A DNA stretch of 56,911 nucleotides from assembly GCA_032718475.1 (NCBI GenBank), contig JAUCBJ010002337.1:1-56911 (forward strand). Reading direction: 5' to 3'. The notes under the pieces were generated by a model, which searched no databases, was not told the origin of the DNA, and saw nothing but the letters and a program-made list of their open reading frames with translations. Shown here in pieces: positions 1 to 56,911 of the stretch; within the stretch, counting starts at the first letter, position 1, and every line of letters begins with the position of its first letter. Both the position numbers and the translations under genes were made by a program. This stretch comes from Nemertoderma westbladi. Its lineage: Eukaryota > Animalia > Xenacoelomorpha.

Positions 1-484
1 ACATCCGCAAAAGTGATAAAAACTATATTCTCCAAAACTACCGCACTACCGGTACGAATTTTACCTAATCTCGAAAGCTTTAATCCGATCTCAAATCCTG
101 TCTTATTTCAAATTATTTAATTCGTCCATTTTAAGTTGCTTCCACGAATGCCGATTATTTAAATTGTAATATTTTAACATGACCAACCTTTTAAAATTTC
201 TTTATGTAGTAGTGACACTCACCCTCATTTGAATCTTATCATATTTATTATAACAGTAAATTGACAAGATTAGTTCCATAGTTACTATTTGAATCAATCG
301 ATTAGAGAACCCCCCCCCCCCCCCCCCCCCTGCCCCTACAGTATTTATCTCCCCGGTAGTTAGCGTTTCTAGCCTTGCTATTACCTGTCCAAAGTCCAAC
401 CCAGGGCTCCCACCGGTGCTCAACAAAATAAAAACACAGCGAGGTCGAAATAACGCAATGTATAGCCCTGGCCAACCAAACTTA

Positions 485-1112
485 GGCATCGGTACACCTT
501 GTGCACACCCCCCTCAATTTCTTTACTAGCTATGTTTAAGCAGGTTTTTGCCTTTATTAATGTTCTAGAAATTATTAATGTTCTAGAAAATATATTGAAA
601 ATATATATATTTCAAAGAAAATATATTGAATTATTATGATAGCTAGTATATTTTTAACTAGCTAGTGTTTTTGTAAAAATAGGTAAAAACTTTCAGATTT
701 TTTATATGAAATAATGTTCCAGAACGCAATCTACATTGTGGAAAAATTTATTTTTTTCATGGTAGCTAGTATTTTTTTAAATAGTAGCTATTTTGTAAAA
801 ATAGATTAAAATAAATTTTATTATTATCCTCTCTGTTGCAATATATTAACAGTATTCGAGAATACTAGCTACTTTGATCTTAATTTTACTTTTTTGCCAA
901 TTTCTGCAGCATATAAGGCCTATCATCGACTAGGAAATATTAAAAAAGAAATTTTTGAAACACTAGCTAGTCCAAAAGTACTAGCTACCACAGAATGTCA
1001 AATATACTTTTTGTATGTCAATTATGTTCTAGAGCATAATTCAACAAAATATTGTTTTAAAAGATAGCTATTAAAAAAATTGTGGGGGGTGTGCACAAGG
1101 TGTACCGATGCC
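485..1112. mobile_element. Non-autonomous TIR DNA transposon (MITE, 628 bp); GG termini and 8-bp TSD, Merlin- or hAT-like
   Basis: TIR GGCATCGGTACACCTTGTGCACACCCCCC(T/A)CAATTT at 485-520 and inverted at 1077-1112 (1 mismatch). TSD CAAACTTA at 477-484 and 1113-1120. The AT-rich interior has repeated TAGCTAG and TGTTCTAGAA motifs and no ORF. Confidence 0.9.
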
Positions 1113-1420
1113 CAAACTTATTCTTTCACTCCGTGACACTAAACCCTTGATTACATATAAAAATTTAATTGTGGTAATAAGATATTTATATTTGCAAAAA
1201 ATTACCAAGAAAGGCAACATAACGCCGAAACTTACACGCTAATTTAAAATTTACTTTAAAATAAGTTTACTTATTTTACTATATTTTCTTGCGGGGTTTA
1301 CTTTAAAAGTTTTTGAAATTAATTTCCTTTTAAAATTAACTTATTTTTTCATTTAAAATTAAAATTTACAATTTGCAATTTCTGTACAATTCAAGTTCCA
1401 TTTAGCAACGTTAGTCTCTT

Positions 1421-2818
1421 TTAATCATCATTTTTTTTATTCATGTATACAGTGACATTCCCGAATATCTTCGAATCCTTAAACACTGCCCGGATGCTAT
1501 CTGTCTCACTCTCCACACTATTGCTGATGAAAGTCGATGAAACCGATCCTGATTCCGATCCCAAGCTCGTAGATGGTGTAACATCACTAGTTGCCGATGA
1601 TCCCGACATGTAAAGGCTCAACTGACGACTCATTTCAAATTTCTTTGAAGTAGATGGTCGAAGATAGGAAGTCGTTGTGGATAGATTTTTGTGCCCTAGC
1701 TGTTTCTGTGCTAGGTTAACTGGTTGGCCACCATCAACCAATGCTTGGGCTGCCGTTTTACGACAGCTAATAGGGGTAAGCTTCTTTCCTCCTTGTAACC
1801 CAGCTTTCGTTATTAGATTCCTAAACATTTTAGCGAATTGATGCTTTCCTACCGGTTGATCACAAAACCATTTTTCATTTGGCTTTGTGTTATGCTTTGG
1901 GCGTATGAAATATGGCTGCATACCATCTACCTTTCCATCGGGGAAACGTTTCATCATGTAGAAATCATGAAGTGTAACTGCACACAGACTTCGATCCGCT
2001 TTATACTCATAAACACTTGGTGAAAATTCCCTGGGAGCCGAATCGCCGTGTCGCGTCTTTGTACTACGTTCCTTTAGTTTTAGGTAGTATACACCTTCTT
2101 CAGTGTTATAGTGCTTTGTTATATCGCCTACAAGTATTTTTCGCATCTCCTCGCCTGGACGAGCTCCAAACTGGGTTGTAAGTACGATATACAACGTTTC
2201 GAGTAGCATTTTTGGATTCTCCATACCAAGAAGCCCCTTTTCCCTCATAGCCTTGAAATCGCCTTCCTCCATCGGGTTACTGGCTCTTTCAAGATTTCCC
2301 TTACCAGCACTTTTCGTTTCCGCTAATCTAGTTTTTAGGATGTCTCTACTAAGACGAAACTCAGGAAGTTCTAGCGCATTTCCTAACCCTAGATCTTTCA
2401 ATTTGCGAAGGACTCCATAAAAATAGCTGCGCAAAGTCGTCGTTTCAACTTTTTCTCCCGTTTTTTTCTTATACTTACGGATAAATCCGTTGAAATGTTT
2501 TGCTAATTCCCCTCTTTTTGATTCCTCGCTCAGTTCTTCGATTGTTTCGCTGACATTGTTTATGTCGAGATATTTTCGAAATGCTGCGACAGCAACAGTG
2601 GTAGAATCAGCGGTATGGACGTTTCTGTTCGTTAATATGTACTCGTCATCAGTTTTGTCGTTTTGCGATAATCGAAGAGATGACTCATCCCTGAATCGTT
2701 TAGCTGGTGGTATAGGTTCATCATTTCCCAATGTGGAATCCACAGAAATTAAATGATCATTATTGGCGTAGAAGAGATTTTCTAAACACACCAGATCAGC
2801 TAAATCTAAGTCATCCAT
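1421..2818 (-). CDS. Tyrosine recombinase of Crypton/DUF3504 type (about 465 aa from first ATG)
   Basis: Uninterrupted ORF with YR motifs in order: FGARPGEE (R), STKTRHG (K), WFxxQPVG (typical of Crypton/DUF3504), LTPISCRKT (H-x-x-R box, H replaced by I), QLGHKN (H), SYLRP (Y). The track start at 2857 is TTG; the first ATG is at 2818. Confidence 0.85.
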   Translation of the reverse strand: MDDLDLADLVCLENLFYANNDHLISVDSTLGNDEPIPPAKRFRDESSLRLSQNDKTDDEYILTNRNVHTADSTTVAVAAFRKYLDINNVSETIEELSEESKRGELAKHFNGFIRKYKKKTGEKVETTTLRSYFYGVLRKLKDLGLGNALELPEFRLSRDILKTRLAETKSAGKGNLERASNPMEEGDFKAMREKGLLGMENPKMLLETLYIVLTTQFGARPGEEMRKILVGDITKHYNTEEGVYYLKLKERSTKTRHGDSAPREFSPSVYEYKADRSLCAVTLHDFYMMKRFPDGKVDGMQPYFIRPKHNTKPNEKWFCDQPVGKHQFAKMFRNLITKAGLQGGKKLTPISCRKTAAQALVDGGQPVNLAQKQLGHKNLSTTTSYLRPSTSKKFEMSRQLSLYMSGSSATSDVTPSTSLGSESGSVSSTFISNSVESETDSIRAVFKDSKIFGNVTVYMNKKNDD

Positions 2819-2879
2819 GTCTAATCGGTTATACTGCAGTACTGGTTTGCAATACAATAGACCACAGCTAAAATATTTA

Positions 2880-3195
2880 GGTAAACAGAATGTGAAATCT
2901 ATGTACCGTTACTCGCACCTACTAATTTAAATGTAACCTACCATTTTTTGCTCTCGTCAAACCTCAAACAGAAAGTAAAATCCTAAATAAGTACAGAAAT
3001 GTACCGTGGTAGGCTACCGGGAAGATGCCTACCGTGTTACGCTGCACAAACTAAACTCGTCAAAGAGAAAGTGAAATCAAAATGCAGAAGCTACCGGTAG
3101 GTACCGGACGGCCAGTATGTTCTCTAAACTCAAATCGTCAAACAGAAAGTAAACACCCAAAATAAAAAGCAGAATGTACCGTTGTAGCGCCTACA
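2880..3195. repeat. About four degenerate 80-110 bp repeats upstream of the recombinase
   Basis: Recurring (TCGTC)AAACAGAAAGTAAA...AATGTACCGT near 2883, 2954, 3057 and 3135. Confidence 0.55.
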
Positions 3196-3271
3196 GGTTG
3201 CAGTTTCCAATCAGTCAGTTTGCAACCAGTAGTGTAGGTTATCAATTAATTCACTTCGGCCTACACCCCTT

Positions 3272-3332
3272 GGAAAATTAACTATTTAAAATCCTCGGCC
3301 TTTGGCCTCGGATTTTAAACAGTTAATTTTCC
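3272..3332. repeat. 61-bp imperfect palindrome, probable Crypton subterminal hairpin
   Basis: GGAAAATTAACTaTTTAAAATCCtcGGCC-TTT-GGCCtcGGATTTTAAAcAGTTAATTTTCC. TTCGGCCT also occurs on both sides (about 3255 and 3339). Confidence 0.75.
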
Positions 3333-4195
3333 GCGGGATTCGGCCTCAGCAACACCAGTTGGTTTGCGGAAAAATAACAAAACAAAATAGCGGACAAAAA
3401 TAACAACCCTACAGACCAACATTAGTTCGGTGTTATTTTTTCCGGGATTTGTTGTGTAACAACTTCTGATATTCGACTAATCGAATTGATGTGTCAATAA
3501 ACAAAAACCATCCTGTAATAAACTATATTCATATTTAAGCTCATAACTAGTATTTCAGCAGTGTTAAAAAATAAAATATAGTATATTATATTATTATATT
3601 ATAAACTTGCCCGAAATTCGTCTCTATGCTAAACCTGAATAGCCAGTTTTGTAATAATTTTTTGTTATCACGATTTTGTAAAACTTTCTTAACAAATTTG
3701 CAGGGGTGACGAAGTTTGTTTGCCCGAGTTTTACAAACTAGTTTAGAATTATAATATAACTGTTTAAAATGAACCCTTGGTTCATTGGTTGTCATAGGGA
3801 AATAATAGGCCCAATAATTAATAATACATTTGGCTAAAGAAATCATCAGCCGATTAAATGCGTTACGAGTTTTGAGAAATCGTCCGGCTAGCGAACGCGT
3901 TTCTAAAAGTCGGTATAACAAAATTGAAAATCGAGATCACGAGAGACTGGTAATCCCGGTTCCAATCCCAGGAATCCCCCCAAAGGCGGGAATCCCGCAC
4001 ATTAACCTGGAATCAACCACTCAAAAAAATATTTAGCAAACATTGATATTTTGTACAGTTTTATTTAACGGTATAAAAAGTGTTATTATTATTAAGAATT
4101 ATTAACTCTAATATTATAATTAAATTATATAATTAAAAAACTATAATTAACTCATAAAATAATAATAATCCCTTAACCTGAAATGAATCAAATAA

Positions 4196-4991
4196 CTAAG
4201 AGGTTGGTGTTGGCAAGTACCAAGTGTTACAATGGAAGGCGTCGGAATCGTCTACGACCGGCGAAAAAGTACCGCGAGAAGTCCCGGATAGAAGCGACTT
4301 CTTGTAAGTTTCGACGATAAATCGATTGGAAGGCCTCGTGTCGGAGCGGGAGAGATACTCCTCGATACCGAACCAACGGCAAGCGGCGATCTCGTTGGGG
4401 GGGGAAATCGATAGGTTGATCCTCCGGGTCTGGTTCCAGGAGACAAAGGAAATACAAGTCGGAAGTCTGGAAACGTAGCGGGAAAAGATGACGGAACATC
4501 AGCAGACTGAGGAACCGGCAGGAGATGCCGGTTTCCTCGCGGACTTCCCGGATCGCCGCGACGCGAATCTCCTCGCCTTCATCGGCAGCTCCTCCAGGGA
4601 ACTTCCATAAAGGTTCAGGATTAACCGAGTATTTCTCCTGGATTGAGAGTATCTTATTGTCCGATTGTCGGACAACCAGCCCGGCGACTCTCACTGTGGC
4701 TGTAGCGAACGCAGGAACGGACCAGGGTTCGCCCGTGGCGAGGAATCTTACCATTTGGACGAACCCCGACCTCGCGTGATGGAAGTCGAATTCCCTCTCC
4801 AGTAGCTGCGGTAACAAGTCGACGCTACCGCTCGGTACTACAACCCACACCCCTCGGACACCTTCCCGAGTCCACGCGTCCAGCGAGCGACTCAACTTCC
4901 CGCCGAATTCGACTCTATCCGATTCGGATAATTTGCCACAATCGAGTTTAACATATCGGAACGCGTCTTGTTCTAAAACGAAAGTCGACAT
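4196..4991 (-). CDS. NUDT6: Nudix hydrolase, NUDT6-like (pre-Nudix + Nudix domain), intronless; apparent 1-nt frameshift in a homopolymer
   Basis: Motifs SLDAWTREGVRGVW, FDFHHA, Nudix box GGAADEGEEIRVAAIREVREETGI, and SDLYF. Removing one G from G8 at 4397-4404 gives ...FPPNEIAACRWFGIEEY...PTS* (TAG 4196-4198), 264 aa. Confidence 0.8.
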
Positions 4992-5079
4992 GTTACTATG
5001 AATTAAACGAAATCGAATGATTAAATTCGCTCTGTAAATATTGAATATCATAAAATCAAAGCGCTAAAACAGCCCAACC

Positions 5080-5841
5080 TTAGAGAGAAAACCCACAGAA
5101 TGAAGAGCGGTTAAAGTTACGTAAAATCAACTTGGTATTCCTGCCACGGTTGAGTGTTTCTAACCAACTAAGAATGTTGTGTTTCAATCGAGAATCCAGA
5201 CATTCAGGAACACTAAATGAATAGACAGGATTCAATGATAAACGGACTGAACTTTCATCGAATATATTGTAAACGGATAATCGTTCTTCTACTTGAGAAA
5301 TATTCTCGGAATCGCAATAGTAAAGAGCGGGGTAGTTGAGAAGTAATCCGAAAACCGTGGGGATAGGCAGCTCGGATAAATCTGGGCAAATAATTTCCGG
5401 CGAGGTATCTGTGTTATTGCTCTGTCGCAGTAAAGTAATAACGTTGAATATAAAGTTGTTCAGTGATTTGGATAATCTAGCGTTGTTGTTTAAGTTGATA
5501 AGGCATGGGGTTTGAGTTCCTATGTTAATGATATTAGGCCAACCGCCATCCAACATTCGAGAATAAAGGACAACCGAATAAGCTAAGTTAAAAACGAAAT
5601 AATCCCGGGATACTTTGCAGCACACCAAATTGTTTTCTATTAAATTAAACTCGCGCGCCAAATTTATAAGTTTTTGTAAACTGCTAATATGCGGAATTTC
5701 CAGACAATCGACCAAGTAGGATGGTTTTAAGGCATTGTCAACGTATCTTATATTATTGGCTAAGCATCTCCAAGTTCGGGTGGAATTCTTTCGGTTTTTT
5801 AAAATAAAGGCCTGCTTAATGATTGTGTACCATAAGTCCAT
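5080..5841 (-). CDS. UPF0739 / C1orf74-like protein (DUF4504), intronless
   Basis: 253-aa ORF with LKPSYLVD, PTVFGLLLNYPALY and YSFSVP, motifs I recognise from the C1orf74 family. Confidence 0.7.
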   Translation of the reverse strand: MDLWYTIIKQAFILKNRKNSTRTWRCLANNIRYVDNALKPSYLVDCLEIPHISSLQKLINLAREFNLIENNLVCCKVSRDYFVFNLAYSVVLYSRMLDGGWPNIINIGTQTPCLINLNNNARLSKSLNNFIFNVITLLRQSNNTDTSPEIICPDLSELPIPTVFGLLLNYPALYYCDSENISQVEERLSVYNIFDESSVRLSLNPVYSFSVPECLDSRLKHNILSWLETLNRGRNTKLILRNFNRSSFCGFSL

Positions 5842-8049
5842 ATGAAATAAGTTGAAATACCACCAAAAATTAATTATCGAAATGCAAATAAAACTGCGAA
5901 CTGTCTGACTGCAGCAATGTAAAATAATTTGAAAGAATACAGTTCAGTTCAGCATTTATTTCAGTAGTTAGATAGGCCTACTGTAGTAGGCTATAGAGGT
6001 AGTTTTAGAGATAGGTTGAACTTGCAACACAAACAAAATTCATCCCCCTGCCCTGCAGCCCTGCTGAGGGCGTGTTTGTCAGTTTAAGGTAGAGCTGTAA
6101 AGGGGTTAATGTAAGCGGATTCAATTCCACTTCATTGCCCACCAGAAAATGGGACTAGTGGCATTTTAGCAATATGTTGGGGATACGAGATTACCAATAT
6201 TAATCTCGCCTCATAACCAACATTGGGGGGGGGGGGGGGGGGGCGACACAAGCCCCAAAGCCACAGAGAAAGGTGAGAGGTCAAACCACCTCGGAAGGGA
6301 TACAGCTAGTAGAGGCTAGCAGCGGAGGGGAAACACTACCAGGGAGTGCCAAAGTGACAAGTAGTATAATAGCCAATAGTGGGGAGGGAAGCACGTGATG
6401 GGGAACAGGAAAGCATCCATAGGGTAGAGGGCCAAAGGTAGAGTAGGAGGTAAACCAATATTCAATGTATTAATCATATATTATCTTACATTACTGGTTT
6501 ACCGGTCAGTTGTGTTATTCAGTTCAGTGAGTGCAGACCGGTCATAGTTAATGACCGCCACCGCCATACCGGTAACAATTAATCTGTATTTTCTGCTTTT
6601 ATCTAACTACGTGCTATTATCGTCCATATTAATTAATATTGAAAGACAACATGAAGTTTTACTGTTTTCCCGAACGGCCTCCGCCAAAGCTAGTTGCACG
6701 ATCCCAGCAGAACGGTGACGCGTACATTTCTAACCCGGTGTTAATAAGTCAAATAGGCCTGCTAATATTTTTTTTACCCAATTCATTCTCATACAGCAGG
6801 GACGTCAGACGTCACCATGGGGGGAATTCCACCTCCACTTTTCAATTTTGAAGGTTTTGCTATTTTGCGAAAAAAAAGCTATAAAATAGGTGGGGGGGGG
6901 GGGGGGGGGGGGGTAGTAACACACACATTATTCATTTATAATAGCCCAGCTTAATTCATTTCTACCGGTAATCGACTTTAAGAATATTATTAATAAAATG
7001 GTTAGGAATTATATGGGCCTGCGGTTATATTCAGTAGGCCTACCCGTTAGGCCTACTTTATATCTATGAACATGAAGGTAGGCCGTAGTGATGTAGCAAG
7101 ATGTACCGTAGTCTTAGGCCTTCGAACTACATACTTTCAGTTTACTGATAAAAGTAATAAAATCGTTTATTTGTGGTCCGAGTACAGTAGCAGGCTGGTT
7201 AGGCTTAGACTACCCGTAGAGTGTCAAAGAAGGATTGCTTGTATTTTATACACCATTTTATTGCCACATTTAATGTTTTATATAGGCCTACCCTACCCTA
7301 CCCTACCACCCTAAAGTGAATTATGGTTTGATACTGTATTATTATTACTGTTGTTTTGAATAAGTAGTTTTAGTAAGTAAATAATTTTTTATTGCAATTT
7401 TTCCCCCTCACTCTTGAACGGCTTGTGACGTGCAGACATGGTACGCTTTGCATACAATACTACCGTAAATGGTCCTTTTAGGCTGCCCTGGCAAAAACTA
7501 TCATTAAATTAATACATTTCACTGCACCGGTACCAGATGTGCCTACACGCTACACAGTTGGCATATACACTGTATTATGTATAGGCCTGCAGTAGTTTTT
7601 GTAGTACAGTTTATAGTATTATTAGTAATGTGTACTAGCTATACAACAAATATTATTAATAGACTCAAGCCAAAGTTGAAGTTGGTACCATAAAATTTAT
7701 AGATAATAAAACAAAATACGATTGATACTAAAAATAAATATTAAAATATATATTAAATTAATTTAGAGTCAAAGATAGCCACGTCGTGATATTACTATGA
7801 TTTGGCCCTTTGATGTACTGTATATACTGTATTTACTGTTTGCTGACATCGAATCAGATGATAGAGGTCAGCTTCATTGCCACATAACAGCAGCATAACA
7901 GGGACAATAATTTGTTCATGTTAGATACCGCATGGGTGTCTGGTTATCAGAAATCTGCAAACTGTCTCGTTGATACTGTACCTTTTGTAAAGGTTAATGA
8001 CTGTTGAAATAAAATCCCAAAATATTTATATGAGGTGACAATAATTACA

Positions 8050-8700
8050 GTCCTTGAAATGTGAACTCATCACTGTTGCACAGGCGACCGACCTCCTCTT
8101 CAGAATTTAACCATTTGTATTTTCGTTAGATTTACTTGAATATGATTTATTTTACACCATTCAGCAGAGCGTTGAGCGCCTCCTGGATTACTTATCTGCT
8201 TTTTGAGTACATGAAGAGATCATCCGCGAATAATATAAAAGTTAATTCACCAATATGTCAGACTGCACTGGTATTAAAGTCTACGATGTCAATAATTAAT
8301 ATTATGAAAGGAATTGACTGAGGCTATACCACCCTTGAGGACGCCTTTGAGCTGTTCGATTGTCCTGTTGTTTCTGAGTCCGTCTAATATCCGAATGTAG
8401 TTTACACTTATAGTGATCTTTATGATTCTGAGGAAGTTGCCATGGATACCGAATGTATATAACTAACTTATGTAGTCTAGATCGAGGTACCGAGTCGAAG
8501 GCCTTTTTGAGGGCAAATCAGGGACCCTTTCCCTTTATACAGTACTTCATTGCATATTTTATCTTCCAGAGATGCTTAGAGTATGAATGTTTCTTTGCAG
8601 ATATTGTAGGTTTAAACTCATTTTGTACAGCAGCTGTCTGTGAATGAGGAAATTCTTCTGTAGCTCAGTATCACTGAACTCAGTATGTTTGACAGATTCA
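8050..8700 (-). pseudogene. Decayed non-LTR retrotransposon reverse transcriptase fragment
   Basis: The minus strand gives LKKAFDSVPRSRL (about 8475-8512), GVLKGG (about 8330-8347) and ILFADDL (about 8216-8236), with stops and frameshifts. Confidence 0.7.
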
Positions 8701-11105
8701 AAGAATAAAATTAGAATCCCCATTCTCGTGAGTTCGGAGCCTGTAGTCAAGTTTTGAGGCCTTTATGGCTATGAAATTAAATCGATACTCACTTCCTCGG
8801 GTTTCAGATAATACAAGAAGTTTTATAGTAATTATTGCCAATAATTTCATATTAAAAACCTACAGTATATTATTCATACCGCTGTCGACGGAGCCAATAT
8901 TCAGTTGAAGTATAAACTCATTCGGAATACTGCCTATAAACAGTTTCCTTCGGAAAGTCTAATCACAACTTATCATTTGTGCACGTGCTCTGCTACCCTC
9001 AGGTCTTGTAGCTACAGTCAAAAACCAACCAGACGGCATATAAGCAGTGATAATTAACTGTAATTATTCACCCATTACAACTACAAGATGGTTTATTAAG
9101 CTAAATAAATAACCATCCAACCAGAAGGTTTTACCGTTCTAAAAAAGTATAAAAGGTGTCGGGAGGTAAAATAGTTTAAGTTCATTTATTTTCGCTCTTG
9201 CGACTGCCCGCAATGTTTCCCCCAATGCAGTAACAAAGTCGACGTGTGTTTTCAGCGCCAAAGTTTCCAAGAAAGCGAGAAAGACTAAAACTAGTATTTT
9301 TCGGTCTTTTCACAAAGACTATTTTATGGTCTTTATTAGATATTGCGGTATTATTTTATTGTTTCAAACTCGGTCCTTATTTATATTATTTTCGCAAATG
9401 TTCAAAGTAGTATCTATTTTCATAAACGATACTAAAAGATTTGTCTGTACCTTCACAGCAACCAAAGAACCTTTTACTCGGTTTCTATATCTATTTTCAT
9501 TCCCGTAAATGAAACTACAGTAGCCCGATATTTTTTCTTATTAACCCTTACAAGCCCAAGGCTTTTCTACTCCTGAAACGCCCAGGGAGGATTCCACCCC
9601 CCCCCCCCCCCCCCCCCCTACCTATCTCGGCTATTTGTGAATGGATTTTTTTTTTAATTTGGTGGAAAACTACACCCACTACTAACTCAAAACCAAAAAA
9701 AAAAATATTAAAAAATGGATCTGAAAAAAATTCCTGAAAAATTTTTCGGATTGACACTAAATTAGCACAATTCGTAGTGCTAAAAAATTTCTTTGCATAT
9801 TTTTTTAAAATTTTTCGAAAAATCTAAGTATTTACATGCAAATACACTTTTGTATACAATACAAACAAATAAACATAACCATATCTAAATAATTTCTATA
9901 ACTACAAATATAAAACATACCTTTGACATCCAATGAATTACTGTAAAGTATCCCAGTTGGACTAACACTACAGACATTATAGATCTTAGACCTGTCATTA
10001 ATAATTAATAATTATTTCCGCTATATCTCTCAAGCGTGATGTATTACTACTAAACCGTATGACGGATGTACAATTAATTTGGTGCCCGATGATTATACTA
10101 ATATTTTAAGCAACAATAACTAATTCATAAAATCCTATTCGTAATGCCAAGATCAACCATAAGGATGTGCTGTGCCTACACTGTACATATGATAATGATT
10201 AGCTTGGATGATTACGCTAAACCAGACAATACGTGAGATAGCGTGACAAAATCGTGCAATATAGTGCAATGATAACCATGAAATTATCCCATTCTCAAGA
10301 CACATCCTAACATTGTCGACTTCGCGAACCATACCAAAATGACAGGTAATCTTACTAAATAAACTTATATTTTTTTCTCGCTGCATTTCGAGCATATAAT
10401 TGTATTAACCGTTTCATGCGTTCGAACTAATCAATAAGGTTCAATGACTACGGTTTATATACCTACCTATAGACCACACTATCAATCTTACTTTTTGTTA
10501 ACAAGTGATTGAATAATATTTTAAAGATTGATTTAAGCTTGTATTTTATTAATGCCTAATAATTAATTTTTTTAGTTCATTTATCTGACTGTGAAGTGTA
10601 ATACAGTATATCTTGTGGTATACTATATCAATTAAAACGATTTTAGTTTTTTTTTCGACATAGCGATATTAAAATAACGGTAGGCCTACAGTAGTATATA
10701 GAAATTGTTTATGCACCAATTATTTATGTTACGTAAATTACCATTTTAATTAATTCATTATTGGCTTAATATATTCATGTGCTGTATTTATGTAGTAGTA
10801 ATTATGTAGACCCCTAGCTATTTACTGTATGTAACAGTAGGCCCATGTAGTAATTATGTAGGCCCCTAGCTATTTACTCCACGTAGTGTATATGTAAGAG
10901 TCGTTTTACGACTGAACGTCGAGAGGAGTCTAATATAACTCTTCCGTACCGGTAGAGTTAATAATTATAAATTCTTCTTTTAAAATTGATATATAAATTT
11001 TTAACAACTTTATGAATTCTTAGACAAATTCCACAATTTGTTTGTACTGACAAAACCTAAATAAACTTTACTGTAGAGGCCGGCAATGAAAAAAATAAAC
11101 CAGAA

Positions 11106-11400
11106 ATGGCAGCTAAAGCTAAACAACCAGGATCTGCGACCAAATCGTCCAGCTCTAATAAAATAAATTCAACAACAATTGCAGGAATTCCTTCGGTAGA
11201 GATCACCTCGACGTCTGGGCTGAAGCAAGCGGTGAAGCGACGGAACACGTTGACGAGCGCGAGACTGAGTAACGATATTGAGACGATGAAGAAGGAACTC
11301 GAGATCAAACACAAAGGGTACGACGCACAGAAAGTCGTACTGAAAGGCGGGATAGATCGGATATCCACAAGGAGCCCTACAACAGATGAGATGCTGAAAG
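11106..11400 (+). CDS. Probable first coding exon of an unidentified host gene
   Basis: ATG at 11106 opens a protein-like, higher-GC frame (MAAKAKQ...DEMLK). It ends at AAG|GTAA (donor at 11401), followed by T-rich intron-like sequence. No downstream exon was recognised. Confidence 0.5.
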
Positions 11401-12098
11401 GTAACCTAATCTCGTACGCCTGTTTTTAATTTTATTATTATTCTTTTTTAATATTTTAGTTGTTTAGGTTGAACACACTGGAAAGTGAAACTTCTTGATT
11501 CCAGTTTATAGTTTTCTGAATAGAGACCAGCCTAGACTTTTCTCAAATTTAAACATAATTAGACTTGATTTAAATTAATGATCATCGTTCTTTTAAACCC
11601 ATGATATGAATGCAGAGTAGATAGGTGTTAAGAACTGACCCATTACATTTTAAGCAAGCTATCCGAGCCCAGCAGGTTCAAAATAAATACTCCCTCTCCC
11701 TCTCCTCCATTAACCCACTAACATACAGGTATTTTAATGACGTCAGTGGGGACACCATGTCTTCCACAGGCACGATTAGTCTTAATGCTCTTATCATCAG
11801 CTTCGACGTCGGCAAAGGAGATGTCAGCAATGGGTAATCGGCGAGTACAGACTCTTAAACAGTATCATTTTTCAAAGTCACCAGGTCATAAATACGGTAG
11901 TTTCGGTAGGCCGCCTTTTCGCTGCCAGGGCTAACTGCATACAGAAAATTCTGTAAATAGCTTTTCTGTGCCGCCTGGCAAAGAAAAGCTACCGACTTCA
12001 ATCTAAGTAAGGAAAAAAGAGACAGGGGGGGAAACTCGACGCAAAACCCGCCATAGCGAATTAATATCCCGCCTCAATGTCAAATTCTCAATATAGGG

Positions 12099-12266
12099 AA
12101 AGGAGCAGGTTACAGTGGCAGGTTATTTTAACCAAAACAATAAACTAAACACAATAGAACAGGTTACAGTTATATTTTTGAGAGAAATCGACTGTTATTT
12201 GCGTCCAATTTCCCCTGGAATGGGATGAATTTTTATTGCGTCCAGTCCCCCCCCCCCCCCCCCCCC
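12099..12266. repeat. Dispersed repeat, copy 1 (ends in poly-C)
   Basis: AAGGAGCAGGTT..GTTATTTTAACCAAAACAATAAACTAAA..TTTCCCCTGGA..GGGATGAATTTT..Cn; homologous to 25313-25491. Confidence 0.7.
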
Positions 12267-14052
12267 ATCCGATCTGGGAAAAAATTAGTATCACGATAAG
12301 TATACAATTTAAAAATGCGAAGTTTGAATATGAATCATCAGGATGAAAGCGGTTGAATTGAAGTAAAGTGTTGCAGGGAACATGTGATGTGACATCCGTA
12401 GCAACATTAAAGTGTACATTTAATATCGTCAGTGGTACCCAGCCCCTTGTCATGCATGGTAACTGTCATTCTCAGAGGTAGATAGGCCTACTGTAGTTTT
12501 TCCCTTGACCTTCGAGCCCCCGGCTGACACATGATTGACAGCACCCTGAGATGGATGAATGCTACCACCATACCGCAAATGAGTTTATCATCGTTTTCTC
12601 TTTAGGCTCAATATTCCAAAAACACGAGGCGGAAATGTGTTAATGAATATGAATTAATTAACTAAACTACTGAACTCTACATTAGATCACTAAGGTTTTT
12701 GACCGTTTTGTGTTGGCGTTTACCAGCAGGGCGGGGGTGGGGTTTGGCCCACTGCTTTGGGGACAAATCATAAAATTTTATCCTAATACTCACAACAGAA
12801 ACTATATATAAATATCATTTATTATAATTTATTGTCATTAATTATGTAATCTTTGTGAAATAATCTGACATGAAATGAAGTAAGTATTCTTTCAGTATGA
12901 CTGTACCGTATTCTATCTATGGTCAGGCTAGAGGCAGTTTTTCCAGTAAGTCATTCATTCTGCCGCATCCTACACTTGTAGATCTTATGAATTAGTGCAC
13001 GAACGCAGTTGCAATATTGTGAAATTATAATATACCGACTAGGCGCAGGCGGTGCATAATATTAATATGGTATAAATAATTCAATATTTGTCGCAGAGGC
13101 AACTTACAGAGGTACAGTATACTTACTAGCCCTTGGAAATAAGCTGAAAATCTTTGCAATCCTATATACTGTATAATATGTTAATGTTGGACAATATCTA
13201 TATACTGTAGGCCTAGTATTGTGGGTGCAGTGACTTGCCAAATGATACCGGTAGTCACTTACCCAATAAAAATAAAACAAAACTAAAAATGATTCACATT
13301 CCCATTAAGTTGCTAAAAATCCCATACTTCCACAAAATTAATCGTATTGATAATTATTTTCGGTAATTGGATCATTCCAAATTATATTTCTTTAGAAATT
13401 CGCAGAGCAATGCATTCTACAATCTTCAGTTCCACACTTCAAACAATGAAGACATTTTATCGCCGTTGTTTACATTCTATGAGAGTTCAATGAGGCAATA
13501 AAATATACTGGGATTGTGTGGAAACTACACTGTAAAGCGGGGAGCTGTAATGCCTTATTATGAAGAACATTATACTGTAGTGATGAAAATGTATCCAACC
13601 CATTGTTAACTAAATAACACCAGCCCCAACAATATCACTGCATCTGTGTAGGCCTATCATCTTTTTGTTTGTTAAATAATTAAACCTTATAGAAGAGATT
13701 TGTATGTATAATATAATACATTATTACATGAAGTGGGGGCCTTCGCACAACACGTGACATAAAGTATCTTATGTGAACTGCCAATTTGAAAGAGTTTCTA
13801 AGCAGCAAATTCTAAGCAGTCCCCTAATCACTTTACCACCGAGGAAGAAATTAATATAAACAATAAGAGGAAAGGTACAGTATGAAGGTTTTCATTTCTG
13901 ATATTTCTGAAATGTTTTCATTTCAGCCCACTAGCGGTAGACTGGAGAACTGCCGAGGGAATACTATCCAAACAAAGGCGCAGCCTGTGGATGGTCTATG
14001 GTCTAGAATGTATATTTGCCTAGTTTCAGCTTGAAGGGATAACAATTGACGA

Positions 14053-14217
14053 TGACGAATGTATATGTGGGGCTGCGCATTAATAATGGAGTGACATGCG
14101 GTCAAGTATAACGTATGTGTATTCAGATATTATAAGAAGAGCAAACCAAGCATTAGGCCTAGATGAAAAGGGCAGTACAGAATTCAGAAGGCAGTATAAG
14201 TACTGGAATACTATACA
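14053..14217 (-). repeat. Gypsy 3' LTR
   Basis: TGACGAATG...CTATACA, identical to 19025-19189. Confidence 0.95.
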
Positions 14218-14504
14218 TACTTACTTCCTGGTTTCCATAGGTTGCCAAGCAACGAAAGGCGTTGTTAAGCAACGATATAAACAACTGAGTTTGTGGTATG
14301 AACTAAGTACGCCTAAAATAAACTGTCACCGCACAGCGGTGAAAAAAAAAACGGTTTTCCTAGGCTGCCAAGCAACGGAAAGCGTTGCTAAGCGACGATA
14401 TAAACAGATGAGTTTGTGGCATGAACTAAATAAATGGTTACATAATTCGTATTATTGGGCCATGTAAAATGGAGTTGCGTTTAGGTATAAATTGTCTACA
14501 TGTA

Positions 14505-17500
14505 TTATTTCGGGAAACCATAGTATTGAGGGGGTCGGACTGTGCGTCCGGAACGAGTGGCTGGTTTCGGCGGTTGGGTCGGGGTCTCGGGGGTTGGTGA
14601 AGCGATCTCGGCCCAGGTCGGGGGTGCTTCCGGGGGCGGAGTCGCTGGTTCCGGTACATTTAGGGGCGCGGTCGGCGGACTCGGAGTCGGTGTGGTGGCC
14701 CCTCCTTCCGAGGTGGTGCGGGGTCGGAGGAAGACTCGGTTGCGTCGGAGTACGCTGCCACTCTCCTGGCGGACCATGTAGTCGTGGTTCGGGAGCGCTT
14801 CGACGACTACGCCTTGGCCCGTCCAACGCTTGGTGATGGTATTCTGGACGAGGACAGGTGTCCCTATGGATATAACACGGAGGGGCCGAGTGCGGAGGTC
14901 GTAGGCCGCACGTAGGCTGCGTTTGGATTTTTCGGCGACCTCGTCCAGTTGTTGGAAGCTCCTCCTCCATTTGGGGTCGAATGAGGAGGAATGTGCCGGC
15001 AGGGCTTCCCGTATGTTGCGCCCATACAGTAGTTCTGCAGGCGAGCGCCCGCCGTATCGCGGAGTATTCCGAAACGCGAGTATACCTTGCGCGATTCCGT
15101 CGACATCGTGGTTGGTCCCTCGAACGATTCGTTTCATCGCTTTCACGGCGGCTTCGGCACGGCCGTTGGTGCGGGGGAGGTATGGGGACGATGGGTCGAA
15201 GTGGACCCCCCAGTTTTTAAGGAAGGTCCTCACCGCCTCTGAACCGAACTGGGGGCCGCCGTCGGGATGGAACTCCTGGGGGACGGCGGTAGCTAGAAAT
15301 AGACGTCGGAGGTTCATGATGATGGCAGCCGAGGTTGTATCGGAACCAAGTCGGAACAAAGTGGGCCAACCGGTGTATTCGTCGGTAGCGACCATGTAGT
15401 TCGTGCTGTCCGCCACGAATAGGTCGGCGTGGACCCTTTGGAACGGCCGAGTGGCTTCGGGGTGTCGTTGGAGGGGTTCCGGTGCTTGGGACGGTAGTGA
15501 CGACTGACAGGATTGACAGCTCTCGATGGTGACCGCAATGTCGTTCGAAATGGTCGGCCACCAGACCGACCGACTTGCGCGCTCACGGGTCTTGTTGAGG
15601 CCCTGGTGGGCGGCGTGGAGTAGTCGGAGGGTGTTGGAGCGGAGTTCCTTCGGGATGTAGATCCGCGGCCCGTGGAGGATGACGCCATCGTGTACCATGA
15701 GGTCCGTGCGGTGCTGGAAGTAGGGTCGCAGGTCGTCGTTGGTAATGTTATGACGTGACGTCGGCCAGCCGTCCCGGATCGTGGCGAGGAGAGCCGAGTA
15801 GATCGGGTCGACGGCGCCGGCGGCTCGGAGTTCGTCGAGTCGGGCGTCGCGGGCGTCGAGTGTCTGCGCTGTCTCAGCGAGAGCCGCCGAGACGATGAAC
15901 TCGCGGTCGTTGTTGTCGTCGGCCGCGAGGACGAGGTCATCCGGAGTGGGTTTATTTCGCGGCGAGCGGGAGAATGCGTCGGCGACGAGGTGCCGGGATC
16001 CTTTCTGATGGCGGGCAGTGAAGTTAAACCGCGATAGAGCCGTTTTTAATTTTAAGAGACGGTCATTTGAGACCTGGTCGAGCCGTCTATCATTCAGGAT
16101 GGGTATGAGGGGGCTACAGTCCGTGACGAGGTCGAAGTGGTTTAGCCCATCCAGGAAGTAGCGGCACTTGTGTGCCGCCCAGGCCGCTCCGAGGGCCTCC
16201 AGTTCGGCCATCCCGGACCAGTTAGCCTCGTGTTTGGCGAGGGTCCGAGAGCCGCACTGGATGGTCAGCCAGCGGTTTGGAGTCGGGTCCCATTGGCGTA
16301 GGAGGAATCCAAGGCCATTGAGTCGAGAGGCGTCTGTCAGCAGTTCGGTTTTCCTGTTGGGGTGGAAGCCGGAGAGGTAGAGTGGGCTGGACAGTGCTGA
16401 TCGGGTGGACTCGAAGGCGGTCTGGTGTTGTGGCAGCCAAACCCAGGTGGTGCGGTCCGTGTTGAGGCTGCGCAGTGGCTCGACGAGTTGGGAAATCTCC
16501 GGAGTCGAGTTTCCCAACTGTTGTGCGAGGCCGAGGAAGGACCGGAGTTCGCGACGGTTGGTTGGAACCGGAAAGTTACGGAGGTCGTCAGTGAGGGATG
16601 GGTCGATCCGGTAGTTGCCGTGACTGACGAGGTAGCCTCCGAAGCGGACTTCGGGGCGGCAGTATTGGACCTTGTCCGTGTTTATTGATATGTTGGCGGC
16701 GTCGCAGGCTGCTAGAACGCGAGCGACTGCTTCCGGGTGTTGTTCGGCTGTCTCCGTGTGGATGATGACATCCTCCACGATCCGTCCGATGTCGGGAATC
16801 CCATGGAGTGCTCGGGCCATCCTCGCGTTGAACACATCCGAGCTTCCGTGCCACCCCATGGGCATCCGCCGGTAGCGGAAACGGCCACGTGGGGTGGCGA
16901 AGGTAGTGAGGCGGCGGCTGGCAAGGTCGAGACCCACCTGGTGGAAGCCCTTCAGGCCATCGAGGACGGTAAAGTACCGGGCCGAGGTTGGGATTTTGGA
17001 AACGACGTGGAATGGGGAGTCGGAGAAGTAGCTCGGGCGAACCGTAGCTTTATTAAGTTCGCGCAGATCGACCGTTATGCGAACTTTGTTGGGGTCGCTC
17101 TTTTTGCGTGTGACGACCATCGGGCTGAGCCACTCGCCCGGGTTATTCTCGTCTCCGGCGGGTTCCAGTATACCCATGGCGATCTGGGTGTCGAGTTCCT
17201 GGTTGAATGCCGCCTCCATGTTGACGGGGATGGTTCGATTAGTGTAGCATTGGTTAGGTCGGGCGCCAGGGATGAGTTTGATTGTTATTTCCCCGCCGGT
17301 CATTATGCGACACTGCCCTGAGAGTGGGCGGGGAAAGCGGCGTTCGAGCGCTTCCCAGTCGGCGTTGGCGGACGCCACTGGGGGTATGGTGGTGGCTTGT
17401 GGATCGGTAGAGGAGGGCGGGGGGGTGGCCGGCGTTATCGGGGCGATGGCTGGCCCGGTCGGTGCCGGTTTATTGGTGGCTTTGGTTGGTAACGGCGTTG

Positions 17501-18956
17501 CAGTGGGCTTGGTTTGCTCTGAATATGAGTAGTTCGTTGTCGCCGTGAGGTCGCCACCGCGGAGTATCGGGCTCCGCAGGATGCCCAAGGTGAAGCACGC
17601 CCGTCGGGAGAGGAGGGGCTGTTGGAGTCCATCGAGAACCCACAGGTCTGTAGTGCAGACAGTTCCGAGGGTGGCGCATCGAAGTGTGGCGTTAAATATG
17701 CCTTTAAGCGACCACCCATCGCGGCTCCCATTGGCAAGGCGGGGGGCCTGAGGTGTATCGGAGTCTCGGTGGTTCGTCATTGGTTCGCCGTCGGGGTGGC
17801 GGAGGTTCTCGAGGCGACCACCGAACGCCCTGAAGGTTCGCCATGGGATAGTGGACACATTAGCTCCAGAATCGGGCAGGAATTGGAGTTCGGGGATTCC
17901 GTGTGAGGGGTTCTTGGTGACCTGGAATCCGATGGTCACTGTCTCTAGGGATTCGAGTCTCTCGGTGGCGGAGACGGCTGGGATGGCTCCAAAGTCGAGT
18001 CCCTCCAGGATTGTCGACCATATTTGGGCGTGGCTGGCGGACTCTGGGGCATTCCGGGCATTGTCTGGTACCCAATCGGTTGAGTTTGTCTTTGGGTTGT
18101 GAGTGGGGCGGTTGCGGCACATGCGGTCGTAGTGGCCGACCAGGTTGCAGTGCCGGCAGTGCGCCGCAGCACCCGGGCAACGTTTACCTGCCAGGTGAGG
18201 GGGATATCCACATTGCTGGCACTTCGAGTTCAACCGTTCCTTGGGCGGTGGCTGCGTGCGTCGCGGTGTCGCTCCGATGCGACTGGCGACTGCAGAAGGA
18301 ATGGGCGAGGGGTGGGCAAGGGATGCCGCGTCTTTGCGGGCTGCCCAGACGGCTTGTGCTAGTCGGAGTGCGTCGCCGAGGGTGCAGTCGTTAGGAAGCC
18401 GCAGGAGTTGCTCGGTAACCTCCTTATCGACGAATCCGGACGTGAATTGGTCCAGGAGGCGGTCCTCCGTGTGGGCTTCCTTGGTTGCGAGGGGGGCGAA
18501 GTCGCACTTGGTAGCTATATCGCGTAGGGCAACGAGGAACGATTCCGGACTCTCTTCCGGAAGACGGTGGCGTCGGGCCAGCTGTTGACGGTAAACGCGT
18601 TTGTTGGTTCCGCCGTCGATGTGCTGACCCAACCGGTTAATCACGGTCTCCGAGTTCGCGTTTTCCGCTGCGGTAAGGGCGAGCCCCTTGACGACGGCGT
18701 TAGTTGCGCGAGAGAACGCTGTTGTGAGGGCAGCGCGGCGTAGACGGAGAGTGGATCGGTTGAGGTCTTCGGTTACAACGGCGACTGGAGGTGTAGCCGG
18801 GTCGGACACGTACAGGTTGAGAAGACCCGAGGTGGCGAGGAAGGCGTCCCATTCATCTTTCCATAGTTCCCAAGTTGTCCTTTCGGATTCGATGTCGAAT
18901 GCGGGTGGGGAGCTGCGCAGGACGAAGATGTGGGGGTTGCGTGGGTCCGTCGCCAT
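14505..18956 (-). CDS. Gypsy Gag-Pol polyprotein (Gag with 2 Zn knuckles, PR, RT, RH, IN), 1483 aa
   Basis: Zn knuckles CQQCGYPPH..C and CRHCNLVGH..C. Protease LPDSGA. RT VDLRELN, LDGLKGFHQ, MPMG, IVED. RNase H TDAS/ELEA/VTD/ADAFSR. Integrase HAAHQG..CQSC, ADLF, DGGPQF, NGRAE. Confidence 0.95.
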   Translation of the reverse strand: MATDPRNPHIFVLRSSPPAFDIESERTTWELWKDEWDAFLATSGLLNLYVSDPATPPVAVVTEDLNRSTLRLRRAALTTAFSRATNAVVKGLALTAAENANSETVINRLGQHIDGGTNKRVYRQQLARRHRLPEESPESFLVALRDIATKCDFAPLATKEAHTEDRLLDQFTSGFVDKEVTEQLLRLPNDCTLGDALRLAQAVWAARKDAASLAHPSPIPSAVASRIGATPRRTQPPPKERLNSKCQQCGYPPHLAGKRCPGAAAHCRHCNLVGHYDRMCRNRPTHNPKTNSTDWVPDNARNAPESASHAQIWSTILEGLDFGAIPAVSATERLESLETVTIGFQVTKNPSHGIPELQFLPDSGANVSTIPWRTFRAFGGRLENLRHPDGEPMTNHRDSDTPQAPRLANGSRDGWSLKGIFNATLRCATLGTVCTTDLWVLDGLQQPLLSRRACFTLGILRSPILRGGDLTATTNYSYSEQTKPTATPLPTKATNKPAPTGPAIAPITPATPPPSSTDPQATTIPPVASANADWEALERRFPRPLSGQCRIMTGGEITIKLIPGARPNQCYTNRTIPVNMEAAFNQELDTQIAMGILEPAGDENNPGEWLSPMVVTRKKSDPNKVRITVDLRELNKATVRPSYFSDSPFHVVSKIPTSARYFTVLDGLKGFHQVGLDLASRRLTTFATPRGRFRYRRMPMGWHGSSDVFNARMARALHGIPDIGRIVEDVIIHTETAEQHPEAVARVLAACDAANISINTDKVQYCRPEVRFGGYLVSHGNYRIDPSLTDDLRNFPVPTNRRELRSFLGLAQQLGNSTPEISQLVEPLRSLNTDRTTWVWLPQHQTAFESTRSALSSPLYLSGFHPNRKTELLTDASRLNGLGFLLRQWDPTPNRWLTIQCGSRTLAKHEANWSGMAELEALGAAWAAHKCRYFLDGLNHFDLVTDCSPLIPILNDRRLDQVSNDRLLKLKTALSRFNFTARHQKGSRHLVADAFSRSPRNKPTPDDLVLAADDNNDREFIVSAALAETAQTLDARDARLDELRAAGAVDPIYSALLATIRDGWPTSRHNITNDDLRPYFQHRTDLMVHDGVILHGPRIYIPKELRSNTLRLLHAAHQGLNKTRERASRSVWWPTISNDIAVTIESCQSCQSSLPSQAPEPLQRHPEATRPFQRVHADLFVADSTNYMVATDEYTGWPTLFRLGSDTTSAAIIMNLRRLFLATAVPQEFHPDGGPQFGSEAVRTFLKNWGVHFDPSSPYLPRTNGRAEAAVKAMKRIVRGTNHDVDGIAQGILAFRNTPRYGGRSPAELLYGRNIREALPAHSSSFDPKWRRSFQQLDEVAEKSKRSLRAAYDLRTRPLRVISIGTPVLVQNTITKRWTGQGVVVEALPNHDYMVRQESGSVLRRNRVFLRPRTTSEGGATTPTPSPPTAPLNVPEPATPPPEAPPTWAEIASPTPETPTQPPKPATRSGRTVRPPQYYGFPK

Positions 18957-19014
18957 GTCGGGTGCGGTAGTTAAATGGACGTCGGTGGGTCCGGATTATC
19001 CGCGTGTTCAGAAA

Positions 19015-19024
19015 CGCTGCGCCA
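19015..19024 (-). promoter_or_regulatory. Primer-binding site TGGCGCAGCG, probably tRNA-Ser
   Basis: Directly abuts the 5' LTR end (…TTCGTCA|TGGCGCAGCG). Complementary to a …CGCUGCGCCA tRNA 3' end, as in eukaryotic tRNA-Ser. Confidence 0.7.
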
Positions 19025-19189
19025 TGACGAATGTATATGTGGGGCTGCGCATTAATAATGGAGTGACATGCGGTCAAGTATAACGTATGTGTATTCAGAT
19101 ATTATAAGAAGAGCAAACCAAGCATTAGGCCTAGATGAAAAGGGCAGTACAGAATTCAGAAGGCAGTATAAGTACTGGAATACTATACA
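19025..19189 (-). repeat. Gypsy 5' LTR
   Basis: Identical to 14053-14217. Confidence 0.95.
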
Positions 19190-19291
19190 GACGAAATGAG
19201 AGAAGGTTTTCACTTTCAGATATATTTGACCTCCTGCGGCAAACTGTAGAAGTGTAGAGTGCCGTCCCACAAAGAAGCAGGTCGTTTTCTA

Positions 19292-19614
19292 ATACATACA
19301 TACATACATACATACATACATACATACATACATACATACATACATACATACATACATACATACATACATACATACATACATACATACATACATACATACA
19401 TACATACATACATACATACATACATACATACATACATACATACATACATACATACATACATACATACATACATACATACATACATACATACATACATACA
19501 TACATACATACATACATACATACATACATACATACATACATACATACATACATACATACATACATACATACATACATACATACATACACCCCTACATACA
19601 TACATACATACATA
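19292..19614. repeat. (TACA)n microsatellite, about 80 units
   Basis: Nearly perfect array with one interruption near 19587. Confidence 0.98.
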
Positions 19615-21028
19615 TACCCCGAGATTCAGCTTAAACGAATTAAATCACGGGAAGGTGGAAGTGGATGGTGTTCTCTTTCGGACATTTTGCCCTCTAGCGG
19701 CAGACTTCAGAACTGCAGACCGTTGTGTTCTAGCACATATATGACACACTTCAGCTTAACGGATCATAAATAACATAATGGGTCAAGGATTTCACTTGGG
19801 GACTATTCGCCCTCAAGCGGCATACTAGAGAACTGCAGACGGATGAGCTTTCTTTGAATGACACAGTTTATAGTCAGTACAAATCTGCCAAGTTTCAGCT
19901 TCAAAGGATTAAAATAAACGGGTAGATATTTATTGTTTAGTCAATATGGTTGCAGACAACAACGACAACCAACTAAAGTATTTGTCATTATTTACCCACC
20001 ACCCTAACACTGTCAGTTCGCTAAGACTTTCTTCGTGTGCATGCCCCACTGCACATCTTGTGGGGTATGGCCGTTTTGGAGGTGTAGTTACGAACCGACA
20101 GTAAGAAATAGCATCACAAAAACATGACAGTTACATCATTTTCACTATTTAATATATTATATAACAACACTATAACACTTTACAACACTCAACTATGCCA
20201 GATGATAACGGTTCATATCTCCAACTTAGGAGAACGAATTGAAACCCTGTCACGATCTTGAGGAACATCATCACTGAAAAAAAAGAAATGATCTAACTCT
20301 TCCTTTTACTCCTCAGAAGCCATCGCCTTAGTGTCAACATCCATGTGTCTGCTGCGCTGCAAGCTAATAAAATTATCTATAACAATTTGATACAAGCAAC
20401 TTACAAAAACATACATATTTACTTTAATTTTACTTTAATTTGACTTTAATATTAAAAAAATTCAATTTATATGTACCTCAATTTTGATCACTAACACATC
20501 CGCATGGATGCCCAATTGTATTTTATGCCTCAATGCCACTATAAACTGCTCTTTTCCAAACGTTTTGCTCCATAAATTCACTTCACGATATCTTAAATTG
20601 CAGGGAATCGCAGGTTGCGGGCACATCAAAAGGCCGTCGACATTAAAAATATCGATAAGCAAACTAAAAAGGAAATGCGAACTACGAAAAATATCGTGGG
20701 ATTGACAACAGCGGACAAACTCAAACTCCGTCAAATTTGCGCGAAAGATGGTGAAGGTCTGATTGGCTGTTTCGCTAATAACCGACCAGTTACCCGGGAC
20801 AATTTCTTGTCAGTACCAGTCGGGTTCAACCCATCAACAAGAAGAGCTTCATCTGCCACATAAATGTTATTTATTTACTTATTAGGATTTGTTATTTGTG
20901 TTTTGTAATTTTATTATCATAATTTTCTATCAAAAATCTAGAATTTTCCCTTTGTCCCCCTTTCCGTCCCAAATTTTCGTTTCGGTTCAAAATTAACTTA
21001 ATGAATGGGAGAATCTTTTAGGCTCGTT

Positions 21029-21679
21029 AAGGAATGCCTGTTCACCACCATGGGTGATCTTCCTCAATAAACCCTTCCACTCTGTTTCCTAAAGGAATGC
21101 CTGTTCACCACCATGTGTGATCTTCCACAGTAAACCCTTCCACTCTGTTTCATAAAGAATGCCTGTTCACCACCATGGGTGATCTTCCATAATAAACCCA
21201 TCCACTCTGTTTCCTAAAGGAATGCCTGTTCACCACCATGGGTGATCTTCCACAGTAAACCCTTCCACTTTGTTTCCTAAAGGAATACCTGTTCACCACA
21301 ATGGGTGATCTTCCACAATAAACCCATCCACTCTGTTTCCTAAAGGAATGCCTGTTCACCACCATCTGTGATCTTCCACAGTAAACCCTTCCACTCTGTT
21401 TCCTAAAGGAATGCCTGTTCACCACCATGGGTGATCTTCCACATTAAACCCTTCCACTCTGTTTCCTAAAGGAATGCCTGTTCACCACCATGTGCGATCT
21501 TCCACAGTAAACCCTTCCACTCTGTTTAATAAAGAATGCCTGTTCACCACCATGGGTGATCTTTCACAATAAACCCATCCACTCTGTTTCCTAAAAAAGA
21601 ATGCCTATTCATCACCATGGGTGATCTTCCACAGTAAACCTTTCCACTCTGTTTCCTAAAGGAATGTCTGTTCATCACA
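21029..21679. repeat. 63-bp minisatellite, about 10 copies
   Basis: Unit AAGGAATGCCTGTTCACCACCATGGGTGATCTTCCACAGTAAACCCTTCCACTCTGTTTCCTA; starts at 21029, 21092 and onward. Confidence 0.95.
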
Positions 21680-21877
21680 ACACTGGAAAGCTCTTTGCAA
21701 AGTAGGTATGATGTTTTATTCCAAAATCGAAATATTTTAATAAACAGTGCAGATGAAAACAGCGCATTAAAAAACGTTTTCTACTACTATAATCGGCCTG
21801 CTGCATTGCAGCTTCACATTGATATGCTATGCCAGCTGAAGAAAACCACCACCATGTAATTCACAATTGAAAAGCTC

Positions 21878-21960
21878 CAATGCACCATGCATTAATGCAT
21901 CAATGCACCATGCATTAATGCATCAATGCAGCATGCATTAATGCATCAATGCAGCATGCA
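21878..21960. repeat. 23-bp tandem repeat with palindromic core, about 3.5 copies
   Basis: CAATGCA(C/G)CATGCATTAATGCAT repeated. Confidence 0.9.
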
Positions 21961-22096
21961 CGCTGCATTGGTCAAGTACAGTAGGATTGAGCACAGTGGC
22001 AGCAAATTATAGTAGTGACAGATGGGAGGCCATGAGGACGTAAATTGAGGAGTTACAAGGTATCAGGTAGTATTTACAGGTCTACCTTTTACCTGA

Positions 22097-22170
22097 GCCG
22101 CTAGCTGAATGGTTAGACGTCATACGTCCAATCCGGAGATCTCCAGTTCGATCCCACCTAGACGTCATTG
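22097..22170 (+). mobile_element. tRNA-derived SINE head (Pol III A/B boxes) or tRNA pseudogene
   Basis: Box A-like TAGCTGAATGGTTAG at about 22102 and box B-like AGTTCGATCCC at about 22145, with tRNA-like spacing. No intact cloverleaf. Confidence 0.5.
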
Positions 22171-23599
22171 CCGACTTTGTAAAAGCTGTGCCCAACAAAA
22201 GTTACAATCCAGAGATTTGGTATCCTCAGCAGTTAGAGCCTAGCATATTGACTTCCATAACAGAGTACTGGTTCTACTGCTGCTCTACATAATCGGACCT
22301 TAATTTTCCGACGGATTTTGAGTGACTTGATAATTCTGGACAGCCCATTCAATGTAGCCCATACCTTTCCCCAGCGTATTCACATTTACAATATATTAAC
22401 AAAGCATCAAAGATACAATTATTATTAGAAGATTTCATGATTCTGCAGTGAAGTTATTGTATATTTTACCTTATCTAGTGAGAAACCTGTACCCTGTTTG
22501 GACACACAGACCGCACCTTCATCTCGATTTTTGTTTATTATTTAATAAGATTAATAATAACATAATTTGGTAGCAGATTTGCTTTGACTAACCATTAATC
22601 TACTAATAATAATTAAAGCAATCTTAATTTTTCTGGTTCTGTTTAATTGTATTGTAAAGTTTATCTATCGTCTAGAACAGTAAGGTCTATTATACTTCGC
22701 TATCTACAACTGTAAGGTGATATTTTGTCCTCTAATTTTCTAAATAATACTTACGGCGTTAAGAAATACTGTAATTCTAGAATAACTGTTATTTTTCTAT
22801 TTGACGAAATACATTGTTGTCCCTTGTTTTCAAAATATATCCGTTGACAGGGAAATAACGTCTACATGTGAAGAATACCAGGTTTTTCACTTTTCGGTCG
22901 AAATTCCATTGAAATTATTTATACAGTATGAAGAATTTGTATTTTTCCTTATTAAGTTTTCCCTATTTGCTTTAGTTAGATTCAACCCACCTCCGTACTC
23001 GAGGTTTTTGTGAAAATCTGATATACTTCACATGGCCAATAAAGTCGATCGATGACCCCCTATTCATAAGAATAGTAAGAGTAAAAATAGCAGTGCTATA
23101 ATATAATTAATAACAGTCCGTGATCTCTGACTCTCTCTCTACAGGCACATAAGGTTTTCGTTGCCGTCAATATTTATTTCTTTCCAAACACTTATCTAAT
23201 TCTAATTTATACGCCTTCCTGGTATTCCATAGGTAGTAAAATTGGAACTTTGTCAGACAATTGCACTTATGCAGCGCTCACCAGGTTATCTAACTGCAGC
23301 TTCAAACAAAGCAGAGGAATAATTATGCATAACGTAACCAATAGGAATGATGCTATTATGTGCTATTGAAGAATTTCTGATACATTAGCCAATGAAAAAC
23401 ATTACTCGCCAGAATTATTTAGAAGTATATTATCTTGAGACTCAAGATGTTTACAACATTCATATTCCATTATTACTCAGTTTTAGAATTTATTATTATC
23501 CTTATTCTCGTGAAAATAAATGATTATTATAGTTAAATAAAAAGTGTATTACTATCAACTAAATTAAAGAAACTATATATATGTTATATTATTAATGTA

Positions 23600-24765
23600 G
23601 GGGGGGGGGGGGGGGGGGGGGGGGGTATACCAATTGTGGAAGGGTTTGAAAAAGCTTCATTTTTATTCACTATAAAAAAATTAACTTGATGCTAGCAAAA
23701 CTATATATGGAGAAAAAGGCTATAAAATGGACTTTCCATTTCTGTAGTCAAAATACTCGTTTCGGATTGGCTGATGGCAAAAAAGTCTATTTTAATTGGT
23801 TAGTGGTCTAAAACACTACTCCTCATTCAATCTTTGGTGGAATTTGCGGAAACGTACTGAGAACATTCATGAGGTATGTTGCCAAAAAATGCTTTTACAG
23901 AAATTCATATTTCACAAAAATTAAATTTTTAGGGCACTTTTCGGAATTCAAAATTTAGAAAATTGACTTTTTTCATACATATGACTACATTTTTGGTTAT
24001 AAAATGAGAACAAGGTCGAATTTCGAAATTCTGTCAAAGAGTTATAATCTTATTGAGTTAATGACCAGAACAAAAAAAAACAGAATCAAAATCCATTGAG
24101 AAATGTCGGAGGAGTACCGTAGCATTTTGAAAGATTTAGAAATCCCAAAATTTAGAAATAATAAAGATCAGTAAAATACATTTAAGGTTTTTAAACCTTC
24201 CCGCGCAAAATTATCTATCTGACTGTGTAATAATTAAAATGGTAAATTATGCCTCTTAAACAATTAAAGAGGCAAACAACTGGAATTTTCGCTTGGGGGT
24301 TTTTGAGGTTTTTGAGGTTTTTGAGGTTTTTGAGGTTTTTGAGGTTTTTGAGGTTTTTGAGGTACTGTAGGTGATTTCATTTCAGATATTAGTTTTCATA
24401 CTGTGGCAAAATCTAATCTGTTTGTCTGTCACAATGTCCGTTAATGTGTCAATGTCCGTCAATGTCCGTCCGTAAATAGACACACCGGCAGACAGAAAAA
24501 TGATGGACAGACTGTCATGCAGACTTAGTAAAATTGACTTGGGAGATTAAATTACCGAATTAAATTACAGTAAATAGGAATAAAACAAAAGTGTTAGCTG
24601 GATGGGGTGACAGACAGATATAAAATCAGCCATAACTAGAGAAGTAGATTAGATCTTGCCAAGCCGTTTTCAGATTTGAAATCCTCATTAAATTCTGCTT
24701 TAGAAGAGATAAAAATAAAAAAATCTGAAATTTTGACCAAAATTAGTATACCCCCCCTCCCCTTA
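23600..24765. mobile_element. Possible old non-autonomous TIR element
   Basis: Left GGGGGTATACCAATTGTGG matches the reverse complement of the right end, GGGGGTATACTAATTTTGG. TTAA lies next to the right end; the left end is degenerate. Confidence 0.35.
24298..24363. repeat. (GAGGTTTTT)n, about 7 copies
   Basis: Perfect 9-bp tandem array. Confidence 0.95.
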
Positions 24766-25312
24766 AGTCGGCGTGAAGTACACCGTTAAATATAGTAATT
24801 CAATGTTGGGCTACGGTCTGGAATATTTAAACGTGTGCAATAGTACCTCCTGACTAGTGATATGTGCTGGTACTACTCATTAGGCTCTAGGCTGATGAGT
24901 TAATCATTTACATGACTGAATTTCGTTCGTTCATTTAAAAATTGTATTCAAGCAGACGCACATATTGTGCTAATCAATTTATTTACTTAATTATTTTAAC
25001 CAATTTAGTATTATATACGGTACAGGTACGTTGCTGGCTTATTAACTTACTAATTTGGATTATACAATATAATATAATATACAAGGACATATTATCGACC
25101 TGCTCAGGACTAGGATTTCCCATGGTAGGTGATATTAATAGAGACACATTATAACCATAATTATATACAATATAAACTGAACGGCATAACGGTCTCCAAT
25201 CCAAACCTTATGGTAAAATAAAACTGAAATTTATACGTTTGGGAACACGTGATCCAAATTCCATCTCCGCGGATCAATATATCGTCTCAATGATAAAATA
25301 TCACGAAAGGAA

Positions 25313-25491
25313 AAGGAGCAGGTTGCAATGTCACGTTATTCTAACCAAAACAATAAACTAAAGTCAATATAAGAGGCTGCAGTTTTATTTTTAGGAGTAA
25401 TCAGCTGTTATTTGCCTGAATTTTCCCCTGGAGACTGGAGAGGGATGAATTTTGATTGGATCGAAAGCCCCCCCCCCCCCCCCCCCCCCCC
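25313..25491. repeat. Dispersed repeat, copy 2 (ends in poly-C)
   Basis: Homologous to 12099-12266, same orientation. Confidence 0.7.
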
Positions 25492-27514
25492 TTATATAAT
25501 TACTGGGATACAACCCAAAGGCTCCTTGCTCTTGGCATGAAAGGTCAGAATTTATCCAAAAAACACGTCATCTGCAGCATAAAGGAAGTGCCACCTATGG
25601 CTGCATACACCCTCTTACTAACGGCATAATGTGGTCGTGTAACTATTGGACCCCCTTGGTACTGGGTTAAGGACCCATATACTCGCCTGCAGGTATATAA
25701 TATGGCCTAACCACGCAGTTGAATATCAACCAAAGGATGGTCAATAGTCGAGGGCTATTGCCTTCCATTTGAGTGCACTCTACTGCAAACTGCACCTGGT
25801 TGCCGTGCCGCAGGGCAGCGCAGGGCCCAGCAGATGAGCTGCGCATAACCAATTGGCCCCAAATCTAACACAGACTGCGAAGATAATTCTATTTGTTGCT
25901 CTGTCATCTGCTTCATCACTTGCTGCCTCATAACAGATAAAGGGATCATAGCAGAAATAGCGATCGAAATACATTATTTGTACAGTAAAAATAATACTCA
26001 TCCATTGATTCCTTACTTCCTTTTAAAAATATCATGTGCTGATTAGCTCTGTATGTATTTCATGTGGCGATCTCGGAAATTGCATCCCTTGTCCTCGCTG
26101 TTATTCACCGCCTTGCTGTATTGTTAATTTGCTATTCCATCTCAGGCAATCAATATTCACGGAAGTAAGTCCATTCCTACAGTAGGCTATGATGCCAAAT
26201 GCAGCTAAAGTTTTATTAGTACTATATTATTTATTAGTAAACTAATTTGAAATTATCCATGCTGGAAGCTCGGTAGCTTTCAAACTCGTTATTCAAGTAC
26301 ACTCAATAAATACACTATTACGCTTTTAGTTGCATCTTATACATATATTTCTCAGAGTACATATATAGTTTTTTTCTCAACATCACCGGTAGTGTTACAA
26401 TCCTTACAAATCCTACCGCAGCCCTAAGAAGGGCCAGTTAAACCGGGACAATGACCACTAACCATTGTTTGGGAAAGTAACTACTAAATAATCACTAAAA
26501 TGACCACAGCATTGGGCATAAGTGTAAGTGAACAACGATCTTCCCTCAATGAAGAATTCATTTAACTGAAGATCAGCCTTGTTGCCTTGTCACTTTTAAG
26601 ACAATCAATTACAAAGTTAACCACATCCTCAGGGATTGGCTGGTGTAACTCATTTCCCATTAGACTTTTGCTTTCTTCACCATTTATATCACCCAGAGGA
26701 TCAACAGTATCCCTACATCTGGAAATTCCTGACTCACAGAACAAAGATCCAAAAAGTGTGTTTCGAAATCTTCCGCAGTTAATGTAGTCGGTGGCGCTGC
26801 TCGAGATTTTCTAGAAACTTATTATAATAGAGTCCAGAAATTCTTTGAATCAGATTTTATAGTTTGATTTAGATTGTCATTTTCCATTTGTTGAGTTGTA
26901 TACCTTGGGTTACCAACTGCCATTATCCTTGGACACCCTAATTTCCCTCCTTTAAATTTTAAAAAATTTTCAAAGACTTTGGGCAATTCGTTAGTTTTTC
27001 AGCAGCTTATCCACTGTATCATAAGTATAGTAACCTGAAACTAGCTCATCTAGTAAACTATTAATTAGTACTTTCTTTATCCCTATTAAACCCGGGGGTT
27101 AAAATGACCCACCCACCACCCTGTGTTTTTTTTGTTATATCTCTGAGTTGGGAATCTGAAATTTTATGACTTTTCCTAAAAATCTATTGTCTTCGTAATA
27201 GTGAAAACGGTTTTCAAAAATATTGAGAACTTTTCGAGTTATAGCAACATCTTTTAACCCTACTTTTGGCACTATTTTTGAGACGTTTTTGAAAATTACT
27301 TTTAATGAAAATGATTTGTAAACATCTCCATTTTTGAGTTACACCGGTTTTTTGATGCTTGCATTTCGTTGGAATACATATAAACTGTGCTAGAAATTTC
27401 AAACTTGTTTTTTCGGCGTGTGATACCGCGCATTGTTAGAACTAAATCAAAATGTAAATGCGATTTTAAAGAGATCACTGCTAAACCCACCCATATGTCG
27501 GAATACTTTCCATT

Positions 27515-28073
27515 TTATTATCTTGTGGGGCGAGCCACGCAGTCAGGGCGAACCTTAGCGCACAATTATAATTAGTAAATAGGGCAAAATTTCATGGCCG
27601 TCTGTCTGTCTGTCCGTCTGTCTGTAATGAAAAATTCATTCGTAAATAACTTGTGAAGGTTTTAACCATTTTCAACCAAATTTATACTCTTACTCTTACT
27701 AGAGAAAAAGTTCCAATATTTTCGAAAGTTACGGGCAAATACCTCTCGAACTTTTGACTCCAGATCAAATCAAACTTGTTTCGAACTGGCTCAAGTTCGC
27801 GTGCTGCGCGACGCCCCACGAACGTGTAAACTTCAGTTGGTTGTATTATATTAAAAAGTAAACAGACTCCTCTATACATAATCATTATGTTTGTACATTA
27901 ACTATCTGTAGAACTTGTTGACCTTGAATGATTTGAGTACCAGTTGAATTACTGGGACTGTGGGAGTAAACCTTGGGTTAGGAGTAGCGTCCACCCTTGC
28001 CCTACCTTCAGGTAGCAGATAGGAGTAGCGCCCACCCCTACCTTCGGGTAGCAGATAGGAGTAGCGCCCACCC
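27515..28073. mobile_element. Possible Helentron/HINE-like non-autonomous element, left part (continues at 39954 to about 40535)
   Basis: (GTCY)n microsatellite CCGTCTGTCTGTCTGTCCGTCTGTCTGT at about 27598, followed by a core tandem repeat, the layout of DINE/HINE elements. A GC hairpin-like end GGCCTCGGCCGAGTGC lies at about 40511. Confidence 0.4.
27982..28073. repeat. 36-bp minisatellite, left part
   Basis: GGAGTAGCGCCCACCCCTACCTTC(A/G)GGTAGCAGATA, about 2.5 copies, interrupted by element A. Confidence 0.9.
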
Positions 28074-29315
28074 TGTAAAAGCTTTTGCGTAATTAGCCGG
28101 TTATTATCCCCGTAAAGTACTCTGTGGTTGGTTTACCAGGCATAAAAAGGCCGTGTCCTTGCTGTACTGGTGTTTTGGAGGACATAAAAGCCATTTCTTC
28201 TGTATTTGTACTTTAGAGGACATAATCTGTAATTTCGTGACGTAAAAGGCTCGATACTCTTGAAAACAGTGTCGCTACCATGACGACGGCTAACGGCTGA
28301 TATTGCCACGTTGCAACTTTCTGTATCTGCCAATAGAATTTGAGTTAGCTTTGATTTTGACCTATCACAGAGCTACTGAACTGAATTTTCCTATCTCACT
28401 GCTCTTTCTCTGTGTTGAACGGGAGCTTCGTGGAATAAGGGTAGCTGGTATTCTTATAGTTATTCTTATCAGTGTTGTTGGTGATTCTAAGCCAGGAAGA
28501 ACGGCTTTAGAGTATTTTGTGCTTTTATGCTTTAGCCTTACACTAGTAGGCTTAATTATAAGGACATATATCCGTTATCTGCATACTGCATACTGCAGTA
28601 CTGCATACACTGCATACTGTGTAACACTGTGCATACTTTTAGAATTGTTATACTGCTATTTACTGTCAGTTCTTCATAATATGGTTGATGAATTATTATA
28701 TTTGGAATAACGACAAATAACCCCGAAAACCCAATATTCTTGATATACCGAAGGTAAGAGAGAAAGGTTACAGATAAATGATTGCGACCTATGTTGAGTG
28801 GTTTGAAGTGAATCTAATGTTATTTGATAGACCCTACATGATTCGGTCCGTGTTCCTTTTATATGTGACTAAAATCAGTGAAGATCGGCAGATCAGTGTG
28901 CAGTATTGTGCAGCATTGTGTATGAGTGAGACTGATAACGAAGCATTTCCTAAAGAATGCGCCATATATGTGAATTGTAACTAAGCCATATCGTTGTGAG
29001 TAGTTTAAGTCATAACTCTGTTTATATAGATAGAGCGCCACGTCCTAAAGGAACTGTTAATATTCCCTGAAGGTGAATAATATTGTCAGAGATTATATAA
29101 TACTGTCAGTCGAATAATACATTAGGCTTACATAGCAATAAGATTAAGCTGTCGAAATCAATCTCCCGGGTATATCCAACGGGTGAATGATCGCGCACAG
29201 ATTGGTTTCAACTAGTGTAGTGAATCAAATACTTGTTAGAGGCTAAAGCGATTTATTATCTAGAAGACATCCTAATTTGGCGGGTTAAACTGCCAAAGGT
29301 CTGAAAGCGCGAACA
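28074..29315 (+). repeat. Element A 5' LTR
   Basis: Matches 38712-39953 at an offset of 10638. Confidence 0.95.
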
Positions 29316-29327
29316 ATAACGGATATA
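29316..29327 (+). promoter_or_regulatory. Non-tRNA primer-binding site ATAACGGATATA, complementary to LTR 28567-28578
   Basis: No TGG at the PBS position; perfect 12-bp complement to TATATCCGTTAT in the LTR; compensated in copy B. Confidence 0.75.
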
Positions 29328-31557
29328 GCTTCTTTATTGCAGTAAGCAATAAAGTTGAAAGTACCGGTCAACCGGTAAACCTGAACGGTCCATCTGTAGG
29401 TCAGTAGGCCCAACTGCCAGAACCGGTACTGCCGTAGGCCCGTAGGTCCAACTGCCAGAACCGGTACTTCAGTAGGTCGGTACGCCTAACTGTCCTAACC
29501 GGTACTTCCCGTATAAGTACAGCAGTATTATTCGATTTGATTATATATGCCGGTAGGTCTTAATAATTAATCGGGGACGCCTGGTTTTTATTGAGATTTT
29601 ACTTATTTCTGTCAAGTTTTATTTGTTTGTAGGCCAGTATTGAACAGAAGGCGTGTAAGCCTGATCAGATTGTACAGACAATTTGTAGGCTGAGCTGTTG
29701 TCTGATTGCTGTTAAGTCTGAACGGATTGCAGTGTGTGTAGATCACCTGTCCGATTAAGTACGGTTAGGAAGTAGGGGCAGCGAATGCTGTAAGGTAAAC
29801 CCCCAACTAAAGAATAAGTCGTACTACTGGGTTAGAACGCATACTCCCTAATCATTTCGGAGTCTGCATGTCCTGTAGTTTATTTAGGCTTGAGAGTAGT
29901 CTGCCATCGTTTAGTCTGTACTTTGTTTGTGTAAGTCTGTACGGGTAGCGTATAATTTTATTTAGATAATTTGTAGGCTGGATAGTTGTCTGGCTGTTAT
30001 TAGGCCTGAGCGGATTGCAGCGTGTGTAGATCACTTGTCCGATAAAGAACGGTTAGGAAGTAGGGGCAGCGAATGCTGTAAGGTAAACCCCCAATTAAAG
30101 AATAAGTCGTACTACTGGGTTAGAACGCATACTACCTAATTATTTCGGAGTCTGCATATACCGTAGTTTGTTTAGGCTTGATAGTAGTCTGTCAGTGTTC
30201 GGTCTGCATTTTGTTTGAGTAGTTTGTACGCGTAGCGTAATATTTATTATTCAGAGTTTATGCGATTATTCGCAACATTCATTCCCCAAGTTTGTTCCTA
30301 CAGTAATTGTGTTTGTTATACATACCGCTATAGTTAAATTAACCCCAGTACTACACGGGCTGCTTGGCATAGGTAAAGACTGGTGATTTTGTGCATCGGT
30401 CACTCCAGCAGATGCCGTGGTTCTTTTAGCTGTTCAAGTATATTTAACTACTGATTATCTGTTGTACAAGTACTCGTACCTAATTTAGGGTTTAGTGTAC
30501 AGTACTTTCCGAAGTAATTAGTGTAGACATTATATTTGTGTTGTAAAGTGGTTAATAGGCACGTTCGATTAGCTCTATTAACTTCTAGGTAGGAACACTC
30601 CGTGATACATAACGTAGAACCTATAGCGATACGGCTATAGGTCGTCAGGCGGTGGTATTTTTCTATCTGGACAACGCAGTGTATTTACTACTACTTATTA
30701 TTTCAAATACCGTAGTACCCTGTCCGTTGTAATAACCAGAATTCTAACCCTTTGTTAGGCTGGTTTGTAGACTTCTTGTAAAATTACCCTGAAATTCGTA
30801 TTTTGTGTTTTTGTAAATTTTTGTGTTTATTTAGAGATTGTAATCTCAACCCGAATTGTACGTAATTTGTAGTATTAAGTAACTTAGGTAAATTAGAATT
30901 ATTTGTTTTAGTGTCCTATAAGTAACACTTCACTGAAAGCGCACCGCTTTGTGTAGTGATTACTCCCCAGAAATAATAACATTTATTTCAAACATTGACT
31001 AAACCCATTAAAACGGGTATATATATATTATAAATCAAATCTAACGATTTATAAATAGTAGGCCTACCATATAACAATTAGGTCTCAATATCAGTTGGAC
31101 TACTGCTTAACTAACGGCAATAAAGTAAGTTAAAGTAACCAAGTAACCCTAAAATTCAGAAATTCAATTATTTAAAATAATTGATACACCGGTATTTACG
31201 ATAGGCCTATTATCTTATTTCTATAAATTTAGGCTGAAATTATACCGGTGCTTGTAATTAATTCTAGTCCAGAATTATATATACTACAAACTGTAAGCTG
31301 TATACCAGTATTCCCGATAGGCCTATTATATATTTATATATATTTGTGCTAAAATTATACCGGTATTCTGTGATAAACCTAGTCTGTAATAATAGTTATA
31401 TATACTATAAGCATACCGGTATTCTAATATATTATATATATCACGCTACACTGAGTAGCAGTACCGGTAATTAATTACTAGGCTAGCAGTTAATACTGAG
31501 TTACTAGACTTGCTCAGACTGTAATACAGCAGTAGATATTCAACTGTACACATAAGC

Positions 31558-34500
31558 ATGTCTGACGCAAAGCAGAACCTGTCAGACAGTCTACTAGATA
31601 CAACCGAGAGCGAAGTGACAGCAGAGAAACCGCATAAGAGGGATGCCATTGACATCTATCTGTCAGACTATCAACGTTTTTTAGGTAATGACGAGTTGAG
31701 GAGAAGGTTAGAGGGACTTAGCCCTAATAGTGAAGGAACCAAGCTTGTGTTGGATGCCATCGATGTGGAAATGAGGGCTGCGAATCAGGCTAAATTTGAT
31801 GAACAACTCCGCCTGACACGAGTCCAAGAAGAACAAGTAAAGAAAAAACGGATAGAAGATAGAAAGACAGCAGCAGCGGCAGTGGCAGCGGCAGAAGCGG
31901 ATAGAAAAGCGGCAGAGGCAGCGGCAGAGGCAAAAGCGGCAGCGGCAGAGGCAGCGGCAGAGGCAAAAGCGGCAGCGGCAGAGGCAAAAGCGGCAGCTGC
32001 GGCCGAAGCGGAAAGAAAAATAGCAGTAGCAGAAGCAGAACGGAGGGCGGCTGAAGAAACCATCCAATTAGAATTGGAAAACATTCAGGAGAATCAAGAC
32101 TGCATAAATAAACAGTTAACAGCTAGTAATATGCAGATGATGAATCGATCTACTCCCAAAAGACAGGGATATACATCATCTGAGGAAGGCGATACCACCG
32201 ATACTGAAGGCAAAGGAAATAGATCTCGTCTAAGCAGACGTAAAAGAACATTCCACCGTCAGAAATTGCCTGATTTGCCTCCAGCTGTTAGAAGGCAACT
32301 AAATAGCACCAACTTAGGCAGTACAGAACCCACAGACCAAATAATTAAAATAGAAAGACTCCCTACTATAGTAGATGAGCCTGAAATAATTAGGCCTGTT
32401 CTCGAAATCACCCCTTCGGTGATAGACACACCTGTGCTCCCTGAAGTTACCTCTAAATTCCCTCTGCATAGCACTAAGCTACCTGTGCCCCGTAGAACTG
32501 CCCCAGAGACAGTTCAAGTCCTGGATCCCGAGCGAAATATTCATAATTTGTCGCCCGTTGTCCCTCGTCCGCCCGCTACAATGTTGGCGACTCCCGCTTC
32601 GGCGGTCGAATGGGTGGACGAGAGACGGCGGGGGATGGATATCCTGCTCGGGCAGATGCAGGAGACTGTCCAGCAATTCAAGGGCACAGTAAGGGAAAGT
32701 AGGCTAGAGTTGCAAGAAGTGCAGCAAAGTATCGCGCTCGAACGCGATAAATTAGTAAATACCCAAAAGGGTATACCACCACCCTCTGTAACAATGTGTC
32801 AACCTGTTAGGTCTGAAGTATCGCATGCGCAAGGTGTGGAGCCTACACGCATATATACTGCTAGCGAAGTAGAAACTCCTATAGTGAACCCTATTAAGGG
32901 TAATTATAGACTTGTTGATAATGATATTCCACATAGAACTGATCATAATCCGAGAAATTTATATACCGATAACTTGATATTAAATAACACGATGGCCCAA
33001 GAAAGTTTTACGCGTCAAATGGCTAGAACCGAAGCCCGGCAAGCGGTAAAGGTGGGAGAGATCGTCAAGTTCAATGGAGATGAGATGAAATGGTTACCTT
33101 TTAATGAATATTACAAAGATAACATACAGAACTCTGTACTATCTAATGGAGAAAAACTTAGATACCTCATCGAGTGCTTGGAAGGATCTCCCAAGTTAAT
33201 GGCGTTAAGGTTTATTGGACATCCAGACGGATTAAGACAAGTTTGGGATACACTAAACATCAGGTATGGTAATAGGAATAACATAGCTGGGTATTTGTAT
33301 GCAAAGTTGGTAGCGCCCCGAAAGTTTATTAGCAGCGGGATTATAGAGTTTTCCGATGAAATTCAGGAGATCTGCAGACAATTAGATTGGCTAGGTAAGT
33401 CTCATGAGTATCAGAGTGCTATGGTTATTAGAGCAGTGGCTTCTACTTTACCGAAGGGTGGAGTAGGTACACGCTGGGATAAGAAAGTGTTATATATGAT
33501 GGAACAACAACGACGAGACCCTACCATGGCTGATCTCATGTCATTCTTAGATGGAGAAGTGAAATTACAGCTCCTAAGGCAGTCCAGAGAGAAGACATTG
33601 GAAAACAAGGTAAGTGAGAAACCCGTTTCTAGGAGAAGGGTAACACCAGTATGTTATACCGACGACGGTGAAAGCCAAACTTCTCAAGGAGAGGACAGCG
33701 GAAAAGACACTGACAGATCTTATTATGTCAATAAAATGCCTAAAGATCAGGTAAGTAAATCCGAGTCTCGACCCAATGACAGAAGGGAACCGGTACAAAA
33801 AACCCTTCCTACGTCTCCTAAAAGAATTCAGGTGAGAAAGCCCGAGGAAAGAACAAGTGTGCACCACATAGCACAGGTTAAAGTAAGTAACATCAAGCCG
33901 AAATGTGTGCTGTGCGACGGGCCCCACTGTTTAAATGCGTGTGATAAATTCCTGAGGAAATCACTAAAGGATAGACGTGAAGTCATGTGGGATAAGCGGT
34001 TGTGTTATAATTGCCTCAGACGAGGACACCAACGGCGAACCTGTTACTCCGACGCAAGGTGTGCAAAGTGCGGCGCAAAACATCATATCTTGTTGCACAC
34101 GGAATTCGAACGAAACAGCCCGAGTCAGGTAAGTGAGTCCGAACTACATGTCCAATTCAGTGATGTGAACGACACTGATCAATCTGAGATGGAAGGATTC
34201 TATACGGACGAGTTCTCCGACGAAAACGAATCCTGTTACTTAATAAACACCACCGCAGTGTATCGAGCACTCAAGTATGAGAAAGACACAGACAGTGACC
34301 TCACCCTAACTACTTCAGATCAACAACCATCTTGGAAAGCGCCAACTTCCAATGTAGGAATCCGAGAATTTCCTGTAGTCCAGTTACGGGTCCTCGGACC
34401 TCAGAAGAGCTATATAGTGAACGCCCTCCTGGACTCCGGCAGCACGGGAACATTCATCGATAGGGAACTAGCCGAGGACATCTTTGCTGGACAACCCAAG

Positions 34501-35643
34501 TTCCGAACCAAGCTAAACATGTCAGGGATCATGCAGGTTTGGAAATCTGCTGTGGCTGCCGACTATTATATAGGTGAGTTGTCCACTCCACAGGATAAAC
34601 TAGGAGAACACAGTATAAGGTCAGTCAAAATGGTGGCAATAAAGAACTTCGCTACTACTCAAGCAGACCTTTATAATTGGGACGAGGATGAGAGCATCCA
34701 ACATCTTAAGATACCTCGATTCCAGACTGATTATCCGGGAGTGCAAATACTCATCGGCCAAAATGCGCATGAGGCGCTGGAGACATTAGAGAAACGACCT
34801 ACTCAACCGCAATCACTTCAGACATATGCGGTAAGAACTAGAGTAGGTTGGTACCTTACTGGACCTTCCCGTAGAACGCTCAGGGAAAGACTGCTTCAAG
34901 ATCACGTCTGCCAGGTGAGTGAATGGGAAGACGATACTAGTGAGGGAGACGACCCAACTGAGGGAACACCACACTCCTCAGATAATGACAATCTTAACTC
35001 CAATGTAGATCAATGGAGATATTGCCCCAAGACGATGAATACAACTGACATCGCTTCCAGAGGAGCAACTCCTCAAGAACTGACAGATACTACAGACCGG
35101 TTAGGTGAACCCGACTTCCTGAGTAAGGAGGATGAATTGCCTCCCCATCTTACTCCGACTGAGATTAGACCAGCCAAGGGAGCGGAGAAAGTTAAACCTA
35201 AAACCCGGACGGGTGGAGCGGAGTTATTTGAACCCGGGATAGATCTGTCGGTATTACATATTGCCAGGGACGACGCCCTGGATCTGGACCTCCCCACCGC
35301 GAGTGGATCCTTCATGAAGATCAGAAAGAGCGATTGGAGCTCTGGAACATCAGACGTCTCGCAGGGACTCTCACCTCTCCTGCAGAGAGCGACGGACCAC
35401 TATAGCTCCTGGAATCGGCTTTGTGACGCCGTCATATACTTTGAGCGATGTTTCTATCGTCACTATTCCAGGACGAAGAGGAAACCTGGAATTGTATTCA
35501 GGATGCAGCGACTCAATCACCCAGTCGGTCGTTTGTGTTTACCGGAAGGGAATGGAGGACTCTCCGGAAACTGTGGAAGGCAAGATTCTCATCCCACGAC
35601 CACCTCCCTAATCCTTCAAACATCTAGGGACTCCATAACGTAA
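31558..35643 (+). CDS. Bel/Pao Gag-protease polyprotein fused in frame to the RNase H C-terminal stub; no RT or integrase
   Basis: DUF1759-like Gag (KFNGDEMKW..F, EKLRYL, L..RYGN). Triple knuckle CVLCDGPH..C / CYNCLRRGH..C / CAKCGAKHH..LH. Protease ALLDSGS, ILIG, GWYLTGP. Then directly QWRY..N..DIASRG, PDFL and YSSWNRL. Confidence 0.9.
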   Translation: MSDAKQNLSDSLLDTTESEVTAEKPHKRDAIDIYLSDYQRFLGNDELRRRLEGLSPNSEGTKLVLDAIDVEMRAANQAKFDEQLRLTRVQEEQVKKKRIEDRKTAAAAVAAAEADRKAAEAAAEAKAAAAEAAAEAKAAAAEAKAAAAAEAERKIAVAEAERRAAEETIQLELENIQENQDCINKQLTASNMQMMNRSTPKRQGYTSSEEGDTTDTEGKGNRSRLSRRKRTFHRQKLPDLPPAVRRQLNSTNLGSTEPTDQIIKIERLPTIVDEPEIIRPVLEITPSVIDTPVLPEVTSKFPLHSTKLPVPRRTAPETVQVLDPERNIHNLSPVVPRPPATMLATPASAVEWVDERRRGMDILLGQMQETVQQFKGTVRESRLELQEVQQSIALERDKLVNTQKGIPPPSVTMCQPVRSEVSHAQGVEPTRIYTASEVETPIVNPIKGNYRLVDNDIPHRTDHNPRNLYTDNLILNNTMAQESFTRQMARTEARQAVKVGEIVKFNGDEMKWLPFNEYYKDNIQNSVLSNGEKLRYLIECLEGSPKLMALRFIGHPDGLRQVWDTLNIRYGNRNNIAGYLYAKLVAPRKFISSGIIEFSDEIQEICRQLDWLGKSHEYQSAMVIRAVASTLPKGGVGTRWDKKVLYMMEQQRRDPTMADLMSFLDGEVKLQLLRQSREKTLENKVSEKPVSRRRVTPVCYTDDGESQTSQGEDSGKDTDRSYYVNKMPKDQVSKSESRPNDRREPVQKTLPTSPKRIQVRKPEERTSVHHIAQVKVSNIKPKCVLCDGPHCLNACDKFLRKSLKDRREVMWDKRLCYNCLRRGHQRRTCYSDARCAKCGAKHHILLHTEFERNSPSQVSESELHVQFSDVNDTDQSEMEGFYTDEFSDENESCYLINTTAVYRALKYEKDTDSDLTLTTSDQQPSWKAPTSNVGIREFPVVQLRVLGPQKSYIVNALLDSGSTGTFIDRELAEDIFAGQPKFRTKLNMSGIMQVWKSAVAADYYIGELSTPQDKLGEHSIRSVKMVAIKNFATTQADLYNWDEDESIQHLKIPRFQTDYPGVQILIGQNAHEALETLEKRPTQPQSLQTYAVRTRVGWYLTGPSRRTLRERLLQDHVCQVSEWEDDTSEGDDPTEGTPHSSDNDNLNSNVDQWRYCPKTMNTTDIASRGATPQELTDTTDRLGEPDFLSKEDELPPHLTPTEIRPAKGAEKVKPKTRTGGAELFEPGIDLSVLHIARDDALDLDLPTASGSFMKIRKSDWSSGTSDVSQGLSPLLQRATDHYSSWNRLCDAVIYFERCFYRHYSRTKRKPGIVFRMQRLNHPVGRLCLPEGNGGLSGNCGRQDSHPTTTSLILQTSRDSIT

Positions 35644-37301
35644 CAACATATGGAGTGGGCGTGTGACTCTATTATTTTATATTATTTTATTGTTTTTATA
35701 TTTACGTATGTATTACTATGTAATTTTATTATAATCGTTTTATTTAATTTTATTTACTAGAATATTATTTAGCGATTATTTAGTAGAATAGTGCAATATA
35801 TTCGTGTTTATTGCGTACGTAATTACTTATAATATATATTTAGTGCGACGGCAAGAAATAATTCTTTTCCTTCTTCCTTACTGTCCGTATTACATTACAA
35901 ATACGTAACTACAGTAAGATGAAATGTCCGTACTTATTAAAGTACAATAAAGCCACTACTATATTTAAGTATTATTGGTAGGCAGAGTATTAGGAATGCA
36001 AAGTTCAGATCCTCGTGTCTCGGCTAAACCAAGCTCTGGGTAGACCTTGGAAACGACTTGCCTCTTCACACTGACATTGCTTCGTGCGATATTGCTCTCA
36101 TACCGTATATTAAATAATACATATAGTAGCGTGATGTCCCTTTAACAGTAGCGTTTAATGCAAAATAAATCTGTTAAACCCTTTGACCATCTGTAATTCT
36201 AGTCGATTAAGATATCGCGGCACCCACCGATATACTTGAAAGACAAATTCTAGAATCAGTGGTTAACGTCCCCAGACAAGTTCTGGAATAAATCGGTGCC
36301 CATCTCAAATATTAATTATTTAATATTTGCAAATCTAATAAATCAAAATCTGTAAAATTCAGATCCTTCAACAATTCTAGTCAATTAAGATATCGTAGCA
36401 TTTACCGATATTCTTAAAAAAGACAATTGTCATAGAATTAAGGATCTTGTGTCCCTAGACATGTTCTAGAATCAAAATATGTCCATTTAATTATCAAATA
36501 ATAAAATTTCAGGGAATAAATTTAAATTCATGCCTTTTAATGAATTTAATAAATTGCCATTTTTACGCAATTTATAACATTCCCAAAATTCCATTAATTA
36601 ATAGATCAAGGGAGCGGAGATTTATCTTATTATGCATATGAGTGTGCGAAAGTCTCCCAAACATAGTCAATAGCCGATAAAATTCATAGAGTCATGTATA
36701 AAACAGAACATTGACTATTAAAGAATACTATTAAATAACATCCCAGATCTGTATGTATTGGAATTACCCTAATTCTACCGCTAGCTTTGCATAATGTCAC
36801 CATAGCAACAACCACGCTAGAATTAGAATTGAGTTAAAAGAACAATAGAAAGCTTGTCCCATTGAATAGCATAGGGAATAAATAGCGCACTACTAGTATC
36901 CAAGGATACATAATAATACAGTGACATTCTGGAAGGCATTGACTAACGGACAAATGGCCCGAATGTGTAATTTGTGACAAGTTGTGTGTGTGGTATTTGT
37001 GAGTTTATAGGCGAATGTTACTACTAAGGTGTGTTTACAGTAGCGAGTCGCAATTGTGAAAGTAACCCTAACTCTCCAGTAAGAACCTGAGGTGTATCTA
37101 AGCCTTTGGGACGGACAGTCGAATGACTTGTGCCGGTTGTCGTTGTCGTTGTGCGGCTACGTCGTTGGCGAAAGTACAGCGGCGACGACACATCGGCGCT
37201 GAGGATCTCGTACTGTCCGGGGGTTGATTGGGGTAGGCAGCGACGCCCGCTCGCCTAAATGTGGACTCATTATAATATGGATAAACTCATATATAGCAGA
37301 T

Positions 37302-38608
37302 ATGACGGAGTTGATAGAAGATGGTCTTGGTATCGGGGAGCGATATACTCTACTTTTACAAGCGTTTGTTGATAGCTTAATACGCGGCGACGTTAGTCCA
37401 ACTGCTGCGGAGGACGATGGTCGTTATATCGAACCGCCAATGTCCCAAGAGCAGCTCACGCGTGAGTTGGACTATAGAAAATTCGCTGCTCGATATACGC
37501 AGCGTAATGGTACGTATATGGTCTTCTTAACTACTGGTCCTCCTATCGATTTACATAATACGGACTATGTCGACTATATATCCTGCCCAGCGGAGTCGGA
37601 ACCATAAACTGAAATTCGAATGCGAAAATTCTATTCGAAATCGACTCGAAAGAAAAGACACTAAAGAAACAAATAAACGCGGTAACTCCAACGTATATTT
37701 GGAATTCTTGATAGAAGCATTGTAACAACAAATAAATATCACCCGCGTTTCCCCTACCAGACGTGCGTCTTTGGTATTATTACGATAAATGCCCTAGACC
37801 CAACTAATAAACGGAAAGACATAAACATCCACGGAAACGTTGTGTTAAACACAGTTGTGCTCGTTATATTTACTGGAGTTTCGAGCGAAACTTGTTTGAC
37901 GTATCACATATGCTCACTCGGCTCGAACGATCCTGGAGTAAACCTACGATCAGAGTCCCGGAATACTCGGTCAAACCTCCTCATTCCTTAGTTGGACCTC
38001 AGACCTGCGATCCTGGTGGTGTCGCGGATCCTCGCGGACTGTATTCACTGTTCAAAGATCTAGTGCTACCCTAACAATTAATCGGTAACACTCCGACAGT
38101 GATTTCTAGCTAGCCGCCCATCTTACCTAGCTGGATTGTGACGCGGACACCTAATATCACTATCCAACCGTATGGTCGTTCCCGTTTAACGCGATACAAC
38201 CCTTCATCAAGGTGAAGGAGAGCGTTGTACGAAACGAGTTAAACGCTATTCTATAAAGATCAAAAAGGAAACCTGCGTTTGTTCAGATAAACGTAAGTTA
38301 TAACAGTAAGTCCAATCGATAAACGAATTGGCCTTATCTCAGTTCGATTTGGAAATCTCGAATCTCTAAGAAGAAATCAAGCTTAGAAAACCCTATTCTC
38401 GGCGAGAGTTTTGGATGAACGTATCCAGCTACGAGCGGAGGAAAATCAGCTCGAGGAGAAGCATATCGAAACGGCGGATACCCCGACCATAATCCTACAC
38501 CTTCTGATGCAATCATATTGCACCCTTCACCCAGGATTTATAGCCCTCCTAGTAAAGTGGCTCGCCCCAAAGAGAAAAGGACTCTTGCTAGCCTCAAAAA
38601 CTGCGTAA
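37302..38608 (+). pseudogene. Decayed second ORF of element A, at the env/accessory position; unidentified
   Basis: Protein-like frames (MTELIEDG..., RFPYQTCVFGII.., SFERNLFDV.., DERIQLRAEE..) are colinear with element B and broken by stops and frameshifts. Confidence 0.55.
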
Positions 38609-38711
38609 ACGCCGTCTGCGTAAGAAAGACTAACTGTTTAGAGTATCTTTATATTTTAGAAACTGTGATTTGTTATATTTTATAGACTTAAATCCCATTT
38701 TCTGGGAGTGG

Positions 38712-39953
38712 TGTAAAAGCTTTTGCGTAATTAGCCGGTTATTATCCCCGTAAAGTACTCTGTGGTTGGTTTACCAGGCATAAAAAGGCCGTGTCCTTGC
38801 TGTACTGGTGTTTTGGAGGACATAAAAGCCATTTCTTCTGTATTTGTACTTTAGAGGACATAATCTGTAATTTCGTGACGTAAAAGGCTCGATACTCTTG
38901 AAAACAGTGTCGCTACCATGACGACGGCTAACGGCTGATATTGCCACGTTGCAACTTTCTGTATCTGCCAATAGAATTTGAGTTAGCTTTGATTTTGACC
39001 TATCACAGAGCTACTGAACTGAATTTTCCTATCTCACTGCTCTTTCTCTGTGTTGAACGGGAGCTTCGTGGAATAAGGGTAGCTGGTATTCTTATAGTTA
39101 TTCTTATCAGTGTTGTTGGTGATTCTAAGCCAGGAAGAACGGCTTTAGAGTATTTTGTGCTTTTATGCTTTAGCCTTACACTAGTAGGCTTAATTATAAG
39201 GACATATATCCGTTATCTGCATACTGCATACTGCAGTACTGCATACACTGCATACTGTGTAACACTGTGCATACTTTTAGAATTGTTATACTGCTATTTA
39301 CTGTCAGTTCTTCATAATATGGTTGATGAATTATTATATTTGGAATAACGACAAATAACCCCGAAAACCCAATATTCTTGATATACCGAAGGTAAGAGAG
39401 AAAGGTTACAGATAAATGATTGCGACCTATGTTGAGTGGTTTGAAGTGAATCTAATGTTATTTGATAGACCCTACATGATTCGGTCCGTGTTCCTTTTAT
39501 ATGTGACTAAAATCAGTGAAGATCGGCAGATCAGTGTGCAGTATTGTGCAGCATTGTGTATGAGTGAGACTGATAACGAAGCATTTCCTAAAGAATGCGC
39601 CATATATGTGAATTGTAACTAAGCCATATCGTTGTGAGTAGTTTAAGTCATAACTCTGTTTATATAGATAGAGCGCCACGTCCTAAAGGAACTGTTAATA
39701 TTCCCTGAAGGTGAATAATATTGTCAGAGATTATATAATACTGTCAGTCGAATAATACATTAGGCTTACATAGCAATAAGATTAAGCTGTCGAAATCAAT
39801 CTCCCGGGTATATCCAACGGGTGAATGATCGCGCACAGATTGGTTTCAACTAGTGTAGTGAATCAAATACTTGTTAGAGGCTAAAGCGATTTATTATCTA
39901 GAAGACATCCTAATTTGGCGGGTTAAACTGCCAAAGGTCTGAAAGCGCGAACA
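38712..39953 (+). repeat. Element A 3' LTR
   Basis: Matches 28074-29315. Confidence 0.95.
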
Positions 39954-40479
39954 CACCCCGACCTTCAGGTAGCCGATAGGAGTAGCGCCCACCCCTACCT
40001 TCAGGTAGCAGATAGGAGTAGCGCCCACCCCTACCTTCAGGTAGCAGATAGAAGTAGCGCCCACCCCTACCTTCGGGTAGCAGATAGGAGTAGCGCCCAC
40101 CCCTACCTTCAGGTAGCCGATAGGAGTAGCGCCCACCCCTACCTTCAGGTAGCAGATAGGAGTAGCGCCCACCCCTACCTTCGGGTAGCAGATAGGAGTA
40201 GCGCCCACCCCTACCTTCAGGTAGCAGATAGGAGTAGCGCCCACCCCTACCTTCGTGTAGCAGATAGGAGTAGCGCCCACCCCTACCTTCAGGTAGCAGA
40301 TAGAAGTAGCGCCCACCCCTACCTTCGGGTAGCAGATAGGAGTAGCGCCCACCCCTGCCTTCAGGTAGCCGATAGGAGTAGCGCCCACCCCTACCTTCAG
40401 GTAGCAGATAGGAGTAGCGCCCACCCCTACCTTCGGGTAGCAGATAGGAGTAGCGCCCACCCCTACCTTCGGGTAGCAG
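39954..40479. repeat. 36-bp minisatellite, right part (about 14.5 copies)
   Basis: Same unit as 27982-28073; the phase continues across the TSD. Confidence 0.95.
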
Positions 40480-41084
40480 CTATTGAATGATGAGCCTTCG
40501 GGTCACTTCCGGCCTCGGCCGAGTGCTTCTTTGATTACTTGTAGACCTACTTGCTACTTGTTGCTTGTTACTATACTTGTACATCTGACTCCTTGTGTCA
40601 TGATGAATAAATAATATAAAAAATAAAAACTTTAATTGGGCTTTCTTTACAAATACGAAGACTATTGGTACTATTTTGGTAACCATAATCACTACAACTA
40701 CTAATGGCATGTCATGCTTAAACTTCAATTTAAACGATGTCATGTCACAAAACCAATTATTGTTGAATTTGAATTTACCTCAAGTAGCATACAGTACCAC
40801 TGGATGAAGCATCGACGAGTTTTATTTGATTGGCTAATCAATTTTCCTTGTCTTTCATAGGAACTTTTATGACACTTTTTCTGGTGCACGAAAAATGTAA
40901 GCTATTCATTCAGCCCTATTTCCCGACAGTGATTTCCAAATAAGGAAGGACTTCAAGCGATATCACAGATGTGATTTACGACTACTAGACTTCACCACCA
41001 TCTTAAAAACTGTTCAACATACTGTAACAATTTTGCAATTCAACATCCGTCATCCACATCCGTTATCTGCAGCAGTCCCTCATT

Positions 41085-41330
41085 GCTGGGCGGCGCACCG
41101 TAGAGAGACCCGAGAGGGGCAATGTGACTTACAGCGAGGTGATAGCCTCACCAGTGGCCTTTGAGATCTTTCTTTGGTCGCCCTGGTCCGGTTCCTCGGG
41201 GAGATCGGCTCCCGCCTCCGTGCGGTGACACACGATCCGCGATCCCATCGATTCCCGTTGCGACGAATAGTGGTTGCTAGTTGTTCTAATGGGTAACGCG
41301 GCGTCGGTTCTGGCCACTGATAGGCCCATC
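41085..41330 (+). pseudogene. 3' fragment of an RLE-type (CRE-like) non-LTR retrotransposon
   Basis: With frameshifts it reads PVAFE..FLGEIGSRLRAVTHDPRS..F..RRI..VLMGNAASVLAT, matching the ..QRxSxAxQRGNAAxV.. C-terminus of restriction-like-endonuclease LINEs. Confidence 0.65.
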
Positions 41331-43056
41331 CCCTGGCGGCCTATTTGGCTGAGACGGATGGCCGGACTCAGTATGAATGAACGTTACCAGGTTGAAGGTG
41401 GTCTACTCTTTGATGTTCGTTTTACTTGTGTTCTGTAAATTTTCAATCAATACCATAATGGTTACTCATTATTCCCTGGACTGCTTCAGCATATCATTCC
41501 ATTATGTTGTTATGCAACATATGATGATAAATGTAAACTAATTTTAAGTTAACTGAATTGTGCAATCAATCGATCACATGCGAATTAACATTTAAATGCT
41601 GACAGAATAAATATAATAATACTGAAATTAACCATACCGAATAAGAAATGTTACCTCGCTATATTCCCATGAATTAAATTCCGACATTCTGCTAAACTGT
41701 GTGTGTACTACTACTGGTGTGTTAACGTGGTGAACAATACAACAGCATTACATCGAAGCATAATATGATAAACGGAATGTGGAATTATAGCAGCATACGT
41801 TCAGAAACGTAAATATAAATCATTAGTAATTTATTTCATTATAGAGTTTCATGTTTAATTGCTACTGTTTTAATTGGCGTTTGGGATAACCAACAAAACC
41901 TAAAATTCAATATCCCAGTCAAAAGTACATCAGTCAAAACTCAAAGTACTTTTATATTACGGTGTCTAACCTTTACACATTTACAACAACAGACACCTAT
42001 AAGGTGTAGAGAGGGTGATAATATTGGTAATAAAATGTCTAAATAATCTAATATATTTTTATTTTTTATACTGTGTGTGTTTGCCCCAGCAACCTACCAG
42101 TTTTTCCATTGGTATCACCGATCTACTTACTTATAGGGTTCCAATGTTCTGTGGTCTGATGTCTGTTTGGGATAGGTGGTAACAGAGTTCATGGTGCGAT
42201 TTTTTAGGTCATTGGTGCCATATAGATAGGCTTTGGGTAATCCTTTGTCCAGCTGATGAGATGTCGAGATTAACGCGTACTGGCACCGAAACGCAACCAT
42301 ATTTTTCACAAATTAATTATTTTTGCCCTAGTCCTACCCCTTTCACGGCGACAAAATTGTCATATATTTTCTTATAGAATATATAGGCATAGCTTTTGTG
42401 CAGTATACTACCGGTATCATTTAGTGTATGGCGGTTAGGTTAGGGTGCGATACATACCTGTATGTTGAGCATGTTTTAATATATTTGTTTTTTGTTTATG
42501 TCGTTTTTGTTTGCATTGTTTGTGTTGTTTTTTGATGGCCGTAGGGCTGAGCACTACTTTGGGCGTAATGTCCTGATCCTATGTTTTTTGTTAGTTTGTG
42601 GGGTGTAAGACTCTAGTGTTTTACCCATTTAGTTTATGGTTTATTTATGCTGTCTGTATGCATACAATAGTAAAAAAAAAACATAGTTAACTTTGAAGAT
42701 GTATAATTCCTATCTAAGAACCTCGGGAATCTGATCATCACATTGGCGGTAAATTGCATTCGAGTCGGGTAGTTGAGTTCTCGGTAAAGACGAGGATTAT
42801 TGGTGAAGCAACCTATATTAAATAAATCAAAAGAAATCAGATATTAAATCGTAATTACCAAATAAATTGCGACCGCCCACTGTCATACAAATCGGTGCCT
42901 TTAAGGATTGAATGGATCCAATTTCAGAACTATAATTGGATGATATCGATTGAGGTATGCCAAAAATATTTCTGAAATTTAATACATCGTGATTATTAAG
43001 CAATTAATAATTTCCATCGTTTAATTAAATGATTACTTTTCACTTTTCAATCAGCA

Positions 43057-44222
43057 TGTTCGCGCTTTTAAGACCCTTGACAGTTTAACCTGCCAAATTA
43101 GGATGTCTTTTGGATGATATATATTCTTTAGCTTATGACGAGTATTTGATACACTACATTAGCCGAAGCCAGCCTATGCGCAATCATTCACCCGTTGGAT
43201 ATACCCGGGAGACTGAGTTCGGAGCTTAATGATTGATGGTGTAAGCCTACCGTATTATTCGACTGATCGTAATATATAATCTCTGACAAATATTATTCAC
43301 TTTCGGTAAATATTAACAGTTCCTTTAGGACGTGGCGCTCTAAATATGTAAACAGAGTTATGACTTAAACTAGACACAACGAAAAGGCTATAGATTAACG
43401 TATATGGCGCATTCTTTAGGAGATGCTTTGTTATCAGTTACAATCATACACAATACTGCACAATACTGCACACTAATCTGCCTACCTTCACTAAATTTGG
43501 TCACGTATAAAGAGAGCAACAGACAATTTATGTTGGGCATATGAAATAGCATTAGATTCACTTCAAACCACTCAACATAGGTCGCAATCGTTTATCTGTA
43601 ACTGGTCTCTCTAACCTTTAGTATATCAAGAAGGTGGGGTGTCTGACTATTGATCAGTATTCCGATATAATAATTCATCAACAAATATCACGAATAACCA
43701 ACAGCAAAAGCAGTAATGTAAGATATGAATTGCATAGATATGTATGATAAGATTGTAATTAACTCGATAACAGATATACGTTCTATAATTAAGCCTACTA
43801 ATGTAAAGCTAAAGAACGCTGATATACGGAGGTGCTAAAAGCCAATGTTCTTAGGCTCTGAGCAAAAACATAACACTGAACTACTGAGTTCTGTACACAC
43901 CTCCAACACAGAGACAAAAAACGCTCTGATTGGTCAACCGAACAACGAGAGAACAAAGAAACAAAGAAACGTCGACGTGGCAATATCAGCTGTTAGCCGT
44001 CGTCATGGTAGCGACACTGTTTTCAAGAGTATCCAGCTTATCGCGTCACGAGATTGCGGATTATGTCCTCTAAAGTACAAATACAGTACAAATACAGAAG
44101 AAATGACTTTTATGTCCTCTAAAACACCAGTACAGCAAGGACACGGCCTTTTTATGCCTGGCAAACCAACTACAGAGTACTTTAAGGGAAAATAACCGGT
44201 TAATGACGCAAAAGCTTTTACA
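43057..44222 (-). repeat. Element B 3' LTR
   Basis: Matches 54889-56054 at an offset of 11832; preceded on the minus strand by TGGGAGCGG. Confidence 0.95.
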
Positions 44223-44329
44223 CCGCTCCCAGAAAATGGGATTTAAGTCTATAAAATATAACAAATCACAGTTTCTAAAATATAAAGATACTCTAAACAG
44301 TTAGTCTTTCTTACGCAGACGGCGTTTAC

Positions 44330-47300
44330 GCAGTTTTTTTTTGAGGCTAGTAAGAGTCCTTTTCTCTTTGGGGCGAGCCACTTTACTAGGAGGGCTATAA
44401 ATCCTGGGTGAAGGGTGCAATATGATTGCATCAGAAGGTGTAGGATTATGGTCGGGGTATCCGCCGTTTCGATATGCTTCTCCTCGAGCTGATTTTCCTC
44501 CGCTCGTAGCTGGATACGTTCATCCAAAAACTCTCGCAGAGAATGGGGTTGTCTAAGTTCGATATCTTCTTAGAGATTCTGGATTTCACAATCGAACTGA
44601 GATAAAGACAATTCGTTTATCGCTTGGACTTGCTGTTACAACTTACGTTTATCTGAACAAACGCAGGTTTCCTTTCTGATCTTTGTGAATAGCGTTTAAC
44701 TCGTTTGGTACAACGTTCTCCGCCACTTTGGTGACAGGTTATATCGTGTTAAGCCGGGACGGGACGATGGTAAGGGTTAAACGGCGATATTAAATGTCCG
44801 CGTCCCAATCCGGCTAGGTAGAATGGGCAAGTATCTAGGAAGCCCACAACTGGGGTGCCACCGACTAATTGTTCAGGTAACACTAGATCTTTGAGCAGTG
44901 AGTACAGCTCGGGAGGATCCGTCATACTAATAGGATCAAGAGTCTGAAGTCTCACTAGGGAATGAGGAGTTCTGATCGAGTATTCCGAAACTCTGATCAT
45001 TGGTTTATTTAAGGATCGTCTGAGTCGAATGAGCGTAGGTGATACATCGAACAAGTTTCGCTCGAAACTCCCGTAAGTATAGCGAGTAAAACCGTGTTTA
45101 AAGCAACGTCTCCGCGGATGTTTATGTCTTTCTTTATGTTTAGTGTTTAAAGCTCATCTATCCCATCATAGTAGACATGTACCGAACAACAAGAGTCCCA
45201 CAAGAAATGAAAACAAATAAGTTGGTGCCAGTTCCCAAGAAGGGCAACCTAACACTCTATGGTTCTTTTCGGGGAATCTCATTGATCTCGATTGCTGCAA
45301 AGCTATACAATAGGATTCTATTAAATCGCATCAGGGATCCCATTGAGAGACTGCTCCGTGGAAATCAGAATGGGTTCCGTAAAGGTCGTGGGACCATGGA
45401 GCCCATTTTGGCACTTAGAAGGATAATTGAAGAATTATCAAAAAAGAAAGACAGGCATCTGGCTGTTATCTTTGTTGACTTCTTCAAGGCCTTTGATTCA
45501 GTCTCTCGTTCACGTATGTTCAGCATACTTTCATTATATGGGATTCCTGATGAAATTATTGCAGCAATCAGATCAGTATACGATGGTTCGACAACATTTG
45601 TGTCTACTGTTGACGGTGACACAGAACCATTTGAAGTGTTATGGGGCGTCCTCTAAGGAGACACACTTGCACCATTCTTGTTCATTATTGTGGTTGACTA
45701 TGTTCTACGCATGTCCTTAGATCATCATAATGATGATGGGGTGATGATAACTCCACCTACTGGCTCCAGAAGTCGAGGAAATCCTGCCAAGTACCTAACT
45801 GATCTAGACTTTGCTGATGACTTAGGAGTACTCTCAGAATCATTAGAGGGAGCCCAACGGCTCTTCAGCTCATTAGAACATGCTGCTTCTAGTGTTGGTC
45901 TTTTTATTAACTCCAGAAAGACCAAAATTCTGACCGTTAACTTTGAAAGTCCTCAGCAAGTCTCTGATCGGATGAGCATAAGCTCAAAGGATGGTATGCT
46001 TGAGCATGTGGACGACTTCTGTTACCTGGGATCATGGATCCGGAAGTCAGGTGAGGACCTTCGAATACGTAAGGGAAAGGCATGGGCAGCCTTGAATAGG
46101 CTTTCCAGGATTTGGAAGTCACCGAGAATTAATCGGAAACTTAAGGTCCGATTATTTAGAGCAGCAGTAGTTCCAGTACTCCTCTATGGGAGTCCATGCT
46201 GGGCTCTAACTGCTGAGGACACCAAATCTCTGGATGGCACATTCACAAGAATGCTACGCCGGGTTCATTGTGTCAAGTACAATGCACACATCTCCAACCA
46301 GACACTATATAACATTGGAGGTGTCTCATTGGTTCCCCCAAGCTTGACACTAGAACAAAACCGCCTCCGCTTTGCAGGACATTGCTTTCGCCGTGAGGAC
46401 CAGCCAGTGCATAATCTTGTACTTTGGCAGCCTCATGGAGTGAAAAAGCATGGTGGACAGCCCATGACTTTCTTGAGACGCATCTTAAAGGACACTGGCC
46501 TTAAAGATGCGGATGATCTAGCAAATGTCATGGGTGATAGGGAGTTGTGGCAGTGCAATTTTGTTGACAAGCCGGCACAGCATTCTTAAAAATGCAGCTG
46601 CAATGCAGCATGCCGATCCTAGTAGTAGTAGTAGTTATGTCTTTCCGTTTGTTGGTTGGGTCTTGGGCATTCATCGCAATAATACCAAAAACGCACGTCT
46701 TGTAGGGGAAACGCGAGTGATCTTCCTCCAGCTTACAATATTCTTCCATCCGTTCGAAGCTATCCGGTACAACAGGTAGCGATCGATCGGTGGTAAGATA
46801 CATCATAGTGGAATAGAGCCGTTTGAGTTCTACCATGCGGTCATGATGTATACCTTGAGGATATCGAGTTTCTAGATTCTGTTGACTGGTAATATCTAAT
46901 AGGTTTCTCTCAAGAATTCCAGGTATTTGGTGGAGTCGCTGCATTTATCCGGCTCTTCGACATCTGCACTTTCGAGTCGGTTTCGAATAGAATTTTCGTG
47001 TTTGAGTCTCAGTTTATCGTTCCGCTTCCGCTGGGTATGATATTTAAATAAACCATTTCCCTTTGGTGTCTATATCGTTCGTATCGTGTAGGTCGATAGG
47101 ATGACCAGTAGTCAAGAAGTCCATATACGTACCATTACGATGCGTATAGCGAGCGGTGAATTTTCTACAGTCTAACCCACGCGCAAGTTGCTCCCGGGAC
47201 ATTGGCAGTTAGATATAACGACCATCGACCTCCGTAGTAGTTGGACCAGCGTCGCCGCGTATCAAGCTATCAACAAATGCTTGTAAAGGTAGAGTATATC

Positions 47301-47340
47301 GTTCCCTGATACCAAGATCATCTTCTATCAACTCAATCAT
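44330..47340 (-). pseudogene. Decayed second ORF of element B, split by the RTE insertion
   Basis: MIELIEDDLG..., MQRLHQIPGILERNLLDI...KRKDI|, ...SFERNLFDVSPTLIRL..., DERIQLRAEE...; homologous to 37302-38608. Confidence 0.55.
45133..46634 (+). mobile_element. 5'-truncated RTE-clade LINE with one nonsense codon
   Basis: RT motifs RGISL, QNGFRKGR, FVDFFKAFDSV, GVL*GDTLAP (TAA 45654-45656 at the conserved QG), DLDFADD, YLGS. (TAG)n tail. 11-bp TSD TTATGTCTTTC (45122-45132 and 46635-46645). The empty site is present in element A at about 37814-37824. Confidence 0.92.
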
Positions 47341-48988
47341 ATCTGCTATATAAGTTTATCCATATTATAATGAGTTTATATTTAGGCGAGCGGGCGTCGC
47401 TGCCTACCCCTCTCTGCCCCCGGACAGTGCGAGATCCTCAGCGCTGGTGTACTTTCGCCGATGTGCCTATCGCCAACGTCGTAGCTGCACAACGACTACA
47501 ACAACCAGCACGAGCCACTCCACCGTCCGTCCCAAAGGCTTAGATATACTTCAGGTTCTTACTGGAGAGTTAGGGTTACTTTCACAATTGCGACTCGCTA
47601 CTGTAAACACACCTTAGTAGTAACATTCACCTACAAACGCACAAATTCCACGTAACAGTCACAAATGGTACACATTCTATCACACATTCGGGTGATTTGT
47701 CCGTTAGTCAAGTGCCTTCCAGAATGTCACGTTGTTATTATGTATCCTTGGATACTAGCGGTGTGCTATTTATTCCGTATGCTATTCAATACGCAAGCCC
47801 TTTATTGTTCTTTTAACTCACTTCTAATTCTAGCGTGGTTGTTGCCATGGTGACATTATGGAAAGCTAGCGGTAGAATTAGGGTAATTCTCATGCATACA
47901 GATCTGGGATGCTATTTAATAGTAATTCTTTAATGGTCAATATCCCCTTTATACATGATTCTATGAATTGTATCGGCTATTGACTATACATTGGAGATTC
48001 TCGCGCACAAATACACTTAATAGAGTAAATCTCCGCTCCCATGATCTATTAATTAATGGAATTTTGGGAATGTTATAAATTGTATAAAATGACAATTTAT
48101 CAAATTCATTGAAATATATGAATTTAAATTTATTCCCGTAAATTTTATTATTTGATAGTTAAAATGGACACAATTTTATTCCAGAACGTGTCTGGGGACT
48201 GGGATCCTTGATTCTATGAATTTTGTCCTTTTAAGAGTATCGGTAAGTGCTACGATATCTTAATCGACTAGAATTTTAAAGGATCTGATATTTGACAGAT
48301 TTTTGTAAATATTAATAATTAATATTTAGGATGGGCACCAGTTTATTCCAGAACTTGTCTGGGGACGATAACCATTGATTCTAGAAATTTGTCTTTCAAG
48401 TATATCGGTGGGTGCCGCGATATCTTAATCGACTAGAATTACAGATGGTCAAAGGGTTTAACAGATTTATTTTGCGTTATACGCTACTGTTAAAGGGACA
48501 TCACGCTACTATATGTATTATTTAATATACGGTATGAGAGCAATATCGCACGAAGCAATGTCAGTGTGAAGAGGCAAGTCGTTTCCAAGGTCTACCCAGA
48601 GCTTGGTTTAGCCGAGACACGAGGATCTGAACTTTGCATTCCTAATACTCTGCCTACCAATAATACTTAAATATAGTAGTGGCTTTATTGTACTTTAATA
48701 AGTACGGACATTTCATCTTACTGTAGTCACGTATTTATAATATAATACGGGCAGTAAGGAAAGAGAAAAAGAATTATTTCTCGCCGTCGCACTAAATATA
48801 TAATATACGTAATTAAATAATAAACGCGAATATATATTGCACTAATCTACTAAATAATCTCTAAAATACCATACTACTAAATTAAATTAAATAAAACGAT
48901 TAAAATAAAATTACATAATAATACATACATAAATATAAAAATAAAACAAATACAAAATAATAGAGTCACACACCCACTCCATATGTTG

Positions 48989-51900
48989 TTACGTTATGGA
49001 GTCCCTAGATGTTTGAAGGATTAGGGAGGTGGTCGTGGGAAGAGAATCTTGCCTTCCACAGTTTCCGGAGAGTCCTCCATTCCCTTCTGGTAAACACAAA
49101 CGACCGACTGGGTGATTGAGTCGCTGCATCCCGAATACAATTCCAAGTTTCCTCTTCGTCCTGGAATAGTGACGATAGAAACATCGCTCTAGGTACACGA
49201 CGGCCTTACAAAGCCGATTCCAGGAGCTATAGTGGTCCGTCGCTCCCTGCAGGAGAGGTGAGAGTCCCTGCGAGACGTCTGATGTTCCAGAGCTCCAATC
49301 GCTCTCTCTGATCTTCATGAAGGATCCACTCGCGGTGGGGAGGTCCAGATCCACGGCGTCGTCCCTGGCAATATGTAATACCGACAGATCTATCCCGGGT
49401 TCAAATAACTCCGATCCACCCGTCCGGGTTTTAGGTTTGACTTTCTCCGCTCCCTTGGCTGGTCTAATCTCAGTCGGAGTAAGATGGGGAGGCCATTCAT
49501 CCTCCTTACTCAGGAAGTCGGGTTTACCTAACCGTTCTGTAGTATCTGTCAGTTCTTGAGGAGTTGCTCCTCTGGAAGCGATGTCAGTTGGATTAAACTT
49601 CTTGGGGCAATATCTCCATTGATCTACATTGGAGCTAATATCGTCATTATCTGAGGAGTATGGTGTTCCCTCAGTTGGGTCGTCTCCCTCACTAGTATCA
49701 TCTTCCCATTCACTCACCTGGCAGACGCGATCTTGAAGCAGTCTTTCTCTGAGCGTTCTTCGGGAAGGTCCAGTAAGGTACCAACCTACTCTAGTTCTTA
49801 CCGCATAGGTCTGAAGTGGTTGCGGTTGAGCAGGTCGTTTCTCCAATGTCTCCAGCGCCTCATGCGCGTTTTGACCGATTAATATTTGTACTCCAGGATA
49901 ATCGGTGTCGAATCTAGGAATGTTAAGTTGTTGGGCATGATCATCTTCGTCCCAATTATAAGGTTCCACTTGGGTGGTAGCGAAGTTCTTTATTGCCACC
50001 ATTTTGACTGACCTTATACTGTGTTCTCCTAGTTTATCCTGTGGAGTGGACAACTCACCTATATAATAGTCGGCAGCTACAGTAGAATTCCAAACCTGCA
50101 TGATCCCTGACATGTTTAGCTTGGTTCGGAACTTGGGTTGTCCAGCAAAGATGACTTCGGCTAGTTCTTTATCGATGAATGTTCCTGTGCTACCGGAGTC
50201 CAGGAGGGCGTTCACTATATAGCTCTTCTGAGGTCCGTGGACCCGTAACTGGACTACAGGAAATTCTCGGATTCCTATATTGGAAGTTGGCGCTTTCCAA
50301 GATGGTTGTTGATCAGAAGTAGTTAAGGTAAGGTCGCTGTCTGTGCCTTTCTCATGCATGAGTGCTCGATACACTGCGGTGGTGTTTATTAAGTAACAGG
50401 ATTCGTTTTGGTCGGAGAATTCGTCCGTATAGAATCCTTCCATCTCAGAACTTTGGTCAGTGTCGTTCACATCACTGAATTGGACATGTAGTTGTTCGGA
50501 CTCACTTACCTGACTCGGGCTGCTTCGTTCGAATTCAGTGTGCAACAAGATGATGTTTTGCACCGCACTTTGCACACCTTGCGTCGGAGTAACAGGTTCG
50601 CCGTTGGTGTCCTCGTCTGAGGCAATTATAACACAACCGCTTATCCCACATGACTTCCCGTCTCTCTTTTAATGATTTCTTTAAGAATTCATCGCACATA
50701 TTCAAGCGGTGGGGCCCATCGCACAGCACACATTTGGGTTTGATGTTACTTACTTTAACCTGTGCTGTGTGGTGCACACTTGTTCTCTCCTCGGGCCCTC
50801 TCACCTGAACTCTCTTGGGAGACGTAGGAGGAGTTTTTCTTACCTGTTCTCTCCTGTCATTGGTTCGAGACTTGAATTTACTTACCTGATCTTTAGGCAT
50901 TTTATTTACGTAATAAGATCTGTCAGTGTCTTTCCCGCTATCTTCTCCTTGAGAAGTCTGGCTTTCGCCATCATCTGTATAACACACTGGTGTTACCCTT
51001 CTCCTAGAAACGGGTTTCTCACTTACCTTGTTTTCCAGTGTCTTCTCTCTGGACTGCCTTAGGAGCTGTAATTTCACTTCTTCATCTAGGAATGACATGA
51101 GATCAGCCATGGTAGGGTCTCGTCGTTGTTGTTCCATCATATATAACACTTTCTTATCCCAGCGTGTGCCTACTCCACCTTTCGGTAAAGTAGAAGCCAC
51201 TGCTCTAATAACCATAGCACTCTGATACTCATGAGACTTACCTAGCCAATCTAATTGTCTACAGATCTCCTGAATCTCATCGGAAAACTCTATAATCCCG
51301 CTGCTAATAAACTTTCGGGGCGCTACCAACTTTGCATACAAATACCCAGCTATGTTATTCCTATTACCATACCTGATGTTTAGTGTATCCCAAACTTGTC
51401 TTAATCCGTCTGGATGTCCAATAAACTTTAACGCCATTAACTTGGGAGATCCTTCCAAGCACTCGATGAGGAATCTAAGTTTCTCTCCATTAGATAGTAC
51501 AGAGTTCTGTATGTTATCTTTGTAATATTCATTAAAAGGTAACCATTTCATCTCATCTCCATTGAACTTGACGATCTCTCCCACCTTTACCGCTTGCCGG
51601 GCTTCGGTTCTAGCCATTTGACGCGTAAAACTTTCTTGGGCCATCGTGTTATTTAATATCGAGTTATCGGTATATAAATTTCTCGGATTATGATCCGGTC
51701 TATAGGGAATATCATTATCAACAGGTCTATAATTACCCTTAATAGGGTTTACTATAGGGGTTTCCACTTCACTAGCAGTATAGATGCGTGTAGGCTCCAC
51801 ACCTTGCGCATGAAATACTTCAGACCTAACAGGTTGACACATTGTTACAGGGGGTGGTGGTATACCCTTTTGTAAATTGACTAATTTATCGCGTTCTAAC

Positions 51901-52684
51901 GCGATACTTTGCTGCACCTTTTGCAACTCTAACCTACCTTCCCTGACTGTTCCCTTGAGCTGCTGAACAGTCTCTTCCATTTCCCGGACCTGCTGGGAGG
52001 AACATTTACAATGTTCCCTCAGCTGCCCGAGCAGGAGACCCATCTCCCGTCGTCCCTCAGCTACCCACTCGACCGCCGAAGCGGGAGTCGCCAACGTAGT
52101 AGCGGGCAAGCGAGAGACGACGGGCGATAAATTCTGGATATCTCGCTCGGCGTCCAGGATGGGTTCGGACTCGGGAACAGTCCTACTGGGCACAGGTAGT
52201 TTCGTGCTGTGTAAAGGGAATTTAGAGGTAGGTTCTGGGAGTACAGGTGTCTCTATCACCGCAGGGGTGGCTTTGAGAACAGGCCTAATTATTTCAGGCT
52301 CATCTACTATAGTAGGGAGTCTTTCTACTGTAATAATTTGGTCTGTGGGTTCTGTACTACCTAAGTCTGTGCTAGCTAGTCTCACCACAGGAGGCAAATT
52401 AGGTAACTTCGGACAGTGTGGCATTCTTCTACGCCTGCTTGAACGAGATTTATTACCTCTACTTTCGGGATCTCTTATATCACCTTCATCGGATAACTGT
52501 CTTAATAACTGTCTTCCGATTTGTCTCCTCAAGTCTGCTTCTGCCACTGCCTCTGCCGCTTTTCTTTCCGCTTCTGCCGCTGCTACTTTTCTTTCTTCTA
52601 TCCTTTCAAGACACTGTCCAAGTCGAAGACTCATTCTAACACTTTTCAAAAGACTATCTGACAGTGCCCGTTTTGTGTCAGATA
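48989..52684 (-). pseudogene. Element B Gag-protease ORF; start codon ATA and a 2-nt frameshift at about 50548
   Basis: ORFs 50535-52649 (Gag) and 48989-50575 (PR + RNase H stub) align to A's 1361-aa protein. CATCATATCTTG in A is CATCATCTTG in B, and the position of A's ATG reads ATA (52682-52684). Confidence 0.85.
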
Positions 52685-54877
52685 TGTTTGATTGTACAGT
52701 TGAATGTCTACTGCTATATTACAGTTAAAGCAAGTCTAGTAATTCAGTATCACTGTTAGCCTAATAATTAATTACCGATACTGCAACTCAGTGGAGCGTG
52801 ATATATATATAATATATTAGAATACCGGTATGCTTATGGTATATATAAGTATTATTACAGACTAGGTTTTTTACAGAAACCGGTATATAATTTTAGCACA
52901 GATATATATAAATATATAATAGGCCTATCGTGGATACCGGTATGCAGTTTACACTTATAGTATATATAAGTATAATTATTAACTAGAATTAATTACAGAA
53001 TACCGGTATGATTTCAACCTAAAATTTATAGAAATAAATATAATAAGCCTATTGTAAATACCGGTATGTCAATTATTTTAGAATAATTGAATTTCTGAAT
53101 TTTAAGGGATACTTGGTTACTTTAACTTACTTTATCGCCGTTATTTAAGCAGTAGTCCAACTGATATTGAGACCTAATTGTTATATGGCAGGCCTACTAT
53201 TTATAAATCGTTTGAGTTGATTTATAATATATATATACCCGTTTAATGGGTTTTGTCAATGTTTGAAATAAATGTTATTATTTCTGGGGGAGTCACTACA
53301 CATAAGCTGTGCGCTCTCAGTGGAGTGCTACTTGTTAGACACTAAAACAAATAATTCTAATTTACCTAAGTTACTTAATACTACAAATTACGTACAATTC
53401 GGGTTGAGATTACAATCTCTAAATAAACACAAGAATTTAATTACAAATACACAAATACAAATTTTTAGGGTAATTTTACAAGAAGTCTACTAACCAGCCT
53501 AACAAAGGGTTAGAATATCTGGTTATTACAACGGACAGGTTACTACGGTATTTGAAAATAATAAGTAGTAGTAAATATACTGCGCTGTCCAGATAGGAAA
53601 ATACCACCGCCTGACGACCTATAACCGTATCACTATAGGTACTACGTTATGTATCACGGAGTGTCCCTACCTAGAAGTTAATTACCGCGGTCTACCAGAA
53701 CCAACGTGCCTATTAACCACTTTACAACACAAATACACTGCCTACACACTAATTGCTTTCGGAAAGCACTGTACACTAAACCCTAAATTAGGTACAAGTA
53801 CTTGTATAACAAATAATTAGTAGTTAAAATACTTGAACAGCCAAAAGAACCACGGTATCTGCCGGAGTGACCAAAGCACAAAATCTCCAGTGTTTACCTA
53901 CGCCGAGCAGCCCTGATGTAGTACCGGGGTTAGTTTAACTATAACGGTATGTATAACAAACACAATTACTGTAGGAACAAACTTGGGGAATGAATGTTGC
54001 GAATAATCGCATAAACTCTGAATAATAAATATTACGCTACGCGTACAAACTACTCAAACAAAATGCAGACCAAATACTGACAGACTACTATCAAGCCTAA
54101 ACAAACTACGGTATATGCAGACTCCGAAATGGTTAAGTAGTATGCGTTCTAACCCAGTAGTACGACTTATTCTTTAGATGGGGGTTTACCTTACAGCGAT
54201 GGCTGCCCCTACTTCCTAACCGTTCTTTATCGGACAGATGCTTTGCACACACCGAAATTTCCTCAAACCCAACAACAGCCAGACAACTATCCAGCCTACA
54301 AATTATCTAAATAAAATTATACGCTACCCGTACAGACTACACAAACAAAGTACAGACCAAACGCTGGCAGACTCCTATCAAGCCTAAATAAACCACAGGA
54401 CATGCAGACTCCGAAATGGTTAAGTAGTATGCGTTCTAACCCAGTAGTACGACTTATTCTTTAGATGGGGGTTTACCTTACAGCGATGGCTGCCCCTACT
54501 TCCTAACCGTTCTTTATCGGACATACACTCTACATGCACTGCAATCCGTTCAGACCTAATCAACAGTCAGCCAACAGTCAAGCCTACAAATTATCTGTAC
54601 AATCTGAGCAGGCTTACACGCCTTCTGCTCAATACTGGCCTACAAATAAATAAAACTGGCAGAAATAAGTAAACTATACAAAAGAATGAGGGGTGATCAA
54701 TCCCTATTCCCCTGGCAGCCTACATTATACAATAGATCACAATCGAATAATACTGCTGTACCTGTACCGTAAGTACCGGTTCGGGCAGTTGGGCCTACAG
54801 GCCTACAGTAGTACAGGTTACCGTTCAACCGGTACCGGTACTTTAGACTGGATTGCTTACACCGCAATCCAGAAGCA

Positions 54878-54888
54878 ATATCTGTTAT
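54878..54888 (-). promoter_or_regulatory. Non-tRNA primer-binding site ATAACAGATAT, complementary to LTR 55599-55609
   Basis: Abuts the 5' LTR end at 54889; perfect 11-bp complement inside the LTR. Confidence 0.75.
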
Positions 54889-56054
54889 TGTTCGCGCTTT
54901 TAAGACCCTTGACAGTTTAACCTGCCAAATTAGGATGTCTTTTGGATGATATATATTCTTTAGCTTATGACGAGTATTTGATACACTACATTAGCCGAAG
55001 CCAGCCTATGCGCAATCATTCACCCGTTGGATATACCCGGGAGACTGAGTTCGGAGCTTAATGATTGATGGTGTAAGCCTACCGTATTATTCGACTGATC
55101 GTAATATATAATCTCTGACAAATATTATTCACTTTCGGGAAATATTAACAGTTCCTTTAGGACGTGGCGCTCTAAATATGTAAACAGAGTTATGACTTAA
55201 ACTAGACACAACGAAAAGGCTATAGATTAACGTATATGGCGCATTCTTTAGGAGATGCTTTGTTATCAGTTACAATCATACACAATGCTGCACAATACTG
55301 CACACTAATCTGCCGACCTTCACTAAATTTAGTCACGTATAAAGAGAGCAACAGACAATTTATGTTGGGCATATGAAATAGCATTAGATTCACTTCAAAC
55401 CACTCAACATAGGTCGCAATCGTTTATCTGTAACCGGTCTCTCTAACCTTTAGTATATCAAGAAGGTGGGGTGTCTGACTATTGATCAGTATTCCGATAT
55501 AATAATTCATCAACAAATATCACGAATAACCAACAGCAAAAGCAGTAATGTAAGATATGAATTGCATAGATATGTATGATAAGATTGTAATTAACTCGAT
55601 AACAGATATACGTTCTATAATTAAGCCTACTAATGTAAAGCTAAAGAACGCTGATATACGGAGGTGCTAAAAGCCGATGTTCTTAGGCTCTGAGCAAAAA
55701 CATAACACTGAACTACTGAGTTCTGTACACACCTCCAACACAGAGACAAAAAACGCTCTGATTGGTCAACCGAACAACGAGAGAACAAAGAAACAAAGAA
55801 ACGTCGACGTGGCAATATCAGCTGTTAGCCGTCGTCATGGTAGCGACACTGTTTTCAAGAGTATCCAGCTTATCGCGTCACGAGATTGCGGATTATGTCC
55901 TCTAAAGTACAAATACAGTACAAATACAGAAGAAATGACTTTTATGTCCTCTAAAACACCAGTACAGCAAGGACACGGCCTTTTTATGCCTGGCAAACCA
56001 ACTACAGAGTACTTTAAGGGAAAATAACCGGTTAATGATGCAAAAGCTTTTACA
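54889..56054 (-). repeat. Element B 5' LTR
   Basis: Matches 43057-44222. Confidence 0.95.
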
Positions 56055-56911
56055 CAGCACTACTATTCACTTTTAAAGACAATCAATCTGCACTAGGCCA
56101 GTATATAGGCTTACAAATATTCATTCCCAATGTTTAACAGTTTACCGTAGAATTAGTTAAAATTTACTACATCACTAATTCGATTCTTATTACATTAGCT
56201 TTGGTTTGCTAATTTCGGTTAAATTCCGGTTATTGATTTATAGTGAACAAAACGAAGAGATCTGCTATTAGTTCTTCTAGATCTTTCTGGAAAAAAAATG
56301 AGATGAGTCCGGAAAAACCATGAGTAAGAGATAAAGAAGTTTGATAAAAGATGAACAAGTCCTACATAGCATTACTAATGAATCGAAGAGGATTACTATC
56401 TATATAAAATAATAAAACAAATACACTATTCACAAGATATCTTTACACGAGCAATATCCATCCATGGACGTTAGTTTAAGGCTGAATTTCTTCATACACT
56501 CGTTAATATATCACATGAATCCCATTGCATCCCATTAATCACGAATATATCATTCCCCCCTCAGCCAATCCACTAATTAATAAATCAGGAAGTTGCCCTA
56601 ACTTCCTCCTACCTAACTCACAACCCCAGTAGTAGTTTGTTAGCTCAACATATCTTATGTCTAAATGTCAGAACATATTAACGAAAGATGGTCGGATAAT
56701 GTGTTGATTAATGTGGAATAGAAAAGTTCCGCTCCTTTTAAGATTAATCAACGAAAGTGGATGTTCGTACTTACTCTATAGTAGAATTCACTTATCATAT
56801 CATAAAATCGTGCCCCATTCAACATTTTACATATTATTATTTACCTTTATTTGACTTCTGAGCAAATCCTTACACATTTATTGATTTATGTTCTGAGTCG
56901 GTTGAATCTAT

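What the first reader, a model, noticed from the sequence alone, without database searches (positions are those of the whole stretch)
28567..29327. Candidate tRNA-independent, self-priming Bel/Pao retrotransposon: PBS pairs with its own LTR, with a compensatory change between subfamilies
Seen: in A the 5' LTR end (…GCGAACA, 29315) is followed with no spacer by ATAACGGATATA rather than TGG. Its exact complement TATATCCGTTAT lies inside the LTR (28567-28578). In B the PBS is ATAACAGATAT (54888-54878) and the LTR site reads ATATCTGTTAT (55609-55599), so a G:C pair became A:T on both sides. The LTR site sits in a roughly 50-bp island (TTTAGCYTTACAYTAGTAGGCTTAATTATA…) conserved between A and B while the LTR sequence on either side has diverged. 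The primer 3' end would sit exactly at the LTR edge. Known: S. pombe Tf1 and related Gypsy chromoviruses self-prime with the first 11 nt of their RNA, released by RNase H; from memory the Tf1 PBS also starts ATAAC (verify). Bel/Pao elements are described as tRNA-primed. Inference: an independent origin of self-priming in Bel/Pao, over a loop of about 710-740 nt, with transcription starting near 28567.
Basis: partly seen in the sequence, partly recalled or inferred. Interest (0 to 1): 0.92.

Follow-up and report, generated by a model that had tools for sequence, protein, structure and literature searches.

The report
Self-pairing primer site in BEL/Pao retrotransposons
Two cut-down BEL/Pao jumping genes lack the usual tRNA landing site and carry there 11-12 letters that pair exactly with their own terminal repeat, as distant relatives do with quite different letters, so this group likely starts copying itself with a piece of its own RNA.

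Summary
Observation confirmed. Elements A (28074-39953) and B (56054-43057) are non-autonomous gag-protease BEL/Pao elements. No TGG follows the 5' LTR; the next 12 (A) or 11 (B) nt are the exact complement of a site in a family-wide conserved LTR island, with one matched change. New here: 7 of 7 distant BEL/Pao elements from metagenomes whose LTR end could be fixed show the same own-LTR complement (10-15 nt, unrelated sequences), five across a GT-AG splice junction, so the pairing likely happens in RNA. Self-priming is the best reading (0.7) but is inferred: no RNA start, cut site or primer was seen. Against: many copies in the population differ at PBS positions 1 and 5, and their partner site could not be read. 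Not found in print; this scan noted the pattern before on other DNA (seven notes).

The parts
28074..29315 (+). Element A 5' LTR (TG...CA, 1242 nt)
   Evidence: identical to 38712-39953
28069..28073 (+). Target-site duplication of A, left copy (right copy 39954-39958); insertion lies in a 36-nt minisatellite
28531..28579 (+). Conserved LTR island: predicted 7-bp hairpin (28534-28552) followed by the PBS-complementary site
28567..28578 (+). PBS-complementary site of A (candidate 3' end of the self-primer); second copy 39205-39216
28754..29035 (+). Possible intron inside the LTR (GT..AG ends present in A and B); unverified
   Evidence: control one search gives it no special support
29192..29196 (+). 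Predicted partner of the LTR end 29307-29311 (5 bp, one change kept as G-U)
29276..29297 (+). Predicted U5 hairpin, 3 of 8 pairs changed on one side, none broken
29316..29327 (+). Primer-binding site of A, no TGG
29332..29354 (+). Leader hairpin right behind the PBS, 2 of 9 pairs changed on both sides
31525..35643 (+). Gag (DUF1759, three zinc knuckles) + protease + short RNase H-end vestige, 1372 codons stop to stop; no RT, no integrase
38704..38711 (+). Purine-rich tract before the 3' LTR (candidate PPT)
38712..39953 (+). Element A 3' LTR
54889..56054 (-). Element B 5' LTR (1166 nt); target duplication TGCTG
55599..55609 (-). PBS-complementary site of B
54878..54888 (-). Primer-binding site of B
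48989..52718 (-). Gag-protease of B, broken into at least two frames (50535-52718, 48989-50668)
43057..44222 (-). Element B 3' LTR

Best explanation
Elements A and B are non-autonomous BEL/Pao retrotransposons whose primer-binding site is the exact complement of a conserved site in their own LTR, and they likely prime reverse transcription with that piece of their own RNA, which a helper element's RT/RNase H would cut free. Shown: anatomy, complementarity, covariation, the same geometry in distant relatives. Inferred steps: the site lies in the transcribed R region; it folds onto the PBS within a small set of helices; the RNA is cut just 3' of the site (near 28578); the freed 3' OH is extended through U5 and R up to the cut; everything upstream of the cut is then copied from the 3' LTR, which would let relatives keep an intron there although their primer is spliced. 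The primer may be longer than 11 nt (the 5' end of the RNA may lie tens to over a hundred nt upstream) and may come from a second RNA molecule. If the primer is copied at plus-strand synthesis, as reported for Tf1, site and PBS would co-vary by copying rather than by two selected mutations.
For: Exact 12/11-nt complement at the only place a primer can act, no TGG. Meets the published in-silico criterion for a self-primer, >=10 nt starting 0-5 nt behind the LTR (PMC6317226). One two-sided change; 7 of 33 pairs in four helices round the PBS changed, none broken. Island conserved family-wide and ending one base after the site. Relatives: 7 of 7 with a fixed LTR end have a 10-15-nt own-LTR complement, against 0-9 nt with other elements' LTRs and 0-2 of 150 shuffles; none has TGG; 5 are split by a 71-149-nt GT-AG intron. 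With the LTR end unknown, 4 of 7 more give an 11-nt split match with at most 1 of 40 shuffles reaching it. A poly(A) hexamer follows the match inside the LTR in 8 of 11. Control: the window's gypsy element has a TGG PBS and only 5 nt of own-LTR complement (99 of 150 shuffles). Duplex predicted at P 0.96 in A for an RNA starting at 28568.
Against: No RNA start, cut site or primer-DNA junction was observed. Predicted duplex probability in B is only 0.14, and 0.35 / 0.0 (A / B) if the RNA starts at the island's edge. The loop (710-737 nt) is far longer than the 62-216 nt from match to LTR end in relatives. The relatives are distant (20-29% identity to the window's gag-protease, one short segment 41%), so they show a BEL/Pao-wide habit, not that of this family. 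3 of 7 loci and 24 of 31 gave no significant match (many lack a whole LTR; about 3 of the 7 positives are expected by chance). No host tRNA set was available to exclude an internal tRNA match. No AATAAA or clear TATA box in the window's LTRs.
Confidence: 0.7

Rival explanations
1. The pairing is a real RNA helix but not the primer: it closes the genome (the 3' LTR copy of the site pairing with the 5' PBS, aiding strand transfer) or acts as a switch that hides the PBS until packaging, while another RNA primes.
For: The site is present in both LTRs; covariation shows pairing, not priming; in A a local hairpin with 28556-28563 can compete for the site and the duplex is unstable in full-length folds.
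Against: A primer is still needed and no TGG site exists in A, B or 7 of 7 relatives; the PBS sequences of relatives share nothing with one another, which one host primer cannot serve; length (10-15 nt) and position match known self-primers.
Confidence: 0.2
2. A host tRNA half or other small host RNA primes at this PBS; the LTR complement is a by-product or a relic.
For: Half-tRNA priming is known in Ty1/copia lineages (PMC6317226); ICTV describes belpaovirids as tRNA-primed (PMC8742986); host tRNAs could not be searched (no genome held).
Against: A host primer would reset the PBS to one sequence, yet A, B and the population differ at several PBS positions and relatives differ wholly, each tracking its own LTR.
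Confidence: 0.07
3. Chance match in an AT-rich LTR, inherited by both subfamilies.
For: B's match alone arises in 0.5-1% of simulations; only two copies in the window; the single covarying pair has P about 0.03.
Against: A's match 8 of 20000; island ends at the site; 7 of 7 and 4 of 7 relatives repeat the pattern with other letters.
Confidence: 0.03

Closest known systems
Tf1/Tf2 of Schizosaccharomyces pombe, Tj1, Tosmo1-3 and the Tf1/sushi and Tcn1 groups (Ty3/gypsy chromoviruses)
   Same: About 11-nt PBS next to the LTR, complementary to the element's own LTR; no tRNA site; Tf1's PBS also begins ATAAC.
   Different: Different superfamily (BEL/Pao gag and protease, no chromodomain, no pol). 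[quoted passage not shown]
TAR lineage (Houba, Osr-1) of plant Ty1/copia elements
   Same: Self-priming predicted from sequence alone, outside Ty3/gypsy (PMC6317226), so repeated origins already have a precedent.
   Different: Plant copia elements; no splice-junction form in the passages read.
Belpaoviridae (BEL/Pao, genus Semotivirus)
   Same: TG..CA LTRs, 5-nt target duplication, DUF1759 gag with three zinc knuckles, protease, PPT.
   Different: ICTV gives an 18-nt PBS for tRNA-Arg or tRNA-Gly; absent here. RT, most of RNase H and integrase are missing; 11.9 kb long.

Membership tests
BEL/Pao (Belpaoviridae) | Paired LTRs with TG..CA ends and a short target duplication | tested here: met
   5-nt duplications in A and B
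BEL/Pao (Belpaoviridae) | BEL/Pao-type Gag and protease | tested here: met
   DUF1759 E 2e-11; three Cys/His knuckles and LLDSG read from the translation; 21 of 22 hits carry PF05380 or are BEL/Pao-type polyproteins with PF03564; tblastn
BEL/Pao (Belpaoviridae) | Pol with RT, RNase H and integrase | tested here: not met
   tblastn with 9 of 22 polyproteins finds only gag, protease and a 50-85-residue RNase H-end piece: a non-autonomous derivative, not a full member
BEL/Pao (Belpaoviridae) | 18-nt PBS complementary to the 3' end of tRNA-Arg or tRNA-Gly | tested here: not met
   No TGG in the first 8 nt behind either 5' LTR; definition from PMC8742986
BEL/Pao (Belpaoviridae) | Placement in a named clade (Sinbad, Suzu, etc.) by RT/integrase tree | not testable with these tools
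   Elements have no RT; closest proteins about 30% identical; scores do not separate motif groups. 'Sinbad-like' for the FYVDDCL group is a recalled label
Tf1-type self-priming | PBS complementary over >=10 nt to the own 5' LTR, starting 0-5 nt behind it | tested here: met
   12 and 11 nt at offset 0; criterion from PMC6317226
Tf1-type self-priming | [quoted passage not shown] | not testable with these tools
   Only contigs, no raw RNA reads; TATA at -135/-133 in 2 of 11 relatives argues against it for them
Tf1-type self-priming | Three-duplex pretzel: both PBS-adjacent stretches pair with LTR sequence | tested here: inconclusive
   Upstream side: 5-bp helix predicted in A and B; downstream side folds into a local hairpin instead
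Tf1-type self-priming | RNase H cuts the duplex to free the primer | not testable with these tools
   Needs biochemistry; the elements encode no RT/RNase H
Tf1/sushi group (membership) | Ty3/gypsy chromovirus pol with chromodomain | tested here: not met
   Protein is BEL/Pao-type, no chromodomain hit

The most novel reading that the evidence does not exclude
A widespread lineage of animal BEL/Pao retrotransposons has dropped tRNA priming altogether and cuts its primer out of the inside of its own R region, in many families only after host splicing has built it; that makes a third superfamily with self-priming and a route unlike Tf1's cap-proximal 11-mer. The window's very abundant RT-less family is a long-loop, unspliced-site form of it.
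Probability: 0.55. Interest if true: 0.85.

Novelty: new variant of a known kind. Interest (0 to 1): 0.72.

Why it matters
The ICTV profile calls BEL/Pao replication poorly understood and assumes tRNA priming. If a large part of the superfamily primes with its own RNA, then priming mode has switched in all three LTR superfamilies, PBS-based annotation misses these elements, host control through tRNA fragments would not reach them, and the splice-junction form ties the start of reverse transcription to host splicing. It gives exact, testable positions for the RNA cut and the primer-DNA junction.

Tried and rejected
No genome held, so no copy survey and no host tRNA search; ARAGORN found 0 tRNA genes in the window. 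Run search: no RNA holder listed, contigs only; X4's depth rise near 28565 was set aside because contigs cannot show a start and X4 is another organism of guessed kind. The second laying gave no substitution table, so its blank says nothing on covariation; one X3 loose end behind 28577 was judged too weak to use. DNA patterns: 3 chance hits in viral contigs, 0 in metagenome contigs; BEL/Pao alignment on viral contigs, 0 of 24 confirmed. No close protein relative or autonomous partner. Host lineage not found: DUF4504 protein had no hit among 409 candidates. CpG decay as cause of the matched change: rejected. Holding the possible intron unpaired raised the duplex to 0.91-0.98, but other 280-nt blocks did much the same (6 of 7 in A at 0.79 or more, 5 of 7 in B at 0.86 or more): no support for the intron. 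The island-hairpin row was off by one and is replaced. Five classic Tf1 papers were not held.

Full report
1. What is there. Two related LTR elements lie in opposite orientation. A spans 28074-39953 with identical 1242-nt LTRs and a CACCC duplication inside a 36-nt minisatellite. B spans 56054-43057 with 1166-nt LTRs that differ at 7 places and a TGCTG duplication. They differ at 832 of 8776 aligned positions. A has one long frame, 31525-35643, with DUF1759, three zinc knuckles and a protease motif; tblastn with 9 BEL/Pao polyproteins finds gag, protease and a short RNase H-end piece, but no RT or integrase. They are young, non-autonomous BEL/Pao derivatives. The family is very abundant in the runs laid (summed depth above a million in X1). 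No close protein relative was found (best about 30%).

2. The observation. Confirmed at the stated coordinates. The match is 12 nt in A and 11 nt in B, unique in the sense strand apart from the 3' LTR copy; simulated LTRs gave it in 8 and 102 of 20000. One pair changes on both sides; given one change per arm this keeps a Watson-Crick pair in about 3% of simulations. It falls in a CpG, but CpG sites are not hypermutable here. The island 28531-28579 is a depth peak in 4 of 4 runs. Three further helices round the PBS are predicted; with the primer duplex they hold 33 pairs, 7 changed, none broken, the leader hairpin with two two-sided changes. These helices were taken from folds of A and B themselves, so the count leans towards agreement.

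3. Population data that cut the other way. In one search, PBS +1 reads T in 387,698 of 586,761 depth (X1), 181,340 of 344,170 (X3), 16.6 of 22.3 (X4) and 0 of 384 (X5); +5 reads A in 318,181 of 463,662, 189,036 of 294,912 and 16.6 of 22.3 (X5 not covered). 85 rows were not shown. Self-priming predicts matching changes at 28578 and 28574. The focused laying returned no substitution rows at all, so this test is open.

4. Relatives. An alignment of 26 BEL/Pao polyproteins fetched 64 metagenome loci. 51 were screened for LTR pairs (13 short or 3'-partial loci left out); 22 showed a repeat pair. In 7 the LTR end could be fixed (L043's end lies at the contig edge, L007's copies are 77% alike, 2 of 4 checked lack a target duplication). 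None has TGG. All 7 have an own-LTR complement of 10-15 nt: contiguous in L024 and L007, split across a 71-149-nt GT-AG intron in L006, L020, L027, L043 and L065; the same PBS gives 0-9 nt on other elements' LTRs and 0-2 of 150 shuffles reach the score. The split model came from earlier scan notes and I saw these five by eye first, so that part is not blind. With only the LTR start known, 4 of 7 loci (L004, L016, L031, L049) gave an 11-nt split match, at most 1 of 40 shuffles; L030, L067 and L044 did not pass. Of 39 remaining loci 8 were skipped and 7 of 31 passed, about 3 expected by chance; many lack a whole LTR. Among 14 loci compared only L043/L044 are near-identical. The window's gypsy element is the control: TGG PBS, 5 nt, 99 of 150 shuffles. 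Matches lie upstream of a poly(A) hexamer in 8 of 11 and 133-135 nt behind a TATA box in 2 of 11. These loci are only 20-29% identical to the window's protein over the main segments.

5. Mechanism. A complement that exists only after splicing points to pairing in RNA; one that follows each element's own LTR with unrelated letters cannot be served by one host primer; it sits where the minus-strand primer must sit. I therefore take own-RNA priming as most likely (0.7). Inferred, not shown: transcription through the site, the cut near 28578, helper RT/RNase H in trans. Inference from the standard replication scheme: if strong-stop DNA ran to the cap of a spliced RNA the intron would tend to be lost from the LTR; a cut at the primer's 3' end lets everything upstream be copied from the 3' LTR and so keeps it. 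About half of Tf1 cDNA retains a full PBS copy at its 3' end (PMC11042837); if that copy is made from the primer, site and PBS co-vary by copying, which makes the single matched change a sign of priming but not of two selected mutations. Folding gives the duplex P 0.96 (A) and 0.14 (B) from the site's first base, 0.35 and 0.0 from the island's edge; it rises when almost any 280-nt block of the loop is removed, so folding is permissive evidence only. The duplex can be extended upstream through an internal loop (-19.3 and -15.6 kcal/mol), another hint that the RNA may start before 28567.

6. What is known. Tf1: first 11 bases pair with the PBS, RNase H cuts between 11 and 12 (PMC7175516, passages); pretzel of three duplexes (PMC10085805, passages); Tj1 (PMC4600332, passages); Tf2 start-site switch (PMC5341516, passages); ATAAC (PMC11042837, passages); copia TAR and the in-silico criterion (PMC6317226, passages); Belpaoviridae tRNA-primed (PMC8742986, whole text). 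Term searches in PMC3118150 and PMC554778 found no mention of primer binding; passages of PMC3601003, PMC13524379, PMC5443660 and PMC8220671 say nothing on BEL/Pao self-priming. Searches (listings) showed no paper reporting it; the library lacks most subscription papers and Repbase reports, and no supplements were read, so absence from print is not proven. The labels Sinbad-like, Crypton and C1orf74 are recalled. The scan's own notes list seven similar cases in other genomes (none on this sequence or genome); these are leads, not support.

7. Verdict. Real feature; works like Tf1-type self-priming; not a member of the Tf1/sushi group; a non-autonomous BEL/Pao derivative that fails the family's tRNA-PBS feature. 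New variant of a known kind, interest 0.72.

Noticed in passing
window 4227-5943 (-): Two uninterrupted frames in tandem, DUF4504 then NUDIX + Nudix_hydro, with about 90 nt between stop and next ATG holding two pyrimidine-AG acceptor-like sites: operon-like, perhaps a trans-splicing host. The DUF4504 protein had no homologue.
   Followed up: partly
window 28520-28536 and 55655-55640: The island begins at a pyrimidine-rich TTTAG acceptor-like site in both A and B, with no conserved donor upstream; the divergent stretch before it could be an outron or intron.
   Followed up: partly
window 14052-19192 (-): Gypsy-type element, 169-nt repeats 99% alike, one 1496-codon frame with RT, RNase H and integrase, GC about 0.57-0.60, ordinary TGG PBS.
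   Followed up: partly
window 1421-2908 (-): 495-codon frame with DUF3504 and a tyrosine recombinase domain, Crypton-like (name recalled).
   Followed up: no
window 45132-47068: About 1.9 kb in B absent from A, with RT fragments (RVT_1, DUF6451) on the opposite strand; it replaces about 240 nt of A.
   Followed up: no
window 35643-38711 and 29676-30255: About 3 kb without a long frame or pol remnant behind the gag-protease gene, 87-92% alike in A and B; a 288-nt tandem duplication in the 2.2-kb leader, also in B.
   Followed up: no
L049 2424-2440, L051, L052: PBS regions begin alike, but the LTR complement is split by an intron in L049/L051 and contiguous in L052: possible intron gain or loss inside the primer.
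   Followed up: no
L065 9478, L007 911: LTRs end in TATA instead of CA; L065 still has a 5-nt target duplication.
   Followed up: no
window 19204-19700, 21024-21680, 39954-40480: Tandem arrays of 8, 63 and 36 nt.
   Followed up: no

Follow-up and report, generated by a model that had tools for sequence, protein, structure and literature searches.

A hairpin behind the primer binding site of two pol-less BEL/Pao elements in Nemertoderma westbladi: a likely family-specific RNA stem-loop

The window, that is, the whole stretch of 56,911 nucleotides of contig JAUCBJ010002337.1 (assembly GCA_032718475.1) from Nemertoderma westbladi, contains two copies of one LTR element, A and B, on opposite strands (Table 1). 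Both are recent insertions, with 100% identity between the LTRs of A and 99.4% between those of B; A and B differ from each other by 8-16% depending on the region. Between the LTRs lies a BEL/Pao gag-protease region (PF03564, E values of 2e-11 and 6.5e-11), and 26 of the 27 matches of a protein search, all 27 of them listed, carry BEL/Pao Pfam domains. The protein searches returned distant relatives only (21-40% identity). When full-length BEL/Pao polyproteins were compared by tblastn, they aligned over gag and protease only, and queries from relatives longer than 1500 aa gave no match outside 32750-35250 and 49000-52000. Reverse transcriptase (RT) and integrase are absent from A and B, neither domain giving a Pfam match in either copy. 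The elements resemble Belpaoviridae in their DUF1759 gag, zinc knuckle, protease region, TG...CA LTRs of about 1.2 kb and 5-bp target duplication, and differ from them in the absence of RT and integrase and of a TGG at the primer binding site (PBS). Lacking the pol of Belpaoviridae, A and B are deletion derivatives, that is, non-autonomous BEL/Pao elements. A search with a 20-nt conserved LTR pattern gave no match in metagenome contigs and none in viral contigs, and a search of the viral contigs with a BEL alignment found no relative.

Table 1. Coordinates of elements A and B and of the features discussed (numbering of the whole window)
Feature	Position	Strand	Description
Element A	28074-39953	+	LTR to LTR
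5' LTR of A	28074..29315	+	1242 bp; same as 3' LTR; 5-bp target duplication CACCC
Candidate self-primer, 5' LTR of A	28567..28578	+	repeated at 39205-39216 in 3' LTR
U5 hairpin of A	29276..29297	+	8 bp; ends 18 nt before PBS
PBS of A	29316..29327	+	directly after LTR end; no TGG; 12 nt complementary to 28567-28578
Hairpin behind PBS, copy A	29332..29354	+	CTTTATTGC-AGTAA-GCAATAAAG; 9-bp stem, 5-nt loop
AATAAA within 3' arm of this hairpin in A	29348..29353	+	absent from B
Five ACCGGT palindromes 3' of hairpin	29363..29503	+	B has three; candidate sites of dimer formation or protein binding
Leader hairpin	30619..30642	+	9 bp; B has two changes, each giving G-U
Leader hairpin	31028..31054	+	9 bp; stem same in B, loop altered
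Leader hairpin	31164..31184	+	9 bp; stem same in B, loop altered
Single ORF of A	31525..35643	+	1372 codons; gag (DUF1759, PF03564), zinc knuckle, protease region
3' non-coding hairpin	36306..36329	+	10 bp; B has one compensated pair
Two adjoining 3' non-coding hairpins	36522..36575	+	10 + 9 bp; in B one G-U change, one compensated pair
3' LTR of A	38712..39953	+	identical to 5' LTR
Element B	56054-43057	-	LTR to LTR
5' LTR of B	54889..56054	-	1166 bp; 7 differences to 3' LTR; target duplication TGCTG
Candidate self-primer, 5' LTR of B	55599..55609	-	complementary to PBS of B
U5 hairpin of B	54908..54929	-	counterpart of 29276..29297
PBS of B	54878..54888	-	11 nt complementary to 55599-55609
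Hairpin behind PBS, copy B	54848..54872	-	CTGGATTGC-GGTGTAA-GCAATCCAG; 9-bp stem, 7-nt loop
Coding region of B	48989..52718	-	two frames, 50535-52718 and 48989-50668
3' LTR of B	43057..44222	-	partner of 54889..56054

Several other features were recorded in and around the two elements. The 2.2-kb leader of A includes a tandem duplication of about 288 bp (29676-30255), which is found in both copies. A itself sits inside an array of 36-bp tandem repeats (27964-28073 and 39954-40482), and B carries an insertion (45137-46905) with an RT fragment of non-LTR type on the opposite strand (45657-46589; RVT_1, DUF6451). Elsewhere in the window there is a Ty3/gypsy-type element (14052-19192) with 169-bp LTRs that are 99.4% identical and a 1496-codon frame encoding RT, RNase H and integrase. 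The minus strand carries a Crypton-like tyrosine-recombinase ORF with DUF3504 at 1421-2908. It also has NUDIX and DUF4504 ORFs at 4227-5943, which are 16 bp apart and each in one long frame.

According to the ICTV profile, the replication of BEL/Pao elements is poorly understood and is primed by tRNA, through a PBS of 18 nt complementary to tRNA-Arg or tRNA-Gly (PMC8742986). No TGG follows the LTR of A or B, so that neither has a PBS of this kind, and ARAGORN detected no tRNA genes; priming by a tRNA fragment may nevertheless occur. Instead, the PBS of each copy is complementary to a segment of its own LTR. Chance matches of this kind are expected in the LTR at 0.0007 (A, for an 11-mer) and 0.0014 (B), and the one primer-PBS pair that differs between A and B has changed on both sides. 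Under a published screening rule for self-primers (PMC6317226), a PBS of at least 10 nt has to start within 0-5 nt of the 5' LTR end and be complementary to that LTR; both A (12 nt) and B (11 nt) would be retained, each at offset 0. In long folds, the primer-PBS duplex appeared in only one of four. A literature search of titles and the openings of abstracts, with few subscription journals and no supplements, found no self-priming BEL/Pao element, and PMC3118150 nowhere mentions primer, PBS or tRNA.

A block that ends with the primer (28554-28578) is kept between A and B and includes an AT-rich hexamer 16-19 nt before the primer 3' end; the duplex can, moreover, be extended upstream by four pairs after a gap of 2-3 nt (by eye in B). 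The candidate primer may be an RNA 3' end. Neither LTR has a TATA at -30 or a canonical poly(A) signal (AATAAA, ATTAAA), so that the primer may derive from a 5' or a 3' end. A spliced primer was considered and rejected: in both copies the complement is one unbroken stretch, and a split model fits one of ten related loci. Two PBS positions, 29316 and 29320, show another letter in 50-66% and 63-69% of the contig depth, respectively (sequencing runs X1-X3); self-priming predicts matching changes at 28578 for the former and 28574 for the latter.

An earlier note on this DNA, made from the letters alone, had described a hairpin just 3' of the PBS in both copies. The hairpins are indeed found at those coordinates, with perfect 9-bp stems and differing loops. 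Each stem starts 16 nt past the end of the 5' LTR in copies of one element, which makes the hairpins of A and B homologous; the gap to the PBS is 4-5 nt. The replacement of TT/AA by GG/CC on both arms was likewise confirmed: seven of the nine pairs are the same, the two that differ are neighbours, with U-A in A where B has G-C, and no pair is broken. Folded alone, the bare stem reaches -8.5 kcal/mol in A (z -5.2) and -13.7 kcal/mol in B (z -5.9), z-scores that flatter the hairpin because the windows were cut to the stem; fixed 50-nt windows after the PBS give z values of -4.6 (A) and -3.2 (B). The local pair probability of the stem is 0.99 in A, in four windows of 110-450 nt, and 0.98-0.99 in B, and thus stands at 0.98-0.99 in all eight local windows. 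In long folds of about 900-1150 nt it falls to 0.5 in one of two for A and to 0.15 in both for B, where the folds span 871-1121 nt. A search of Rfam gave no match at the gathering score in the window and none at E values up to 1 in 29200-29600.

The position of the hairpin is unusual: a perfect stem of at least 9 bp starting within 40 nt of a given point arose in 0.135% of 20,000 Markov simulations. When the stem is forbidden, predicted PBS accessibility drops by 0.09-0.33 in seven of eight windows, a weak test, because the bases of any freed helix can find other partners.

How much the two-pair swap proves depends on how the changes are counted. Assuming independent substitution with the measured A/B spectrum, the probability of at least two compensated pairs with none broken is 2e-4 to 7e-4, and that of two mirrored doublet changes 1e-4 to 2e-4. 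A covariation shuffle, which says nothing either way with only two sequences and one adjacent doublet, reached the observed score in 112 of 500 shuffles; the covariation evidence covers the two full copies, A and B, compared as BLAST segments. The swaps are adjacent and therefore probably record one or two events, and the swap has the weight of a single piece of evidence. As a caution, neighbouring pairs of a short perfect stem that have changed in a compensatory manner are best counted as one event. Furthermore, a change from U-A to G-C requires two transversions per pair and passes through no G-U intermediate; the focal stem itself shows no G-U change and so carries no strand signal.

These properties bear on a different origin of the hairpin. 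When replication switches templates, one arm of a palindrome can be rewritten from the other, several mismatches being converted at once, and multibase adjacent changes that keep pairing are ascribed to this process (Monttinen and Loytynoja 2022, PMC8794818). The hairpin could thus be a selectively neutral palindrome in the DNA, which template-switch mutation keeps perfect, without any RNA role, and the swap its mutational footprint. As in the cases described in that paper, adjacent pairs have changed jointly and pairing is perfect; adjacent double transversions on both arms, lacking a G-U intermediate, are what this process would leave, and adjacent substitutions between A and B number 108 against 55 expected. 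The loop here, unlike the loops of those cases, is altered but not inverted (the loops of A and B are not reverse complements), and the event is not reconstructible from two copies. Neither the altered loops nor the fixed place of the stem behind the PBS, with its frequency by chance of 0.135%, is explained by mutation of this kind, and the same is true of the strand bias of the neighbouring helices described below. A purely mutational origin is therefore considered unlikely. Nonetheless, the swap does not provide the independent support for a functional RNA that the earlier note had drawn from it, since template switching can yield adjacent double transversions and does so on both strands alike (PMC8794818).

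Further copies of the family provide a second view of the stem. The family is both highly variable and highly repeated: contigs were drawn from five sequencing runs, and 11,379 of those from X1 fall on 981 bases. Variant sequences over the hairpin come from loose ends of contigs, 18 of 29 of which are listed, and the 3' arm, judged by eye, is readable in seven. In four of the seven, from runs X1, X3 and X4, the 3' arm matches that of A and the loop, of 7 nt, is different; as far as these rows show, only the loop has changed. The remaining three have a broken stem and represent two distinct variants: one, found in X1 and X3 and hence in two studies, keeps the five inner pairs with the next pair mismatched, and the other, from a single X1 contig, has three of nine pairs mismatched. 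The absence of uncompensated mismatches from other copies, on which the earlier note had made its reading depend, is thus borne out by four of the seven rows and contradicted by three. By eye, both broken variants place a left-arm G opposite a right-arm A at the sites where the two full copies disagree. Such variants, seen in two studies, agree with the template-switch origin, and they are the half-changed state needed by a template-switch or a selection route alike. The change between TT/AA and GG/CC would have taken two steps, one arm changing and the other being repaired, by template switching or by a selected substitution. In a longer contig alignment, no position in 29321-29389 is among the 40 of 121 variable positions listed.

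Stronger evidence for a function in RNA comes from the surroundings of the hairpin. The non-coding DNA of A contains seven perfect stems of at least 9 bp, whereas 60 local shuffles average 0.52 and reach 3 at most. Across the stems of at least 8 bp that are perfect in A or B, the non-coding regions hold 65 pairs, of which 58 are the same in both copies, four compensated, three changed to or from G-U and none broken; the corresponding figures for the 41 pairs of ORF stems are 35, one, two and three. Between 4.3 and 8.5 broken non-coding pairs would be expected, and the probability of finding none is 0.011-0.0001, or 0.021-0.0004 if the focal stem is left out. In a strand test with wobble pairs allowed, the sense strand shows nine one-sided G-U changes in 12 shared helices and the antisense strand none in nine shared helices, a contrast inflated to some degree by the G+T-rich sense strand of the leader, which favours G-U. 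Template switching cannot leave such a pattern, since its products pair perfectly and do not differ between the strands; the pattern points to selection acting on the sense RNA.

The U5 hairpin, on the other side of the PBS, illustrates the point. Its three changes between A and B are all exchanges of Watson-Crick and G-U pairs, and its sense z-scores exceed the antisense ones in strength in both copies (-4.0 versus -2.3 in A; -5.3 versus -1.7 in B). By eye, the loose-end rows contain two further versions of it in which all pairs are kept via G-U. The U5 hairpin is a better candidate for an RNA structure than the focal hairpin, and RNA function is better evidenced by the neighbouring helices than by the focal stem. 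In addition to the palindromes given in Table 1, a second cluster of five ACCGGT palindromes lies at 31188-31468, before the ORF, and is also present in B.

The hairpin had been compared to the structure required around the PBS of Tf1. In Tf1, the stretches next to the PBS form duplexes with parts of the LTR that lie downstream of the primer (PMC10085805), and the whole forms a pretzel of three duplexes. The comparison fails for the 3' side: in A and B the nucleotides that follow the PBS fold back on one another into a local hairpin instead of pairing with the LTR, and no convincing pretzel duplex was found. The candidates for such a duplex, nine weak ones of 6-9 bp shared with B out of 79 in A, all use the bases of the hairpin and were rejected. 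On the 5' side, a helix in U5 does stand just before the PBS (29276-29297), and this U5 hairpin would be the nearer analogue of the Tf1 U5 helix (U5-IR). Relative to the Tf1/sushi group of Ty3/gypsy elements (Tf1, Tf2, Tj1 and Tosmo1-3), A and B share a PBS of 11-12 nt after the LTR CA, complementary to the same LTR, and helices that flank the PBS on both sides. They differ in being BEL/Pao elements, in having a local 3' helix rather than an LTR duplex, and in the distance of about 737 nt between primer and PBS; a transcript that starts with the primer, and release of the primer by RNase H, are putative in A and B.

It has to be considered whether the hairpin could be an obligatory part of self-priming, the equal of the third Tf1 duplex, which would pack on the primer-PBS helix and set cleavage or RT loading. 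The hairpin does lie 4-5 nt from the PBS duplex, with the same spacing in A and B, and the U5 hairpin flanks the PBS on the other side. The flanking duplexes of Tf1, however, link PBS-adjacent to LTR sequence (PMC10085805), and only the nine weak candidates of 79 could do so here; a lower stem that would lengthen the hairpin towards the PBS and bring the helix beside it has a probability of at most 0.01. More distant relatives also argue against this role, which seems quite improbable. From a BEL alignment with 62 metagenome loci, 13 were used, with the 5' LTR end placed by eye, and 49 were left out for want of a terminal repeat, because the repeat was cut by the contig end or because the ends were unclear; two of the 13 (L058 and L060) are one family. 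None of these 13 distant BEL loci has a comparable hairpin after the PBS (no 9-bp stem and no z below -2, with a range of -1.8 to +1.1). Three of them have a PBS complementary to the LTR (L017 and L024 over 11 nt, L056 over 9 nt) and all three are without the hairpin. As the relatives are about 30% identical in protein, the result says only that the hairpin is not general. A TGG is missing within 6 nt after the LTR in 11 of the 13 (L002, L003, L010, L017, L024, L028, L039, L044, L056, L058 and L060).

A broader proposal is that this BEL/Pao lineage primes itself in a manner other than the pretzel, with a duplex of 11-12 bp spanning about 740 nt and clamped by the U5 and focal hairpins. This is advanced tentatively, as a possibility on the doubtful side.

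A third role might be suggested by the AATAAA of the 3' arm, which lies wholly within the stem of A and is seen, by eye, in six of the seven readable variant rows. The stem could mask this poly(A) signal and prevent premature cleavage behind the PBS, much as the polyA hairpin of HIV-1 masks AAUAAA (PMC3432602). Copy B, however, lacks the hexamer and yet keeps the stem, which is even stronger there. The site, moreover, is outside the LTR and hence not usable at the 3' end as it is in HIV-1, and the hexamer is common in AT-rich DNA. Masking of a poly(A) signal is consequently regarded as highly improbable.

Taken with the helices around it, the hairpin is likely to be a family-specific cis-acting RNA stem-loop of a known kind, with a role assigned by analogy. 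The reading put forward here, with a probability of roughly 55%, is that of a stem-loop in the sense RNA that would keep the PBS open and start a leader signal bound by Gag. The earlier note had proposed a selected RNA element of the priming or packaging complex; this is still the likeliest reading, mainly owing to the other helices and their nine G-U changes against none, and not to the focal stem from which it had been argued. In the proposed mechanism, the stem would fold locally in the sense transcript, with a predicted gain in PBS accessibility, and together with the U5 hairpin it would hold the PBS open between two hairpins. It would also begin the leader signal for Gag, by analogy with HIV-1 and Ty1. 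Indeed, packaging of HIV-1 requires stem-loops downstream of the PBS (PMC5035971), and palindromes of Ty1 are proposed dimer sites (PMC4974528). As in HIV-1 DIS/Psi and Ty1 PAL, a short and stable stem-loop lies just 3' of the PBS, in single-copy leader sequence outside the LTR, as expected of a packaging stem-loop of retroviral type, and is followed by palindromes; Gag binding is putative. Unlike those elements, the hairpin shows no sequence likeness to them (no Rfam match), and its loop varies and lacks self-complementarity.

Since A and B inserted recently although the element has neither RT nor integrase, the packaging and copying of its RNA would have to take place in trans. A helper would supply these functions, and selection would act on the cis signals. 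The hairpin is likely to be one of about ten RNA stem-loops that the element needs for packaging and copying. On its own it is ordinary, since LTR elements are expected to have structured leaders; it is of use as a marker, being part of a set of sense-strand helices that maps the cis signals of a BEL/Pao element. If the broader proposal of a primer duplex clamped by two hairpins is true, the hairpin pair would be the signal in cis by which an element devoid of RT is primed and packaged in trans. Should self-priming be confirmed, two hairpins flanking the PBS would represent a second way to build a self-priming site.

What the first reader, a model, noticed from the sequence alone, without database searches (positions are those of the whole stretch)
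34860..35643. Stable RT-less, integrase-less Bel/Pao family that keeps Gag-protease in frame
Seen: after the protease (GWYLTGP) both A and B jump in frame, near 34995 in A, to the RNase H tail (QWRY..NPTDIASRG in B). Both stop before integrase. The same junction occurs in two clearly diverged subfamilies, each with matched LTRs and a TSD, so the deleted form has kept transposing. Inference: a semi-autonomous parasite that supplies capsid and protease and borrows RT, RNase H and IN in trans. This is like plant TR-GAG/BARE-2-type elements but in Bel/Pao. If self-priming holds, the helper's RNase H must also cut the primer in trans.
Basis: partly seen in the sequence, partly recalled or inferred. 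Interest (0 to 1): 0.7.

Follow-up and report, generated by a model that had tools for sequence, protein, structure and literature searches.

The report
Freeloading retrotransposon keeps capsid and protease
Two separately inserted copies of an animal Bel/Pao retrotransposon lack the genes for copying and integrating themselves but keep capsid and protease genes conserved by selection, so the family likely spreads by borrowing enzymes from a rarer full-length partner, a lifestyle well known from plants.

Summary
Confirmed. Copies A (28074-39953, +) and B (56054-43057, -) are complete LTR elements, each with its own 5-bp TSD. In both, the frame runs from the protease end to the RNase H tail in about 56 residues, against a median of 566 in 81 database relatives. 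No Bel/Pao RT, RNase H core or integrase was found in any frame. Gag-protease is under purifying selection between A and B (dN/dS 0.19-0.26). The stub after the junction shows no such constraint on its residues. Public contigs show the same join in a third subfamily about 82% like A, and rarer contigs leave the stretch at the join, as a full-length partner would. Corrections: B's Gag-protease frame is broken; BARE-2 is the mirror image (it lacks Gag); A's private changes look neutral. Best reading: a non-autonomous family that supplies capsid and protease and likely borrows RT, RNase H and integrase in trans, like wheat RLG_Quinta or TR-GAG elements. A 12/11-bp LTR-PBS complement with compensatory changes hints at Tf1-like self-priming. 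The partner itself was not seen. New variant of a known kind.

The parts
28069..28073 (+). Left TSD of copy A (CACCC), inside a 36-bp minisatellite; right TSD at 39954-39958
28074..29315 (+). 5' LTR of A (TGT...ACA, 1242 bp)
   Evidence: 100% identical to 38712-39953
28567..28578 (+). LTR segment complementary to the first 12 nt after the LTR; candidate self-primer
   Evidence: 4 of 5000 shuffles reach 12 nt; pairing probability 0.86-1.0 in a fold started at this site; ends a block 81% conserved A/B against 54% on each side
29316..29327 (+). Candidate PBS (ATAACGGATATA); no TGG tRNA-type site in A
   Evidence: one G-C to A-T compensatory change in B
29332..29354 (+). 9-bp hairpin just after the PBS
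   Evidence: two compensatory pair changes between A and B (sequences)
29316..31557 (+). 2.2-kb non-coding leader with a 288-bp tandem duplication (29676-30255), also present in B
31558..35643 (+). Single ORF of A, 1361 aa: coiled-coil N-terminus, Gag, triple zinc knuckle, protease, acidic linker, RNase H tail, short connection remnant, stop
33070..33453 (+). Bel/Pao Gag capsid core (DUF1759)
   Evidence: Pfam E 2e-11; best PDB fold hits are PNMA2 capsids, weak, E 0.0045
33904..34098 (+). Triple Cys-His box CX2CX3HX4C, CX2CX4HX4C, CX2CX3HX4H
   Evidence: translation; pattern from PMC554778
34369..34866 (+). Aspartic protease, LLDSG at 34426-34440 and LIG motif intact in A and B
   Evidence: dN/dS 0.29-0.37; weak retropepsin fold hits
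34867..35007 (+). Acidic linker holding the in-frame deletion join (about 34990-35007)
   Evidence: profile jump 623 to 1158; contigs leave the stretch at 34989
35008..35145 (+). RNase H tail stub (QWRY..N(P/T)TDIASRG)
   Evidence: mostly non-synonymous variation
35146..35643 (+). C-terminal remainder with a weak match to the connection motif (SSWNRL, 35401-35460), then stop before integrase
   Evidence: connection sub-profile i-E 0.27 in A, 0.006 in B
35644..38703 (+). 3-kb non-coding 3' region of unknown origin
   Evidence: no Pfam hit, no codon periodicity, frequent frameshifting indels A/B
38704..38711 (+). Short purine-rich tract before the 3' LTR (candidate PPT)
38712..39953 (+). 3' LTR of A
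54889..56054 (-). 5' LTR of copy B (TSD TGCTG at 56055-56059 and 43052-43056); candidate self-primer 55599-55609, PBS 54878-54888
50535..52718 (-). B Gag frame, 727 aa stop to stop, ends after a frameshift near 50552
48989..50668 (-). B protease-linker-stub frame; same join as A near 49625-49642
45134..46646 (+). Nested LINE fragment in B (RT domain with a stop, 11-bp TSD); not part of the family
43057..44222 (-). 3' LTR of B

Best explanation
This is a multi-copy Bel/Pao LTR retrotransposon family that has lost RT, the RNase H core and integrase, keeps Gag and protease under purifying selection, and likely moves by co-packaging its RNA with enzymes made by a rarer full-length relative. Shown: the anatomy, the two insertions with TSDs, the in-frame join, selection on Gag-protease, and the join in a third subfamily. 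Inferred: (1) an in-frame deletion in a single-ORF ancestor fused the post-protease linker to the RNase H tail, and integrase was lost too; (2) the copies make Gag-protease that co-assembles with the partner's Gag-Pol, giving the surplus of capsid and protease that a single-ORF element needs; (3) the partner's RT and RNase H copy the RNA and its integrase inserts it, using the kept LTR ends, PBS and PPT; (4) Gag also works between copies, so a copy that has drifted can still be carried along; (5) priming probably uses the element's own 5' end, as in Tf1, which would need the partner's RT/RNase H to cut it. The stub is likely a scar rather than a working domain.
For: Own TSDs and matched LTRs for A and B, with LTRs 15% apart between copies and 0-0.6% within. 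No RT, RNase H core or integrase in any frame, with positive controls. dN/dS Gag core to protease 0.19 (p 6e-17), or 0.26 with a transition weight of 4 (p 1e-11); substitutions by codon position 24/21/64. One net frameshift in 32200-34866 against about 27 expected at the non-coding indel rate. Family contigs: 55,384 laid in X1 and 13,193 in X3. X5 record 30 bridges the join with about 70 nt on each side at 82% identity, depth 1085; X4 record 19 bridges it too. X5 record 29 (383 nt, depth 30) matches 34840-34989 and then runs on 233 nt unlike the stretch, and 9 contigs in X1 have loose ends at 34989. No indel reached 20% in 34700-35260. In-frame RT-less Bel/Pao ORFs recur in other hosts beside full-length relatives: P0002 against P0220 (97% identical, 403 aa missing), and P0066/P0192/P0196/P0231/P0234, which share one join on 5 contigs. 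Precedent in wheat RLG_Quinta/RLG_Cereba (PMC11302176).
Against: No full-length partner was retrieved: no genome is held, the best protein relatives are 20-45% identical in patches, and the run-on contigs could be truncated or interrupted copies. Contig depth is not copy number, and single-copy depth was not measured. B is broken between Gag and protease. At 17 listed sites where at least 90% of family depth differs from A, and B sides with the family, A's changes are 14 non-synonymous to 3 synonymous, as neutral drift predicts (p 0.78). So selection acted on older branches, and A's own protein may no longer matter. A's identical LTRs sit oddly with that drift (about 15 mismatches expected if it came after insertion). 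This fits re-mobilisation of a drifted parent, but also gene conversion or an assembly that homogenised the LTRs. Part of the A/B purifying signal could predate the deletion if Gag segments were recombined in from autonomous copies; divergence is mosaic.
Confidence: 0.72

Rival explanations
1. Pure cis parasite (LARD-like). The deleted RNA is carried by the partner and its Gag-protease no longer contributes. The low dN/dS is inherited from autonomous ancestors through recombination or divergence before the deletion.
For: Mosaic A/B divergence, 1-3% in the Gag core and 13-20% elsewhere. A's private changes are neutral, 14 non-synonymous to 3 synonymous. B is frameshifted.
Against: Selection is seen in five separate segments from the N-terminus to the protease. 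Frameshifts are nearly absent from the ORF but common in the flanks. Among the 12 indels listed family-wide, the only one in the ORF is 3 nt (117 more not shown). Deleted forms appear to far outnumber run-on forms (36:1 for X5 records 30 and 29), so autonomous donors look rare. Shared variants at the protease end are 7 synonymous to 1 non-synonymous.
Confidence: 0.17
2. The family began as a reverse-transcribed spliced Gag-protease mRNA of an autonomous element (a copia-like subgenomic RNA, recalled) rather than as a DNA deletion. It would work as in the best explanation but have a different origin.
For: The join is in frame. In P0002 and P0064 the 3' breakpoint lands on the same RNase H-tail motif.
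Against: 5' breakpoints differ between cases (profile about 620, 640, 745, 760) and 3' ones fall at about 1150-1230. My queries included the stub, which biases the landing site. Integrase is also gone, which one splice would not explain.
Confidence: 0.06
3. Host-domesticated or restriction-type Gag-protease, kept by host selection, with the copies spread by segmental duplication.
For: Purifying selection on Gag-protease; the capsid core resembles the domesticated PNMA2 capsid, weakly.
Against: Different TSDs and flanks, LTR pairs matched within each copy, and tens of thousands of variant contigs fit transposition rather than a single-locus host gene.
Confidence: 0.04

Closest known systems
Wheat RLG_Quinta with its partner RLG_Cereba (Ty3/gypsy); PMC11302176, abstract and section 5 read
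   Same: Multi-copy LTR element with an intact Gag ORF and no RT or integrase; proposed to supply Gag while the partner supplies the enzymes.
   Different: Here the superfamily is Bel/Pao, in what is most likely an animal (Bel/Pao is metazoan-only per PMC3601003); the protease is kept; the PBS is not tRNA-type; the partner is not yet identified.
TR-GAG and GAG/PROT-only 'semi-autonomous' plant elements; PMC13570524, passages
   Same: Keep Gag, or Gag and protease (28 of 115 sugar beet families), and lack RT, RNase H and integrase.
   Different: Plant copia/gypsy. This element is 11.9 kb with 1.2-kb LTRs and keeps an in-frame RNase H tail.
Mouse IAP I-delta-1 subtype; PMC6466679, passage
   Same: In-frame internal deletion gives a fused ORF; non-autonomous yet more active than full-length copies.
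   Different: I-delta-1 loses part of gag and pol and needs both in trans. Here Gag and protease are whole and under selection.
BARE-2 of barley (title seen in the reference list of PMC13570524)
   Same: Non-autonomous partner of a full-length element.
   Different: Mirror image: BARE-2 lacks Gag.
Defective Bel/Pao copies with LTRs in mosquitoes (Anakin study); PMC7642597, passages
   Same: Bel/Pao copies missing domains, some with both LTRs, one figure panel labelled non-autonomous.
   Different: The passages seen treat them as defective copies tied to chuvirus glycoprotein, with no shared join and no selection test. No glycoprotein was found here.
Tf1/sushi self-priming elements; PMC4600332, PMC6317226, PMC5341516, bioRxiv 10.1101/2022.12.06.519325, passages
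   Same: The sequence directly after the 5' LTR is complementary to 11-12 nt inside the LTR; no tRNA-type PBS.
   Different: Reported for gypsy (Tf1/sushi, Tcn1) and copia (TAR) lineages in the passages seen. The two flanking 'pretzel' duplexes were not found here, and the transcription start is unknown.

Membership tests
Bel/Pao (Belpaoviridae) LTR retrotransposons | Triple Cys-His box CX2CX3-4HX4C, CX2CX2-4HX4-5C, CX2-4CX3HX4H | tested here: met
   All three present in A, with the HH doublet; definition in PMC554778
Bel/Pao (Belpaoviridae) LTR retrotransposons | Protease with LLDXG and LIG motifs | tested here: met
   LLDSG and LIG in A and B; Pfam Asp_protease_2 weak, E 0.0013
Bel/Pao (Belpaoviridae) LTR retrotransposons | Bel/Pao-type Gag (DUF1759) and Bel/Pao proteins as best relatives | tested here: met
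   Pfam E 2e-11; most of the 42 hits carry PF05380 and PF03564
Bel/Pao (Belpaoviridae) LTR retrotransposons | TG...CA LTRs with TSD | tested here: met
   TGT...ACA and 5-bp TSDs in both copies
Autonomous Bel/Pao element | RT (YVDD), RNase H (DAS) and integrase after the protease | tested here: not met
   Absent in all frames; it is a Bel/Pao derivative, not an autonomous member
Bel/Pao subclade (BEL, Pao, Sinbad, Suzu, Tas and others) | Placement on an RT tree | not testable with these tools
   No RT in the element and no labelled reference set
Gag-keeping non-autonomous LTR elements (TR-GAG / Quinta type) | Gag ORF kept, enzymes lost | tested here: met
Gag-keeping non-autonomous LTR elements (TR-GAG / Quinta type) | Amplified after the loss (several insertions share the deleted structure) | tested here: met
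   Two TSD-bounded copies; third subfamily bridging the join
Gag-keeping non-autonomous LTR elements (TR-GAG / Quinta type) | Autonomous partner sharing LTR ends, PBS and PPT | tested here: inconclusive
   Only run-on contigs at 34989; no genome held; nothing in metagenome or viral contigs
Gag-keeping non-autonomous LTR elements (TR-GAG / Quinta type) | Gag is expressed and used in particles | not testable with these tools
   No RNA holder on record; selection is indirect evidence only
Tf1-like self-priming elements | PBS complementary to a segment of the LTR | tested here: met
   12 nt in A (4 of 5000 shuffles), 11 nt in B (23 of 5000 reach 11 or more), with a compensatory change
Tf1-like self-priming elements | That segment is the 5' end of the transcript | not testable with these tools
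   No raw RNA reads; no TATA[AT]A box 25-30 nt upstream; a TTATAA lies about 10 nt upstream in A
Tf1-like self-priming elements | Three-duplex 'pretzel' structure | tested here: inconclusive
   No further complement over 8 nt between PBS-flanking sequence and the LTR downstream of the primer; a local hairpin follows the PBS instead

The most novel reading that the evidence does not exclude
An abundant Bel/Pao family has split the retrotransposon life cycle in two: many RT-less copies supply capsid and protease, a rare partner supplies the enzymes, and both prime reverse transcription from their own RNA as Tf1 does. This would be a first for Bel/Pao and would make the partner cut the primer in trans. 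In-frame RT-less derivatives in other animals suggest the split recurs across the superfamily.
Probability: 0.3. Interest if true: 0.72.

Novelty: new variant of a known kind. Interest (0 to 1): 0.5.

Why it matters
Gag-keeping non-autonomous LTR elements are documented mainly in plants and among vertebrate ERVs. Ten literature searches showed no described Bel/Pao family of this kind and no self-priming Bel/Pao element; Repbase, Dfam and most subscription papers were not searched. RT-based annotation misses such families even when they are abundant. A family with selection on capsid and protease but not on the enzyme scar lets one test why Gag is worth keeping (mutualism or cis advantage). If self-priming holds, it extends tRNA-free priming to a third LTR superfamily.

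Tried and rejected
No genome is held, so the tBLASTn census for a helper could not be run. Metagenome and viral contig scans found no relative. No RNA holder listed; X4 is RNA by guess only and was not used for expression. Host taxon not obtained (searches gave no name; one search used too strict a threshold). Hidden integrase, env or second ORF in the leader or 3' region: rejected. The RT inside B as the family's own RT: rejected, it is a nested LINE. A and B as one segmental duplication: rejected by different TSDs and flanks. Function for the RNase H stub at protein level: not supported. A/B gives 0 synonymous and 7 non-synonymous changes but has little power (dS about 0.03); shared family variants are 1 synonymous to 7 non-synonymous against 7 to 1 at the protease end, p 0.01. 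Keeping the frame open after the protease is only marginal (0 indels against 2.6-3.7 expected, P 0.02-0.07). Rfam and ARAGORN found nothing credible. X3 records 14 and 15 and X5 records 27 and 28 touch the join but have under 31 nt on one side, so they were not counted as bridging. Six low-share linker rows of the 55 variant rows were left out. The fold search gave no match at E 0.001 or better. That Tf1's PBS also starts ATAAC is recalled and was not confirmed. No earlier scan findings.

Full report
Anatomy. Self-comparison of the window shows two inverted copies of one element. Copy A spans 28074-39953 with identical 1242-bp LTRs and TSD CACCC, inside a 36-bp minisatellite. Copy B spans 56054-43057 with 1166-bp LTRs (7 mismatches) and TSD TGCTG. 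The LTRs of A and B differ by 15%, so these are two insertions and not a duplication. A has one ORF of 1361 aa: DUF1759 Gag (E 2e-11), a triple Cys-His box and an LLDSG/LIG protease, the Bel/Pao hallmarks given in PMC554778 (passages). A predicted model (mean pLDDT 73) has PNMA2 capsid and retroviral proteases as its top PDB hits, all weak (E 0.0045-0.02).

The observation. A profile from 38 of the 42 hits (those of 1450 aa or more) matches A up to position 623 and resumes at 1158 after 26 codons in the same frame; B behaves alike. The distance from the protease end to the RNase H-tail motif is 56 residues in A against a median of 566 in the 81 database proteins that had both motifs. RT/RNase H and integrase sub-profiles found nothing in 24 frames outside Gag-protease, while a full-length control scored 478 and 164 bits. 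Pfam found nothing in A's leader or 3' region. The RT domain inside B is a nested LINE fragment with its own TSD. B's frame is broken near 50552, so only A is intact.

Selection. Between A and B, dN/dS is 0.19 (CI 0.12-0.28) over 602 codons from the Gag core to the protease, or 0.26 with transition weighting; the N-terminus gives 0.35-0.47. After the protease it is 1.16-1.50 on 258 codons, with low dS and wide intervals. Non-coding flanks hold 63 frameshifting indels for 505 substitutions; 32200-35643 of the ORF holds one net frameshift for 246. Against a simple story: divergence is mosaic, and A's own branch looks neutral. At 17 of 49 listed ORF sites, at least 90% of family depth in two runs differs from A and B sides with the family; 14 of these are non-synonymous and 3 synonymous. 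About 15 LTR mismatches would be expected if that drift came after insertion, yet there are none. This suggests that a drifted parent was re-copied with proteins from elsewhere, or that the LTRs were homogenised.

The family outside the window. Seven runs from four studies hold the stretch or a part of it. On 32900-38711, 55,384 contigs were laid in X1 and 13,193 in X3; single contigs reach depth 4400-7900 in X3, where a lone 1613-nt contig has 25. Depth is not copy number, but this points to many copies in several subfamilies. X5 record 30 bridges the join at 82% identity (depth 1085), and X4 record 19 bridges it at 96%. X5 record 29 (depth 30) follows A to 34989 and then runs on 233 nt unlike it, and 9 X1 contigs have loose ends at the same place. 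That is where a full-length copy would continue towards RT, but I did not establish what the run-on codes for, so the helper is a lead only.

Recurrence. Of 191 proteins had Gag with downstream pol parts but no RT. P0002 and P0218 (JGI) are 96-97% identical to full-length P0220 and lack 403 residues, landing on the same RNase H-tail motif. P0064 (Amphibalanus amphitrite, a gene model, so possibly a prediction artefact) lands there too. P0066, P0192, P0196, P0231 and P0234 (ENA) share another join on five contigs, and P0192 keeps its whole integrase. Their DNA context was not seen, so their mobility is unknown.

Priming. No TGG-type PBS follows A's LTR. The first 12 nt (A) or 11 nt (B) are complementary to an LTR segment; 4 and 23 of 5000 shuffles do as well, and one pair changes on both sides between A and B. 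The segment ends a conserved block in the most diverged part of the LTR, and a 9-bp hairpin after the PBS has two compensatory changes. This is the Tf1 arrangement described in PMC4600332 and bioRxiv 10.1101/2022.12.06.519325 (passages). The flanking 'pretzel' duplexes were not found and the start site is unknown. An internal tRNA fragment or an RNA cyclisation role is not excluded. I put self-priming at about even odds.

Mechanism. The copies most likely make Gag-protease that co-assembles with a partner's Gag-Pol; the partner's RT, RNase H and integrase finish the cycle. Loss of the enzymes, repeated insertion and selection on Gag-protease are shown. Expression, co-packaging and the partner are inferred.

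Comparison and novelty. It works like wheat RLG_Quinta (PMC11302176, abstract and section 5) and the GAG/PROT-only plant families (PMC13570524, passages), and resembles IAP I-delta-1 in its in-frame fusion (PMC6466679, passage). BARE-2 is the reverse case. It is a Bel/Pao derivative, not an autonomous member. Ten searches and term look-ups in PMC3118150, PMC7642597, PMC3286476 and PMC3601003 (passages) showed defective Bel/Pao copies but no selected Gag-protease-only family and no self-priming Bel/Pao. No supplements were read, and repeat libraries such as Repbase may already list such elements. Verdict: real, a new variant of a known kind; interest 0.5, higher if the partner and self-priming are confirmed.

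Noticed in passing
window 14052-19192 (-): Apparently intact Ty3/gypsy element: 1496-aa frame with RT, RNase H and integrase, 169-bp LTRs 99% identical.
   Followed up: no
window 1421-2908 (-): 495-aa frame with DUF3504 and a tyrosine-recombinase domain, Crypton-like (label recalled).
   Followed up: no
window 4227-5063 and 5080-5943 (-): Two closely packed, apparently intron-poor host genes; the first is a NUDIX hydrolase.
   Followed up: partly
window 38332-38711: Contig depth in run X5 rises from about 4,000 to 18,000-31,000 just before the 3' LTR, hinting at other, shorter derivatives that share the 3' end.
   Followed up: no
window 36950-38650: GC-richer part of the 3' region with broken frames of 88-134 aa; no Pfam or Atlas hit and no codon periodicity; origin unexplained.
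   Followed up: partly
window 50535-50560 (-): B's frameshift happens to end Gag right after the third knuckle with His spacing kept (HHLVAH), giving a Gag-only product; not among the 12 family indels listed, so probably private to B.
   Followed up: partly
window 31870-32050: Alanine-rich (AAAEAK) repeat in A's N-terminus, largely absent from B.
   Followed up: no
P0192 and relatives (ENA proteins): Barnacle-like Bel/Pao ORF with Gag, protease and whole integrase but no RT or RNase H, a different semi-autonomous layout.
   Followed up: partly
window 19204-19620, 21024-21680, 27964-28073 and 39954-40490: Tandem arrays with units of 4-8, 63 and 36 bp; the 36-bp array is split by copy A.
   Followed up: no
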